Of a DNA stretch of 64,000 nt, positions 1 through 64,000 are shown piece by piece (the stretch's first letter is position 1; every line of letters begins with the position of its first letter). Source of the DNA: Octopus sinensis (lineage: Eukaryota). The DNA lies in assembly GCF_006345805.1 (NCBI RefSeq), contig NC_043012.1:35836001-35900000 (forward strand). Reading direction: 5' to 3'. Both the position numbers and the translations under genes were made by a program. The notes beneath the pieces were generated by a model that made no database searches, was not told the origin of the DNA, and saw nothing but the letters and a program-made list of their open reading frames with translations.

Positions 1-117
1 CTTTCCCATGCTGTCATGGGTTGGGCAGGACTTTTCAGGCTGTTTTTACAGCTAGATATTCTTCTTCATGCCAACCCTTTTAGTAACCTCCTATGACATG
101 TAGGGAAATGGGTTTTA

Positions 118-120
<3 letters not shown>

Positions 121-171
<51 letters not shown>

Positions 172-214
172 CATATATATATGATGTATGTATGTGTGTG
201 TGTATGTATGTGTA

Positions 215-300
<86 letters not shown>

Positions 301-310
301 GTATATATAT
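121..310. repeat. (TA)n/(TG)n compound microsatellite
   Basis: Directly visible dinucleotide runs. Confidence 0.95.
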
Positions 311-312
311 GC

Positions 313-425
313 ATTAGGAAGGTCATCCAGCTGTAGAAACTTTGCCAGATCAGGTTGGAGTTTGGTGCAGCCTTCTGGCTCGCCAGTCCTCAGTCAAACC
401 GTCCAACCCATTGATGATGATATGC
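313..425 (+). mobile_element. RTE-type 3' end / RTE-mobilised SINE fragment (family A)
   Basis: ttaggaagg(g)catccagctgtagaaac...ccgtccaaccca + (GAT)n tail; many copies in the window. Confidence 0.75.
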
Positions 426-711
426 ATGAAGTTGAGTGGTAAGAAGTTTGCTTCCCAACCAAATATTCATGGGTTCCGTCCCATTGCATGGCAGCCTTGT
501 GAGTGGATTTGGTAGATGGAAACTGAAAGAAGCTCATCTTATACATATATATATATATGGTGGGGTGGCAGTATCTAAGAGGACAGAGAAAAGGCTACTT
601 TGTAGATCTCCACACAATGGGAAAACAATTAAGTTAAGCAATTTGAGTCAAGTTGGAAAAAAAATGATGCAATCAAAACATAACACATTGTTAACAGCAT
701 TTATATATATA

Positions 712-848
712 TCCAGCTGTAGAAACACTGCCAGACTAGACTGGAGCCTGGGGCAGTCCCGAGCTCCCCAGACACCGGTCGAAACCGTCCAACCCGTGCT
801 AGCGCGGAAAACGGACGTTAAACGATGATGATGATGATGATGATGATA
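712..848 (+). mobile_element. Family A repeat, 5'-truncated
   Basis: ccagctgtagaaacactgccagac...ggaaaacggacgttaaacgatgatg. Confidence 0.8.
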
Positions 849-1069
849 ACATATATATATTTTTTCCATGAGTTGGAAAGTTTGACTGAGGTCTGGAGAG
901 CCAGCGGCTATACCAGGCTCCGACCTGATCCAAGAGTGTAGCGGGAGCTTTTTATGAGCATTGCCACAGAACCCAGTCAGGTGGGCCTGGCATCGATTAC
1001 ATTCGGATGGTGTCTTTTATGTGCCACCGGTACAAGTGCCAGTCAGGTAGATCTGGCATCAAGTATGGT

Positions 1070-1074
1070 ATATA

Positions 1075-1105
<31 letters not shown>

Positions 1106-1247
1106 ATAAATGTACATATGTATATATATATGTGTGTATATATAAATGTATATGTATATGTGTGCATATATATACACACACACACGCATATCTATATATG
1201 TATAAGTTATATATATATTATGTATATACTTATACATATATATATAT

Positions 1248-1302
<55 letters not shown>

Positions 1303-1346
1303 ACATATACTTATATATATTATATATACTTCTATCTATCTAATCT

Positions 1347-1378
<32 letters not shown>

Positions 1379-2080
1379 GACATATATATACACACAGACA
1401 AGCACATACACACACTACACACATATATTTTACTCGTTCAGTCATTATCATTAACACGCGTCCGTAAGCTCATATATATCCCAGACACACATGAAATACA
1501 CGTCTGTGAGTTATAAATCATTATGTCCACCGCAAATACATCCCACCCAACCGACCGAGGTGTAGATAATACTTAAAGGAACTCTGCTTATTCCTCTTGT
1601 CTTCTCTGTCACTTTACCAATTTTTCTATTTTGTATTCAGTTCCATTCTTTCACACCTGCCACAAACACATAGATGCAAAACCTACCTTGATGCCATAAA
1701 TAGACGATTTCCATTTTACCGTTTCCTTTTAGTAATCTTTCAATGTCCAACTCAACAGTGTTAATATCTAGCAGACTCATCAATACATACATATATGTGT
1801 ATGCATATGTGTGTGTGTATGTATAAATATGTATATATATATACATATACATATATATATGTATGTATGTATGTATGTAAGTATTATGTACGTATGTATG
1901 TGTGTATGTACATACATACTTACGTATGTATGTGTGTGTGTATGTATATATGTGTGTGTGTATTTAAATCTAAGTATATGCATGTACATGCGTGTGTGCA
2001 TGTATGTGTATATGTGTATTATATATATATATTATATATATATATATTAATATATATATATATAATATATATATATATAT

Positions 2081-2113
<33 letters not shown>

Positions 2114-2221
2114 ATGTATAAATATGTATATATATATATATATATATATATGTAAGTATATGTATATGTGTATGCATTTACATATATGTATATATATATG
2201 TATGTGTGTGTTTGTATATAT

Positions 2222-2252
<31 letters not shown>

Positions 2253-2385
2253 TATATTATATATATATATTATATATATATGTGTATGTGTGTGCGTATA
2301 TTTGTATACATGCATATATATATTTGTTTGTTTTTCTTTTAATATATGTATATACATATACATACATACATACATACACACACAC
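1070..2385. repeat. Two compound (TA)/(TG)/(CATA) microsatellite fields around a unique island at ~1420-1790
   Basis: Direct inspection. Confidence 0.9.
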
Positions 2386-3157
2386 ACTGCTCTGGGGACT
2401 ATTGCTCTTATTGTTCCAAAATTCCTCAGACTAATGAAAGCTGCCATTTCTCACGGATTCCCATCAACTTTCTACAATTACTTGGTATAGTTCTATTAAT
2501 TTATTGATCTTCCTTGAGAAAATAGCTTTCTCCCACTGAAGTCCGAAATTTCTTCAGGTTTTTCCACTCAAGCCACTTCCAGTGCCAAACAACTAATTGA
2601 TTTATTCTACACAAATCAGGAGAGAAATCTGATGCATCTCAGTTACATTTCGGTTTATCCTGGCACCTGGTTATATAAATGGCACCAACATATAGCAACT
2701 GACCAGAACTAATTATTGGATTTACAATCTGAGTGTCCATTCTTGTAAGAATTTAATTCAAATATTCAGCATGATGGATCCTGTTATCCTTCCAATCTTT
2801 TATACCTAACTTACTAAATTTTGGCATCACAGTATTTTCACCTTATGAATATTCTTTAGGCCCAACATAGTTCTGTCTGTCTGTCTCATGCAGACAGTGA
2901 CTCCCAGTAGATGGTTAAACTTTGGAAGTTGTATTCATTCTGACGTTTTTCTTAATCTGAGAAATAATTGTTTAATGATTGCATGTGAGGGTAGGGATAA
3001 AATGGCTGTGTTGTTAACAAATTTGCTTCATAATTATGTGCATTCAGCTTCAGCCACACTGCATGGTACTGGAGCAAGAGTATTCTACTATAATACTGGG
3101 CCAACTAAAGCCTTGTGGATTTGGTAGATGGAAACTGAAAAACCCAAACCCATCGTA

Positions 3158-3194
<37 letters not shown>

Positions 3195-3202
3195 GTAAAA
3201 AG

Positions 3203-3378
3203 CACCCACTACACTCACGGAGTGGTTGGCGTTAGGAAGGGCATCCAGCTGTAGAAACATTGCCAAATTAGACTGGAGCCTGGTGCAGCCTTCTGGCTTC
3301 CCAGAACCCCGGTCGAACCGTCCAACCCATGCTAGCATGGAGAACGGACGTTAAACGACGATGATGATGATGATGATG
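3203..3378 (+). mobile_element. Family A repeat
   Basis: aaaagcacccactacactcacggagtggttggcgttaggaagggc...(GAT)n. Confidence 0.85.
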
Positions 3379-3664
3379 TATGTATGTATGTATGTATGTA
3401 TGTGTGTGTATATATCGCTTGACAACCAATGCTGGTGTGTCTATGTCCCCGTAACTTACCAGTTCAGCAAAAAATGTGACAGAATAAGTACTAGGCTTAC
3501 CAAGAATAAGTCCAATTTGCTCGACTAAAGGCGGTGCTCCAGCATGGCCGTAATCAAATGATTGAAACAAATAAAAGAATAAAAGAAAAAAAATATCTAT
3601 ATACACATATATGCAACTAGCTGGTATTCTGTTGATTATGATGATGAGGGTTCCATTCATTTGA

Positions 3665-4052
3665 TGAACGGAGGAGCCTGCTTGTGGAATTCATGTGCAA
3701 GTGGCTGAACACTCCACAGACACGCGTACCCTTCACATTGTTCTCAAGGAGATTGAGCAAGACACAGAATGTGACAAGGCTGGACCCTTTGAATTACAGG
3801 TACTGCTCATTTTTGCCAGGTGAGTGGACTGGAGCCCCATGAAATAAAGAAACTTGCTCAAGCACTTAATGTGCCACTGGTAAACAGATTCACAACTACA
3901 CATGATAGGAAATTTCTGACTGCCAAATTCAGTCACAAGTCTTCAGTCGGCTCAAGACTACAGCAGAAGGCCCTTACCCAAGGTGTCACACAGTGAGACT
4001 GAACCTGAAACCATGTGGTTGAGAAGCAGGTTTTCTAACCACACAGCCATGC
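3665..4052 (-). mobile_element. Adjacent tRNA-derived SINE fragments (family B body, family C head)
   Basis: Reverse complement matches the + copies at 37335-37660 and 57287-57400. Confidence 0.65.
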
Positions 4053-4174
4053 TATATATTAAAAATGGGGAAGGATGGTTTATGGGATTACTTTAGGTTT
4101 TCCATCCATAAAGGGTTTAGCTTTATGGTGTCTCATCAGATCCCAAAACCTGTTGGCCAAAGACCTCTTATATA

Positions 4175-4210
<36 letters not shown>

Positions 4211-5134
4211 CTAGTTGAGTATCCTGTTGTTGCCAGGCAATTTTCACAATAGAATACCTTTATTTCAATTATTTTATGAGAAACTGGTTAGAGTTAGCAT
4301 CAGGAAAGGTAGTCAGTTGTAAACAAAACCTCAATAATATATTTATCTAACCCATGGGGAAACAGATGTAAAAAGAAATAAATAACGAACAATTTCAAAT
4401 GTAAAAAAAATTGGTATCAAAAGCAAAAGAAATATCTCAAAGTTTAGAGAAGTGATTTGGGAGGTTTTGTTATAGATCTTGCCGTTTCACTTGTCACATT
4501 AATAGTAAACTGAGTAACTGCATAATCTATTTGAAACCTGTAAGGAAAAATATGCTAGTAAATTACCTAAAATGTATCTCATTTGAGTGCCAGGAGTGGG
4601 AGGAAAACATAAATTGGTTCCAGAATTTAAATAATTTTTCATTTGTTTGAGGACTAAAGAATTGTTTGAAAATCTGACGTGTCTTTCGATTGCGGAGGAG
4701 AATATTTTTAACACACCCATTCTTGAAAGGTTAATTTTATTTATTTATTTTTTTTGTTTTTTCTTAATATCCTAACCTTTTTAATCCAACACACTTCAGT
4801 GGTCACGCTTTTGACAAACTTCTATTTCTGTGAAAAATATTCTTCATTTTTACTATCTTTCACTCAAAATCTTCAATTACCTTCACAATTTTTTTTTCAT
4901 GTAAAAACATTTAATATAACAGACTCTCTGGCAAATGCCATTCCTTGCAGAATTCCTCCAGGGCAATAAATTGACAAAAAGCAATGATTTTAATCTATCT
5001 TCCAAGACTTTCATCTTAGATTTCATTTTTAACTTCTCTAAACTTAAAATACGGCTACATTCCAGCATTTCCTGCACAAAATGTCAACTTGGCAGAAGTC
5101 AAAACCATTATTATTATTATTATTTTAATATATA

Positions 5135-6232
5135 AGATGGTGAATTAGTAGAATCGTTAGCATGCTGGGCAAAATGCTTGGTTTCATTTTGTCCATCTTT
5201 GCGTTCTGAGTTCAAATTCTGCTGAGGTCGACTTTGCTTTTCATCCTTTCAGGGTCATTAATACAAGTACCAGTTGAACACTGGGGTCAATATAATCTAT
5301 TTATCCTCGCCCCTGAAAATGCTGGCCTTGTGCCAAAATTTGAAATTATCATCATCATCATTATTATTGTTAATATTATTATTATTATTATTATCATTAT
5401 TATTAAAAGTGAAGGCACATGGTGTAGTGGTTAAGGTATTCGGCTCATGGTCACAAGGTTGAGAGTTCGAATTCAAGTAACACCTTTGTGTCCTTGAGTA
5501 AAACACTTTATTTCACATTGCTGCAGTCCACTCAGCTGGCAAAACTGAGTTGTACCTGTATTTCTAAGGGCCAGCCTTAATCTCTACTTTAAGGGCCACT
5601 TCAGACTGTTTTGTTGAACTGACATTGTCATAACTGACAAAGAGCTGTGCCACTACTACTACTGGTATTACTACTACTATTAGGTTGTATCTCATCCTTT
5701 GATATTGTCCTTCTTGTCTTAGACCCTTGTGGCCAATAACAGAAATCCTCCTCCTCATCATCGTCATCATTATTATTATGATTGTTATTGTTATTATTAT
5801 CAAGGCATTGAACTGGTAGAATCGTTAGCATGCCGGGAGAAATGTGTAGTGGTATTTTGTCTGTCGCTATGTTCTGAGTTCAAATTCCACCGAGGTCGAC
5901 TTTCACTTTCATCATTTCGGTGTCAATGAAATAAGTACCAGTCAAAAACTGTGATCGATTGTCCTACTCCCCACAAAAATACAGGAATTGTGTCTATAGT
6001 AGAAAGGATTATTATTGTTGTTGTTGTTATTAAAGTGGCAAGCTAGCAGAAACGTTAGCACACTGGATGAAATGCTTAGCAGTATTTCGTCTGTTGTTAC
6101 GTTCTGAGTTCAAATTTTGCCGAAGTTGACTTTGCCTTTCATCCTTTTGGGGTCAATAAATTAGTACTAGTTAAGTGCTGGGGTCAATGTGATTGACTGA
6201 CCCCCTCCCCACAAAATCCAGGCCTTGTGTAT
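5135..6232 (+). mobile_element. Head-to-tail stack of four tRNA-derived SINEs (D, B, D, D) separated by (ATT/ATC)n
   Basis: Family D core gttctgagttcaaatt...gcctttcatcctttcggggtc...aagtaccag at ~5135, ~5805, ~6035; family B head ggcacatggtgtagtggttaagg at ~5410. Confidence 0.8.
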
Positions 6233-6280
6233 TATTATTATCATTATTATTATTATCATCATTATTATTATTATTATTAA

Positions 6281-6328
<48 letters not shown>

Positions 6329-6330
6329 CA

Positions 6331-6866
6331 TGGATGGATCTGGCTGTCAACTGAATCCATTGTGAAGATCACCATGCCGCCTTCCTTTAACCAGGAAGGA
6401 AAGGCTGTGCTTATTTGCCTGGTGACCATGACAAAAAAGGTTGTATGGTGGACGAGATTGAAGGGGCAGAAGCCAATCCCTGATCAACTTCTTCAAGTTG
6501 AGAAGAAAAATAAGGGTAGAGAGGGAAGTGTTGTCTTCTAGCCAGTTTGCTGAAAGGTGGATGGAAGTGGCAAGAATGGTGCAAGTGAATGGACCTGCCC
6601 TGAGCATAGGCTTGTAGTTGGAAAAAAGGAAAGGAAAAGAGGCACCTGCCTCAAAAGTCAGGGTACCCATGGTCTTTTATGGAGTTTTTTCCATGAGCAG
6701 ACATTGAACGTCTCCTCCCTACTGAGGATCACGCATTGTTGATTTTTGAAAATTTTGTTAGTTTTGTTTACATTCAAAACCCTCACAACACACACACATT
6801 CTTTGCTTCATCCTGTGCTGTCCATAATGTTTGTCTTAATGTAAACCTTTGTGGTTAATAAAGAAA
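6331..6866 (+). mobile_element. 5'-truncated L1/Tx1-clade LINE 3' end
   Basis: LSTESIVKITMPPSFNQEGKAVLICLVTMTKKVVWWTRLKG, then a frameshift to SLINFFKLRRKIRVEREVLSSSQFAERWMEVARMVQVNG (Tx1-like ORF2 C-terminus, recognised from memory); 3' UTR with AATAAA at 6857 followed by (ATC)n. Confidence 0.6.
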
Positions 6867-7659
6867 TCATCATCATCATCATCATCATCATTATTATTAC
6901 TATTATTATTATTTATCTCAGTTCAAATTCTTCTGAGGCTGGCTTCGCCTTTCATCTTTTCAGGATTGCCAAAATAAGCATCACTTGAGTACTGGAGCCA
7001 ATGTAATCAAGTAGTTGCCTCCCGCCAAAATTTCAGGCCTTTTGCCTATCATAGAATAGGATTATTATTGTTGTTGTCGTTGTTGCTGTTGCTATTCTTC
7101 TTATCATTACTTGCTACTTGAGCAAATTGTCTGCTTTCAACTCAAGTGCCAATCTCTGGCAGAAATCTTCTTCCTTTTTTTTTTTTTCTCTTTTCTTTTG
7201 TCTTCTTATTCAAATGTTCAATAATGTTTAATAGATACAGCACAGATTTCTAGTTTGCCACTGAGTGGTCAGCTGATACAGTGCGGCAAAATCGAACTAT
7301 TTCATTTGACAGTCTCGCAGACAATAACAACAACAGCAGTAACCAGATTCTGAAGAAATTGGTGATGGTCTGCGGCGGTAATAAAATAAAAAAATAAATA
7401 ATAAGGGAAAGTCACATGATATTTTACATATTTTAACTTAATTAAATAAAACAGTTCCACCATTTTGAATGATTCCTGCAAATTTTCTTGATTTGGTCAA
7501 ATATATCTGCTACATAATTTGTTATTGAGTAACAGGATTTCCAGTCTTTTAGATCTAAGCTTCAAGCCTGTTAATTTACAAACACAAATCGTTTAGAGAA
7601 TGTTTTAATGGTTTCCCTGACAGATCAATAAGTGAGCGATTCTAATTATGAACATAGCT

Positions 7660-7694
7660 ACAACTATCTATCTATCTACAGCTATCTATCTACA

Positions 7695-7760
<66 letters not shown>

Positions 7761-7845
7761 CATATCTATCTTTCTATCTATCTACATATCTATCTTTCTA
7801 TCTATCTACATATCTATCTTTCTATCTATCTATCTATCTTTCTAG

Positions 7846-7890
<45 letters not shown>

Positions 7891-7920
7891 AATTTAGCTA
7901 TCTATCTATCTATCTTTCTA

Positions 7921-7958
<38 letters not shown>

Positions 7959-7965
7959 AATTTAG

Positions 7966-8039
<74 letters not shown>

Positions 8040-8040
8040 G
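7660..8040. repeat. (TATC)n tetranucleotide array
   Basis: Direct inspection. Confidence 0.95.
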
Positions 8041-8099
8041 TTTCCCTGCATATTTATCTACTCATCTCTCTCTTTCTGTACACACACACGCACACACTG

Positions 8100-8132
<33 letters not shown>

Positions 8133-8488
8133 TACATACATGTATATATATATATTTATAGATACACACACACACATATATATATATATAGAAAGACATA
8201 GATATATGCATATATGTATGTATGTGTGAGTATATAAATATACGTGTGTGTGTGTGTGTACAAATGTAGTATCATATAAGTATATATTTACACAGGCACA
8301 TAGGTATGTACAGACATAAATGTATATTTGCCTGTCATGTATATATCAAGGGGTGACATCCAGACAATATTATCACCCGATCGAAACAGACTTCACTGAA
8401 TAATTAAACTTGTTCCTGTTGTTCATGATGTGGGTTGTCGAAACACAGTTTACTCACACAGCAATGATGTTATACTAAAAATATATAA

Positions 8489-8830
8489 TCATCATCATCA
8501 TCATTTAACGTATGTTCTCCGTGCTAGCATGGGTTGGACGGTTCAACTGGGGTCTGGAAAGCCAGGAGGCTACACCAGGCTCCAGTCTGATCTGGCAGTG
8601 TTTCTACAGCTGGATGCCCTTCCTAACGCCAACCACTCCGTGAGTGTAGTGGGTGCTTTTTATGTGCCACTGGCACAGGTGCCAAGGGAAGCTGGCCATG
8701 GCCACGATCGGTTGGTACTTTTTACGTGCCACGGTAGGCTGGCAATGGCCACGATCAGTTGGTGCTTTTTACGTGCCACCGGCACGGAAGCCAGTGAAGG
8801 CAACGCTGGCATCGGCCACGTATGGATGTT
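8489..8830 (-). mobile_element. Family A repeat, long copy
   Basis: (CAT)n then tttaacgt...ccatgctagcatgggttggacgg...tgggtgctttttatgtgccac with internal gtgccacc repeats. Confidence 0.85.
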
Positions 8831-9148
8831 GATAATGATGATATATAATGATATATAAAAACAATATCACTAAAGAGCATTTATGTAAGATTTCATTGGT
8901 GCACATGGTGCTCAAAACTGCACATGGTCAAGATATTTCATACATGCAGCAAGAAATAGTTTTTATGTCCACTTGTCAAAGAACGAGACTACAACTTCAA
9001 CACTTTAATAATGACAGATGCCACAGGCAGGAAGCGGCTTCCTTTTTTTGTCTCTAAGTTAACTACATTCATGATGGCAGACAGATATTTTATACATGTA
9101 TATATATGAGCGTGTATATACATGTGTGTGCATATAAGAATTATAATT

Positions 9149-9182
<34 letters not shown>

Positions 9183-9551
9183 CATATATACATATACACA
9201 CACACATATATGTGTGTGTGTGTTGTGTGTGTGTTGAGTGTATATATAAATATATATATACATATACACACACACATATATATGTGTGTGTGAGTGTGTG
9301 TTGTGTGTATGTATGTATAGTTGAAAAGTGTGTTTTTACATACATGAAGACAAGTAGGCATTAACCAACTACAGGACTCAATACAAGCGTAAGGCCTTTC
9401 TCTTTTTAATTTTACTGACAGTAACTTTGAAGTTTCACTGACTATATGGCTTATTAAAACCACTGAACAGATTTAATAAGCCAAATACTCAGTAAGCTTT
9501 TGAAGTTACAGTCAATGAAATTACAATACATATACATACATACATATACAT

Positions 9552-9613
<62 letters not shown>

Positions 9614-10900
9614 CTCTGATCCTCTCCTACATAGTGTCGTTAGCTTTCAAATATTCAAATATTCCTTTCTACATTAAACATGTTGACACTATCTCAAATA
9701 TTGCTTTTCATGTAGAGGTGTATTGAATTTCTTTAATGTCAAAACTATTATATTTCCCTACGGCAAGCAATTCTGCCAGGAGATCTGACTAGCAGATAGT
9801 ATCAGCAATTTGGGAAAAACCAATGGAAGACCAGTTTCCTTGGTTCGATCGGAAAATCAACTGCTACCACCATCACAACCGCCGCCACCACCACTACCAC
9901 CACCACCACCACCACCATCACCACCACCACCACCACCACCACCACTGCCACAACCACCACCACCACCACTGCCACTGCCATTACTTTGCCAACTAATGAA
10001 CAACTTTGTGAATTTACTCAATGATTATTTCATCACTGCTTCAGCAAGTACTCCATTGAAGTGTGTGTTTCACTGATGAGTTCATAATAATATTGAAACA
10101 TGTCACAATTGTTTCCCATACGTTGATGAAATAATTAAGATGAGGTTGGCATCTGGAAGGGTATCCAGCCTTAGAAAAAATTGCTCCAACGTATTCTCAT
10201 ACAAGCCATGCAAACATGGAAATATTGACCTTAAAACGATGTTGCTGATGATGATGAAGATGAAGATAATGATGCTGATGATGATGATATTAGTCGTTGA
10301 CTTGTTTTGTTTTTACCTCCTGACTGCATAATTTAGCTGAGTTGATATTTTTATTGTCTTAAATAATCTCAGCTAACTTATCTGTCTGTGTGTCTTTATA
10401 TCTGCCTCACCACATATTATCATGTACTCATCTCTTTTTACATTGTTGTTGTTGTTGTCATTGTATGCTAGCATGGGTTAAGCAAATACATATGAGCTGA
10501 AAAGTTCCTGGTTTTAAGGGTATTGTGAAAGGCCTGATTGGAGGCCCAACCTTCTGAGTTCTTTTACAGGGCTCAGAAAAACTGAAGGACCACGGCAATA
10601 AGTGTGTGAATCTGAGAGGAGAATACTTTGAATGAAATCATAATTAACTGATCTTCCTGTATTTCCTTTTACTCAAAACCTGAACTTTTCAGCCCCACCC
10701 CCTCGTATTATTGAGAAACTGTTTTACAGTCAGATGCCTCTTTCTGTCATTAACCTTTACCTGTTTTTTGAGTAAGGTAGAATACACTTCATTCATCATT
10801 GAAAGTGCAATGCTCCTGGACAACTTACTGATGTGGAAATGACAGCAAACATCGTCGTTGCTCAGAAATTTCTTCGGACAATCACAAATGTCATCAAACA

Positions 10901-10937
<37 letters not shown>

Positions 10938-11264
10938 ACGATAAGCTTGTACAATTTTCATCAACTAAATTCACTAACAAGGTGTTGGTTGGCCCAAACT
11001 ATAGTACAAAGTATCTGCCCCAGGTGCCATGCGGTGGAACTGAACCAAAAGCAGCAGGGTCATGAAAGAAACTTCTTAACCACATAGCCATGGTTGGGCC
11101 TAGTCATCCCCATATCCATAGCCCACATCTGCCCCTTGTGTTCAATATGTGCAGACTAACTTCTTATTGATGTGACAACTCAGGAAAACTTGCAATGTAT
11201 CTTTTTTTGTAAAGAACATATAAATTATAGCTAAGAGGGGAACTCAATGCTATGAGCACAAAAC

Positions 11265-11303
<39 letters not shown>

Positions 11304-11304
<1 letters not shown>

Positions 11305-11834
11305 GCTCTCATGGCTTCTGATCTTAACTGATTGGAAGTGTTATCATGTACATTGCTTTGTCTTGGTATAAAAGATGGGCTAGAGCAAATATTCTGCTCA
11401 ATACCACAGATTTGCTTGTTAGTTGTTTGACCTTAACCAGTTGAGCATGTCCCTTAGTGGCTGACGATATGTGCATCTCTGATCACGAGCAGAAGTAGTG
11501 GGGGAGCATCATAGCCATGTGTTGAGAGGGATTCTTTGGGGTTTGAATAGTTCACCTCTGGAAACATGGGTGTTTCGTTCAACATCCTAAAACAACCCTT
11601 ATTCAGGGACCTTTTGAGTAGGATGGGCTACTCGACCTGAAGAAAATTCTAACTGGGCCCCACCTGCAAGGTCATGTGCTGTTTATCTTGATATGAGATC
11701 ACCATGTCGCTCACATATGGTTGTGATGCATGTGCCTGGTGTATCCTTGTCAGACGGGTAGTCATGATGGGTATGCTGGGCTTCGTATATTTTACCTCAG
11801 TGTCACTTTGATGGCATGCACTGCTCTCTCACTC
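11304..11834. mobile_element. ~530-bp interspersed element embedded in (AAT)n
   Basis: Sharp switch from perfect (AAT)n to complex, GC-richer sequence and back; resembles a repeat I recall from octopus sequence. Single copy here, class unknown. Confidence 0.55.
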
Positions 11835-11861
11835 AATAATAATAATAATAATAATAATAAT

Positions 11862-12075
11862 CCTTTCTATTGAAAGCACAAGGCCTCAAATTTAGGGGAA
11901 GGGATTAAGCCAATTACATCAATCCCAATGCGTAACTGGTACTTGTTTAATTGACCCTGAAAGGATGAAAGGCAAAGTTGACCTTAGCAGAATTTGAACT
12001 CAGAACAGAGCAACGGGTGAAATACTGCTAAGCATTCTGTTCAGCATGCTAACGATTCTGCTAGCTTGCCGCCTT
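11862..12075 (-). mobile_element. Family D SINE
   Basis: Reverse complement of the family D consensus (aaggatgaaaggcaaagttgacc...aatttgaactcagaac). Confidence 0.8.
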
Positions 12076-12859
12076 AGTAATAATAATGATAATGATGGTG
12101 ATAATAATATAAGAATAATACTAGTAATAGGTGACTGCCCCAGGTGTCAGGAAGACACCCAGCAAGAAATGGAAACAATTGAAAGAAGACACTAATGAAA
12201 ATAATGGTAATAATAATAATAATAATAATAATCCTAAGTCGATTAGAATTACACCTGTAAATGAAGAAAAAAATTCATTATTTATAATGATAAGATAGGC
12301 AAGGAGACAATTCTAATTTTTTTTTTTTGTATTTTAGCCATTTTTTTATTTTTCTTTTCCAACTTAGAATACAGGCAGCTATTGGATTATCTCTTAATCC
12401 AAACAGAGAAAAGGGCAGCAGAAACAAAAACAAAAAACAAAAAAAAAATGCACTTGTGACATAAAGCAAATACTTCAATCTTGATAAGATGAATTCTTTA
12501 GATGAAGTAGAACCAACTATTGAAGAATTATGGTAAGTGCTGAGACGAAATTCCTTAGAAATGTCAAATTCATGTGAATGGAACAAAGCTGGTTTCTGTT
12601 TTTAAACAAGTTCTTTCTCTTTCTTGCATTCTTTTTGTTTGAGAAATGGCAAAAATAGGAAACCATCACATTTGATGTTGGCAGAAACAGCTAACCCAAA
12701 ACCCCGTGCAATGAAGGCCCTTTCAGTCAACTGTTCAGGTGTGACTGATGTCAGTAGGGAAGGCCACGGCCAATCCGATATTGTTGTGAGGGAACTGTAA
12801 CAGGAAACGGGGAATTGGTGAGCTGAGAAAAGTATGGGATGGTGAAATAATAGCAGGGT

Positions 12860-12923
<64 letters not shown>

Positions 12924-12958
12924 GCTACTACTGCTGCTGCTGCTGCTACTGCTGCTGT

Positions 12959-13010
<52 letters not shown>

Positions 13011-13325
13011 ACTACTACTACTACTACTACAACATCATATATACACATGTACATATGTTCAAACCTACATACTTACATACATACAAGCATACATACATAC
13101 GTACATACATACTTACATACATACATGCATACATATATGCATACATGCATACATACTTACATACACACATACTTACATACATACATGCATGCATACTATA
13201 CCATACATACATACAAGCATACATACATGCATACATACTCTACCATACATACATGCATACCATACCATACCTGCATACATGCATACATATATACATACCT
13301 GCATACATACATGCATACATACAAA
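12860..13325. repeat. (TAC)n-(TGC)n-(TAC)n followed by degenerate (CATA)n
   Basis: Direct inspection. Confidence 0.95.
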
Positions 13326-13549
13326 AATACCCTGTTGTTGATGTTGAAACTCCAATGAGGGAACTTCGGATCTAGGTTAGAAAGCAATTCTTTCTCTGTT
13401 GGGAAGAAATCTTGAAATAAACTGAATAATGATACACACATACTTACACACAATATAAAAATGTTAAAATATGGAGGTTGTAAAACATATGAGGAAGGAC
13501 AAGACAGAGTTACATAATAATGAGGGGAGGAGCAACGATGTTATACATC

Positions 13550-13905
13550 ATCACCATCATCATCATCATCATTTAATGTCTGTTTTCCATGCTAGCACGG
13601 GTTGGACGGCTCGACTGGGGTCTAGGAAGCCAGGGGCCACACCAGGCTCCAATCTGATCTGGCAAAGTTTCTACAGCTGGATGCCCTTCCTAATGCCAAC
13701 CACTCCGCGAGTGTAGTGGGTGCTTTTTACGTGCCACCTGCACAGGTGCCAGGGGCGTCCGGCATCGGCCACGATCGCTTGGTGCTTTTAACGTGCCACC
13801 GGCACGGAAGCCAGCCAAGGCGGTGCTGGCATTGGCCATGTTCGGATGGTGCTTTTTATGTGCCACTGGCACTGGAGCCAGTCGAAGCAGCGCTGGCATC
13901 GATTA
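13550..13905 (-). mobile_element. Family A repeat, long copy
   Basis: Same sequence family as 8489-8830 and 18670-19022. Confidence 0.85.
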
Positions 13906-14532
13906 AAACATAAAAAATTTTATAAAATACAAACTATATATTAAAGAAAAAACATCATAATAAAGCAAAGCATAATGTAAAAATAAGATCATGAGGACCA
14001 GCCAGGGTAAACCTCTCCCACGTAGTTGGGAACTCTGCTAGCTAGGTTGGGCCGAAGCCCTCCATGAAACTGCTGTCCCAATATACATGGCGATGCATTT
14101 GAGCATTTTGATTACCAGATTGGCCAAGAAACTTGGAAAAAGCTTGCTAATGCAAATGTAGTCAATCAAAAACTCTGCATACCTGATATCAGTAAGTTTC
14201 AGGGGTCATTAGGAGAGAATGCAAACCATTTGGGGGCCTTCTTCTCAAATGCATTACAGTGCACTGGCTCCTGCCTCACTGATATAAGGCCCCCACCTGC
14301 TTTTTTGACTGACTAGACTCTTTACAAAATTCTACAGAAGTGGTTCATTCATAGACTGCTTGTGTAGTTTCACAGAAGTTCATAAACTATTTGTGTTGCA
14401 TTTTACAGTACTTCATACCCTGCCTGTGTGGTTTTTCACTTGTGGACTATCATTGGGATGTTCTGTAAAATTTGAACCACCCTCCTTCATGACCAACACA
14501 TTACAGAATTCTTCTTCCTTCAGTTTGTTTAA

Positions 14533-14725
14533 CCCTTCAGCATAAAGATTACTCTACCAAATGCAATGCTTATTTGTTCACTCTGTTGGGTGGTCGGTGT
14601 TAGGAAGGGCATCCAGCTGTAAACATCCTGCCAAAACAGACACAGAAGTCTGGTGCAGGTTTCTGCCTGGCTGGCTCCTGTCAAGCTGTCCAACCCATAC
14701 CAGCATGGAGGGCAGATGTTAAACA

Positions 14726-14794
<69 letters not shown>

Positions 14795-14970
14795 GCAATG
14801 TTGTTTTGAATAATCATGCACTATTTTGTAGATCTCATAAATTTCGATGATTTGATTGTTTATTTTAGAAGGACATTCGAGGGAAGGTGAGAGAAGCCAG
14901 ATCTGTCTAGTTTGAACATGAAATGGGCAGAATATTTTGGCTGGATGTAGCCTGTTTAAACTCTAAGGGG
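14533..14970. mobile_element. TTAA-flanked piggyBac-type MITE interrupted by a family A-like insert (~14582-14800)
   Basis: ttaa|cccttcagc ... ctctaagggg|ttaa; the two halves match the related copy at ~20097-20280. Confidence 0.7.
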
Positions 14971-16049
14971 TTAAGTTTGCAAGTTTTTGTTTCTTTTTTA
15001 AGGGAGATTATTTTCTGCTTTTCCTGCCCTTCCTGATCTCTTCAGCCATGTGCCACCCTTGCTTGCTCAGAATCTCCTCTTTATATTATCACAAAACAAT
15101 GAGGTAGTGTTGTTCGTGTTTATGTTTGAGAGAAAGAATCCTCAGCCTTTTTGGTTTCTCCTGGAACTGAAGAAAAATGCAAAATTCTTTGACATTTCCA
15201 GTTCTGGGTCCAGTGGTACACAAAGAATGAAAACCTTCATGGTATTTTTTTTTTTACTTTTCATTTCTCCCAAGTCAGACACATTTGAGTATATTATCCT
15301 TGGTGCACAATACAACAGGATGGTCATGGTTGAAATCCCTTTGATTAAAGGCCTTCTCAACCTGAAGTGACCTGGGGCTAAGCAAAAATGACAGCCACAA
15401 CACCAAAAATGCATATTTGATTCATTAATACATATGTTAATTAGTTCTACAGACAAACTTGGCATTCTAAAATTCGGTTAATCTGATGTGTCTTCTTCAC
15501 GTCTTTGTATCTTTATACATACACACACACACACACACACAAACGCGCGCACACACACACACACACACACACGCACACACACACATATTTCACTGAATAT
15601 TTACTGCTGTTTCTCTCTATTTAGCTTGTAAAATAATGAAACCGACTGACCCCGTCTTCCCATCTCTGCCCCCCCCCATCCCATCCCCATCTGCCTCATC
15701 CACCCCACCCCCCCAATTTCTCCCCCACTTTCTTTCCCCGTTTTTGTTTCTCTTTCATTTCTGTTAGTTAATACCATGCAACATTAGTATCACCATGCTA
15801 CTTTTTCTATTTTATCTTCACCGAAATAATCTATTGTTAATCTTCTTAAATCCAATTGTCAACTATTGAATAAGCTCTGCCATAGCTGCAGTGTAAATCT
15901 ACTTTACTGGATTTAACAAGCTTCTCTAGATGTGGATTAAACGTTGTACAACAGAAATCTACTTAGTTTGTGGTCAGTCGGTATACCAGCTGTTTGGGAT
16001 TAACTGTTAACAACTGTTTGTTGCTATTATTACTTATATTTCAGCTCAG

Positions 16050-16850
16050 CTGTACTCAATGGGTACTCCATTGTACTCTTACTGTATTCAACAGCATTTA
16101 ATATACTCTACTTTCACACAGTGTCACTGTACGCCGCTGTACTTTACTGTGCAATGTCATATTGGTACTCTACTCTTGTGCATGTCACTGTATTATAACT
16201 TTGTTGAACAATATACCCTGTTTCTGTACTCTGCAGTTAATGTATCTACTACACTACACTCTTACCATACAGTCTGTACTCTATTCTTACTGTACTCTAC
16301 TGTGTAATATACCGTCTCACAGTATCATATATTCTTATTGTACTATACTGTACATTATTGTAGCTTACTCCAATGTACTCTACAGTAATTCTTCTTCTTC
16401 AAGCAACTGCAGTGCATCACAAAATGCTTCACCAGTAGTCTCTCTGTTCCCCAACGCCATTATCTTTGGTAAATCCTCAATTCCATGTTCTGTCTTTGCC
16501 AATGTAACTGAAAGCTCTTTGTCCTCTAAAAAGGTATCAAAGCCTCCAAAGTATAACATCTGATATGACCCCTAATACTGTTACTCTGTTCTGTTCTATT
16601 GTTATATTCTGCCCAGTGGCACATTGATGTAAACTACTTTGTTACGGTATTGTTACCATGTTTTTAATGTACTCTGCTGTACTCTAGTATTTTACATAAA
16701 TGTATTGTGTTGTTATTAGCAAGTTCTACTATGCAATTGTTTGTGGCATTGTACAATACTGTTTTATACTGTTCTCTATTCTATACAGTACTCTACTCTA
16801 TTGTTAATGTACTTTTCCCCCTGCATTGTACTCTAATTTGTTGGTATAAT
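16050..16850. repeat. Degenerate TACTC/TACTG-rich low-complexity satellite with a complex island at 16385-16572
   Basis: Recurrent tactct/tactgt/ctgtac motifs on both sides of the island. Confidence 0.6.
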
Positions 16851-17009
16851 GGTCATGAGATGTGAATGGATGATATATGCTCAGTTCAAGTAGTTCTTTG
16901 TTGCAATATTGTTGTGTTTAAGTGGGTAGATGAGACCTCACTAGTTAAAGGGTAGCTAGGGTAGATGTTTGGTTGACCAATCAGCTGATTTATGAAACTT
17001 CACTCACCA

Positions 17010-17260
17010 AAACGTGGAGGTGCGTGGCTTAGTGGTGAGAGTGTTGGACTCATGATTGTAAGATTGCGGTTTCGATTCCTGGAGCAGGTGACGTTGTTTC
17101 CTTGACCAAAACACTTCATTTCACATTGCTGCAGTCCACTCAGCTGGCAAAAGGGAGCAACCTTGCAATGGACTGGTGCCCCATCCAGGTGGAGAATATA
17201 TACGCCATGGAAGCCAGGAAACCAGCCCTTATGAGCATACATGACTTGGGAAGGAACTTC
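17010..17260 (+). mobile_element. Family B tRNA-derived SINE
   Basis: A-box tggcttagtgg, B-box ggtttcgattcc, core cttgaccaaaacacttcatttcacattgctgcagtccactcagctggc. Confidence 0.8.
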
Positions 17261-17507
17261 ACTTCACCCACCAATATGGTACCACTGAAACACCAAGTTA
17301 CACACCCTTCTATCCTCCTCACCAACCGGGACCCACAAAATTGTGTTCCTCTCATTGTTGCTATCATTACAGTTGACATGAGCCAACATTAAGTGCTTTA
17401 AGTGGTTACTTGATCTATCAAAAACAGCAACCAAATAACCTTCAAATCATATGGTGTCATCTTAAAGTAAAGGGAAGATAATGTGATCTTAGATCATCAT
17501 CTATTAA

Positions 17508-17673
17508 CCATGGCTCCCAGGACAATATGGGGGTCCTCAAGCATCCTTTCAGTGGCCCTTGGTGACCTACGCTAATTGACTTGTGTTTTCCTTTTTTTTT
17601 TTCGGTGCAGTCCCCACTAAAAAAATCCAGGTTTTGGATCTGACCTGGATATTAAAAAGGTTGAGAACCACTG
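17508..17673. mobile_element. Degenerate hAT (Charlie-like) MITE
   Basis: Right end ggttgagaaccactg is the reverse complement of CAGTGGTTCTCAACC; left end ccatggctccca is degenerate; no clear 8-bp TSD. Confidence 0.4.
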
Positions 17674-18669
17674 TCCTAGATACAGTACATCAAAGAAAAT
17701 AAGACAGGATGGTCATGGCTGAAATGTCTTTTGTTGATCATAGGTCTGCTTGATCATCATTAACTTGAGATAATAACAACAACAACAACACTAGACCACA
17801 AGGAATTTTGATCTATGCTCCAGTAATTCTGACCATCTTTAACCTCAAGTTAGAGCAAAAATGTTCTTGGAGACATGGTGAGATGAGAAGTGGAAATGTT
17901 GTTGGTTGGGCCTCATAGATGACCGGGAATTGAGATGAAGGCAGTTAGGGGAAGATAAACAAGGATTTGTAGATCTAACCAACCCCTGTCATCTTGTAAA
18001 AAACTTTGTTGTTGTTGGTGGTGGTGGAAGTGGCAATGACAACAACAATGATGATGATATTGATGATGTTCATAATGATGATGGCAATGGCTGGAGTTGT
18101 TGTGGTGGTGATGATGATCATAGTGGCAGTAATGATTCTGGTAGTTATAATGGTGGGGATGGTGGTGGTGAAAATGATGATGGAAATCATAATGATGATG
18201 ATGATGATATTAATGCTGGTGGCAGCGGCGGTGGTGGTGGTGGTGGTGGTGGTGGAAGTGATGATGATTTTTTTTTCTTTTTTTTTGTCAAGCATTATAT
18301 TTCCCGTGCTTTGTTTTGTCAGCTGTACATTGGCTGCTACAACATCACACAGTGTGGCTATATCCAAGCAGCTATAGCATTGTTGAAATACAATTATATA
18401 ACACAAACAGGGCCACTGAAATAACACTCATTGTCTACACTGTCTAACACCCCCTCACCCACACACACACACACACACGTGCAGGAGTACGTATATACAT
18501 CATTATGATGAAGATGATGATGATCATCACCATCATCCTTTAATGTCTTTTTATCATGCTGTCATGGGTTGGATTACTATCATGGGTTGTATATATATAC
18601 ATATAAACATGTATGAGTATGTGTGTGTGTATATATATATATATATATAAATCGATCAATGGAAATTTC

Positions 18670-19022
18670 AGATGTGTTACCAGTGCCGGTGGCATGTAAG
18701 AGAACCTTCCGTTTCGCGACCGTTGCCAGCACCGCCCCGTTTCGTGTCCATTGCCAGCCTCGCCTGGCCCTCATGCCGGTGGCACATAAAAAGCACCATC
18801 CGTTCGTGGCCGTTTGCCAGCTCTGTCTGGCACCTGTGCTGGTGGCACGTAAAAAGCACCCACTACACTCTCGGAGTGGTTGGCGTTAGGAAGGGCATCC
18901 AGCCGTAGAAACACTGCCAGATTTGACTGGGCCTGATGCAGCCTTCTGGCTTCACAGACCCCAGTAGAACCGTCCAACCCATGCTAGCATGGAAAACGGA
19001 CGCTAAACGATGATGATGATGA
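18670..19022 (+). mobile_element. Family A repeat, long CpG-rich (young-looking) copy
   Basis: Three gtgccggtggcac-type subrepeats, then cccactacactctcggagtggttggcgttagg...(GAT)n. Confidence 0.85.
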
Positions 19023-19419
19023 TATATGTGTGTGTATAAGTAGCAATGATGTACAATGAATTGACACCTGTACATCTTTGTTACTCATTTATATTTTATT
19101 CACCTAACCTGGAATCTGTACTTTGGAAATACTGTAGAAAGTACCTTTATAAAAAGTACAGGTCTGAATTACAAGAGAGCGGATACCTTCACTTTGCTTG
19201 GTTGCATTGTCTGCACACATGGCAGGAATATCAGGTACAAACACCCCTGCATGGAGTCTTGATATTCAGTCTTCAAATAATATTGTTGGGGTGTGTGGAT
19301 TATACCGACCTTGCAAGGTGCCTCAATTTAAGTACCGAATTCATCTGAATCTTATATATATATATATATATATAAGGATGAGACCTTGCTTTTCGCTATC
19401 ATTGTCATAACATTTTGTA

Positions 19420-19605
19420 AGGCAGCGAGCTGGCAGAATCATTAGCATACCAGGAAATACTTAGTGGTATTTCGCCTGTCGCTACATTCTGAGTTCAAGT
19501 TCTGAGGTGAACTTTGCCTTTCATCCTTTTGGGGTTGATAAATTAAGCACCAGTTGAGTACTGGAGTCGATGTAATCGACTTAACCCCTCGCCCCAAATT
19601 TTGTA
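19420..19605 (+). mobile_element. Family D SINE
   Basis: ggcagcgagctggcagaatcattagc...gcctttcatccttttgggg. Confidence 0.8.
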
Positions 19606-20335
19606 TCAATTTGTGTAGCATATCTTCTTCCTTCTCTGATAGTTTAGTGGTATAGTGTGCTTTGTTTCTTCTCTTTTCAGCAGAAATAATTTTTACAGTT
19701 TAATATAAAGTATAAAGCGAATGTTTGTATCCATTTAGCTCTTAATTTCCTATAAGACCCAATACAATAACTAGATTGCATTGGTCAGCAAGTCCTGAAA
19801 TGCAGGATATCACAAAAATCATATTAACCTTGTTTACATTCATTTTGAAGGAAGTGAAGAATTCCTTGATGAAAGGAAATAAAATCCCAAACACTTTCTT
19901 AATTGTTTATTTCTATTTTGTTATGGAATCACAGGGACTTTTATCAAAGAAAATCTTCAACAAGTTAAAGCATAGTATTTTATTTGCGACAAAGGATCAT
20001 TAGAGAATATACTACAGAATTCCATAGTGCATATAATGGAAGCCATGGATGTTGTAACGTTGACCTGTGTTTTACTGTCTTTCCTTTAGCCACATCCCTT
20101 TCACATTCAGATTACTTCGTTGATTTCTTTGTTTAGTTCTTCACTTTGTTTTAAATTAATCATGTATTATCTCATAGCTTTGAGATTTCGATGATGCAGT
20201 TGTTAATGTTTAGAATAACATTTGCAGGAAAGGTGTGAGAGGCTGGATCTGGGTGGTTTGAGCATAAAAGAGGGAGAATTTTAGAAAATTACTATTTTTA
20301 AATCTCACAACAAGAGATATTCAGCAACAGTACTT

Positions 20336-20608
20336 TGGAGTAAAGCGCTTTTTGCCAACGTAACATGGCAGTCCTGGTTTAGGATGAATGTTACTATAAT
20401 TTAGCTGATGAAGAGAAATAACTTGGAAACTGTGATACACAGATAATGTTGAGCTGAGTGGGGATGCTAGATTTCCTTGTTTGAAAATATAAGGACACAG
20501 ATCATGTCGTATAGCCAGCTGGAGACAATGTCTCCTGGGGCTAAATTACAGCAACATTCATCCTAAACCAGGACTGCCATGTTATGTTGGCAAACAATCT
20601 TTACTCCA
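20336..20608. mobile_element. MITE-like element with ~70-bp terminal inverted repeats
   Basis: 20336-20405 (tggagtaaag...ccaacgtaacatggcagtcctggtttaggatgaatgtt...aatttagc) is the near reverse complement of 20540-20608. Confidence 0.75.
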
Positions 20609-22230
20609 GGGAGAATTTTGTATTGTCAGATATAGCTGGTTTGAATGCTGAAGGATTATACAGCATCTTGATCTTGTTGGAGAATATAGACATCTTTGTT
20701 TATCGTAGTCTCCAACATACTCTTAATGTTGTTTGCATAACTGTGAATATATTCAAATGTATATACTTGTCACCATCTGGCTTTGGTCTTTCAGGAAATC
20801 AGATACCTGGGCTGACAGTTTCTATCAAAGCAGGAATTGTATCAAATGTTGTTTAAAAGAATCTGTTTGTCTAAACAGTTTTTAACACTTTTCCATAATC
20901 TTCTCTGTGTAGAACTTTTGAAAGTTAGCAAGTGACACAGATGCATAATCATCTGCATCTCACAACCAACTTTATGAATGTGTATTATGTTGACAATATT
21001 CAACATTTCTGATTATTATCTGCTCTCTAAAGTGTTCTGATCGAGTATTTTCAGAACATTGACAGGATTGACTTTCACAAGTCTTTTCTCAAGAAGAGCT
21101 ATAATACCTTCTGGTCCTTCAGCTGCATTCGTATCAAGAACACGTATTGATTTGGTTAGAATCCATTCTGTTAATGTCACAAGAACATGAGAATATGCAA
21201 AACAATTTGTTTTTTATGGTGGAACTCAAAGTAGATAAAGCTTTGAATAATAGCTAAAAATTTGGGGTTTAAAAGCCCCTTTGGTAAAACCCAGATGTTA
21301 TCTTTTATCTTTTCTTTGCTTCAGTCATTAGACTGGGGCCATGCTGGGGCACATCAAACAGTTTTACAGAAGATGTGGATTAAAGTCTCACAAGCAACCT
21401 TCAACTTCTGCTGTCCATAGAGGTTTTTTTAATCCAATATTCTACACGCTATTAATTATTTCTTTCAACTTCCACGTTTAAAAACAAATTATTATGCTAA
21501 AATTATTTGCCTCAAACTATGATGAGAAGTTGCCATGTCATAGTATAATATATATATATATATATATATATCCACTTGGCTGTTCAATTTGTTGCTGTTT
21601 GCCTGGCTGAGAAGAAGACACACTCATGTTGCAGTTTGAGTAGATGACAAAGACAAATCTGGCTAAGGGTCAGCCATATTCAAGAAATCATGACCCTGAA
21701 GCAGACTAAATTTTCATTTGAAGATTAGAGACTCACATGCTAAGTGGAAGAACGCCTTGATTGTTCTTCTTCATAGAAGCGTATCAGTGCAGCATCAATG
21801 AGTTTTATATTAATATTCTTCATTCCAGTTTGGTTCTTGTGTAAACAGAACCAAACTGGAGTCTTTAGAAATGTTCGAATATATTTCCTTGTGATGATTC
21901 GTCTGTTCCTAGGATGTGTATTTTTATATTATTCCAATGTGTGAGAGGAGCATCATGTGACTTTAAAATGTTTCAATATTTCTTTGTAAAGAAATTTTAG
22001 TTTTGTTCTCCTGAATTATTTCTCCCAAAATATCAGACCAATCTACCAATTCACTGCAGACGGAACTTTGTTGATTGGCACCCAATTAGTTCTGAGGAGG
22101 TCTGTACATGAGATTAGGAACGTACATACATACATGCCAGTATGCATGCATACATACGTACGTACATATGTATGTACATACATACATACATACACACACA
22201 CACATACATACATACATACATACATACATA

Positions 22231-22747
22231 ATGGCTGCCCCCTCATTATCGAGTATGGCCATTGCACGAAGCTTAATCAATGTTGTTATCGTGCAATGCC
22301 TGTGCAAGAAGATTATTTTTAAAGTGAGGAAAGGCTGTGCACTGAGTCAATCCCACTCACTAAGCAACAGCAGCCATGATCCGAGAAGAAGAACAAGTCA
22401 ATATCATCGGTACCACTGAGCCGCAGGTTTTATGTCGGAGTTATCCCAGTTATCTGAGTTACCTTCTCCTTGAAAGATGCCCTAACAAAGGCTAGGAGTC
22501 CTTCACTCCCAATGGTTTACCCACGTGATCAGGTATTCAGTCCGATTATTTCTATGTCCCTGCGCATGATACAGCCTTAAGGCACTTATTGGATGGCCGT
22601 TGACTCTCAAGAGTTCCTCCGCCCTTTGACGGGTTTTGTTTTTGATCCCGCAGGGTGTCCAATAAACACCCTACTCACCAAGCAAGCTTGGTGGGGTTGC
22701 CGGTTGTACTGGGTTACATGTTACCAGTAGCACTCGAAAGTGACCTG
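22231..22747 (+). mobile_element. Interspersed element embedded in (CATA)n; diverged inverted relative at 23075-23325
   Basis: Flanked by (CATA)n on both sides; atggctgc...cgagtat.gccat.gc...atgcctgtgca.ga.gatt...agtgagga is shared with the reverse complement of 23075-23325. Confidence 0.65.
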
Positions 22748-24732
22748 ACATACATACATACATACATACATACATACATGTATATGTATATGTCATCATT
22801 TATCATCATCATTTAACATCCATTTTCCATGCTGACATGGGCCGGATGGTTTGACAGGACCTAGCAAAGCTGGGAGTCACACCAGGTTTCATAATCTGTT
22901 TTCAGTCCTTCCTGATGTCAACCACTTCACAGAGTGGACTGGGTGATTTTTACCAGTGTTTTTTGTGGCCCCTGCGTAAGTGCTTTTTACAGGGCACCAG
23001 AACCAATGATTTTTGCATGACATATATATTTGCAGGTATGTATGTGTGTATGTAAGTTGTCAAGGAGAGGAAGACTCTGAGAGAAAACCTGTGACATATT
23101 CGATAATGTAGATGAGTTGTACTTTTTGAGTTTATGTTGTCCATGTTTAGAGAGTGGGATTGGATTTGTGCAAATCCTGTCCTCACTATAAAAAAAATCA
23201 TCATGCACAGGCATCGCTTGGGAAAAAAAAGTAAGACCTATCACAAGAATGGCTGGTCATAGCCTTCGCATGCTTGAGACTTTTGATCAGGCGATGGCAA
23301 TACTCGAACACGAGTTTGCAGCCATCATATATATACATGGAGGCGCAATGGCCCAGTGGTTAGGGCAGCAGACTCATGATTGAAGGCTAAAACAATGCGA
23401 AGCGCATTGTGACCAGCGATGTGTAGAAACATCTTATAGCCTGGTCGGTCACGTGATCATGTGATATATATATATGCACACACATACACACCACACACAC
23501 ACACACATTTACACCCATATATACACACATACATATATAGTTTATACACACCTCCTGCTCCTCTACATTAGCCTCTCACTCCATTACATATCTCCTCCAC
23601 TGCAGTATACTCCAACCTATGTAATACACACTCCCCATTTCCCTACACAATTCAAATCTCCATACACTCCCTCCATCAGTACATATTCCTCAATAGCAAT
23701 ATATACTCTCCCCCTGGTATCTGTATAATGTTCACAGAAATATGTGCACTACCAATCAATATATCAATATATTTGAACATCACTGTATAATATATACTCT
23801 CCACAATGATATATATACACATCAATATATATTCCTTGATAGCAGTATAAGCTTTCTTTGTGCTTTATATGTAATGTTCATAGCTATGTGCACACTTCAC
23901 ATTTATATATCAATATATCTAAACATTGTTAAATAATATATATTATCCACTTAGATATACATATAACTTTGTGTGTGTGTGTGTATACATATATATATAA
24001 TATATATATGTATATGTAAATATATATATATAAATAAATATGTGTGCATGTAAAGAAATAACTAAATATATGCTAGCATGGAAGGCGGATGTTAAACGTT
24101 GAAATGTTGTATGATATATGATATGTAATATATATATATATTATATATATATATAATATATATATATATACATATATAGGCTTTTCCTATACGAAAGCAT
24201 AAAAGTGCATACTATACTATTCTACAAGTGTGTAGAGTGTGTTATTAATATCCTCATAGGATATACATAATTTTTTCAATTTTTTTAAGTATGTATGCAT
24301 ACATATACATACATACATATTGTATGTATGTATGTATGTATGTATGTATGTATGTATGTATGTATGTATGTATGTATGTATGTATGTATGTATGTATGTA
24401 TGTATACATATATTATGTATGTATCATACATACATACATACATACATACATACATACATACACACATACATATACATATATAAATTATGAGCTGGAGGTT
24501 ATGCAACCATCTAAGGGGTAAATGTATCTGTAGGCACCAGTGGTGTATTCCCTCATTATGTCTAGGCCTTGCTATAAGGTTAACAGTAGTTGGTAATTTT
24601 AATGGTAAACCATGGTTTAATATATTCAGATAAGAAAACGATTAGAAGTTGATCATTGGTATTAAATGATACATACATGAAATTAAACTATGACCATTTA
24701 ATACTAATGATCCACATTTCTTTTCTTATCTG

Positions 24733-24770
<38 letters not shown>

Positions 24771-24994
24771 CATCATTTAACGTCCATATATAGGAAAATT
24801 TGTTTTGGGGTTTGAAAATCTTCCTGAATCTAAAAACGTAATCATTTTAAAATTTTGTAATAAATTTATTGAAATATCAAACGACTACATTTTTTAAAAT
24901 TCAGGAGCATTTTCAAACCTCAAAACAAAATTGCCTATATTCTTTCCTGCATGGGAATTCATCTCTTCTCTCCATGTTCACATATATGGATATG

Positions 24995-25043
<49 letters not shown>

Positions 25044-25151
25044 ATGTGTGTGTCTATATATATATGTGTGTGTGTATATATATTTGTATACATATTCATG
25101 TATATTCATACATATATATCTATATCTATCTATCTATCTATCTACACGTGT

Positions 25152-25193
<42 letters not shown>

Positions 25194-25854
25194 TGTATAT
25201 ATGCACATATATGTATATGAGCACATACATATATATATATGTAGGTGTGCGTGTAAATTATATATATATATATATATAACATATACATCTATACATACAT
25301 ATATACATATATATATTAAAGACCAGATATCCTCTCACAATCCATTTGCAGCATTCCAAAATTTCAATCAATTGATTTTATTGGAGTTATCTCCCTTGTT
25401 GCTTGCATTTAGAATTCCAACTTCCCTTGTGGGAGGTTTCGTGTAATGATTGCATGGATAATTTGTTTGAAAAATCTTTTTAAAATCACTGTATTAGATA
25501 TGTGGGACCCTACCCTATACTTATAATAATATGTTTATAGGAAAACATTTGTGTGTGTGTGTGTGTGTGTGTGTAATACACTTCTTTGGCTGCACAAGTA
25601 CAGTTAGTATTGCTTCAATAGTCAAACAGTGTCTGCTGTCATCTGAGAGGTAGTGCAACTAATGTCAGCGATATGCAGCTAGCGCTGCACTAGCAACACC
25701 ACCCACTGCTTCCGTTAACTGCTACATCCCTCCTCCTCCTCCTCCTATTCCACCTCCCACCACCACCACCATCACCTGCTTCATCTGCTGCTGTTGCCGC
25801 CACCACCGTCTTCAGCATCCTCTCTCTTTCTCTCTCTCTTTCTCTCTCTCTCTT

Positions 25855-25887
<33 letters not shown>

Positions 25888-26389
25888 AGTATTATCTCGG
25901 TCAGCACAATATTGCAAGATTTTTACACACGCACGCATGCATGCACACACAACTCTATAGTGTTGTGTGTTGCTGGTGTTGTTGTTGCATTGGTAGTGTT
26001 ACAGTACCATTACAGTGGTATGGCAGTGTTGCAGTAGATGTTATAGTAGTAGTGGTTATGGTTGCCATAATATTTAATTGCTGTAGTGATGAACATGGTT
26101 TGGGTGATAGTATTTGTGGTTGTAGTTTTATCTGCAGTTTAACCCCAAGTCATCCTTGATGGAGCAAACCTACAGTCAAAAGCGGTCCAGCCATGACCAT
26201 CCACCTTTTTTGTGTTTTTTATTGTTTCTTCCTTTTTTTTTTTTCATATGTAGGGCAATGCCCTTTCTTTTGTTAAAACAATTGTGTAGGATTTAAAGGA
26301 AATTTGACTGCTATTTCTAGCAGATTTCTAGCATGACCAAGCAGAAGTGTTTTCTCTGGCTCACTGGTCTGTGTGTGGCAGCAATGGTG

Positions 26390-27210
26390 ATCGTGGTGGT
26401 GGTGTGGTGGTGGTGGTGGAATTGGTAACAGTAATGTTAATATTAAAAACAGTGAAATAGTTGTGGACGTAGTGCTTGAGAGTGTATTGGTAATTGTGAT
26501 GGTGTTGCTGGTGGTGTTGCTGGTGGTGGTGTTGGTGGTGGTTTTGGTGGTGGTGGAGCTACTGATAGTAATTTGGTTGGTGTTTGATGATGATGATGGT
26601 GATGATGGTGGTGGTGGTGGTGGTGGTTTTGGTGGTGGTGTTGCTGGTGGTGGTGGTGGTGGTTTTGGTGGTGGTGGTGGAGCTACTGATAGTAATTTGG
26701 TTGGTGTTTGATGATGATGATGGTGATGATGGTGGTGGTGGTGGTTTTGGTGGTGGTGTTGCTGGTGGTGGTGGTGGTGGTTTTGGTGGTGGTGGTGGAG
26801 CTACTGATAGTAATTTGGTTGGTGCTTGATGATGGTGATGATGGTGGTGGTGGTGATGAGTAGTTGTGGTAGTGGTAGTGGTGGTGTTGGTGTTGGTGGT
26901 GGTGTTGGTGGTGGTGTTGGTGGTGGTGGCAATGGTAGTGGTGATCATGATTGTGATAATGATGATGGTGGCAGTGGTGGTAGTGACAAGGGTTGGTGAT
27001 TGCAATTTGGTTTGTGGATGATGATAATGATGATGATGATGATGAGGAGGAGGAGGAGGAGGAGGAGAGAAGGATGACAATGAGGAAACGACGACGATGA
27101 TGAGGATGGTAGAGTGGTAGAGTGTGATGATGACTACAGTGGTGACAACAGTAACAGATGTGGCGTTAACTGTGATGATGATGATAATGATGATGATGAT
27201 GATGATGATG

Positions 27211-27272
<62 letters not shown>

Positions 27273-27420
27273 CTTGTAGTAGTGTTGGTCACAAAGGTGA
27301 ATGCAATAGTGTAGGTAGTAGCAGCAGTGGTGATGACGTTTCTAGAGAAATAGCAGTGCTGGTGATGGTGGTGGTGGTAGTAGTGGTGGTGGTGGTGGTG
27401 GTAGCTGTAATAGAAGTAGT
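26390..27420. repeat. (GGT)/(GAT) trinucleotide patchwork containing a ~120-bp unit repeated ~2.3 times
   Basis: Anchor ggagctactgatagtaatttggttggtg at 26555, 26679 and 26797. Confidence 0.9.
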
Positions 27421-27714
27421 CCTACGGTAAAGTACACCCTGTTTCAGCTGTTCTTCTGCTCTTAAGTCATGGTCGTACAATTTTCTTAAAACAAAGCTCA
27501 CTATCTTCTACTAGTTGCTTAGTTGCTATGGTTATGCTGCAAAAAAATTTCTACTACCTACATATGTGTGTCTGTGTTGTATATATATATATATGTGTGT
27601 GGTGTGTGTGTGTGTGTGTATATATATGTATATTTATATATATGTATATGTGTATATATATGTGTGTGTGTGTGTATATATGTATATATATTTATATATA
27701 TATATTTCTGTGTG

Positions 27715-27746
<32 letters not shown>

Positions 27747-27920
27747 ATGTATGTATGTATGTATATATTCTGATCTTTTATGCGGCTGCTGCCTTGAAGA
27801 GTTTAGTTGAACAAATTGGCCCCAGTTTTTATTCCTTTTTTTAAACCTGGCACTTATTCAATTGGTCCATTTTTGTTGAACTGCAAAGTTACAGGAATGC
27901 AGACAAGCACAGACATAAAG

Positions 27921-27967
<47 letters not shown>

Positions 27968-28114
27968 CGCATACATACATACATATATACATACAGACAG
28001 ATAGACATATTTATAGAGATAGAGAGACAATGAGGAAGAGAGAGAGAGAGAGAGAGAGACAAACAGACAGTCAGTCAGATAAATAAACTGACAGATATAT
28101 AGAGATGTTGATAT

Positions 28115-28197
28115 CTACACAGTAGGCTTCTACACAGTAGGCTTCTACACAGTAGGCTTCTACACAGTAGGCTTCTACACAGTAGGCTTCCACACAG
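28115..28197. repeat. 15-bp tandem repeat (CTACACAGTAGGCTT) x5 plus a partial unit
   Basis: Five exact units 28115-28189, running into a family C SINE remnant. Confidence 0.95.
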
Positions 28198-29068
28198 TTT
28201 CCATGTACCAAATTCACTGACAGATACAATTTTGTTTAGGACAGGGCTATAGTAGAAGACCATCCAATCATTTCCGGCACAGAAGGTGGATGTTAAACGA
28301 TGATGATGATGATGATGATGGTGATGGTGGTTGTGGTGGTGGTGGTGGTGATATATAGTCATCATCATCATCATCATCATCATCATTTAAAATCCCTATC
28401 TCTGTTCCCTAATGGCATGGGTTGGTTGGTGTGGCAGACCTAATGTATCCAATCACTGTGTTCCATTTGTCTGTTTTGCCATGGTCCCTATGGTCAGATG
28501 CCCTTCCTAACACCAACCACTTTACAACATGTTCTGGGAACTTTTTTGTTTGTGCCACCAACACAAGCGAGTCTGGCATGCAGCTTGCAAAGCTACGAAC
28601 CACAAATGAGGTAACCTCATGTTAGGAGATGAGGGGTTAAAGTATTAGAGAAAGGGCTAGAACAGAACAGATCTCTTTCTGTAGCGGGGGCCACATAGCT
28701 AATTCATATTTGAGAGGAGATGTGGAGAAAGGAGGAGCTATAAAATAGCAGTGATGAGGCATCTGTGTGGACCCTAGAGGTAGAAGGTGAAAAGAATTGA
28801 GTGACAGCAGAAGAAGTGGGAGTATGTGTGGGTAGAGGTTGCTAAAGATTGTGAGAGAGTGAGACATAGGGGAATATAATGACATAGGGGAATATAATGA
28901 CTGAAGAACAAATGGTGTGTAGATGATGAGTAGGGGAGAGTAGGTGACAACTGTAGAGATTGGATAGAGTTGAAGGGTATGGAGAGAGTGATGGGTTACG
29001 GGGGGGGGGGGACCAATGATGAGGGGTGAGGGAGGAAGAACACCAGATCTGTTATAGATACAGTATAT

Positions 29069-29154
<86 letters not shown>

Positions 29155-29300
29155 TATATATATACATGTATATATATATATATATATATAATATATATAT
29201 ATATAATATATATATATATAATATATATATATATATAATATATATATATAATATATATATATATATGTGTATATATATATATCATATATATATACATGTA

Positions 29301-29351
<51 letters not shown>

Positions 29352-29817
29352 TATATAATTATAGATGCACACATGATGATGAATGTGTGAATGTATATAA
29401 ATCAGTAATTATTTTCTAATGAGGGTTAATTAAAATCAATTTTTGTATCATTTGGGAATAATGATAGCAGTAGAAACATGAGACTAACTGCAACAACTGC
29501 CTCCATTTTGCATAATAGTAATAAAAATAATCATCACCATCACCACCACCATCACCATTATGATCATGATCATGATTAGTTTGGCAGCAGTAATAGCACA
29601 TCAGAGAAAATACCTTGCTGTATTTAGTTGCCCTTATATGCTTTCTGAGTTCAAATTCCACCATGATCACCATTGCCTTTTTCCTTCTTCTACATGTCCA
29701 ACTTTGTGTCTTTATTGGAAGCGATTCTTCTTCTTCTTCTTCTTCTTCTTCTTCTTCTTCTTCTTCTTCTTCTTCTCCTCCTCCTCCTCCTCCTCCTCCT
29801 CCTCCTCCTCCTCCTTC

Positions 29818-30431
29818 AGTAGCTGATCCTTACATCCATATGAACCTTACAGCATCCTTTCTGCTTTTCTGGAAACAGGTTGTTTTCTTCCAGATGTTTG
29901 CTCATTCTCTGTGATATTATTGCAGTAAAGGCTTTGTAAATTGTTGGGAGACAAGTTATTGGTCTGTAATTTCGTGGGTTTGCTGTTTCGGTGTATTTAG
30001 GGATTAGAACAGTTTTTCCTTCCATGAGCCATTCAGACATTGTCTCTAGCTCTGCTAGTATTTCATTAAATTTCTCAGCGAGCTTTTTATGAGTTCCTCT
30101 TAGGTATTTTAACCAAAAGTTGGGAATCTTGTCGTACCTGGGTACTTTCTAGTTGCTTAGTTTTTGCAGTGCCTGGGTGACCTTTTCAGTTGTTATAGGG
30201 GCCCAGAGTTGTTCAGGTGCTGAGTTTGTTGTTTTGATAGACCTTTTCTGAGGTTGTTCCTTTGCTGAGCACATTTCTTTCCAGTATTGCTCAATATTGT
30301 TGATTGTCTACTAGTTTCATTAACGATTCACAGATCCTTTCTCTTATTTTCTATTTTTTTCTGGATATTGTTTATTCGCCAGGCTTTGTTTAGGTGGTGA
30401 TACTCCTGATTGTATGGGTTTGTGGAGGCAG

Positions 30432-30432
<1 letters not shown>
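29818..30432 (-). mobile_element. R4/Dong-type non-LTR retrotransposon fragment (N-terminal RT region), decayed
   Basis: ...ITTEKVTQALQKLSN*KVPRYDKIPNFWLKYL...MSEWLMEGKTVLIPKYTETANPRNYRPITCLPTIYKAFTAIISQRMSKHLEENNLFPEKQKGC, then a frameshift to GSYGCKDQLL; 5' end abuts (AAT)n. Confidence 0.8.
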
Positions 30433-30488
<56 letters not shown>

Positions 30489-30960
30489 CATCATTATTAT
30501 TATTATTGCTGTTATTAAGGCAGTGAGCTGGCAGAGCTGTTAGCATGCCAGGCAAAATGCTTTGTGGCATTTTATCAGGCTTTGTGCCTATAGTAGAAAG
30601 GGTTATTATTATTAGTAGCAGCAGTGGCAACAGCAGTGGTGGTACTTGTAGTAGTAGTAGTAGAGTAGCAGTAGTGTTTTGTATGAGCTGATTTGGTAGA
30701 GAAGTTACTTTGCGATAGAGTGGAACCTCAGTTTACATTTACCTCTCATCACAAACAAATTGGTTGACAGACAATTTTTCAAACATAAACCATCTTGGTG
30801 GACAAACAGTGTCTCAAGTAGCAAACATGCAAGCCAGCAACAAAGGCTGTTGACAAGCTGGAATATAAGCGGGAGAGCATCAGTTGCTTTTTAGCTTTAG
30901 TCCAGTGCACATCTCTGCCCGAATTCTCTATTCCTTCTCTTGAATTTCATAACGGGGTTA

Positions 30961-31516
30961 TACGACAGTGAGTCAAAAAGTAATGCCATTTTGTTTAGGA
31001 CAGGTATAATTACCAACACAGGAACATGTATCATACATCAAAATGAAGCTGGTCCTCTGTGGATCACATCCCTACTTCTCAACATAGTCACCATTTCTCT
31101 CAACAGCAATGTTCCACCTTCCAATGAGAGCATATACCCCTGCCCCGTAAAATTCTGTTGACTGTTCTTTGAGCCACTTCTTCGCTACAAAGTCAAAGAG
31201 ACACCTTCACTCAAAGGCTCGTAACAGGTGATGAAACATGGGTTCATTATTATGAACCAGAATCAAAGAGGCAGTCAATGGAATGGCACCACTCTATGTC
31301 ACTACCATCAAAAAAGTTCAAGATGCAAAAGTCAGCTGGAAAAATCATGGCGACCGTCTTTTGTGATACTCAAGGTGTCATTCTGGTTGATTTCTTGCCA
31401 AAAGGAAAAACAATAAACTCATAATAAGCTTCATTTCGATATATGGTACATGTTCCTGTGTTGGTAATTTTACCTGTCCTAAACAAAATGGCATTATTTT
31501 TTGACTCACCCTCGTA
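30961..31516. mobile_element. Rearranged non-autonomous mariner element with 90-bp inverted ends
   Basis: 30961-31050 vs reverse complement of 31427-31516: 7 mismatches in 90 bp, both starting TACGA. + strand 31183-31423 gives RLVTGDETWVHYYEPESKRQSMEW...KSAGKIMATVFCDTQGVILVDFLPKGKTINS; - strand 31182-31072 gives KKWLKEQSTEFYGAGVYALIGRWNIAVERNGDYVEK*. Confidence 0.9.
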
Positions 31517-31544
31517 GTTTCACTTTACAGACATTTCAGGCGAT

Positions 31545-31653
31545 GAATGGTCTTCAAGAATGGTCTTCAAGAATGGTCTTTAAGAATGGTCTTCAAGAAT
31601 GGTCTTTAAGAATGGTCTTTAAGAATGGTCTTTAAGAATGGTCTTCAAGAATG
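31545..31653. repeat. 13-bp tandem repeat GAATGGTCTT(C/T)AA x8
   Basis: Eight contiguous units with a single C/T variant position; no spacers. Confidence 0.95.
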
Positions 31654-32159
31654 AGTTAAATTTGTAAACCGAGGTTTCACTACATTTGTTTCTGTTTTTT
31701 ACTTTCTGAGTTCAAATCTCACTGAGATCAACTTTGCTTTTCATCCTTTCAGGGTCAATAAAGTAAATACCAGTCAAGTACCCTGGAGGGGAGGGTATCA
31801 ATTTCACACCCACCCTCTCTGAATTGCTGGCCTTGTGACTAAAGTAGCAACAATTACCGTATAATTATAAATTTCTAGCTTCTAACTGATTGTCTTAGAT
31901 ACTGGTTGTTATGGCAACCTGGAAAAATATTTCTGTCTGATATAAATAAATTGTGTGTGTGTGTGTGTGGTGTGTGTGTATTAATGTGTGAGTGTGTGTG
32001 AGGGTGTTAATGTGTGTATGTGAGTGAGTGTGTATGTGTGTATTAAGAATGTTATCATTCATGTGTTTGTGCTTAACCACAGTAACAACAACAACAACAA
32101 CAATAGCCACAGAAATAAATTGCTGACTCAGAAAATTGGACCTGGAATAGCAAAGCAAC

Positions 32160-32555
32160 AAGAATATTAATATTAAGACATAGATGACAAAGAGGAGGAA
32201 AAATAACAACAACCACAAGAAGAAGGAGGAGGAGGAGAAGAAGAAGAAGAAGAAGAAGAAGAAGGAGAAGGAGAAGAAGAAGGAGGAAGAAGAAGAAGAA
32301 GAAGAGGAAGAAGAAGAAAAAGAAGGAGAAGAAGGAGAAGGAGGAGGAGGAGAAAGAGAAAGAGGAGGAGGAGAAGAAGAAGAAGAAGAAGAAGGAAAAG
32401 GAGAAGAAGGAGGAGGAGGAGGAGGAGGAGAGAAGAAGAAGGAAAAGGAGGAGGAGAAGAAGAAGAAGAGAAGAAGAAGGAGAAGGAGGAGGAGGAGAAC
32501 GAAAAGGAGAAGGAGGAGGAGGAGAAAGAAAAGGAGAAGAAGAAGAAGAAGAAAG
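32160..32555. repeat. (GAA)/(GGA) polypurine tract
   Basis: Direct inspection. Confidence 0.95.
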
Positions 32556-33090
32556 TAGGTTTCTGTTTGAAGAAGAGTCGGTTATTATTTCTTGAAGAAT
32601 GATTGGACTCCATAGAAGCGTCCTCATTTATCCACAACATGTAAAAATGTTTAGTGAGATAATTAATGAGATGTGGGTATGGTGTGTCTTGAGTGACAGA
32701 TCTGTGAATCCTCATCGTCATCATCATCATTGTCATGATCATTTAAGGCCCCTTTGCCCATGCCATCATAGGTTGGCTTGTTTAACAGGAACTGATGGAT
32801 CACAGAACTGTACCAGTCTCCAACGTCTGCTTGGCATCATTTTTACAGTCGGATGCTGTCAAAAAAGCAGTACTAGCGAAGTCACCCAATACTTAGAAGA
32901 CAAGATCCTTCAATAAATATGTCTGGAAAATTCTCCATAAGCATTTTCTCCATGGGGAAATTTGCTGTAGGAAATTTCACTGTAAAGGAAGAACACAAAC
33001 AGACTGTAAACGAGAGAACTCGTTTTAAAGAAATTCCCATTCTCTAATTGGTAGGTCTTTTTGATGAAGTTGCCATTTTAAGAAAACAGC

Positions 33091-33121
<31 letters not shown>

Positions 33122-33126
33122 CTTAA

Positions 33127-33518
33127 TTTTACTTGTTTCAGTCATTTGACTGCAGCCATGCTGGAGCACTGCCTTTTAATCAAGCAAATCAAATCCAAGA
33201 TTTATTCTATGTAAGCCTAGTACTTATTCTATCTGTCTCTTTTACCGAACTAATGGGGACGTAAACACACCAGCATTGGTTGTCAAGTGATGTTAGGGGG
33301 GGGGGGGTTAAACACAGACACACAAACATACACATACATGCATATATATATACATGTATACGACAGGCTTCTTTCAGTTTCCATCTACCAAATCCATTCA
33401 CATGACTTTGGTTGGCCCGAGTCTATAGTAGAAGACACTTGCCCAAGGTGCCACACAGTCGGACTGAACCCAGAACCATGTGGTTGGTAAGCAAGCTACT
33501 TACCACACAGCCACTCCT

Positions 33519-33522
<4 letters not shown>
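33127..33522 (-). mobile_element. Full-length family C tRNA-derived SINE (probably CORE/OR-type)
   Basis: Reverse complement of the 57287-57698 family; bipartite with an internal (TA)/(TG) run. Confidence 0.85.
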
Positions 33523-33559
<37 letters not shown>

Positions 33560-33654
33560 AATATATATATTGCAATTTTTTGTTTTGCATATTTTTGTTG
33601 TATGGCAAATTTTCCTACAGCAAAAATGTTTACAACCCTCCATAAAGTAAGACT

Positions 33655-33884
33655 GTACGAGCATATAGTGTAATGGTTAAAAGCGCAAGATTGCTAGTTC
33701 AATTCCAAGCAGTGCCTTGACTAAATAATAATAATAATAATTACATCAGCAAAAAAATACCGTAGGAATGAGAAACCAGGGCACCTGATGAAGGCTGGAG
33801 GGTATATCAGCCAAAACATTGTGGTAGCAACAAACAAGATGAGGACACATATCCGTCAAATGTAAATAAAGTAAATAAAGTAAG
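33655..33884 (+). mobile_element. tRNA-headed SINE carrying a decayed minimal hammerhead-like motif
   Basis: A-box TAGTGTAATGG (33666), B-box AGTTCAATTCC (33696), CAC-CTGATGA-A-GGCTG..CAGCC-AAA-ACAT-T-GTG (33782-33823), tandem tail tgtaaataaagtaaataaagta. Confidence 0.6.
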
Positions 33885-34391
33885 AGCGCTGTATTAAAGG
33901 AGGTGAAAGCGTGATAGAGGGGCTGGCCATGGATCCAATTGGACCTGGCGGGGTAGTCGGGGGGGGGGGCTACATAACAACATTAACGATAAAGAGGATC
34001 AAAGTGAACAACAAAAAAAATTGTAGAAATTATGCAAAAAATAAATAATAAGCAGCAATAACAACAGGGAATCAATAAAAGATTCTTGTGGGTCTTTGAC
34101 TGACTTGAAACAACAGCAAAATCTCCCTCAAAGCAGACTCTTGCCATTTTGAAAAAAAAACAATATCACAGGGGATTCTGAAGTTTGGGAGGGACGAAAT
34201 ATATAATAATTAAATGATCAAAGCCTCCTCTTTCAGGACTGACCTGGGGTTAAACAACAACAGCAGCTATAATAATTAGAAGAAGTGAATAATATAAAAC
34301 AAGTCATTAAAGAAAAACACATGACCAAAAAAAAAAACAAATCTGATTGGCTTTTCTTGAAAATAGCAACGAATTCTTGGCAGCTTATTTA

Positions 34392-34430
<39 letters not shown>

Positions 34431-34704
34431 GTTATTCTTGTGTGAAATAAATGAGTCAGAGGTGCCTTAGGGTCTGTCCCCAACTGAAATAATACAATTG
34501 TTTTAATTAGCTTGTATTCCATGTTGATTCGTTAAATGTTGGGCATCATCGTTGTTATATCATCATCTCTGTGGAAAGTTGTAATTAGCGGAGAAAATGG
34601 AGTTTGAGGTCGTCACTGGGAATTACTTATTTGAGGATTTCACGGCAAACTTTATGAAGAAACAAACCGTTTCTGCAGAGCTGCAACTTGTAATTTGCAT
34701 ATTA

Positions 34705-34884
34705 TGAACATCATCATCATCATCATCATCATCATGGTCGTCATCATAATTGTCATCATTATCATTATTATTATTACTATTATTGCAAAATGAAAGAAAT
34801 TAATATTATTAATTTATTATAGTTATGATTGAAATTATAATTATTATTACTATCATTATTGATATTCATTATTATCATTACTTC

Positions 34885-34952
<68 letters not shown>

Positions 34953-34976
34953 TTATTATTGTTGTTATTATTATTA

Positions 34977-35026
<50 letters not shown>

Positions 35027-35030
35027 GATA
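34705..35030. repeat. (ATC)n/(ATT)n array
   Basis: Direct inspection. Confidence 0.95.
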
Positions 35031-35132
35031 TTGTTACAAATATTTCTATCTAAACGAAATAAGAAATTACTTTTATGCATAATAGAAAATATTTATTATT
35101 CACATACAAACAGATGCATATATATGTATATG

Positions 35133-35164
<32 letters not shown>

Positions 35165-36339
35165 CAAACATGTATATATATACACACACATGTATATATA
35201 TATGTATATTATATATGTATGTATATATATATATATATTATATATATATATATAATAATATATATATTATATATATATATACATATATATGCATATATAT
35301 ATATATATTCACATACAAATATATATAAATAGATTAATTTATTATTAGTTGATTATATTCATAAGTTTTGAAAGAAAAATAATTAAAATTTCATTAAATA
35401 TAATGAAGAAAATTAAATGTTAGTTTTTCAATAAAATACTTTGAACAGCATTAGTCATTATTTATTTTCTAAATTATATTTATTATGTTTATATTTATGA
35501 TTCCCTATGCACACAAATATAAATGCATACATACTTGTGTGTGTGTGGTTAGAATGTAGCATGGGAAAGTGAATGTTTAATGATGATGTTGGAATAAATG
35601 ACTATGTATGTATATATATATATTGTATATATACATGTATGTTATGTGTGTATGTGTGTACACAAACACATGCATATACACATACCTATATAAATATGTG
35701 TGTCAGTGTATATGTGTGTGTGTGTGTGTACACACAAGCACACATGCTTATACATATGATATATATTATATTTTGTTTTGGTCAAGTCCTGCTACTCTGA
35801 GTTTCCCCTGTAGGTGCACAGGATCCTCAGTCAAGTTATGACAGTCATATCTTGCCCAAAGTAAAACATCAATAATCTTTACCATGGTATTGAGTACTGG
35901 TTTTTTCTGATAGTTAACACCAAATAGCTACATTATAAATGTATATAGATCATCGTCATCATCATCATCATCATCATTTAATGTCTGCTCTCCATGCTGG
36001 CATGGATTGGACAGGTTGACATGGAGCTGGCTAGTAGGGGTCAGCTGTCCAGATTCAAACTGTCTGTTGTGGCATGGTTTCTATGGCTGGATGCCCTTCC
36101 TAATGCCAACCACTTAGCAGGATTGCATTTTACATGCTACCAGCATGGGCATGTTCATGCAGCACCAGCACAGTGGAGGCGCAGTGGTTAGGGGCAGCAG
36201 ACTCATGGTCAGAGGATCATGGTTTTGATTCCCAGACCGGGTGTTGTGTTTGTTTATTGAGCGAAAACACCTAAAGCCCATTTTATGTGGCACTGACACC
36301 TGTAAAAGACATGCCTGAATGTGTGGAAAACAGCGATTT

Positions 36340-36540
36340 TACTTTGCACATCTTCTAAAGTGCAGCAAATTGCCACATCTCCCTGTTCCTTGTCATTTCC
36401 TCAGTGAGGCCCAGCATCCGGAGATCATTTCTCACCACATCTTCCTGGGTCTACACCTTCCCTGCATAATTAGAGCTTGCCACTTCTTTATGTAGCTGTC
36501 CTCATCCATATGCATCATATGACCAAACCAGTGCAGTCTT
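36340..36540 (-). mobile_element. Decayed RTE LINE ORF C-terminal fragment
   Basis: Minus strand gives RLHWFGHMMHMDEDSYIKKWQALIMQGR..RPRKMW, resembling the RTE RLRWFGH...GRPRKTW motif. Confidence 0.6.
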
Positions 36541-37334
36541 CTGTGTGTGTGTGTGTGTAATACGCACATATATATATATACATATAGTTTGATAGATAGA
36601 TAGATAGATAGTTAGATAGGTAGGTAGGTAGGTAGGTAGGTAGGTAGGTTGGCAGACAGACAGATAGATGTACACACAATGTGTGTGTCTTTTCATTTTG
36701 AATATAAAACACAGTAACATTTAGATATTGTCATTAGAGGCAAAAAATGAAAATTGTTTTAACAAAGTATTTTGAATTAATTATATCTACACTTGAAATT
36801 TTTTGAAAAAATGTGCATTAGCAAACTACACAGCATTTCAACTCAGTGTTTGTTCCATTAAATTGTGATTCTACTTGTTAGAGATCAACTTGAAAGTGCA
36901 GAATTTAATAAGGTTTTAATGAAACCACCATTCAAGTGTGGTCGATGCCAGTACTGCTTGACTGGCCCTTGTGGCAGTGGCATGTAAAAAGCACCCACTA
37001 CACTCTTGGAGTGGTTGGTGTTAGGAAGGGCATCCAGCTGTAGAAATTTTGCCAGATCATATTGGAGCCTGGTGCAGCCTTCTGGCTTGCCAGCCCTCAG
37101 TCAAACCATCCAGCTCATGCCATCATTGAAAGCAGACATTAAACGACAATAATGATGATGAGAGGATCAATTAGAAAGAGTTCAATTGTGGATTAATTAG
37201 ATAGTGGTTCATCTCGATAGAGGATTAAGTCTATTAATGCATTTTAAACTTCTTTTATGTAATAACTATTGCTGCCCTTTTTTTGCTTCTGCTAACATTT
37301 TGTGGTTAACCCCTTCACTGTGATTCAATAGAGT

Positions 37335-37660
37335 GAAGGACTGAGGCTTAGTGGTTAAGGTATTCAGCTCACGGTCATGTGATCCTGAGTTCAATTCCTG
37401 GCAGTATGTTGTGGCCTTGAGCAAGGCTCTGTATTTCACATTGCTCCAGTCCACTCAGCTGGCAAAAATGAGTTGTACCTGTAATTCAAAGGGGCCAGCC
37501 TTGCCCCATTCTGTGTCACAGTGAACCTCCCTGAGAGCTACATTAAGGGTACACATGTGTCTGTGGAGTGCTCAGCCACTTGCACGCTGGTTTCATGAAC
37601 AGATTGTTCCATTGACCAGATTAGCTGGAACTCCTGTCGTCATAAGTGATGACGGTCCAG
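37335..37660 (+). mobile_element. Family B tRNA-derived SINE, long copy
   Basis: gaggcttagtggttaagg...gagttcaattcc...cttgagcaag...gtccactcagctggcaaaaatgagt. Confidence 0.8.
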
Positions 37661-38023
37661 TGTTTTTTCTTTTATGATTCAACAAATACACCAGAAAAGA
37701 TTGTTGTCCACTAGTTTGTCACTGCTTGTACATCATAAGTCCTTTCATCAGTACAATATGGATGCTGGGTGATCTTTGCACACAGGCTAAAAATTGAAGT
37801 TATTTTTGAAAATTTGGACAATCCCTCCCACACACACACACCCTCTACTCTCTTTGTCCCCCTCAAATTCATATACCTTAGAACTCTCTCCCATCTCGAT
37901 GTTTTCCTCCTTCTTATGACCTAAACTCTTTTAAACTGAAGTAAATTTTTTCCTTTCATCTTGATTTGTACCTCTTTATAGTCCTTTACACTAAATGGCT
38001 TCTCACTTTTTTTTGGACTTTCT

Positions 38024-38067
<44 letters not shown>

Positions 38068-38117
38068 TCGTCCAAGCCAAAGGTGGTAGTATTCTCTTTG
38101 AAAAGCATTGAGATAAG

Positions 38118-38415
38118 GGCTCAACTAGAGATCAGATCAACTAGATTTAGATTCATTTAATCAGTAATTGAACTCACTAGATTGTGATTCAACTAAGTGG
38201 TGGATCAACTGGATTATGGTTTAGTTATGTATGGGATCAACTATGTGTGGTTCAACTAGATAGTGTATTGACTAGCTAGTAGATTGTGATTCAGCAAGGT
38301 AGTGGATTAACTTAGTGTGGTTCACTTTGGTAGCTGATTAATTAGGCAAGTGAATCGACTTGGCTATTGTTCATCTAAATATTGGATCAGCTGTGTAGTT
38401 AATGTATCAGCTAGG
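38118..38415. repeat. Degenerate minisatellite with a (G/T)ATCAACTAG-like core
   Basis: Recurrent tcaacta/tcaactg motifs at irregular ~12-20 bp spacing. Confidence 0.55.
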
Positions 38416-38479
38416 GCATGGATTGGTGTTCTGCCATGCTGGGGCACTGCTATTAGTGTGATTTCTAGTTTATTTCAAA

Positions 38480-39560
38480 CTTATGACCCTCTTCCCAGAT
38501 TTGGTTTTGTTAATAATTTTGGCAGAGCTCTTTCTATTTGCCATGATATGGGTTCATCTGGTGTCTCAATTAAAAATTTATCTAAATGTTTTTTGAGCAC
38601 ATCCATGTCTACCTCCTGTTTTGACAAGGTATTGAAAAGCTGTGGGTTCTTGGACCCTAAGCTGTTACAGTATTGACTTGTTACTTCAGCTAGAGAGGCT
38701 GGGATCTTTGGTACTCTGCACTGATGTTGAAACTGAAAGTTGTTATAGCTTTCAATCCCCAAATTAGCTGCTAGATCCTTCAGGTGTGGCTGTGTGGTAA
38801 GAAGTTTGTTGCACAACCACATGGTTCCGGGTTCAGTCCCACTGCATGGCACTTTGGGCAAGTGTCTTTTACTACTTCTTCGGGTTGACCAAAGCCTTGT
38901 GAGTGGATTTGGTAGACAGAAACTGAAAGAAGCCCATTGTTCATATATATATATATATGGGGTGGGTGGGTGGGTCTGTGTTTGTCCCCCACTACTGCTT
39001 GACAATTGGTGGTTGTGTGTCTTTTGTCCCTCTAACTCAGCAGTTTGGCAAAAGCGACTGATAAAATAAGCACTAGGCTCGATTTATTTGGCAATAACTC
39101 TTCAAGGCTGTGCCCCAGCATGGCCACAGTCTAATGACTGAAACAAAAGATAAAAGATATATATATATATAAATATCACTGCATATCTTTTGTATCTTCT
39201 CTCTCTGGGGAAGAGAGTCTGAATTCTTTTAACCTTCAACACTCGCTCATCTATTGCACAAATGCAATTGCTTTACTTTGGGTTGCCTCAAGTTTTGCTG
39301 TCAGTTTAACACTTGGTGGGGACCATAATAGGGACCAGTAATACAGATCATTGGAAATGAATGTTCTCATTCGGGCCAACATAGTTTTCACTTTCCTGGT
39401 TGTGAATGATCTCAGAATATCCAACCAGCCAGTTCTTTGCACAGTGTTACCATCAAAATAATATGCATATGGAATGATGCATCATTACTCATGTGGATTC
39501 TCAGGTCATAGCCCTACTGTGAATCTAGGATTACAATACCAGCTGCTCTTGCATATTCTT
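38480..39560 (-). mobile_element. CR1/L2-type LINE 3' portion interrupted by a family C SINE (38781-39165)
   Basis: Minus strand: DLRIHMSNDASFHMHI, GWLDILRSFTTRKVKTML...YWSLLWSPPSVKLTAKLEATQ, ERRYKRYAVIFI | SINE | NLGIESY...CRVPKIP...YCNSLGSKNPQLFNTL...LDKFLIETPDEP. Confidence 0.8.
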
Positions 39561-39722
39561 ACTGCATTCATTTATGAACTGGTTGCAGGACCCTTCAACA
39601 TTTTCAGCACTGAACTGCTTATGGTCTTCTTCAGGTCTTTCTGAAGATTTCTCTTATCCTCAGCCTGTGATTCCCTTCTGTCATCAGCATTGCTGGTGAA
39701 AATGGCTGATTATATTATAAGA

Positions 39723-40121
39723 CTAGCAGTATCGCCCGGCGTTGCTCGGGTTTGTAAGGGAAATAACTATATAAGCATTTTTAGAGATGTAAAGTATAAA
39801 AGCCATCTCAATATGGCTAACCACAAAGGTGGGGGTGTTACTGTAGCTTTTTACGTTCTGAGATTTAATAATAAATTTTTAGAGAGTTACTTCCTTATAT
39901 ATGCCAAAAATGCATTAAAAATGGGAAAAATTGATGGTAAATTATTTTTAAAATTGTAGACTCATCGTAGACGCGCGCTAATACCCAGAAGGGCTCGATA
40001 TGAATCACGACTATAAGATACCCGGTTTTGGTTAAGCTGCACCGCAAAATGTGGGAGTAGTTAGGAATCTAAATCGTAGGAGACAGACAGCACACAACCT
40101 CTCTTTTATATATAAAGAAGA
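39723..40121 (-). mobile_element. Complete non-autonomous Helitron (399 bp)
   Basis: Minus strand: A|TC at the 5' end (40121), subterminal hairpin CCCGAGC-AAC-GCCGGG, 8 nt, then CTAG|T at the 3' end (39723); inserted at an A-T dinucleotide without TSD. Confidence 0.85.
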
Positions 40122-40362
40122 TATGGAAAGCAGGTACACGGTTAAAATCCAAGCTGTGTCCTCTTGAGGAACATTTGCTTATTCCAGTATTCCAGATACA
40201 TTTTGTGTAAGTTATATATAAGAGTTAAAAAATACTGGAAAATATTTTCTGTAGAGTAAGAATATCAAAACATGATATTGAGAAAATTTTGGTATTATTT
40301 ATTCATCATTCAATGGTAAATAAATAATACCAAGAAATTTCTCAATCTCCTGTTTCAGCATA

Positions 40363-40403
<41 letters not shown>

Positions 40404-40492
40404 CAACAATTGAGGGTAAAATTAATTAATTAATCAATTTCACCAGTATTCAGTATGCAAAGGGACCATTTAAGGCGAATTCAAATTATTAC

Positions 40493-40567
40493 ATTATATA
40501 AAAGGGCTTAGTAAAATAAATTACTTTGCCGCAAAGTAATTTATTTTACTAAGCCCTTTTATATAAT
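40493..40567. repeat. Perfect inverted repeat: 37-bp arms, 1-nt spacer
   Basis: ATTATATAAAAGGGCTTAGTAAAATAAATTACTTTGC-C-GCAAAGTAATTTATTTTACTAAGCCCTTTTATATAAT; zero mismatches. Confidence 0.97.
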
Positions 40568-40569
40568 AT

Positions 40570-40604
<35 letters not shown>

Positions 40605-40780
40605 GGGAAGAGTTTACGAAAAAAAAAAGATGAAGACAGGTGGTGTACAAAACAAACAGATGTATTAGTATAATGCTCAGGAATAGAAAAAGTCTTTTAC
40701 GTTTCGAGCCTACGCTCTTCTACAGAAAGGGACACAGAAAAAACATGGTGAGAAAAAAATGTGTGTAGTGGCTAACGATA
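40605..40780 (-). mobile_element. Penelope-like element terminal (pLTR-like) fragment
   Basis: Contains the acgtttcg...ctcttc signature typical of PLE termini; bounded by (AT)n. Family assignment from recall. Confidence 0.55.
40694..40729 (-). ncRNA. Minimal type I hammerhead-ribozyme-like motif (PLE type)
   Basis: Minus strand CUUU-CUGUAGA-A-GAGC(GUAG)GCUC-GAA-ACGU-A-AAAG: stem I CUUU/AAAG, stem II GAGC/GCUC, palindromic stem III ACGU, GUA cleavage triplet; core has U in place of A6. Confidence 0.55.
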
Positions 40781-42034
40781 TATATACATATATATATGTG
40801 TGTATGTAAGTACATATATATTTTATATAGCTTCATTGGACTTACCTATTGAGTGAAGTATTGTGTAATTGTATATCTCAAATAATTCTGTATATTCCCT
40901 ATCATTTGATGTGGTTAGCCAGATTTGGATTGTATCAGAGTGCTAATAAGGTACCTGCCCAGATTCCAAATTCCTATTTATATTCCTATATATATATATA
41001 TATGTGTGTGTATATGTATATATGTATATATGTATATATACATATATACATATATATATACATGTATATATGTATATATGTATATATACATTTATACATG
41101 CATATATATATATGTATATATGTATATATGCTGATGTGGCCATGTCATAAGAAGTTTGCTTTCCAACCACATGGTTTCATGTTCAATCTCAGTGTGTGGT
41201 GCCATGGGCAGGTGTCTCCTGATGGAGTCCTTAGATGATTGGATTTGGTAGATAGAAACTGAAAGAAGCCCATCATATGTGTGTGTGTTACTGTCCCCGT
41301 GCTATGACATCGCATGATAGTTGTGTCACCATCACTCAAGTGGTTTCCATCATTTCCAGTCTTTTGTGAGAAGATGTTTCTCCAAGGAGAAAATATTTCC
41401 TTACTTGGAAACAGGTGAGGGTCAGTTACAGGGAGAGCATTCCGTTTCAATGAATTCTATCTGACCCATGCAAGCATGGAAAAGTTGATGTTAAAATGAT
41501 GATGATGATGATGATGATGATGATATATATATGTACATATTATTGAGAGGTTGAACCAATTTCATGTCATATATTACACACAGTCTACAGTTATAATGTA
41601 CACACACACACACACACACACACGCAAACAAACAAGCATACACACACATAAATGTATATACATGTACACACATACATATAGTTATATGTCTTTTTAGCTA
41701 ATTTTCTCTGGATTTAGCATTTTAGGGCCCTGGGTTGGGATCGTAGACCTTTTTTTTTTTTTTGAAGCAAAGTTTTACAGCCAGAGGCTGCTCCTAATTC
41801 TAACCATTTTAGTAATCCCTTACAGCACCTATGGAGAGCTGGAAAAAGATGAGAGAACAATTCAGCTTCTCCATCTACACAAACTTTTGCTGTCATCTGA
41901 AGAACGAGAACAAGAGAAAAGGAATAAAGATCTTTGGAATAAAGAAATTTCATCTTCCCAAAAACTATGTTACTCTGCCTCCTCTGTTGTGTACTTTCTT
42001 TTCTTGCTCCTGTTCACATTTGAGTGTCAACATT

Positions 42035-42088
<54 letters not shown>

Positions 42089-42141
42089 GTATGTATATTT
42101 ATATATGTGTGTGTTTGTGCATGTATATAGGTGCATATATA

Positions 42142-42180
<39 letters not shown>

Positions 42181-42705
42181 GCACACACACTCACACACAT
42201 ATATGTATATGTGTATATGTATATATATGTGAGTGCGTGTGTGTATACATATATATATTTATGCATATAGATATATATAAATACAAATCAAATATGTATA
42301 TGTGTGTATGCATATATATATATATATATAGATATATATATATATATATAATATATATATGTATATATATGTATGTATACACACACACACACATATATAT
42401 ATACATACACACACATATTCACATACCCATTCATATACATACACACATACATACATTTGTGTGTGTGTGTGTGTATCCTTATCCATGGACATAACTAAAA
42501 TACAGACGACTACAAATACAGGCATTAAACATCTCCAGCCATGAAATCATTAACCATTCTCATTAGTAGACCTTCAATCATAAACCTTAAATATTACAAA
42601 AAAAAAACCAACAAAAAAAACAACAAAATATAACCCGTAAAATTCCAGTACATTCCGGGTGCATCAACAGTTCGACCTCATTCCAAGTTATAAATATATT
42701 TGCAG

Positions 42706-42873
42706 CTCCAGGAATGGGTTTGCCACTTGTGTCGGAAGCGGAGAGTTTTGGTACTTAGCACCGGTCTTTGGTATCATGGGAGGCACCGCAACCCAGATTC
42801 TATAATCCTGCAGGTGATTGAATCCCAATGTCTGCTAGAGAAATCCTCACAAATAACCCAACAGATTCCATCC
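42706..42873 (+). CDS. Internal coding exon of a RIM/Piccolo/Fife/rabphilin-type Rab-effector protein (C-terminal half of FYVE-like zinc finger)
   Basis: Acceptor ttgcag (42705) or ctccag (42711), both phase 0; donor TCC|gtaagt at 42874. Open frame (LQ)EWVCHLCRKRRVLVLSTGLWYHGRHRNPDSIILQVIESQCLLEKSSQITQQIPS. The W-x-C-x2-C-R-K...G-x-W-[FY] pattern matches RIM (WVCNLCRKQQEILTKSGAWF). Exact orthologue not determined. Confidence 0.8.
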
Positions 42874-42929
42874 GTAAGTGAAAGGACAATTTATCAATTA
42901 GAACAAGCAACAAGTTTGCACAGTCTGCT

Positions 42930-42967
<38 letters not shown>

Positions 42968-43939
42968 TATCTGCTTGCATCTCCCTCTCTTTCTCTTATT
43001 TCTCTTTACCTTTGTCAGTGTTAAATATGTTTTGCATGCTTCCCATTCTCTCTCTCTCTCTCTCACTCAGTCTATCTATCTGCCTTTCTCTCTGTCTATG
43101 GATAGATAGATAGGAAGATAGAAAGATAGATTTGTCTGTCTGTCTTTATGACTGTCTGTCTGTTTGTCACTTCCTCTTGCTCTTTTATATTTGATACTTT
43201 TTTTTATTTTATTTTTACAATCTTTTTCAGTCTTATATTCTCTCTCTATCTCCTTCTCTACCTCTTCTTCCCCCTGGCAAGCCCCTCCTTCTCTGTCTGT
43301 CTCTCTGTCTCTCTCTCTATTCCTCTCTCTTACCTCTCTGTTGATAATCTCCCTCCCTCTTCCCCTCTTTGCTTTCTTCTCCATTTCTGTTTCCTCTCTG
43401 TTCTTTCCACTATATCCCTCTCTCTGTCTCTCTCTTTCTCTCTCCCCCTCTCTGTATATTCATATATACACGCATATATATGTACACACTCTCTCACACA
43501 TCCACAGACATCTCTTCGTCCCCCCCTCTCACAGTCTCTGTCTGTTTCTCAACCTCTCTTTCTTTGCCTCACTCTCTCCCTTCCTCCCTCCCACTATCTC
43601 TCACTCTCACTCTCACTCTCACTCTGTCTCATCTTCTATCTCTCTCTCTCTCTCAGTGAACACCCGCCCCCTACTCTAAAATGTGCATGTTTCATGATTC
43701 TTCACCAATAAACGCCATTGGTTATCTTATCTGATTGATCCCAATATATATATTTGATGACCGCTTCCGCAACATTACCAAACAAACCTCTCCTCTCCCC
43801 CATGCACACATGCACATAAATATCAATAAATGTACATACATTCACACACACACACATGTATGTGTATGTATGTGTGAATGTATGTATGCATACATGTGTG
43901 TATATGTGTGTGTATGTGTGTGTATATATATATATATGC

Positions 43940-43972
<33 letters not shown>

Positions 43973-46900
43973 TACTCATACATATATATATGTATATATG
44001 TATGTATTTATGTATGTATGTATGTAAATATATATATGCATGTATGTATGTATGTATATACATGCATACGCATATATCTAGCCGGTGCTATACAGACACT
44101 CAGTAGACCTCTTCCGATCACAAAGTTAGAATTCCTTAATAGAGATACTAATAATTAATAAAATTGTTAATGAGATAGATCACCTCCTTGCTCCCCACAG
44201 TTCTGAAACATATTTGCCTTAGTTCAAAATTCCACCGAGAACTCTCCCTTCCTCTGTGACTTACATGTATCAGTAACGACAAGATCTGACCCCCAATTTA
44301 GCACTTATGGAAAAGGTTGGGGTTAAGTAAACTAAGTCTATGGCCAATAGGGACCAAGTTGTGCTGTAGCCATTGTCCAACTCCCATCTACATTTCTGAA
44401 ATGGTTTTACTGCTAGAAAGAGTGAAATAGCCAGAGATTTTTGGCTCGTGTTCCTTGTATATCTGATTTCCACTTTGATTGGTCCGTTTCTGAAGACACT
44501 TGAAGAATAGACTTATTCTGAAAGAGAGTTTAGGGAAATAGAAATACCAAAGGTGCTATTACTAATCATAATTCAAATATTTTGCATTATTGCATAACTA
44601 TACCAGATAATATATACATATATATACGTAATTATATATATATATATATATTATATATATATACATATATTTTCAAAATGTGACAAGTGACCACACCCCT
44701 GACACACAGATGAATGATGGGTAAAAACGAAGATTGGTAAGTAAGGGTTACCCAAAAGATGCTGCTCTTAAAAATACTTCATAACAGAAAATAATTTCAT
44801 TATTTCAGCCAAACCAAAACTGTTCAATGACTCAAACCGGTTTTTTATCGAGCATTTGTCTTCTATTTTTTGTCGGCTTTTTCTTCTTCTTTTTCTTCTC
44901 TGTTTTAATTATATTTTTATTGTTTTTCAAGTATTTTCTTTGCTTGCATAAACCTAAGAAAGAAGAAGACATATTGATTTTCTTATATATCTTTGAAATA
45001 TACCAAACTCTCTGCTAATGGCACTGTAGTGGTGGTGGTGGTGGTGGTGGTGGTGGTGGTGGTGGTGGTGATGGTGTTGGTGGCGGCGGTAGTGGCGGCA
45101 GTTGTGGTGGCAGTAGGTGTCACTGGGGTCAGACTTGAGGTAGGACTGCTGGATATGTCAGACTCCAGGTCAGTATTAGAAGGGGTTTGGGTAACCCTGT
45201 GTGAGAGGGGTTGTATTTGTGGATGTATGTATGTGTGGTTGTGGACCAGTGATGTGTATGTGTATGTGAGTGTGTGTGTGTCAACAGTGGTCTGTGTGTG
45301 TATTGTGTATGTGTGTGTATTGTGTATGTGTGTGTTTATAGTGGTGTATATGCATATGTGTGTGTGTGAGTGTATATTATTGTGATGTTCTACAGTATAT
45401 ATGTGTAATGATGTAAGTTTGTATTGTGTATGTGTGTATGTGTAGTGACATGGATGTATTCATTTTTGTAGTTGATCTTGTTCAGCTCCAAGTTGACTCT
45501 GATCCAACAGAATATGACCTTAGGCATTCCAGCCATGGCCACTTCATCTATTTTTTCAGGAACTCTGTACTTGAGACTACATTCTCTAATGTGTCTCTTC
45601 TTTTGTTAGAAAAGTAGAGTGCGATTAGAAGGAGCAGTTGGAAGACCATGTAAAAGCTTGTTGGTGTCCATGGTGTTTGGGGCGGTGGTGATAGTTGCTG
45701 TCGCTTGTTGTTTAGCCCCAGGTCAACTGTAATTCAACTGACCTATAATCATGTCTCTTTTGTGTTTTTAAGACTATATTTTCGAATAAGTCCTTCAGTT
45801 GAGAAAATATTAGCTGCTATCTCTAGCAAGCTCATTGACTGCATAGAGGCTCCTTTAATAGAGTCTGCAGCAATGCTATGAGATATGTATGTAGGGATGT
45901 ATTGTAATGTGTGTGTGTCTAGTGTGTGTGTCTGGTGTGTGTATGTGTGTGTGTGTGTGTAGTGATGCCATGTGTGTGGGGTGTGCTTGTGTATAGTGAG
46001 CTGTGTATGTCTGTGTATGTAGGTATTCAGTCATTAACAAAGCAATTAATCAACCTAATTATTTATTTATTTCTCACCATTAGTCTGTGTTCACTTCCGA
46101 TCAATTCTCCAATCCATCACATCAGCCTCTGCTCTGTATTGAACCCTAAAACATTATCTTCACTGACTGAGAAGTAGTACAGTGAGATGTTATTATTCAT
46201 TCTTTTGTTATCCACGTCAATCATCCGGTAAAACTTTATTCAGCAATCACCACTCATTAAACTTCTACACTCTCTACTTCATCTGTCAATTCTACTTTAA
46301 TCTGTAATCCATTACTTTTAAATCTACCAAGTCACTGATTGATTGAAAGAGAGAGAGAGGGAGAGAGAGATAAATAGGAAGAGAGAAAGGGAGAGAATGT
46401 GAGAGAGGAGGGTGAGGGAGTGAGTGACAAGACTTTTGTGTATAATTTGACTGAGGGTTGAACCCTGGTCCCTGCTCCTAGAGATTTCAGCCTAAGTGTA
46501 AGTATGTTTCATGATGGAAGACACTGTATGTGGTTATCTTACCTGTACTAGAAATAGCACCTAAATTGCATTCTATGGTGTTAAATAAATAAAAACATGG
46601 AAGAGCATATTGTATTATACAGCCCTTGATACAATGTCTTAATTAAAAAAAAAAACAGGAGAGTCACATCTGGAACACCTTTGATGATGATTATGCTGGA
46701 TCAGGACTGATCTGATGGCAACAATATATGTTACATAATTTATTGGCCAATACAAAGGACATGAAATTCATTCGATTTATTTGTTAGAATGTAATTAGAA
46801 TGTCACAGGAAAATCTCACAAGATAGATTCTTGAAGCTGAGACAACCAGCAGGACATCTGAAGAGAGTTCCAGAAGGAGACAGTTGGATGATATCCACAG

Positions 46901-48382
46901 TCTCATTTGGTCATGCTTGGGAATTCAACTGGAAAGTGTAACTGGTTGCTTCTGAGAGGGCCCTACAGAGGAGGTGCCTGAGGGCTCTGACCCCTATGAT
47001 CCTCTCAGGAATAGTGGGTGGAAAAAATAGCTAGATGGAACTGGATTTGATCTCAGCATTGTTAGCATGAAACTATTTACCAATTTCCTCACAGTTGATC
47101 ACATCACCCTGTAGTTCTACTGTCTGTGAAATGGTAAATGCTGAGTAGCACAACCAGTCATTGAACAATGACAGGAATATCATAAGAGGGACCTATCTCT
47201 AATATCAGTTCACAGCATCTGCTTTTCCAGTATCTGTTCCTGAGGAGGAGATAACCACTCTGAAATGCATGTATCCAACAGCCTGGTTAGGGAATGCTGT
47301 AAACTGACTTGGTGTATCTACACCTATTTGTCTGCAACAAGAAGTTTTCTCCAAGACTAAAAACTGTCAGTGGCTTTCTTATGGATTCAAATATACCCCA
47401 AACATATTCGAACTGACAAGTATAAAGTATGTCTAAGGGGTTGATGGTAAAAGCAAGGAGCACTGAATAAATAAAACCTGTAGAGACCTGCAAGAAATAT
47501 GGTGAGCATGATCTGTTGGACGGGTCAAACTAACTTCTCTAAAGAGCAAAACCCTTAAGACATGAGAAAATAGTTGTGGTATTAAAGGAATCAGGTGAAG
47601 TATGAAGTATTTGTGATGCCAATGTGAGACAGGGAACGAGGCAGATCTGTTATGGTGGGAGAGAAAGGAGGCAAGTATGATCTTATGTCCACAGGAAAGA
47701 CAACTGTGTTGGTATTGGATATATCAGGAGAATGGATGGTAAATGTTAGGGAACTCTGTAGAGGAGGAAGATCACTAGAGTAGCTAGAGCGGGGTGAAGG
47801 GGGCAGTCCCCCTTGCGTGACACTTTTATGGGGGTAGCACCACTTTTGGCTCTGCTATATGCAATATGTATTTTAATTAGGGGCTCGGGGGAAGCAGACT
47901 GAAGGGCCACTCTGAGTGGCACACACTCTTGTCACACTAGTGAGAAAGATATGATGAGGTAAGATCTTAGGTTATTAATCCTCACAAAAGAAATAATAAA
48001 AGATTGATATATATGAAGAGATATAATATACAGTATAACTATGCTACCTGACTGATACCAGCGAAGAAATGGGTTGTTTGTTATCTATTTTGATGATTAC
48101 GATGATGTTGATGATGATGATGATGATGACATGATCTGCGTATGTTTAATTGTTTTACACACTGCACTGGCTCTACAGCTGTATCTGTGTGTAAAGGCAG
48201 ATGAATGTGAATAAAGCTGTTTTTGGCAATTCTAAAAACATGTTTTCTATAATCACATAGTGTGTCACAAGTGATCTAGTTGTACTAAATGTTGTCTAAT
48301 AATATTTTCTGGATGCTGTATGGGTACATAAGATTTTCATTATATATCTGTGTGTGTGTGTGTGTGTGGTTGTGTGTGTGTG

Positions 48383-48425
<43 letters not shown>

Positions 48426-49188
48426 TTATATACTATTATTTTATTTTACATACAGCTTGCATTGTAGGATGACTCCTTCATCAGCTGTCATCTGGAGATC
48501 ACAATGGTTTTGCCATCTTCAGATGCAGCATCTCTCCCTTTAGTAGCCCCAAGCAGTATTGATGCTACTATGTCTGGTTTATTTTGGTCCAAACTGCAAC
48601 ACAAATTTTTCTTTCTGTTTTATATATGTGTATACACACACACACACACACACACACATGACTCTATGGTGCTTAAGAAGTCCACATCACATCCACATGG
48701 GCTCAGACTCAGCCACACTTGCATGGCACTTCAGGCATATCTCTACTTGAAAAACAGGTCAGGTTTAGCAACAGGAAGAGCATCCGACTGACAAACAGTA
48801 ATCTGTGCTAGCATTGAAAACAGACATAAAATGTATGTATTATGTATCTCTGTATCTATGGATGTATGTGAGGAAGTAAGAGAGAGTTAGAGAGTATATC
48901 ATAATGTCTGTATGTGTGTATGTGTGTGTGTGTGTGTGTGTGCTTATGCCAAAACCATTTTCATATCAAAAAATGTGCTTACAATATCACAGGAGACATT
49001 ATTGCCATGTAACAGCATCCATCGATCTTTCAGTCTATCACCACCTTGACCACTATGAAGAAACAGTGAGGAGGAGGAGTGACACTGCACTATTCCCTTG
49101 GAATCAACCACTTCCACAGACTTTATCAACAACACCTTCATACCTGTTTATCAATATCAATTTGGCTTCTTTTTGTTTTCTGTTTCAG

Positions 49189-49236
49189 AGTCCCCCCAAA
49201 CAAGGGGAAACCGAAGAGAAATCAACTCCAAAACCT
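49189..49236 (+). CDS. 48-nt phase 0-0 exon (SPPKQGETEEKSTPKP), probably the same gene as 42706-42873
   Basis: Strong acceptor tggcttctttttgttttctgtttcag; donor CCT|gtaagt; 16 codons with no stop; same strand and phase as the upstream exon; no assembly gap between them. Confidence 0.65.
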
Positions 49237-49995
49237 GTAAGTAAATTCTTCTCATTATCTTCATTCTTTTATTCTTTTATTTATTTAGCATTTTTAAAAT
49301 TTTGTTTTATGTATTGTCTCTCATGATTTTGTTTGTTTTGTTGATTTTTTGTTTTGCAGTGATCTAGATTAAATCTTCCCTCAAAATTTCATGCTAGTTT
49401 CTGTCCCAAACACCAGAGTAATTAATGACAAACCTATTTTACTAAATTCTTCATTATTTACAAAATTAATTGAAACAAAAGCAGGGAATTTCAACAGAAA
49501 TATGGTTAACGAAAAGATTAAATCATTATGGACCCTAGTAGCAGTGTCACAAAAAATATGCCCCCCACCCACCCAGTCCACCGTCTGTAAAGCTGTTGGT
49601 GTTAGGAAGGGCATCATCCATTCAGCCATAGGAACCATACCAGAAGAGGCATTGGAACACGATGCAGTTCTTGGGGTCATTGGATCCGGTCAAACTGTCC
49701 AACTCATGACAGCATGGAACATGATGTTGATGATGGTTTTAGAGGATGGCAGGGTGGGGGAGCAGAAGCTATGACCGATTTGCAGTGTCTCTAAAAGTGG
49801 TGGAAGGAAAGGAGAGGAAGGTGTTACTTTGAAACCAGGGACTGGGTCTGAATGTTCGCAATAGTGGACACTGCCAAATGTAGTCACAGGTTAGGTGGTG
49901 GTGTTAAACTGGACAATGGATGAAGTCTGCCTCTTCTCACCATGAACAATCCTTGTGGTGAGTTTCCATAAACATCCTATCTATGAAATTTCACT

Positions 49996-50095
49996 NNNNN
50001 NNNNNNNNNNNNNNNNNNNNNNNNNNNNNNNNNNNNNNNNNNNNNNNNNNNNNNNNNNNNNNNNNNNNNNNNNNNNNNNNNNNNNNNNNNNNNNN
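49996..50095. other. Assembly gap (100 N)
   Basis: Run of exactly 100 n, a typical placeholder of unknown size. Confidence 0.99.
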
Positions 50096-50518
50096 TGTAT
50101 ATATGTATATATATAGATATATGTATGTATGTATGTATATATGCAGACAGATATGTGTGTGTGTATATGCATATGTGTGTATATGCATGTGTGTGTGTGT
50201 GTGTGAACTTACATAAATACAGTGCACATGTTATGCATGTTATTGCTGTGACCAGTTGTACATGTCTGTCTCATATCCATTATAAAATTTTTTTGCTAAT
50301 AATACCCTCATCACCACCACCGCCACCACCACCGCCACCATCACTCTCATCAACATTGTCATTGTTGTTGTCACTTCCACTATCACCACACACGTACACA
50401 CACACACACATGCACAGACACAAGTATGTATATATATGTGTGTGTGCGCGTTGTGTGTGTGTGTGTATGTATATGTGTGCTATGCATGGATATATATATA
50501 TACACATATAAATATATT

Positions 50519-50564
<46 letters not shown>

Positions 50565-50660
50565 CATATATATATTTATATATACATACATATATATATG
50601 TATATATATGTATATATATATAAATACATATATATATGTATGTGATGTTATGTATGTATG

Positions 50661-50727
<67 letters not shown>

Positions 50728-51185
50728 CACATATATATACATACAATATATATTTATAGTGAGATAAATAGATAGATAGATAGTTAGATAGGTAGATAGG
50801 ACAGGATAGATCTGTACATGTATGTATGGGTATTTGTGTGTCTATCTTCCTTTGATGTATTTTGGCAAAGGATGAACACATTAGTGAGAAAGCCAATAAG
50901 CCAGTCCTGTTTGACAAAAGTACTATGCAATATTTGTTCTGCACCAAGTAGCAGACACGCCTTTGTCAGTGTCACTGCAAGAAACACATTAAATCAATGA
51001 TTGATCTGTTGTAAACCTGTAACCAGCAATACAACTGTGATCTAAAGTAAAATAAAATAAAGCTGGCCGTGTTGTTTCAGGTCTCTGTTCATTCACTGAT
51101 GTCGTTTTTGTTCTCTTAAACACATTGGATGGAAATTGGAACACTTCAGGCTTGTCCATGTTCCAACACCCAACATTAATTAAAA

Positions 51186-51399
51186 CCCATTAGTGCCCAT
51201 AGTCCATTCTTTAGGACCAAAAGGATAATCCATCATATTTCTGTAACACCTGTATTTTCCTGAGATACCTTTAGTTAGTCTTCAAGACTGGGGTGCCTTT
51301 CACATATTGTAATAAAACTTTCTTTTTTATATTTAGTATCAGATAAAAAAACAGATTTTTCGTAATAAATTAAATAAAAAACGTTTGGGCCCTAATGGG
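51186..51399. mobile_element. piggyBac-type MITE (second family)
   Basis: Left ttaaaa|cccattagtgccca, right tgggccctaatggg|ttaa: 14-bp TIR with one mismatch; TTAA at the right end, TTAAAA at the left. Confidence 0.75.
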
Positions 51400-51469
51400 T
51401 TAACAGCAGCAAACCTTGCTTTCAACACTCAGGATTATTTCATGCTCAGAATTGTCAAAGTAAGGGATA

Positions 51470-51690
51470 AACTATGTGCCCCTGGACGAAATGCTTTGCG
51501 GTGTTTCGTCTGCTGCTGTGTTCTGAGTTCAAATTCCGCCGAGGTCGACTTTGCCTTTCATCCTTTCGGGGTCGATAAATTAAGTACCAGTTACGCACTG
51601 GGGTCGAATGTAATTGACTTAATCCCTTTGTCTGTCTTGTTTGTCCCCTCTGTGTTTAGCCCCTTGTGGGTAGTAAAGAAATATATGTAC
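51470..51690 (+). mobile_element. Family D SINE, near-consensus CpG-rich copy
   Basis: gttctgagttcaaattccgccgaggtcgactttgcctttcatcctttcggggtcgataaattaagtaccagttacgcactgggg. Confidence 0.85.
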
Positions 51691-51969
51691 CCCTGAAGTT
51701 AACTGTCACGACAGTGCCTCCTTCAAAAATGCTTCCTGCAATTTCCCAACCCTATTCCTGGTCTGCCAGTCTACCATTTCCTCTCTATGATCCTTTCATT
51801 GTTCCCTTTTCTATCTTTTTGTAGTTTTCTCCTGTCCAAGTTCTATGCAAGGATTTTAGGATTTTTTTTTTTTTTTTTTTTTTTTCTTTATTTGAATTAG
51901 GTTTGCTTTTTTGGCCCTCTTTTAACCTTTTCTCACAAGTTGTAGTGCATCTGAACGTTGTCGACGATA

Positions 51970-52133
51970 TGTTAGTCATCATCATCGTCACCACCACTAC
52001 AGCCATGACCACTACCAACATCATCATCATCATTGCCATCACCACTACCACCACCATCATCATCATCATTGCCATCACCACCACCACCATCACCACCACT
52101 AACACCACCACCATCATCACTACTACAACCATT

Positions 52134-52164
<31 letters not shown>

Positions 52165-52346
52165 CCATCATCATCATCACCATCATCATCACCACCACCA
52201 CCAACACCACCACCATCACCATCATCATCATCATCATCATCATCACCACCACCACCACCATCGCCATCATCATCATCATCACCACCACCACCACCACCAC
52301 CACCACCATCACCACCACCACCACCATCATCATCATCACCACCACC

Positions 52347-52401
<55 letters not shown>

Positions 52402-52529
52402 CCATCATCATCACCACCACCACCACCACCACCACCATCGCCATCATCATCATCACCACCACCACCACCACCATCACCACCACCACCATCATCATCATCA
52501 TCACCACCACCACCACCACCATCACCACC

Positions 52530-52563
<34 letters not shown>

Positions 52564-52605
52564 TCATCATCACCACAACCACCACCACCACCATTATCAT
52601 CATTA
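51970..52605. repeat. ~630-bp (ACC)/(ATC) trinucleotide mosaic
   Basis: Direct inspection; source of the poly-T/I, poly-P/S and poly-M/V ORFs in the track. Confidence 0.95.
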
Positions 52606-52789
52606 AGGTGGTGAATTTACAGAATGTTGGACAAAATGCTTAGAAGCCTTTTTACCCGTCTTTTCATTCTGAGTTCAAATTCTGCTGACATTGACATTGG
52701 CTTCTGGGCCAAGAAATGCTATTTTCCCAATATGCTCTACTTTCATTTTCATTCCTATTATTCCCAACCAATTTCCAAATTCCTTTTTT

Positions 52790-53268
52790 TTTTTCTTTGC
52801 TCACCCTACCTTGGCTACCAATGCACTTTGACCTCAGAGTTTTGATTTCTCCTCACAGCTTCACATTGCATCATTTTTTTCTCCTTCTTTTGTGATGATT
52901 TTTCTCTCACCATGGCAAGCAATGTCTATGATTTGGCACAATTCTTCTTCCTTATCTACCATCTCCTCAGCATTCAATTCTATGATCACACTGGTTCGTG
53001 AAGTCCCAAAAGATCTTTACATTTTGCCATTTTCTTCCATACCTTTTGGCTTGGGCTCATATCTTTTTCTCTCTTTCCAAACCAAAACTTGTTACATAGT
53101 TCCCACTGGACCATTTTGATGACATTGTCATGCCTTCTCTTTTATTCTTCCCAGGCCCATTTGCTGCATTTGCTTAAAACATGCCATGCTGTCTCTCCAG
53201 TTTTACGATATACTCTGCAGTTGTCAGGTTCTCCTGATTGGTCAGTTTTGTGCTTGATGTAGTTTCTT
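52790..53268 (-). mobile_element. R4/Dong-type retrotransposon C-terminal fragment (CCHC knuckle + REL endonuclease region), decayed
   Basis: Minus strand: DNCRVYRKTGETAWHVLSKCSKWAWEE*KRRHDNVIKMVQWELC..., then frameshifted YEPKPKGMEENGKCKIFWDF..QCDHRIE. Confidence 0.7.
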
Positions 53269-53878
53269 CCGCAGAATCGTTAGCTGGGCTAAAGGCTTAG
53301 TAGCATTTCGTCCGTCTGTATGTTATGAGTTCAAATGCCATGAGAGTCGACTTTGCCCTTCATCCTTTTTGGGGTCAATAAAATAAGTAGCTGTTGATTT
53401 ATCCCTTGCACAAAACTTGCTGGTGGTAAGGTCCTTAGATACTAAGAACCTTATTATTGTTACGTTCTGAGTTCAAATTCTACCGAGGTCGACTATGCCT
53501 TTCATCTTTTCAGGGTCAATAAATTAAGTATCAGTGAAACACTGGGGTCATGTAATCGACTAGTCCTCTCCCCTAAAATTTCAGGTCTTGTACCTTTAGC
53601 AGAAGGGATCATCATCATCATCATCATCGTCATCATCATCATCATTATTCTCAGTTGCCCTTGTGACTCAATACATCACATATGCTGTTTCCCATCCAGC
53701 TCTTTGTTATCAGTCCTTACAAGCCAAGACCAACCTTCTTTCCACTTGTTCCACACCTCTCACAGAGCTGTATTATTCCACCAATATGAGGCTTGCTGCT
53801 GGACTGGAACTTTGCTCCATCCTTAGAATTAGATGTTGGCTTGCAATAGGATTCCAATGCATTTACTTGCTACCTCAT

Positions 53879-53963
<85 letters not shown>

Positions 53964-54606
53964 GCTTGCAGTCTTTCTCTCTGTGTAACAAGAATTAAAA
54001 GTTAAGTTTTTCCACAGAAATCCTTTAGTATAATAATGCGCTTATCGTATGCAGTGCAGTGCTGGGGGGGGGGGGGCACTACTCCTCCTTGGGGAAAGCT
54101 AAAGTGGGGAATAGAAAGTAGCAATGAAAGATAGTCGTGTAAGCCAAAGGGACATGCATAGCTGAGAGAATAAAGCAAAAAAGAGAGTAAAGCAATCAGT
54201 AAAACATCCATAAAGAGGGAAGGGTGGATGGGCATGTCAGATGCAGTATTGGTGAATTTTGGGAAGTGGTGAATTTTAGAAGAATGCAGTGTCCTGACAT
54301 CAAATGACTGATGCAGGTAGTTTGTTCTATATTTTGATAATTCTGGGTGTAAAAAAATGTTTCTGAAAATCATTGGTGCTGCCTTATTTTTTGGTTTTAT
54401 AAGGGTGTCTCCAAGTGGTAGAGATATTGGATTCAAAACAAGGTGGCCAAAATTGTTGGAAAGATGTTGGGTAATCTTGTGGTCTTCTACCGAATCAGCT
54501 GCTTAACATTCAGACTTTTGTGTGTCAATGCCCAGAGAAGCAATATGCTCAAGTGTGTAGGTCTAATTAGAATTTTAGTCACCTCTTCCATTAATAACTC
54601 AATTAA

Positions 54607-54815
54607 CCCTTTCAATATCAACCCGGCTGAGACTGCCTCTGGCTCTGTAGCACAAATGTCTTGTTTTCAGAAATCTTCCACCAAACCTTAGTCACGATTT
54701 ATGTTCCTAACCCTAGCTTAATGATAACTAAGTTATCTCACTAAATTCTTTGTTATATTTAAAATTAATTGTAAGAAACACAGAGCATCTCAACAGAAAT
54801 ATGGTAACAAAAGGG
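54607..54815. mobile_element. piggyBac-type MITE (third family) with a partial tandem copy at ~54835-54926
   Basis: TTAA|CCCTTT...AAAGGG|TTAA; a diverged relative lies at ~49370-49522. Confidence 0.8.
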
Positions 54816-55149
54816 TTAACAAATGATTAATTAAACCCTTTTCATACCAACCTGGCTTAAACTGCTTCGTGTTTTGTAGTGCAAATGTCTTGTTTTCAAA
54901 AGTTCTGAATTAAAATCTTCCACCAACGATCACGCTCAGATGGTGCTTTTAACGTTCGACTGACATGGGTACCAAGCAAGCGGTACTGTCATCGGCCATG
55001 TCAGCGATTTTGATTTCACTTGCCTCAACAGGTCTTCACCAGCAAAGTTTATTATCCAATGAATGAAGGGTACTCATACGTGGGCTGGTTATACACCATT
55101 GGCATAGGCCATGGGTTATGGTCTTGGCTTGCCAGGTTTTCTCAAGCAC

Positions 55150-55890
55150 AGCCTATCTCTAAAGGTCTCAGGGTTGATAAAATAGTACCAGTTGTGCATT
55201 GAGGGTCAGTGTAACCCTCTCCCACCAAATTTTAGGCCTTGTGCTTTTAGTAGAAACGAATATTAATAAAAGACAGCGAACTTGCAGAATCGTTAGCGTG
55301 TGAGAGGACAAAATACTTAGTGGCATTACTAGCAAGCTCCTTAGGTTCTGAGTTCAAATTTCACTGAGGTTGACTTTATCTTTCATCTTTTTGGAGCTGA
55401 TAAGTACTGGGGTCAATGTAATCAAACAACTCCCTTCATCTAAAACTGTTTGCCTTGTACCAAAATTCAAAACAATTATCGTTATTATTATTAGGGGTAA
55501 GTTTAAGGCGGCAAGCTGGCAGAATCTTTTAGCACACTGGACGAAATGCTTCATGGTATTTTGCCAGTTCAAAATCCACTGAGGTCAACTTTGCCTTTCG
55601 CCCTTTCGGGGTCGATAAATTAAGTACCAGTTGCATACTGGGGTCAATCTAATTGACAGGCCCCCTCCCCAAAATTTAAGGTGTTTTGCTGGCAGAACTG
55701 TTGGCTCACTGAACAGAATGCTTTGCAGTATTTCATCCATATTTATGTACTGTGTTGAAATACCACTTTACCTTTTCATCCAATCAGGCTCGATAAAATA
55801 AGTACCAGTTGCGTACTGGGGTTGATGTAATCGACTAGACACTCCCTCCCCCCAGATTTCAGACTTTGGGCTTTTAGTAAAAAGGATTAT
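55150..55890 (+). mobile_element. Tandem cluster of four family D SINE copies or fragments
   Basis: Repeated ...cctttcggggtcgataaattaagtaccagttgc.tactgggg units, all in the + orientation. Confidence 0.8.
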
Positions 55891-57286
55891 CAGTGCTGTA
55901 TCTCAGACCATTGAACCTGTTGGGGCAAAACCAGGTTTTACCAGGTGCGAACGTCACATATCTTCAATATCGTTCGACTTGCTAGAAATAGCTGCTAAAT
56001 TCCCTTCTAACCACACACTATCATATTGTAAAAGGAAGGGCAGATTGTTTAAAGTAATCCTGGAGTCAATGTCTGAAACGAACATAGGAAAGAATTCTTT
56101 GATCAAGTTGTGCTTAATTCGAGTTAGCCTGGGGTTAAACAGCAATAGGCTTTCCCTCTCCTCCCCCCCACGCCTCCTTTCTTCGAGGAATGGGTCTATT
56201 GGAACGATAGACTTTTGTTCCCCTCAACGACAAACCAATTAATTCACTTTTAATTTTTCTACTCGTTAATTATCGATAGAGACCACCCATCACTGCTTTT
56301 ATCCGCTTTTATTTTATTCTGACCAGCGTATTATATCATATTTTCCTAATAATAATATCTTTATACTTTAATATTAACATAAATTGTATATATTTTTTCA
56401 CCCGTTATCACATTTTGCTTCAATTAACAAGAATTATTAAAGGGAAGTAACTTGTATTAATTGTTTCACACATTACCTCCCTTATTAATTTTGTGTTCAC
56501 CTTCCACATAGAAAAAGTTATCCTTTCAGCATTCTTTTGTTTTTGTTATTGTTCTTGTTCATGCTACATCCCTTACCTTATCGTGCATGGCCCTCGTTTT
56601 TTAAGCCAGAAAGATTTGTGATTTAAGAGCTACAATGTTGAGCAGGTTTAGGGGTAAATGTTTATATAAGTATGGCTACATTTCTGTGACTGGAATCCTT
56701 AAAAAAAAAGACAGGAAAAGTACATATATTCGTGTATGCACTCGCTCTCTCTTCTCAGCCACATGGTTCCAGGTTCAATCCCACTGCGTGGCCCATTGGG
56801 TTACTGTCTTCTACTGAAGCCTCGAGTCGACTAAGATTTTGTCAGTGGATTTGATAGACAGAAATGTGTGTGTGTGTTTGTCTTGGTGTTTGTCCCTCAC
56901 CACCACTTGACAACCATTGGGTGTGTGTTTACATCCCCGTAAGTTAGTGACTTAATAAGAGCGATCACTAGAATAAGTATCAAATGGTGCTCCAGCATGG
57001 TCACAATCTAATGACTGAAACAAAAGAAAGATGAAAATAAAGATTACGTATATGTGTGTGTGTTTATATATATATAGAATAAGAAAATTTTAGTGGTGAG
57101 GCTACTCCATGTGAAGTACAACTGTTTTTTGTGCTCGTTTATGAGCTAAGGAGTAATAAAATTTTTAGTAGAAGATAAAAATTTCAGTTGTCAGTAATTT
57201 ACATCCAATCTATATATCTATATATAATATATATATATATCTAGTATATTGATCTATATATATATAATAATATATTTATATATCTA

Positions 57287-57698
57287 GGCGCAGATGGCTG
57301 TGTGGTAAGTAGCTTGCTAACCAACTACATGGTTTCCAGGTTCAGTCCCACTGCGTGGCACCTTGGGCAAGTGTCTTCTACTATAGCCTCGGTCCGACCA
57401 AACCTTTGTGAGTGGATTTGGTAGGCGGAAACTGAAAAGAAGCCCGTCGTATATATGTATATATATATATGCATGTGTGTGTTTGTGTGTCTGTGTTTGT
57501 CCCCCTAGCATTGCTTGACAACTGATGCTGGTGTGTTTATGTCCCCGTTACTTAGCGGTTTGGCAAAAAAGACCGATAGAATAAGTACTGGGCTTACAGA
57601 AGAATAAGTCCTGGGGTCGAGTTGCTCGATTAAAGGCGGTGCTCCAGAATGGCTGCAGTCAAATGACTGAAACAAGTAAAAGAGTAAAGAGTAAAGAG
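57287..57698 (+). mobile_element. Full-length family C tRNA-derived SINE (probably CORE/OR-type)
   Basis: Head tggctgtgtggtaag...ggttcagtccc, CORE-like ccttgggcaagtgtctt, tail gtaaaagagtaaagagtaaagag. Confidence 0.85.
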
Positions 57699-57704
57699 TA
57701 TATA

Positions 57705-58015
57705 TGGGTACAGGATGTCACCAACTGTGTAAGCAGCATGAAGTATGAAAACAAATTAGCTAAATACACAAACAACAGGAGAAAAATGGAAAACAGGACA
57801 AGTAAACAGAGAGAAAGGACCCTTCATCAGTTGTCGGCTGTCTACCTACTCCTTGTTTCGAGCATTCAACGACAATTTGAGTCTTCAAAGAAAGTTGATC
57901 CCATAAATTCTAAAATAAAATTTAGGATTTATGAAGGGTCAAAGCTGGGTACAAAAACAGGACATTGGAAACTTACAAGGAAACCGAATGAAAATAAAGG
58001 TGGAAGGACATTAGA
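57705..58015 (-). mobile_element. Penelope-like terminal fragment
   Basis: Minus strand carries ...gctcgaaac...caactgatgaaggg..., a PLE-terminus-like signature; no complete hammerhead fold. Confidence 0.4.
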
Positions 58016-58084
58016 CTATGTGTGTGTGTGTGTGTGTGTTTATATTATATATATATATATATATATATAATATTGATGTTGCAG

Positions 58085-58446
58085 GCCAGGATGTTGCAAA
58101 AGGACATGAAGGCCTGCAACATCATATTAGCGGTTGGGAGGCAGTTGCCGGCAACCGTGGAGACTGGCGACGTACCGTAAAAGAGGGAATACAAAGGAGT
58201 GACAGAGAGAGAGAGAGGAGAAATGGAAAGACAAGAGAAGACGTCAACAAGAAACTATGGCATTACAACCAGCCATTACAACAGTCTTCGCTACATTTGC
58301 GGTACCTGCCAGAGGGAATGTTTGTCCAGGATAGGACTACACAGCCACAGCAGGAAATGTATCAGGACATGAAATGTAAAAGCCGGACTAAACTACTTTA
58401 TGCGCAACTCCATTGTCTCCCGAGACAAAAAGGATGCCAACAACAA
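58085..58446 (+). mobile_element. RTE (BovB-like) LINE 3' end
   Basis: WEAVAGNRGDWRRTVKEGIQRS, then YICGTCQRECLSRIGLHSHSRKC zinc finger; terminal hairpin gtctc-cc-gagac and ...ggatgccaacaacaa tail. Confidence 0.8.
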
Positions 58447-58614
58447 TATATATGTTGTATAATATTTTATTTTGGTCGAATTAGTCTCTTGCTACTTTGA
58501 GTTTCACCTGTAGATGCACAGAATGTTGGAGCAAGTTATAATTGTCATAACCTACCTGAAGAGCCTGGGGAAATGAAGAAGAGCATGAGACTGATTCAAC
58601 TAAAATATAATCTT

Positions 58615-58825
58615 TTCTACTATAGGTACAAGGCATGAAATTTGGGGGGAGGGGCTAGTTGATTAGATTGCCCCAGTACACAACTGGTACTTAGTTTATC
58701 GACCCCGAAAGGATGAATGGCAAAGTCGACCGCTGTGGAATTTGAACTCAGATTGTAAAGACAGATGAAATACCGCTAAGCATTTCACCTGGTGTGCTAA
58801 CGTTTCTACCAGCTCACCACCTTTC
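58615..58825 (-). mobile_element. Family D SINE
   Basis: atcgaccccgaaaggatgaatggcaaagtcgac...aatttgaactcaga. Confidence 0.8.
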
Positions 58826-58900
58826 AACCAAAATATAATACATTACTAATTGCTACTGTGCTATTGATTTCTCTTTTTTCTGACAGTTAACTCTAAACAG

Positions 58901-58964
<64 letters not shown>

Positions 58965-58993
58965 GCGTGTGTGTGTGTATATATATATGTATA

Positions 58994-59420
58994 TTAACCA
59001 GCACAAGACTATATCCATTAGTAACAGAACCAAAAGAGAAAAAATGTGGTCGACCTAACTGTGATACATGCCCCCACCTTTTGGAGGGTTCAGAATTCCA
59101 CTTTAAACAAGGTGAAATATTTCAGATTAAATCAAATTTCACCTGTGCCTCGGAAAATCTAATCTATGCCATTACATGCTTAGGGTGTGGTAATAATTAT
59201 ATTGGCCAAACAGGAATATTACTCCGTTGAAGAACCACTCTCCACAATGAACAAATCCGCCACCAACAATACAGACAGATACAGGTCAGCGAACACATAG
59301 AAAGGTGTGCTAGGAATCTTAATCCTAATTTCCTAATTTTTCCGTTCTATCAATGTTCACAGATCACCTCAGTACAACAAAGAATGAGTAAAGAGGCAAC
59401 TTTCATCAATAAATATAGCC
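58994..59420 (+). mobile_element. Penelope-like element GIY-YIG endonuclease fragment
   Basis: KKCGRPNCDTCPHL...[45 protein letters not shown]...VSEHIERC...FPFYQ...[12 protein letters not shown]; a single stop (probable CGA>TGA). Confidence 0.85.
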
Positions 59421-59526
59421 AATCCTCAGTCAAACCGTCCAACCCATGCCAGCATGGAAAGCAGATGTTAAACAATGATGATGATGATATGTATATATAT
59501 ATATATATATGTGTGTGTGTATATAT

Positions 59527-59565
<39 letters not shown>

Positions 59566-59919
59566 GTGTGTCTGTATATTTATGTGTATATATATATATA
59601 TGTATATATATCTGTATATATATATATATGTATGTATATATGTGTGTGTGTGTGTATGTATATATATATATACTACAAAATTAGAAATTGGAGAAACATA
59701 CTTAAATCAATAAAACATCAACTATCAGATGATACCCAATCAATACTTTATTACACCATTACATATCAGTAAAGGCATTATACAAAATATATAGTAAATA
59801 TAAATAGACAAGGAAATAGAAATATAAAATATAAAATATAATATACCTATCTAGCAGTATATTGGATATATGTTATCCCATGGTGGGTTGAATTTTTCAG
59901 CCCCTATCTCATTTTATAA

Positions 59920-59954
<35 letters not shown>

Positions 59955-60134
59955 CATGTACAATATGTGTACACACATACATATACCATCCTCCTCCTCA
60001 TCATCATTTAGTGTCTGTTTTCCATGCTGGCATGGGTTAGATGGTTTGACTGGAATTTGCAAGCTGGAGAACTGCACCAGGTTCTAATCTGATTTGGCAT
60101 GGTTTCTACGCTGGTTGCCCTTCTTACACCAACC

Positions 60135-60166
<32 letters not shown>

Positions 60167-60530
60167 ATATATAATATATATATATATATATTATATATAT
60201 CTGTGTGTATATATGTATATATATATTGGGGGGAGAGAGAGGAAAGCGAGAGAGAAATAATATATATAAGCTGTAGAAACACTGCCAGATCAGACTGGAG
60301 CCTGGAGCAGCCCCTGGCTCCCCAGACCCCGGTCGAACCGTCCAACCCGTGCTAGCGCGGAAAACGGACGTTAAATGATGATGATGATGATGATGATATT
60401 CACACACAGAATGCTGTGTATAAGCTGTCATCTAAATTATGCACAAATGAAAATAACACTGACATCTCATTTTAACAGATATATTTTACCAAAATTACGT
60501 AAAAATATCTTGAAATACTAAAGAGGAAAT

Positions 60531-60935
60531 TTATTCAATATAATTGTTATTGGTTCAACCATGGCCTCCAGACAACATCGGAATCCTCTGCAACTCTTCT
60601 GGGTGGTCACCTTGTTGAAGTTGGTGAATGCTGCCATAATCCTTGCCTTCAGTTCATCTTTGGTGTTACAAGGAGTTATGTTGGTCTCTTGTTCAACTGC
60701 TCCTCACACATAATAATCAAGGGGTTTGCAGTGTGGGGAGTTAGCCAGCCAGATGTTAGGGGTGATGTGGTCGCAGAAATTATCTGACAGCCATGTCTGG
60801 GTTCTCCTGCTTGTGTGGCATGATGCAGAGTCCTTCTGCCAGACGTAGGGTCCTCCAGCAGCCACTCTCTTGACCCAGGGCAGCTATTTCTTCTCCAAGC
60901 GCTTGATGTAGTCCTCAGATTGACACCCAAACTCT
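60531..60935 (-). mobile_element. maT-family (DD37D) Tc1/mariner transposase C-terminal remnant
   Basis: YVWQKDSASCHTSRRTQTWLSDNFCDHITPNIWLANSPHCKPLDYYV*GAVEQETNITPCNTKDELKARI...; 37 residues between the two Asp; stops and a frameshift are present. Confidence 0.85.
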
Positions 60936-61954
60936 CTGAAATGTTCATATTGAAGCTTGGCCTACAAATACCAAGCCATCTAGCATGTGATAGTGGTGAT
61001 GGTGTTGGTGTGGTGGTGGTGGTGGTGCAAGTCATTGCTAGCTGCGTTGTTCTTATTGTTGTTGTTTAACCCTGAGTCAGCTTAGCTTGAGCAGACCTAT
61101 GATCGAAATTGTTCCCACCATAAGCTTCACACTTTCCATGCAGACATACCTGCACATCATAAGAGTTTATCAAAATGGTTGGCATTAAGAAAAAATATTG
61201 AAACATAAAACAGTGATTTGTAAAGTGCTGTCCCACCCATGCCAGCAGGGAAAAGCGGAAACAAAATCGATGAAGAAGAAAGCCATCTTGGGACGATATT
61301 ATCCAAAATGTCGTTCTCTGTATTAGGGGTGGGTTGGGGTTTAATTGAAGGAGATTTCACGGTTGTTTTTATCGCAGATTGTGCAAACTGTATACAGGGT
61401 CCCTCGAGATGTTGGAAGTAGTGTTATTATTGCTGGAGGTACTAATGGTGGTGGTCATGGTGGTAGTCGTGGTGGTGGTCGTGGTGGTGGTTGTGGTGCA
61501 GTTGTAGTGATGTTGGTGGCTGTGAAGATGGTTGTGGTAGTAGTGGTGGTGATGGTGTAGCTAATGGTGGTGGTGGTGGTGGTGGTACTAGTGGTGTTAA
61601 TGCTTCTACAGTTGTTGTTGTTATTGTTGCTGCTGTTGTTGTTCCAAGCACTATCATTCTTAATGTCATCTTTGTTATTGCTATTGTGTTGTTGTTGTTG
61701 TGCTCATTGTTATTGTTATCCTGATTATAGTGAGTGCGATATATCTCTGTACCCATTCAGTGCACCATCAAAAGCCTTGCTTGCCAGTCTATCTCCCTAG
61801 GTGGTCATATTTAGAAGGTCAGCCACACAACCACAACTGACCGACAATTTACTCTCCTGCAATATTTAATATTCTCTGCTTCCCAGGCTTATCATTTATG
61901 AATTCATCACTGATGGAGCACTACCGTGCATGCTTTAACATGGGTGTGTCAGTG

Positions 61955-61985
<31 letters not shown>

Positions 61986-62063
61986 TGTGTGTGTGGTGTG
62001 TTGTGTGTGTGTTGGTGTGTGTGTGTGGTGTGTATGTTGTGTGTGTGGTGTATGTGTGTGTGT

Positions 62064-62125
<62 letters not shown>

Positions 62126-62208
62126 ATGACTATACTTTCACAAATATGATATATATGCTTGTACACAAATATATATTTGAAATATATTTGGATATACATA
62201 TGTGTGTG

Positions 62209-62245
<37 letters not shown>

Positions 62246-62348
62246 AAACATACACATATATATACATATACATCCAGACACATACATGTATACATATGAA
62301 CACACATATATGTAAAGAGAATGAGAATAGAAAGTGTAGTAAGCTTTA

Positions 62349-62432
<84 letters not shown>

Positions 62433-62471
62433 CACTTATCTGTGTGTGTGTGTGTGGTGTGTGTGTGTGTA

Positions 62472-62882
62472 TTCTTTAACTTGTTTCAGTCATTTGACTG
62501 CGGCCATGCTGAAGCACCGCCTTTAAGTTGAGCAAATCAACCCCAGGACTTATTCTTTGTAAGTCTAGTACTTATTCTATCAGTCTCTTTTGCTGAACCG
62601 CTAAGTTACCAGGACGTAAACACACCGGCATCAGTTGTCAAGCAATGTTGGAGGGAGGGGGGGGGGTCAAACACAGACACACAAATATACACACACATAC
62701 ATATATATAGAAACATATATATACGATGTGCTTCTTTCAGTTTCCGTCTACCAAATCCACTCACAAGGTTTTGGTTGGCCTGAGTCTATAGTAGAAGGCA
62801 CTTGGCCAAGGTGCCACACATTGGGACTGAACCCGGAGCCATGTGGTTAGTAAGCAAGCTATTTACCACACAGCCACTCCTG
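62472..62882 (-). mobile_element. Full-length family C SINE
   Basis: Reverse complement of the 57287-57698 family. Confidence 0.85.
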
Positions 62883-63263
62883 TATGTGTGTATGTATATA
62901 TTTATACACACACACACATACAAATCCGGGTGCATATTTGCATGTAGGCGTGCATGTCTTGTGAGAGAAGTGAGAAAGAGAGAAAGAGTGAATCAGAGAT
63001 TGTGAGAATGCTGTGTACCTCTTCAGGAAGATCAACCATTCAAGCTGGGATGGTTTGATGCATCCAGTAGCCCCCGAACATGAATATCCCTTTCTCACAC
63101 GCAATCTTCCCTCAACACTCACATGCAATACACACACATTGAAACAAACACACCCACACAAACACATGTATGAATAAATATGTATTATGTATAGTTAGTA
63201 TGTATGCTTATATGGGTTTAGGTATCTATGTGTGAATGTGTATATTTATATATGTATGTGTGA

Positions 63264-63312
<49 letters not shown>

Positions 63313-64000
63313 ATGTTTGTGCATGTCTGTGTTTATGTGCATGCATGCATGTGTATGTGTGTGTGTCTCTGTGTGTTTGTGTGTGTGTAAATACATATAT
63401 ATAATGCACATGTGTATTAAATGTTTATGTAAACAGATATGTGTGTGTGTACATGTGTGAATATATGTATGCACAAATTTATCGCTGTGTATGCATTTAT
63501 GTGCATGTATACAGATGTATGTATAAATGTGAACGTATGTATATTTGTACATAGAACCATATGTGTGTGTGTATGTGTGTGTTGTGCCATTGCTCCCTCT
63601 GCTGATAGCGACACCTCTAATATTAACCATGTGACCATCACAAACTGCTAGATTTTTCTAGATAAGCTGGTATATTCAGATAAAATATTTACAACACAGA
63701 ATGTTCTTTATCACCTGATAATTGAATAATTATATCAATAAGCTGTGTGTGTATGTGTTTGTGTGTGTGTATGTGTGTTTGTGTGTGTGTGTTTTTATGC
63801 GTTACTCTTTGCATATATATATATATGTGTATATGCATATATATGTGTTTGTGCAGATATATGTATGTAATATTTGCATGTTAAGTTATGCATGTGTATG
63901 CATATTTGCGTGTATGTCTATGTGTGTACTCATATATTATTCTCAGTATGTGTGTACACGTGCATGTGTGTGTGTACATGTGCATGTGTGTGTCAGTATG

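What the first reader, a model, noticed from the sequence alone, without database searches (positions are those of the whole stretch)
42706..42873. Hidden exon of a RIM/Piccolo/Fife-like active-zone protein
Seen: a phase 0-0 exon with a gtaagt donor encoding EWVCHLCRKRRVLVLSTGLWYHG. Known: RIM, rabphilin and Slp Rab-binding domains end with W-x-C-x2-C...(S/T)G-x-W-(F/Y). Inferred: this divergent version (TGLWYH rather than SGAWF) may be a mollusc RIM paralogue or Fife/Piccolo-like gene. The ORF track buries it inside a (CT)n-extended ORF. I found no convincing upstream zinc-finger exon in the preceding 42 kb, implying a very long intron or a missed exon. Two in-frame acceptors 6 nt apart allow +/- LQ isoforms.
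Basis: partly seen in the sequence, partly recalled or inferred. Interest (0 to 1): 0.7.

Follow-up and report, generated by a model that had tools for sequence, protein, structure and literature searches.

The report
Octopus Piccolo-like zinc-finger exon, already annotated
The stretch is a real, conserved coding exon that completes the N-terminal zinc finger of the octopus counterpart of the synaptic scaffold protein Piccolo. It is already in the public Octopus sinensis annotation under a misleading name, so it is ordinary, not new.

Summary
Window 42706-42873 (+) is a 168-nt phase 0-0 exon with an AG acceptor and a gtaagt donor, encoding LQEWVCHLCRKRRVLVLSTGLWYHG...QQIPS.

The window is 100% identical to Octopus sinensis chromosome CM016874.1. 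The exon equals residues 46-101 of RefSeq XP_029646265.2, named 'formin-like protein 18 isoform X1' (250 aa), so it is annotated, not hidden.

The 'missing' zinc-finger exon (six of the eight Cys) lies 50.7 kb upstream, 8 kb outside the window. A 48-nt exon follows at 49189-49236.

The spliced product passes the Pfam cut-offs for zf-piccolo and FYVE_2. The exon alone does not.

The closest full-length relatives are Lingula, oyster and mussel 'piccolo-like' proteins of 2,244-2,346 aa, built as zinc finger, PDZ and C2. Their zinc-finger core is 55-59% identical to the octopus one, against 31-32% for RIM. Their PDZ and C2A domains are closer to vertebrate Piccolo than to RIM.

Direct comparison with Fife/RIM-II was not possible.

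The RefSeq model looks cut short at both ends. The ±LQ isoforms and A-to-I recoding remain untested.

Novelty: already known. Interest is low.

The parts
1..42705 (+). 3' 42.7 kb of a 50,704-bp phase-0 intron that splits the zinc finger between Cys6 and Cys7. It contains only repeats and transposon relics.
   Evidence: The upstream exon ends at L001 10135 (AAG|gtgagt) and this exon starts at L001 60840, which is window 42706. No '+'-strand reading-frame segment holds two CxxC pairs. RVT_1 and mariner fragments were found.
42686..42705 (+). Acceptor region ...ataaatatatttgcag; the AG at 42704-42705 is the one used by the RefSeq model.
   Evidence: Sequence. P0001 reads ...STK|LQEW across the junction.
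42706..42873 (+). Coding exon, 168 nt, phase 0-0, 56 aa, equal to residues 46-101 of XP_029646265.2.
   Evidence: Cross-phylum tblastn hits fall only here.
42710..42711 (+). Second in-frame AG (end of the Gln codon CAG). A possible alternative acceptor that would remove LQ; no evidence that it is used.
   Evidence: Sequence. LQ, LK or VQ is retained in oyster, mussel, Tegillarca, Lingula and Elysia proteins.
42721..42732 (+). C-H-L-C: the fourth CxxC pair (Cys7/Cys8) of the eight-Cys finger.
   Evidence: These columns are invariant in alignment A1 (C51, C54 of P0001). They align to the last CxxC of rabphilin-3A (1ZBD) and the RIM2 zinc finger (2A20).
42733..42744 (+). Basic R-K-R-R run directly after the finger. 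The last two Arg are invariant in the clade; RIM has K-Q-Q-E here.
   Evidence: R57, R58 invariant.
42757..42780 (+). S-T-G-L-W-Y-H-G, the clade's version of the SGAWF(F/Y) motif of rabphilin and RIM.
   Evidence: Aligned with SGAWFF of rabphilin and SGEWF/TGKWI of RIM. G65, W67 and G70 are invariant in A1.
42793..42858 (+). Predicted helix DSIILQVIESQCLLEKSSQITQ, corresponding to (V/I)PL(E/A)RE(I/V)xxxLxxxK in bivalves.
   Evidence: AF2 model helix 75-96, block pLDDT 69-77. tblastn alignments extend through it for Mercenaria, Mytilus, Crassostrea and Tegillarca.
42874..42879 (+). Donor gtaagt.
   Evidence: The junction IPS|SPPK is present in P0001.
42874..49188 (+). Intron of 6,315 bp, phase 0.
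49189..49236 (+). Next coding exon of the same gene, 48 nt, phase 0-0, SPPKQGETEEKSTPKP (P0001 residues 102-117). It has acceptor ...tttctgtttcag and donor gtaagt.
49237..64000 (+). First 14.8 kb of a 15,388-bp intron, including a 100-N assembly gap at 49996-50095. The next exon starts 625 bp past the window end.

Best explanation
Window 42706-42873 is a genuine internal coding exon of an Octopus sinensis gene that is most likely the octopus orthologue of invertebrate Piccolo. Piccolo is a large presynaptic active-zone scaffold built as N-terminal helix, zinc finger, long disordered linker, PDZ and C2. The exon is spliced to an upstream exon 50.7 kb away that carries Cys1-Cys6 (CPIC...CKDC...CDDC). 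The exon itself supplies Cys7/Cys8 (CHLC), which by analogy with rabphilin-3A and the RIM zinc finger complete the second zinc site of a cross-braced two-zinc finger. It then supplies a basic RKRR run, an STGLWYHG motif standing in for the SGAWF(F/Y) Rab-contact motif of rabphilin and RIM, and a short conserved helix. Shown here: the exon boundaries, its use in an annotated model, its cross-phylum conservation, the Pfam domain membership of the spliced product, and the clade placement of its closest relatives. Inferred: that the octopus gene continues to PDZ and C2 exons beyond the DNA available here. Also inferred: that the module binds zinc and a Rab-GTP and/or Munc13-type partner, so as to tether vesicles at release sites. 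The RefSeq model, named 'formin-like protein 18' (250 aa), appears to be a fragment. The reading frame stays open and homologous upstream of its start Met. Its stop also lies in a CAG repeat, after which another frame stays open.
For: The window is 100% identical to O. sinensis CM016874.1. The exon is 100% identical to P0001 residues 46-101, which is XP_029646265.2. All four junctions have canonical AG/GT and phase 0. Pfam on P0001 gives zf-piccolo 35.8 bits (cut-off 30) and FYVE_2 35.3 bits (cut-off 27.2). In PDB, rabphilin-3A 1ZBD scores E=3.3e-4 with all Cys pairs and SGAWF aligned, and the RIM2 zinc finger 2A20 scores E=0.0095. Searching with the best full-length relative (Lingula P0010) returns oyster 'protein piccolo-like', mussel, hemichordate and starfish proteins, all with FYVE_2 (zf-piccolo too except the oyster), PDZ and C2. 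After them come Bufo Piccolo (261 bits) and then RIM1/2 (217 bits or less). The octopus zinc-finger core is 55-59% identical to Lingula and bivalves, against 31-32% to RIM-I. The Lingula PDZ is 55% identical to Piccolo against 36-42% to RIM, and its C2A is 54% against 43-48%. The PDZ ligand-site motif is AKIY/AAIY, like Piccolo's AKIL, and unlike RIM-I TKVK or RIM-II TWIV. Deuterostome members carry a C2B 43-51% identical to Piccolo C2B, against 28-31% for RIM. Published work reports that molluscs have a Piccolo besides RIM and Fife (PMC9282427). L001 9917-10000, upstream of the annotated Met, reads EIEEDYTSYAADIVRKSSWSELENEGKT and aligns with Lingula and bivalve sequence.
Against: No PDZ or C2 exon of the octopus gene could be inspected, because only 93 kb of the chromosome was retrievable. 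The link to a full Piccolo-like architecture therefore rests on orthology of the zinc finger alone. No Fife/RIM-II sequence was available for direct comparison. The AF2 model of the finger was of only moderate confidence (block pLDDT 65-85; shallow 8-row alignment, no zinc), and Foldseek found no significant PDB match, so the fold is supported by sequence only. The RefSeq model ends at an in-frame TAG, which taken at face value gives a 250-aa protein without PDZ or C2.
Confidence: 0.77

Rival explanations
1. The exon belongs to the spiralian Fife / RIM-II gene (a protein of about 1,100 aa with zinc finger, PDZ, C2A and C2B), not to Piccolo.
For: Molluscs, including Octopus bimaculoides, possess RIM-II/Fife (PMC7456537; PMC9282427). 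No Fife sequence was available here for direct comparison.
Against: In a scan of 1.84 billion representative proteins, the only full-length hit to the exon was the 2,244-aa Lingula protein. Its PDZ and C2A are Piccolo-like and its PDZ motif is AKIY, not the RIM-II consensus TWIV. Lingula also has a RIM-II, yet it was not among the hits. Orthologue lengths of 2,244-2,346 aa do not fit the RIM-II mean of 1,113 aa.
Confidence: 0.1
2. The RefSeq model is right as it stands. The gene encodes a short, stand-alone 250-aa protein made of a zinc finger and a Pro/Ser-rich tail. It would be a small soluble Rab-effector-like protein, or a short isoform detached from the PDZ-C2 scaffold.
For: XP_029646265.2 ends at an in-frame TAG in the genome. 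No PDZ or C2 exon lies within 10 kb downstream. No other gene was called in the 10 kb downstream.
Against: The annotated start Met is internal to an exon whose upstream codons are still homologous to Lingula and bivalve proteins, so the model is at least N-terminally truncated. The stop sits in a CAG repeat, and the +1 frame stays open with similar Ser-rich composition for about 50 more codons, as expected from an assembly indel. Fragmentary zinc-finger-only models also occur in Mercenaria (369 aa) and Tegillarca (205 aa), whereas oyster, mussel and Lingula models join the same finger to PDZ-C2.
Confidence: 0.1
3. The exon belongs to canonical RIM (RIM-I, UNC-10 type).
For: It shares the general W-V-C-x2-C-R-K...(S/T)G-x-W pattern. 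There is a weak RIM2a_ZnF Pfam hit (17.3 bits).
Against: RIM2a_ZnF scores below its cut-off of 27. The zinc-finger core is only 31-32% identical to four RIM-I proteins, against 55-59% to Piccolo-like proteins, and the first loop is 9-10 residues longer than in RIM. The orthologues' PDZ lacks the RIM-I TKVK motif.
Confidence: 0.02
4. It is a chance open frame or a dead pseudo-exon that merely resembles a zinc-finger end.
For: The exon alone is below the Pfam cut-off. The word-index protein search with the 56-aa peptide found nothing.
Against: The peptide is conserved from molluscs to brachiopods, hemichordates and starfish, and the similarity stops at the exon borders. Splice sites are canonical and phase-compatible with the neighbouring exons, and it is included in a RefSeq model.
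Confidence: 0.01

Closest known systems
Invertebrate Piccolo / 'protein piccolo-like' (Lingula LOC106175070 XP_013412341.1; Crassostrea virginica A0A8B8B969; Mytilus LOC134719876; Aplysia Piccolo as described in PMC9282427)
   Same: It has the same eight-Cys finger with a long first loop, the (K/R)RR run after the last CxxC, and S(T/S)G(L/M)W(Y/H) followed by a short helix. The zinc-finger core is 55-59% identical. The sequence just N-terminal of the finger is homologous too.
   Different: The octopus RefSeq model stops after 250 aa and is named 'formin-like protein 18'. PDZ and C2 exons were not seen for octopus. The octopus helix after the finger is more diverged (IILQVIESQCLLEK against VPLERELQSQLEK).
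Vertebrate Piccolo/Bassoon zinc fingers (Pfam zf-piccolo PF05715)
   Same: The spliced octopus product passes the zf-piccolo cut-off (35.8 against 30 bits). The orthologues' PDZ, C2A and, in deuterostomes, C2B are closest to vertebrate Piccolo.
   Different: The Bufo Piccolo finger ends EWLCLNCQTQRALSGQLG, without the Trp-aromatic pair. From general knowledge, vertebrate Piccolo and Bassoon have two such fingers and no RIM-like N-terminal helix, and their fingers are reported to bind PRA1 rather than Rab3.
Rabphilin-3A Rab3-binding domain (PDB 1ZBD; Pfam FYVE_2 PF02318)
   Same: It is the best PDB sequence match (E=3.3e-4). All four CxxC pairs and the SGAWF position align. FYVE_2 is passed by the spliced product.
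   Different: Overall identity is low. Rabphilin continues to two C2 domains without a PDZ. The motif is SGAWFF there and STGLWYHG here.
RIM1/2 (RIM-I) zinc finger (PDB 2A20/2CJS; Pfam RIM2a_ZnF PF22601)
   Same: It has the same module order of helix, zinc finger, PDZ and C2, and a similar WVCxxCRK start to the last knuckle.
   Different: The core is 31-32% identical. RIM2a_ZnF scores below its cut-off. RIM has a shorter first loop and KQQE instead of KRRV after the finger. The PDZ motif is TKVK in RIM against AKIY/AAIY in this clade.
Fife (Drosophila) / spiralian Fife / RIM-II
   Same: It belongs to the same superfamily and domain order, and is also present in molluscs (PMC9282427, PMC7456537).
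   Different: These proteins are about half the length (about 1,100 aa), with the PDZ motif TWIV. Their zinc fingers were not compared directly here.

Membership tests
FYVE_2 / rabphilin-type Rab-effector zinc finger (Pfam PF02318) | Profile score at or above Pfam's gathering cut-off (27.2 bits) | tested here: met
   The spliced product P0001 scores 35.3 bits, E=1.4e-8. The exon alone scores 20.4 bits, below the cut-off, matching profile positions 93-115 of 118.
FYVE_2 / rabphilin-type Rab-effector zinc finger (Pfam PF02318) | Eight Cys as four CxxC pairs with rabphilin-like spacing | tested here: met
   CPIC, CKDC and CDDC lie in the upstream exon and CHLC in this exon. They align with rabphilin 1ZBD and RIM2 2A20. 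All are invariant in alignment A1 except the second Cys of the CPIC pair, which A1 does not list.
FYVE_2 / rabphilin-type Rab-effector zinc finger (Pfam PF02318) | SGAWF(F/Y)-type motif after the last CxxC | tested here: met
   STGLWYHG is at the aligned position. Gly and Trp are invariant in the clade, and the aromatic residue after Trp is kept as Tyr or replaced by His.
FYVE_2 / rabphilin-type Rab-effector zinc finger (Pfam PF02318) | N-terminal Rab-binding helix preceding the finger | tested here: inconclusive
   Only its C-terminal end (EIEEDYTSYAADIVRK) is visible in L001 9917-9964 and is homologous to orthologues. The DLSHLTEEE part present in orthologues lies on an exon beyond the retrievable DNA.
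FYVE_2 / rabphilin-type Rab-effector zinc finger (Pfam PF02318) | Binds two zinc ions and a GTP-bound Rab | not testable with these tools
   This needs biochemistry. The AF2/Foldseek attempt gave no significant structural match.
Piccolo zinc finger (Pfam zf-piccolo PF05715) | Profile score at or above the cut-off (30 bits) | tested here: met
   P0001 scores 35.8 bits, E=1.1e-8, covering profile positions 2-60 of 60.
Piccolo-like scaffold (zinc finger ... PDZ, C2A, with or without C2B) | The zinc finger groups with those of proteins whose PDZ and C2 are Piccolo-type | tested here: met
   The core is 55-59% identical to Lingula and bivalves, against 31-32% to RIM. Those proteins' PDZ and C2A are 54-55% identical to Bufo Piccolo, against 36-48% to RIM. 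Deuterostome members have a Piccolo-type C2B.
Piccolo-like scaffold (zinc finger ... PDZ, C2A, with or without C2B) | PDZ and C2 domains encoded by the same octopus gene | not testable with these tools
   Only CM016874.1:35,817,867-35,911,026 could be fetched. No PDZ or C2 similarity lies within it.
RIM-I (RIM1/2, UNC-10) | RIM-type zinc finger (Pfam RIM2a_ZnF at or above 27 bits) and PDZ TKVK ligand-site motif | tested here: not met
   RIM2a_ZnF scores 17.3 bits. The orthologues' PDZ has AKIY/AAIY/TAIF, against TKVK for RIM-I.
RIM-II / Fife | PDZ TWIV motif and length of about 1,100 aa (Piekut et al. 2020) | tested here: not met
   The orthologues of this exon are 2,244-2,346 aa with PDZ AKIY/AAIY. 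This was tested on orthologues, not on the octopus gene itself.
RIM-II / Fife | Zinc-finger sequence groups with Fife/RIM-II fingers | not tested
   No Fife/RIM-II sequence could be obtained.

The most novel reading that the evidence does not exclude
In octopus the Piccolo-type zinc-finger module may really be produced as a short stand-alone protein (finger plus Pro/Ser-rich tail, as the 250-aa RefSeq model says). It would be uncoupled from the PDZ-C2 scaffold, as a cephalopod-specific soluble Rab-effector-like isoform or split gene. Such a protein might also be diversified by the 6-nt tandem acceptor (±LQ) or by A-to-I recoding. More modestly, the conserved STGLW(Y/H) motif and the RIM-like N-terminal helix imply that ancestral Piccolo was a Rab effector and that vertebrate Piccolo and Bassoon lost this.
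Probability: 0.1. Interest if true: 0.4.

Novelty: already known. Interest (0 to 1): 0.15.

Why it matters
It matters mainly as an annotation correction. An Octopus sinensis gene labelled 'formin-like protein 18' is really the N-terminal zinc-finger part of the Piccolo-like active-zone scaffold, and its model is probably truncated at both ends. Anyone cataloguing cephalopod synaptic proteins by name would miss it. It also shows how a zinc finger can be split by a 50-kb intron, so that a 64-kb window holds only the last Cys pair. Finally, invertebrate Piccolo-like proteins keep an SGAWF-like motif that the one vertebrate Piccolo finger examined here (Bufo) lacks. None of this changes current understanding, because molluscan Piccolo has been described (PMC9282427).

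Tried and rejected
- The word-index protein search with the 56-aa peptide found nothing. This is a sensitivity limit of the index, because the exhaustive HMMER scan then found the identical RefSeq protein.
- A search with P0001 returned only itself.
- Regex scans for paired CxxC motifs, over all six frames and then over '+'-strand segments, found no upstream finger exon. That is correct, because it lies outside the window.
- Rfam at gathering thresholds found nothing in the window.
- The AlphaFold2 model of P0001 from an 8-row alignment had mean pLDDT 57, with 59-85 per 10-residue block over residues 1-100. Foldseek against PDB gave no match better than E=0.38, so no structural confirmation was obtained.
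- RNA folding of the exon with flanks gave z=+0.72. The only nearby inverted repeats are self-complementary TA/TG microsatellites, so there is no computational hint of an editing duplex.
- Supplements of the two key papers are not held.
- No paper mentions 'formin-like protein 18' together with octopus.
- An ORF at 58868-59227 looked by eye like a GIY-YIG (Penelope-type) nuclease, but it has no Pfam hit.
- Considered and rejected: RIM-I membership, chance ORF, and bitesize/Slp-type proteins (23-24% zinc-finger identity).

Full report
**What is in the sequence**

Window 42706-42873 on the + strand reads ...ataaatatatttgcag|CTC CAG GAA TGG GTT TGC CAC TTG TGT ... CCA TCC|gtaagt. It translates without stops to LQEWVCHLCRKRRVLVLSTGLWYHGRHRNPDSIILQVIESQCLLEKSSQITQQIPS, 56 codons. 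A second AG lies 6 nt inside it, at 42710-42711. The mechanical ORF list shows the peptide inside a 137-aa ORF (42700-43113) that reads through the donor into a (CT)n tract. The window is 30-43% G+C and full of microsatellites, which is typical of a cephalopod genome.

**Where the window comes from and whether the exon is annotated**

An exhaustive HMMER scan of 1.84 billion representative proteins with the 56-aa peptide found a 100% match over all 56 residues. The match is residues 46-101 of P0001, a 250-aa protein. P0001 is RefSeq XP_029646265.2, 'formin-like protein 18 isoform X1' of Octopus sinensis.

Its encoding locus, L001, is CM016874.1:35,817,867-35,911,026 of assembly GCA_006345805.1. 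L001 contains the whole window at 100% identity. Window coordinate equals L001 coordinate minus 18,134. If the locus is in record orientation, the window is 35,836,001-35,900,000.

So the exon is not hidden from annotation. It is hidden only from a prokaryote-style ORF list, and it sits behind an uninformative product name.

**Gene structure around the exon**

The coding parts of P0001 map as follows:

| Part | L001 coordinates | Window coordinates | Content |
|---|---|---|---|
| Exon A | 10001-10135 | about 8.0 kb before position 1 | MCPIC...SLSTK, donor AAG\|gtgagt |
| Intron | 10136-60839 (50,704 bp) | up to 42705 | phase 0 |
| Exon B | 60840-61007 | 42706-42873 | the exon in question |
| Intron | 61008-67322 (6,315 bp) | 42874-49188 | phase 0 |
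| Exon C | 67323-67370 | 49189-49236 | 48 nt, SPPKQGETEEKSTPKP, flanked by ...tttctgtttcag and gtaagt |
| Intron | 67371-82758 (15,388 bp) | 49237 to past the window end | includes a 100-N gap at window 49996-50095 |
| Exon D | from 82759 | 625 bp past the window end | Ser/Pro-rich tail |

All the introns between these four exons are phase 0. My own regex scans found no '+'-strand reading-frame segment in the window with two CxxC pairs.

**Is it more than chance?**

On its own, the exon hits Pfam FYVE_2 at E=6e-4 and 20.4 bits, below the 27.2-bit cut-off, on profile positions 93-115 of 118. That would not survive correction for picking one peptide out of a 64-kb window.

The decisive evidence is conservation. 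tblastn of proteins from the following animals against the window or L001 hits this exon, and the alignments end at its borders:
- Lingula: 76% over 25 aa, E=6e-9.
- Tegillarca: 52% over 50 aa, E=2e-11.
- Elysia, Mercenaria, Crassostrea, Mytilus, the hemichordate Ptychodera and the starfish Acanthaster.

No other stretch of the window was matched significantly by any non-octopus protein. The same proteins also hit exon A.

**What the spliced product is**

P0001 passes the Pfam cut-offs for zf-piccolo (35.8 bits against 30) and FYVE_2 (35.3 against 27.2). RIM2a_ZnF stays below its cut-off (17.3 against 27).

Against PDB sequences, the octopus helix-plus-finger segment best matches the Rab3-binding domain of rabphilin-3A (1ZBD, E=3.3e-4). 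All four CxxC pairs and the SGAWF position align. The next relevant match, third on the list, is the RIM2 zinc finger (2A20/2CJS, E=0.0095).

The finger has eight Cys. CPIC, CKDC and CDDC come from exon A, and CHLC comes from this exon. By analogy with the cross-braced rabphilin-type finger (established knowledge of 1ZBD), the exon's Cys7/Cys8 would complete the second zinc site together with Cys3/Cys4. The 50.7-kb intron therefore cuts through the finger, and the exon cannot fold alone.

After the Cys pair the exon encodes three further elements:
- RKRR. The last two Arg are invariant in the clade.
- STGLWYHG, at the position of SGAWF(F/Y).
- A segment that AlphaFold2 models as a helix (P0001 residues 75-96, block pLDDT 69-77). 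It aligns with (V/I)PL(E/A)RE(I/V)xxxLxxxK of bivalves.

**Which family**

Searching with the best full-length relative, Lingula P0010 (2,244 aa; FYVE_2/zf-piccolo, PDZ and one C2), returned the following:
- Crassostrea virginica 'protein piccolo-like' (2,346 aa) and Mytilus (2,336 aa).
- Ptychodera (3,446 aa) and three starfish proteins (about 3,100 aa).
- All of these have FYVE_2 (zf-piccolo too except the oyster), PDZ and C2.
- Next came Bufo Piccolo (261 bits), and only then RIM1/2 (217 bits or less).

Identity comparisons point the same way:

| Comparison | To Piccolo-like or Piccolo | To RIM-I |
|---|---|---|
| Octopus zinc-finger core | 55-59% (Lingula, bivalves), 46% (Ptychodera), 35-36% (starfish) | 31-32% |
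| Lingula PDZ | 55% (Bufo Piccolo) | 36-42% |
| Lingula C2A | 54% (Bufo Piccolo) | 43-48% |
| Bufo Piccolo C2B against deuterostome members | 43-51% | 28-31% |

The zinc-finger core is only 23-24% identical to bitesize-like proteins.

Piekut et al. give the PDZ ligand-site consensus as TKVK for RIM-I and TWIV for RIM-II. This clade has AKIY, AAIY or TAIF, next to Piccolo's AKIL. Orvis et al. 2022 report that molluscs have RIM, Piccolo and a spiralian Fife.

The exon therefore most likely belongs to the octopus Piccolo orthologue. Fife/RIM-II is disfavoured on three grounds: orthologue length, the PDZ motif, and the absence of any RIM-II protein among the hits of the exhaustive scan while Lingula's Piccolo-like protein was present. 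I had no Fife sequence for a direct comparison, so I leave it about 10%.

**State of the RefSeq model**

The annotated start Met (L001 10001) is internal to an exon. That exon opens after an AG at L001 9914-9915. The codons upstream of the Met read (R)EIEEDYTSYAADIVRKSSWSELENEGKT and align with Lingula, bivalve and Ptychodera sequence just before the finger. In orthologues this region is preceded by the RIM-like EPDLSHLTEEE helix. No match to that helix lies in the 9.9 kb of L001 upstream, so at least one more exon lies further away.

At the other end, the model stops at a TAG inside a CAG repeat (L001 83158). The +1 frame stays open with similar Ser-rich sequence for about 50 more codons. That is what an assembly indel would produce.

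Similar zinc-finger-only fragments are annotated in Mercenaria (369 aa) and Tegillarca (205 aa). I therefore regard the 250-aa 'formin-like' protein as a fragment of a much larger gene. I could not fetch more of the chromosome to find the PDZ and C2 exons, so a genuine short product remains a rival at about 10%.

**How it probably works (inference)**

Together with exon A and the upstream helix, this exon would build the module by which RIM-superfamily scaffolds engage vesicle Rab GTPases and/or Munc13. The Cys pair would lock the second zinc site. The STGLWYHG turn would present the conserved Trp, as SGAWF does at the Rab3 interface of rabphilin. The following helix and basic run may add contacts.

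The Bufo Piccolo finger ends ...QRALSGQLG, without the Trp. The invertebrate proteins thus look more RIM- or rabphilin-like at this site. None of this was tested.

**Unsupported extras**

- The ±LQ tandem acceptor exists in the DNA. However, LQ, LK or VQ is conserved in orthologues, and the inner AG is simply the Gln codon. I found no evidence for its use.
- A-to-I recoding cannot be assessed without reads. The exon region shows no unusual RNA structure (z=+0.72).

**Verdict**

The exon is already annotated and the family is already described in molluscs. Interest is low, apart from the annotation fix.

Noticed in passing
window 49189-49236 (+): A 48-nt phase 0-0 micro-exon (SPPKQGETEEKSTPKP) of the same gene, with a cag acceptor and a gtaagt donor.
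   Followed up: yes
L001 9914-10000 (about 8.1 kb upstream of the window start): The reading frame is open and homologous to Lingula and bivalve Piccolo-like proteins upstream of the annotated start Met of XP_029646265.2. The RefSeq model is therefore N-terminally truncated, and the exon with the RIM-like 'DLSHLTEEE' helix must lie more than 9.9 kb further upstream.
   Followed up: partly
L001 83140-83330 (about 1 kb past the window end): The RefSeq stop codon TAG sits in a CAG repeat, and the +1 frame continues open with similar Ser-rich sequence for about 50 codons. This may be an assembly indel that truncates the model.
   Followed up: partly
window 29819-30148 (-) and 31173-31421 (+): Transposon relics inside the 50.7-kb intron: a reverse-transcriptase fragment (RVT_1, E=4e-5, below the cut-off) and a mariner-type transposase fragment (Transposase_1, E=1.3e-12). 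Another RVT_1 fragment lies at L001 92803-93084.
   Followed up: partly
window 3195-3374, 6038-6215, 8488-8665, 13556-13732, 18847-19023, 36984-37159: A dispersed, SINE-like repeat of about 180-260 bp is present in at least six copies of 85-92% identity, on both strands. Its six-frame translations give the recurring 'HHHHHH(R)LTSVF(R/H)ASTGWTV...LQSDLAVFLQLDALPNANHS' pseudo-peptide. A separate 440-bp inverted pair, 33127-33565 and 57245-57681, is 84% identical.
   Followed up: partly
window 49996-50095: A run of 100 N, which is an assembly gap, inside the intron downstream of the micro-exon.
   Followed up: yes
window 26496-26929, 52036-52593, 7664-8039, 32217-32553: Large microsatellite arrays: (GTG)143, (CCA)186, (CTAT)94 and (AAG)113. 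The (GTG) and (CCA) arrays lie in the 26-28 kb and 52-54 kb blocks, which show the extreme GC-skew.
   Followed up: partly
window 58868-59227 (+): An ORF containing NFTCASENLIYAITCLGCGNNYIGQTG looks by eye like a GIY-YIG (Penelope-like element) nuclease motif, but Pfam gave no hit.
   Followed up: partly
proteins P0022-P0025 (Ptychodera and starfish), not in the window: Hemichordate and starfish members of this clade are 3,100-3,450 aa and end in a C2B 43-51% identical to vertebrate Piccolo C2B. PMC9282427 states that echinoderms lack Piccolo and have a 'small' relative called Chalumeau. The relation between these proteins and Chalumeau may deserve a second look.
   Followed up: no
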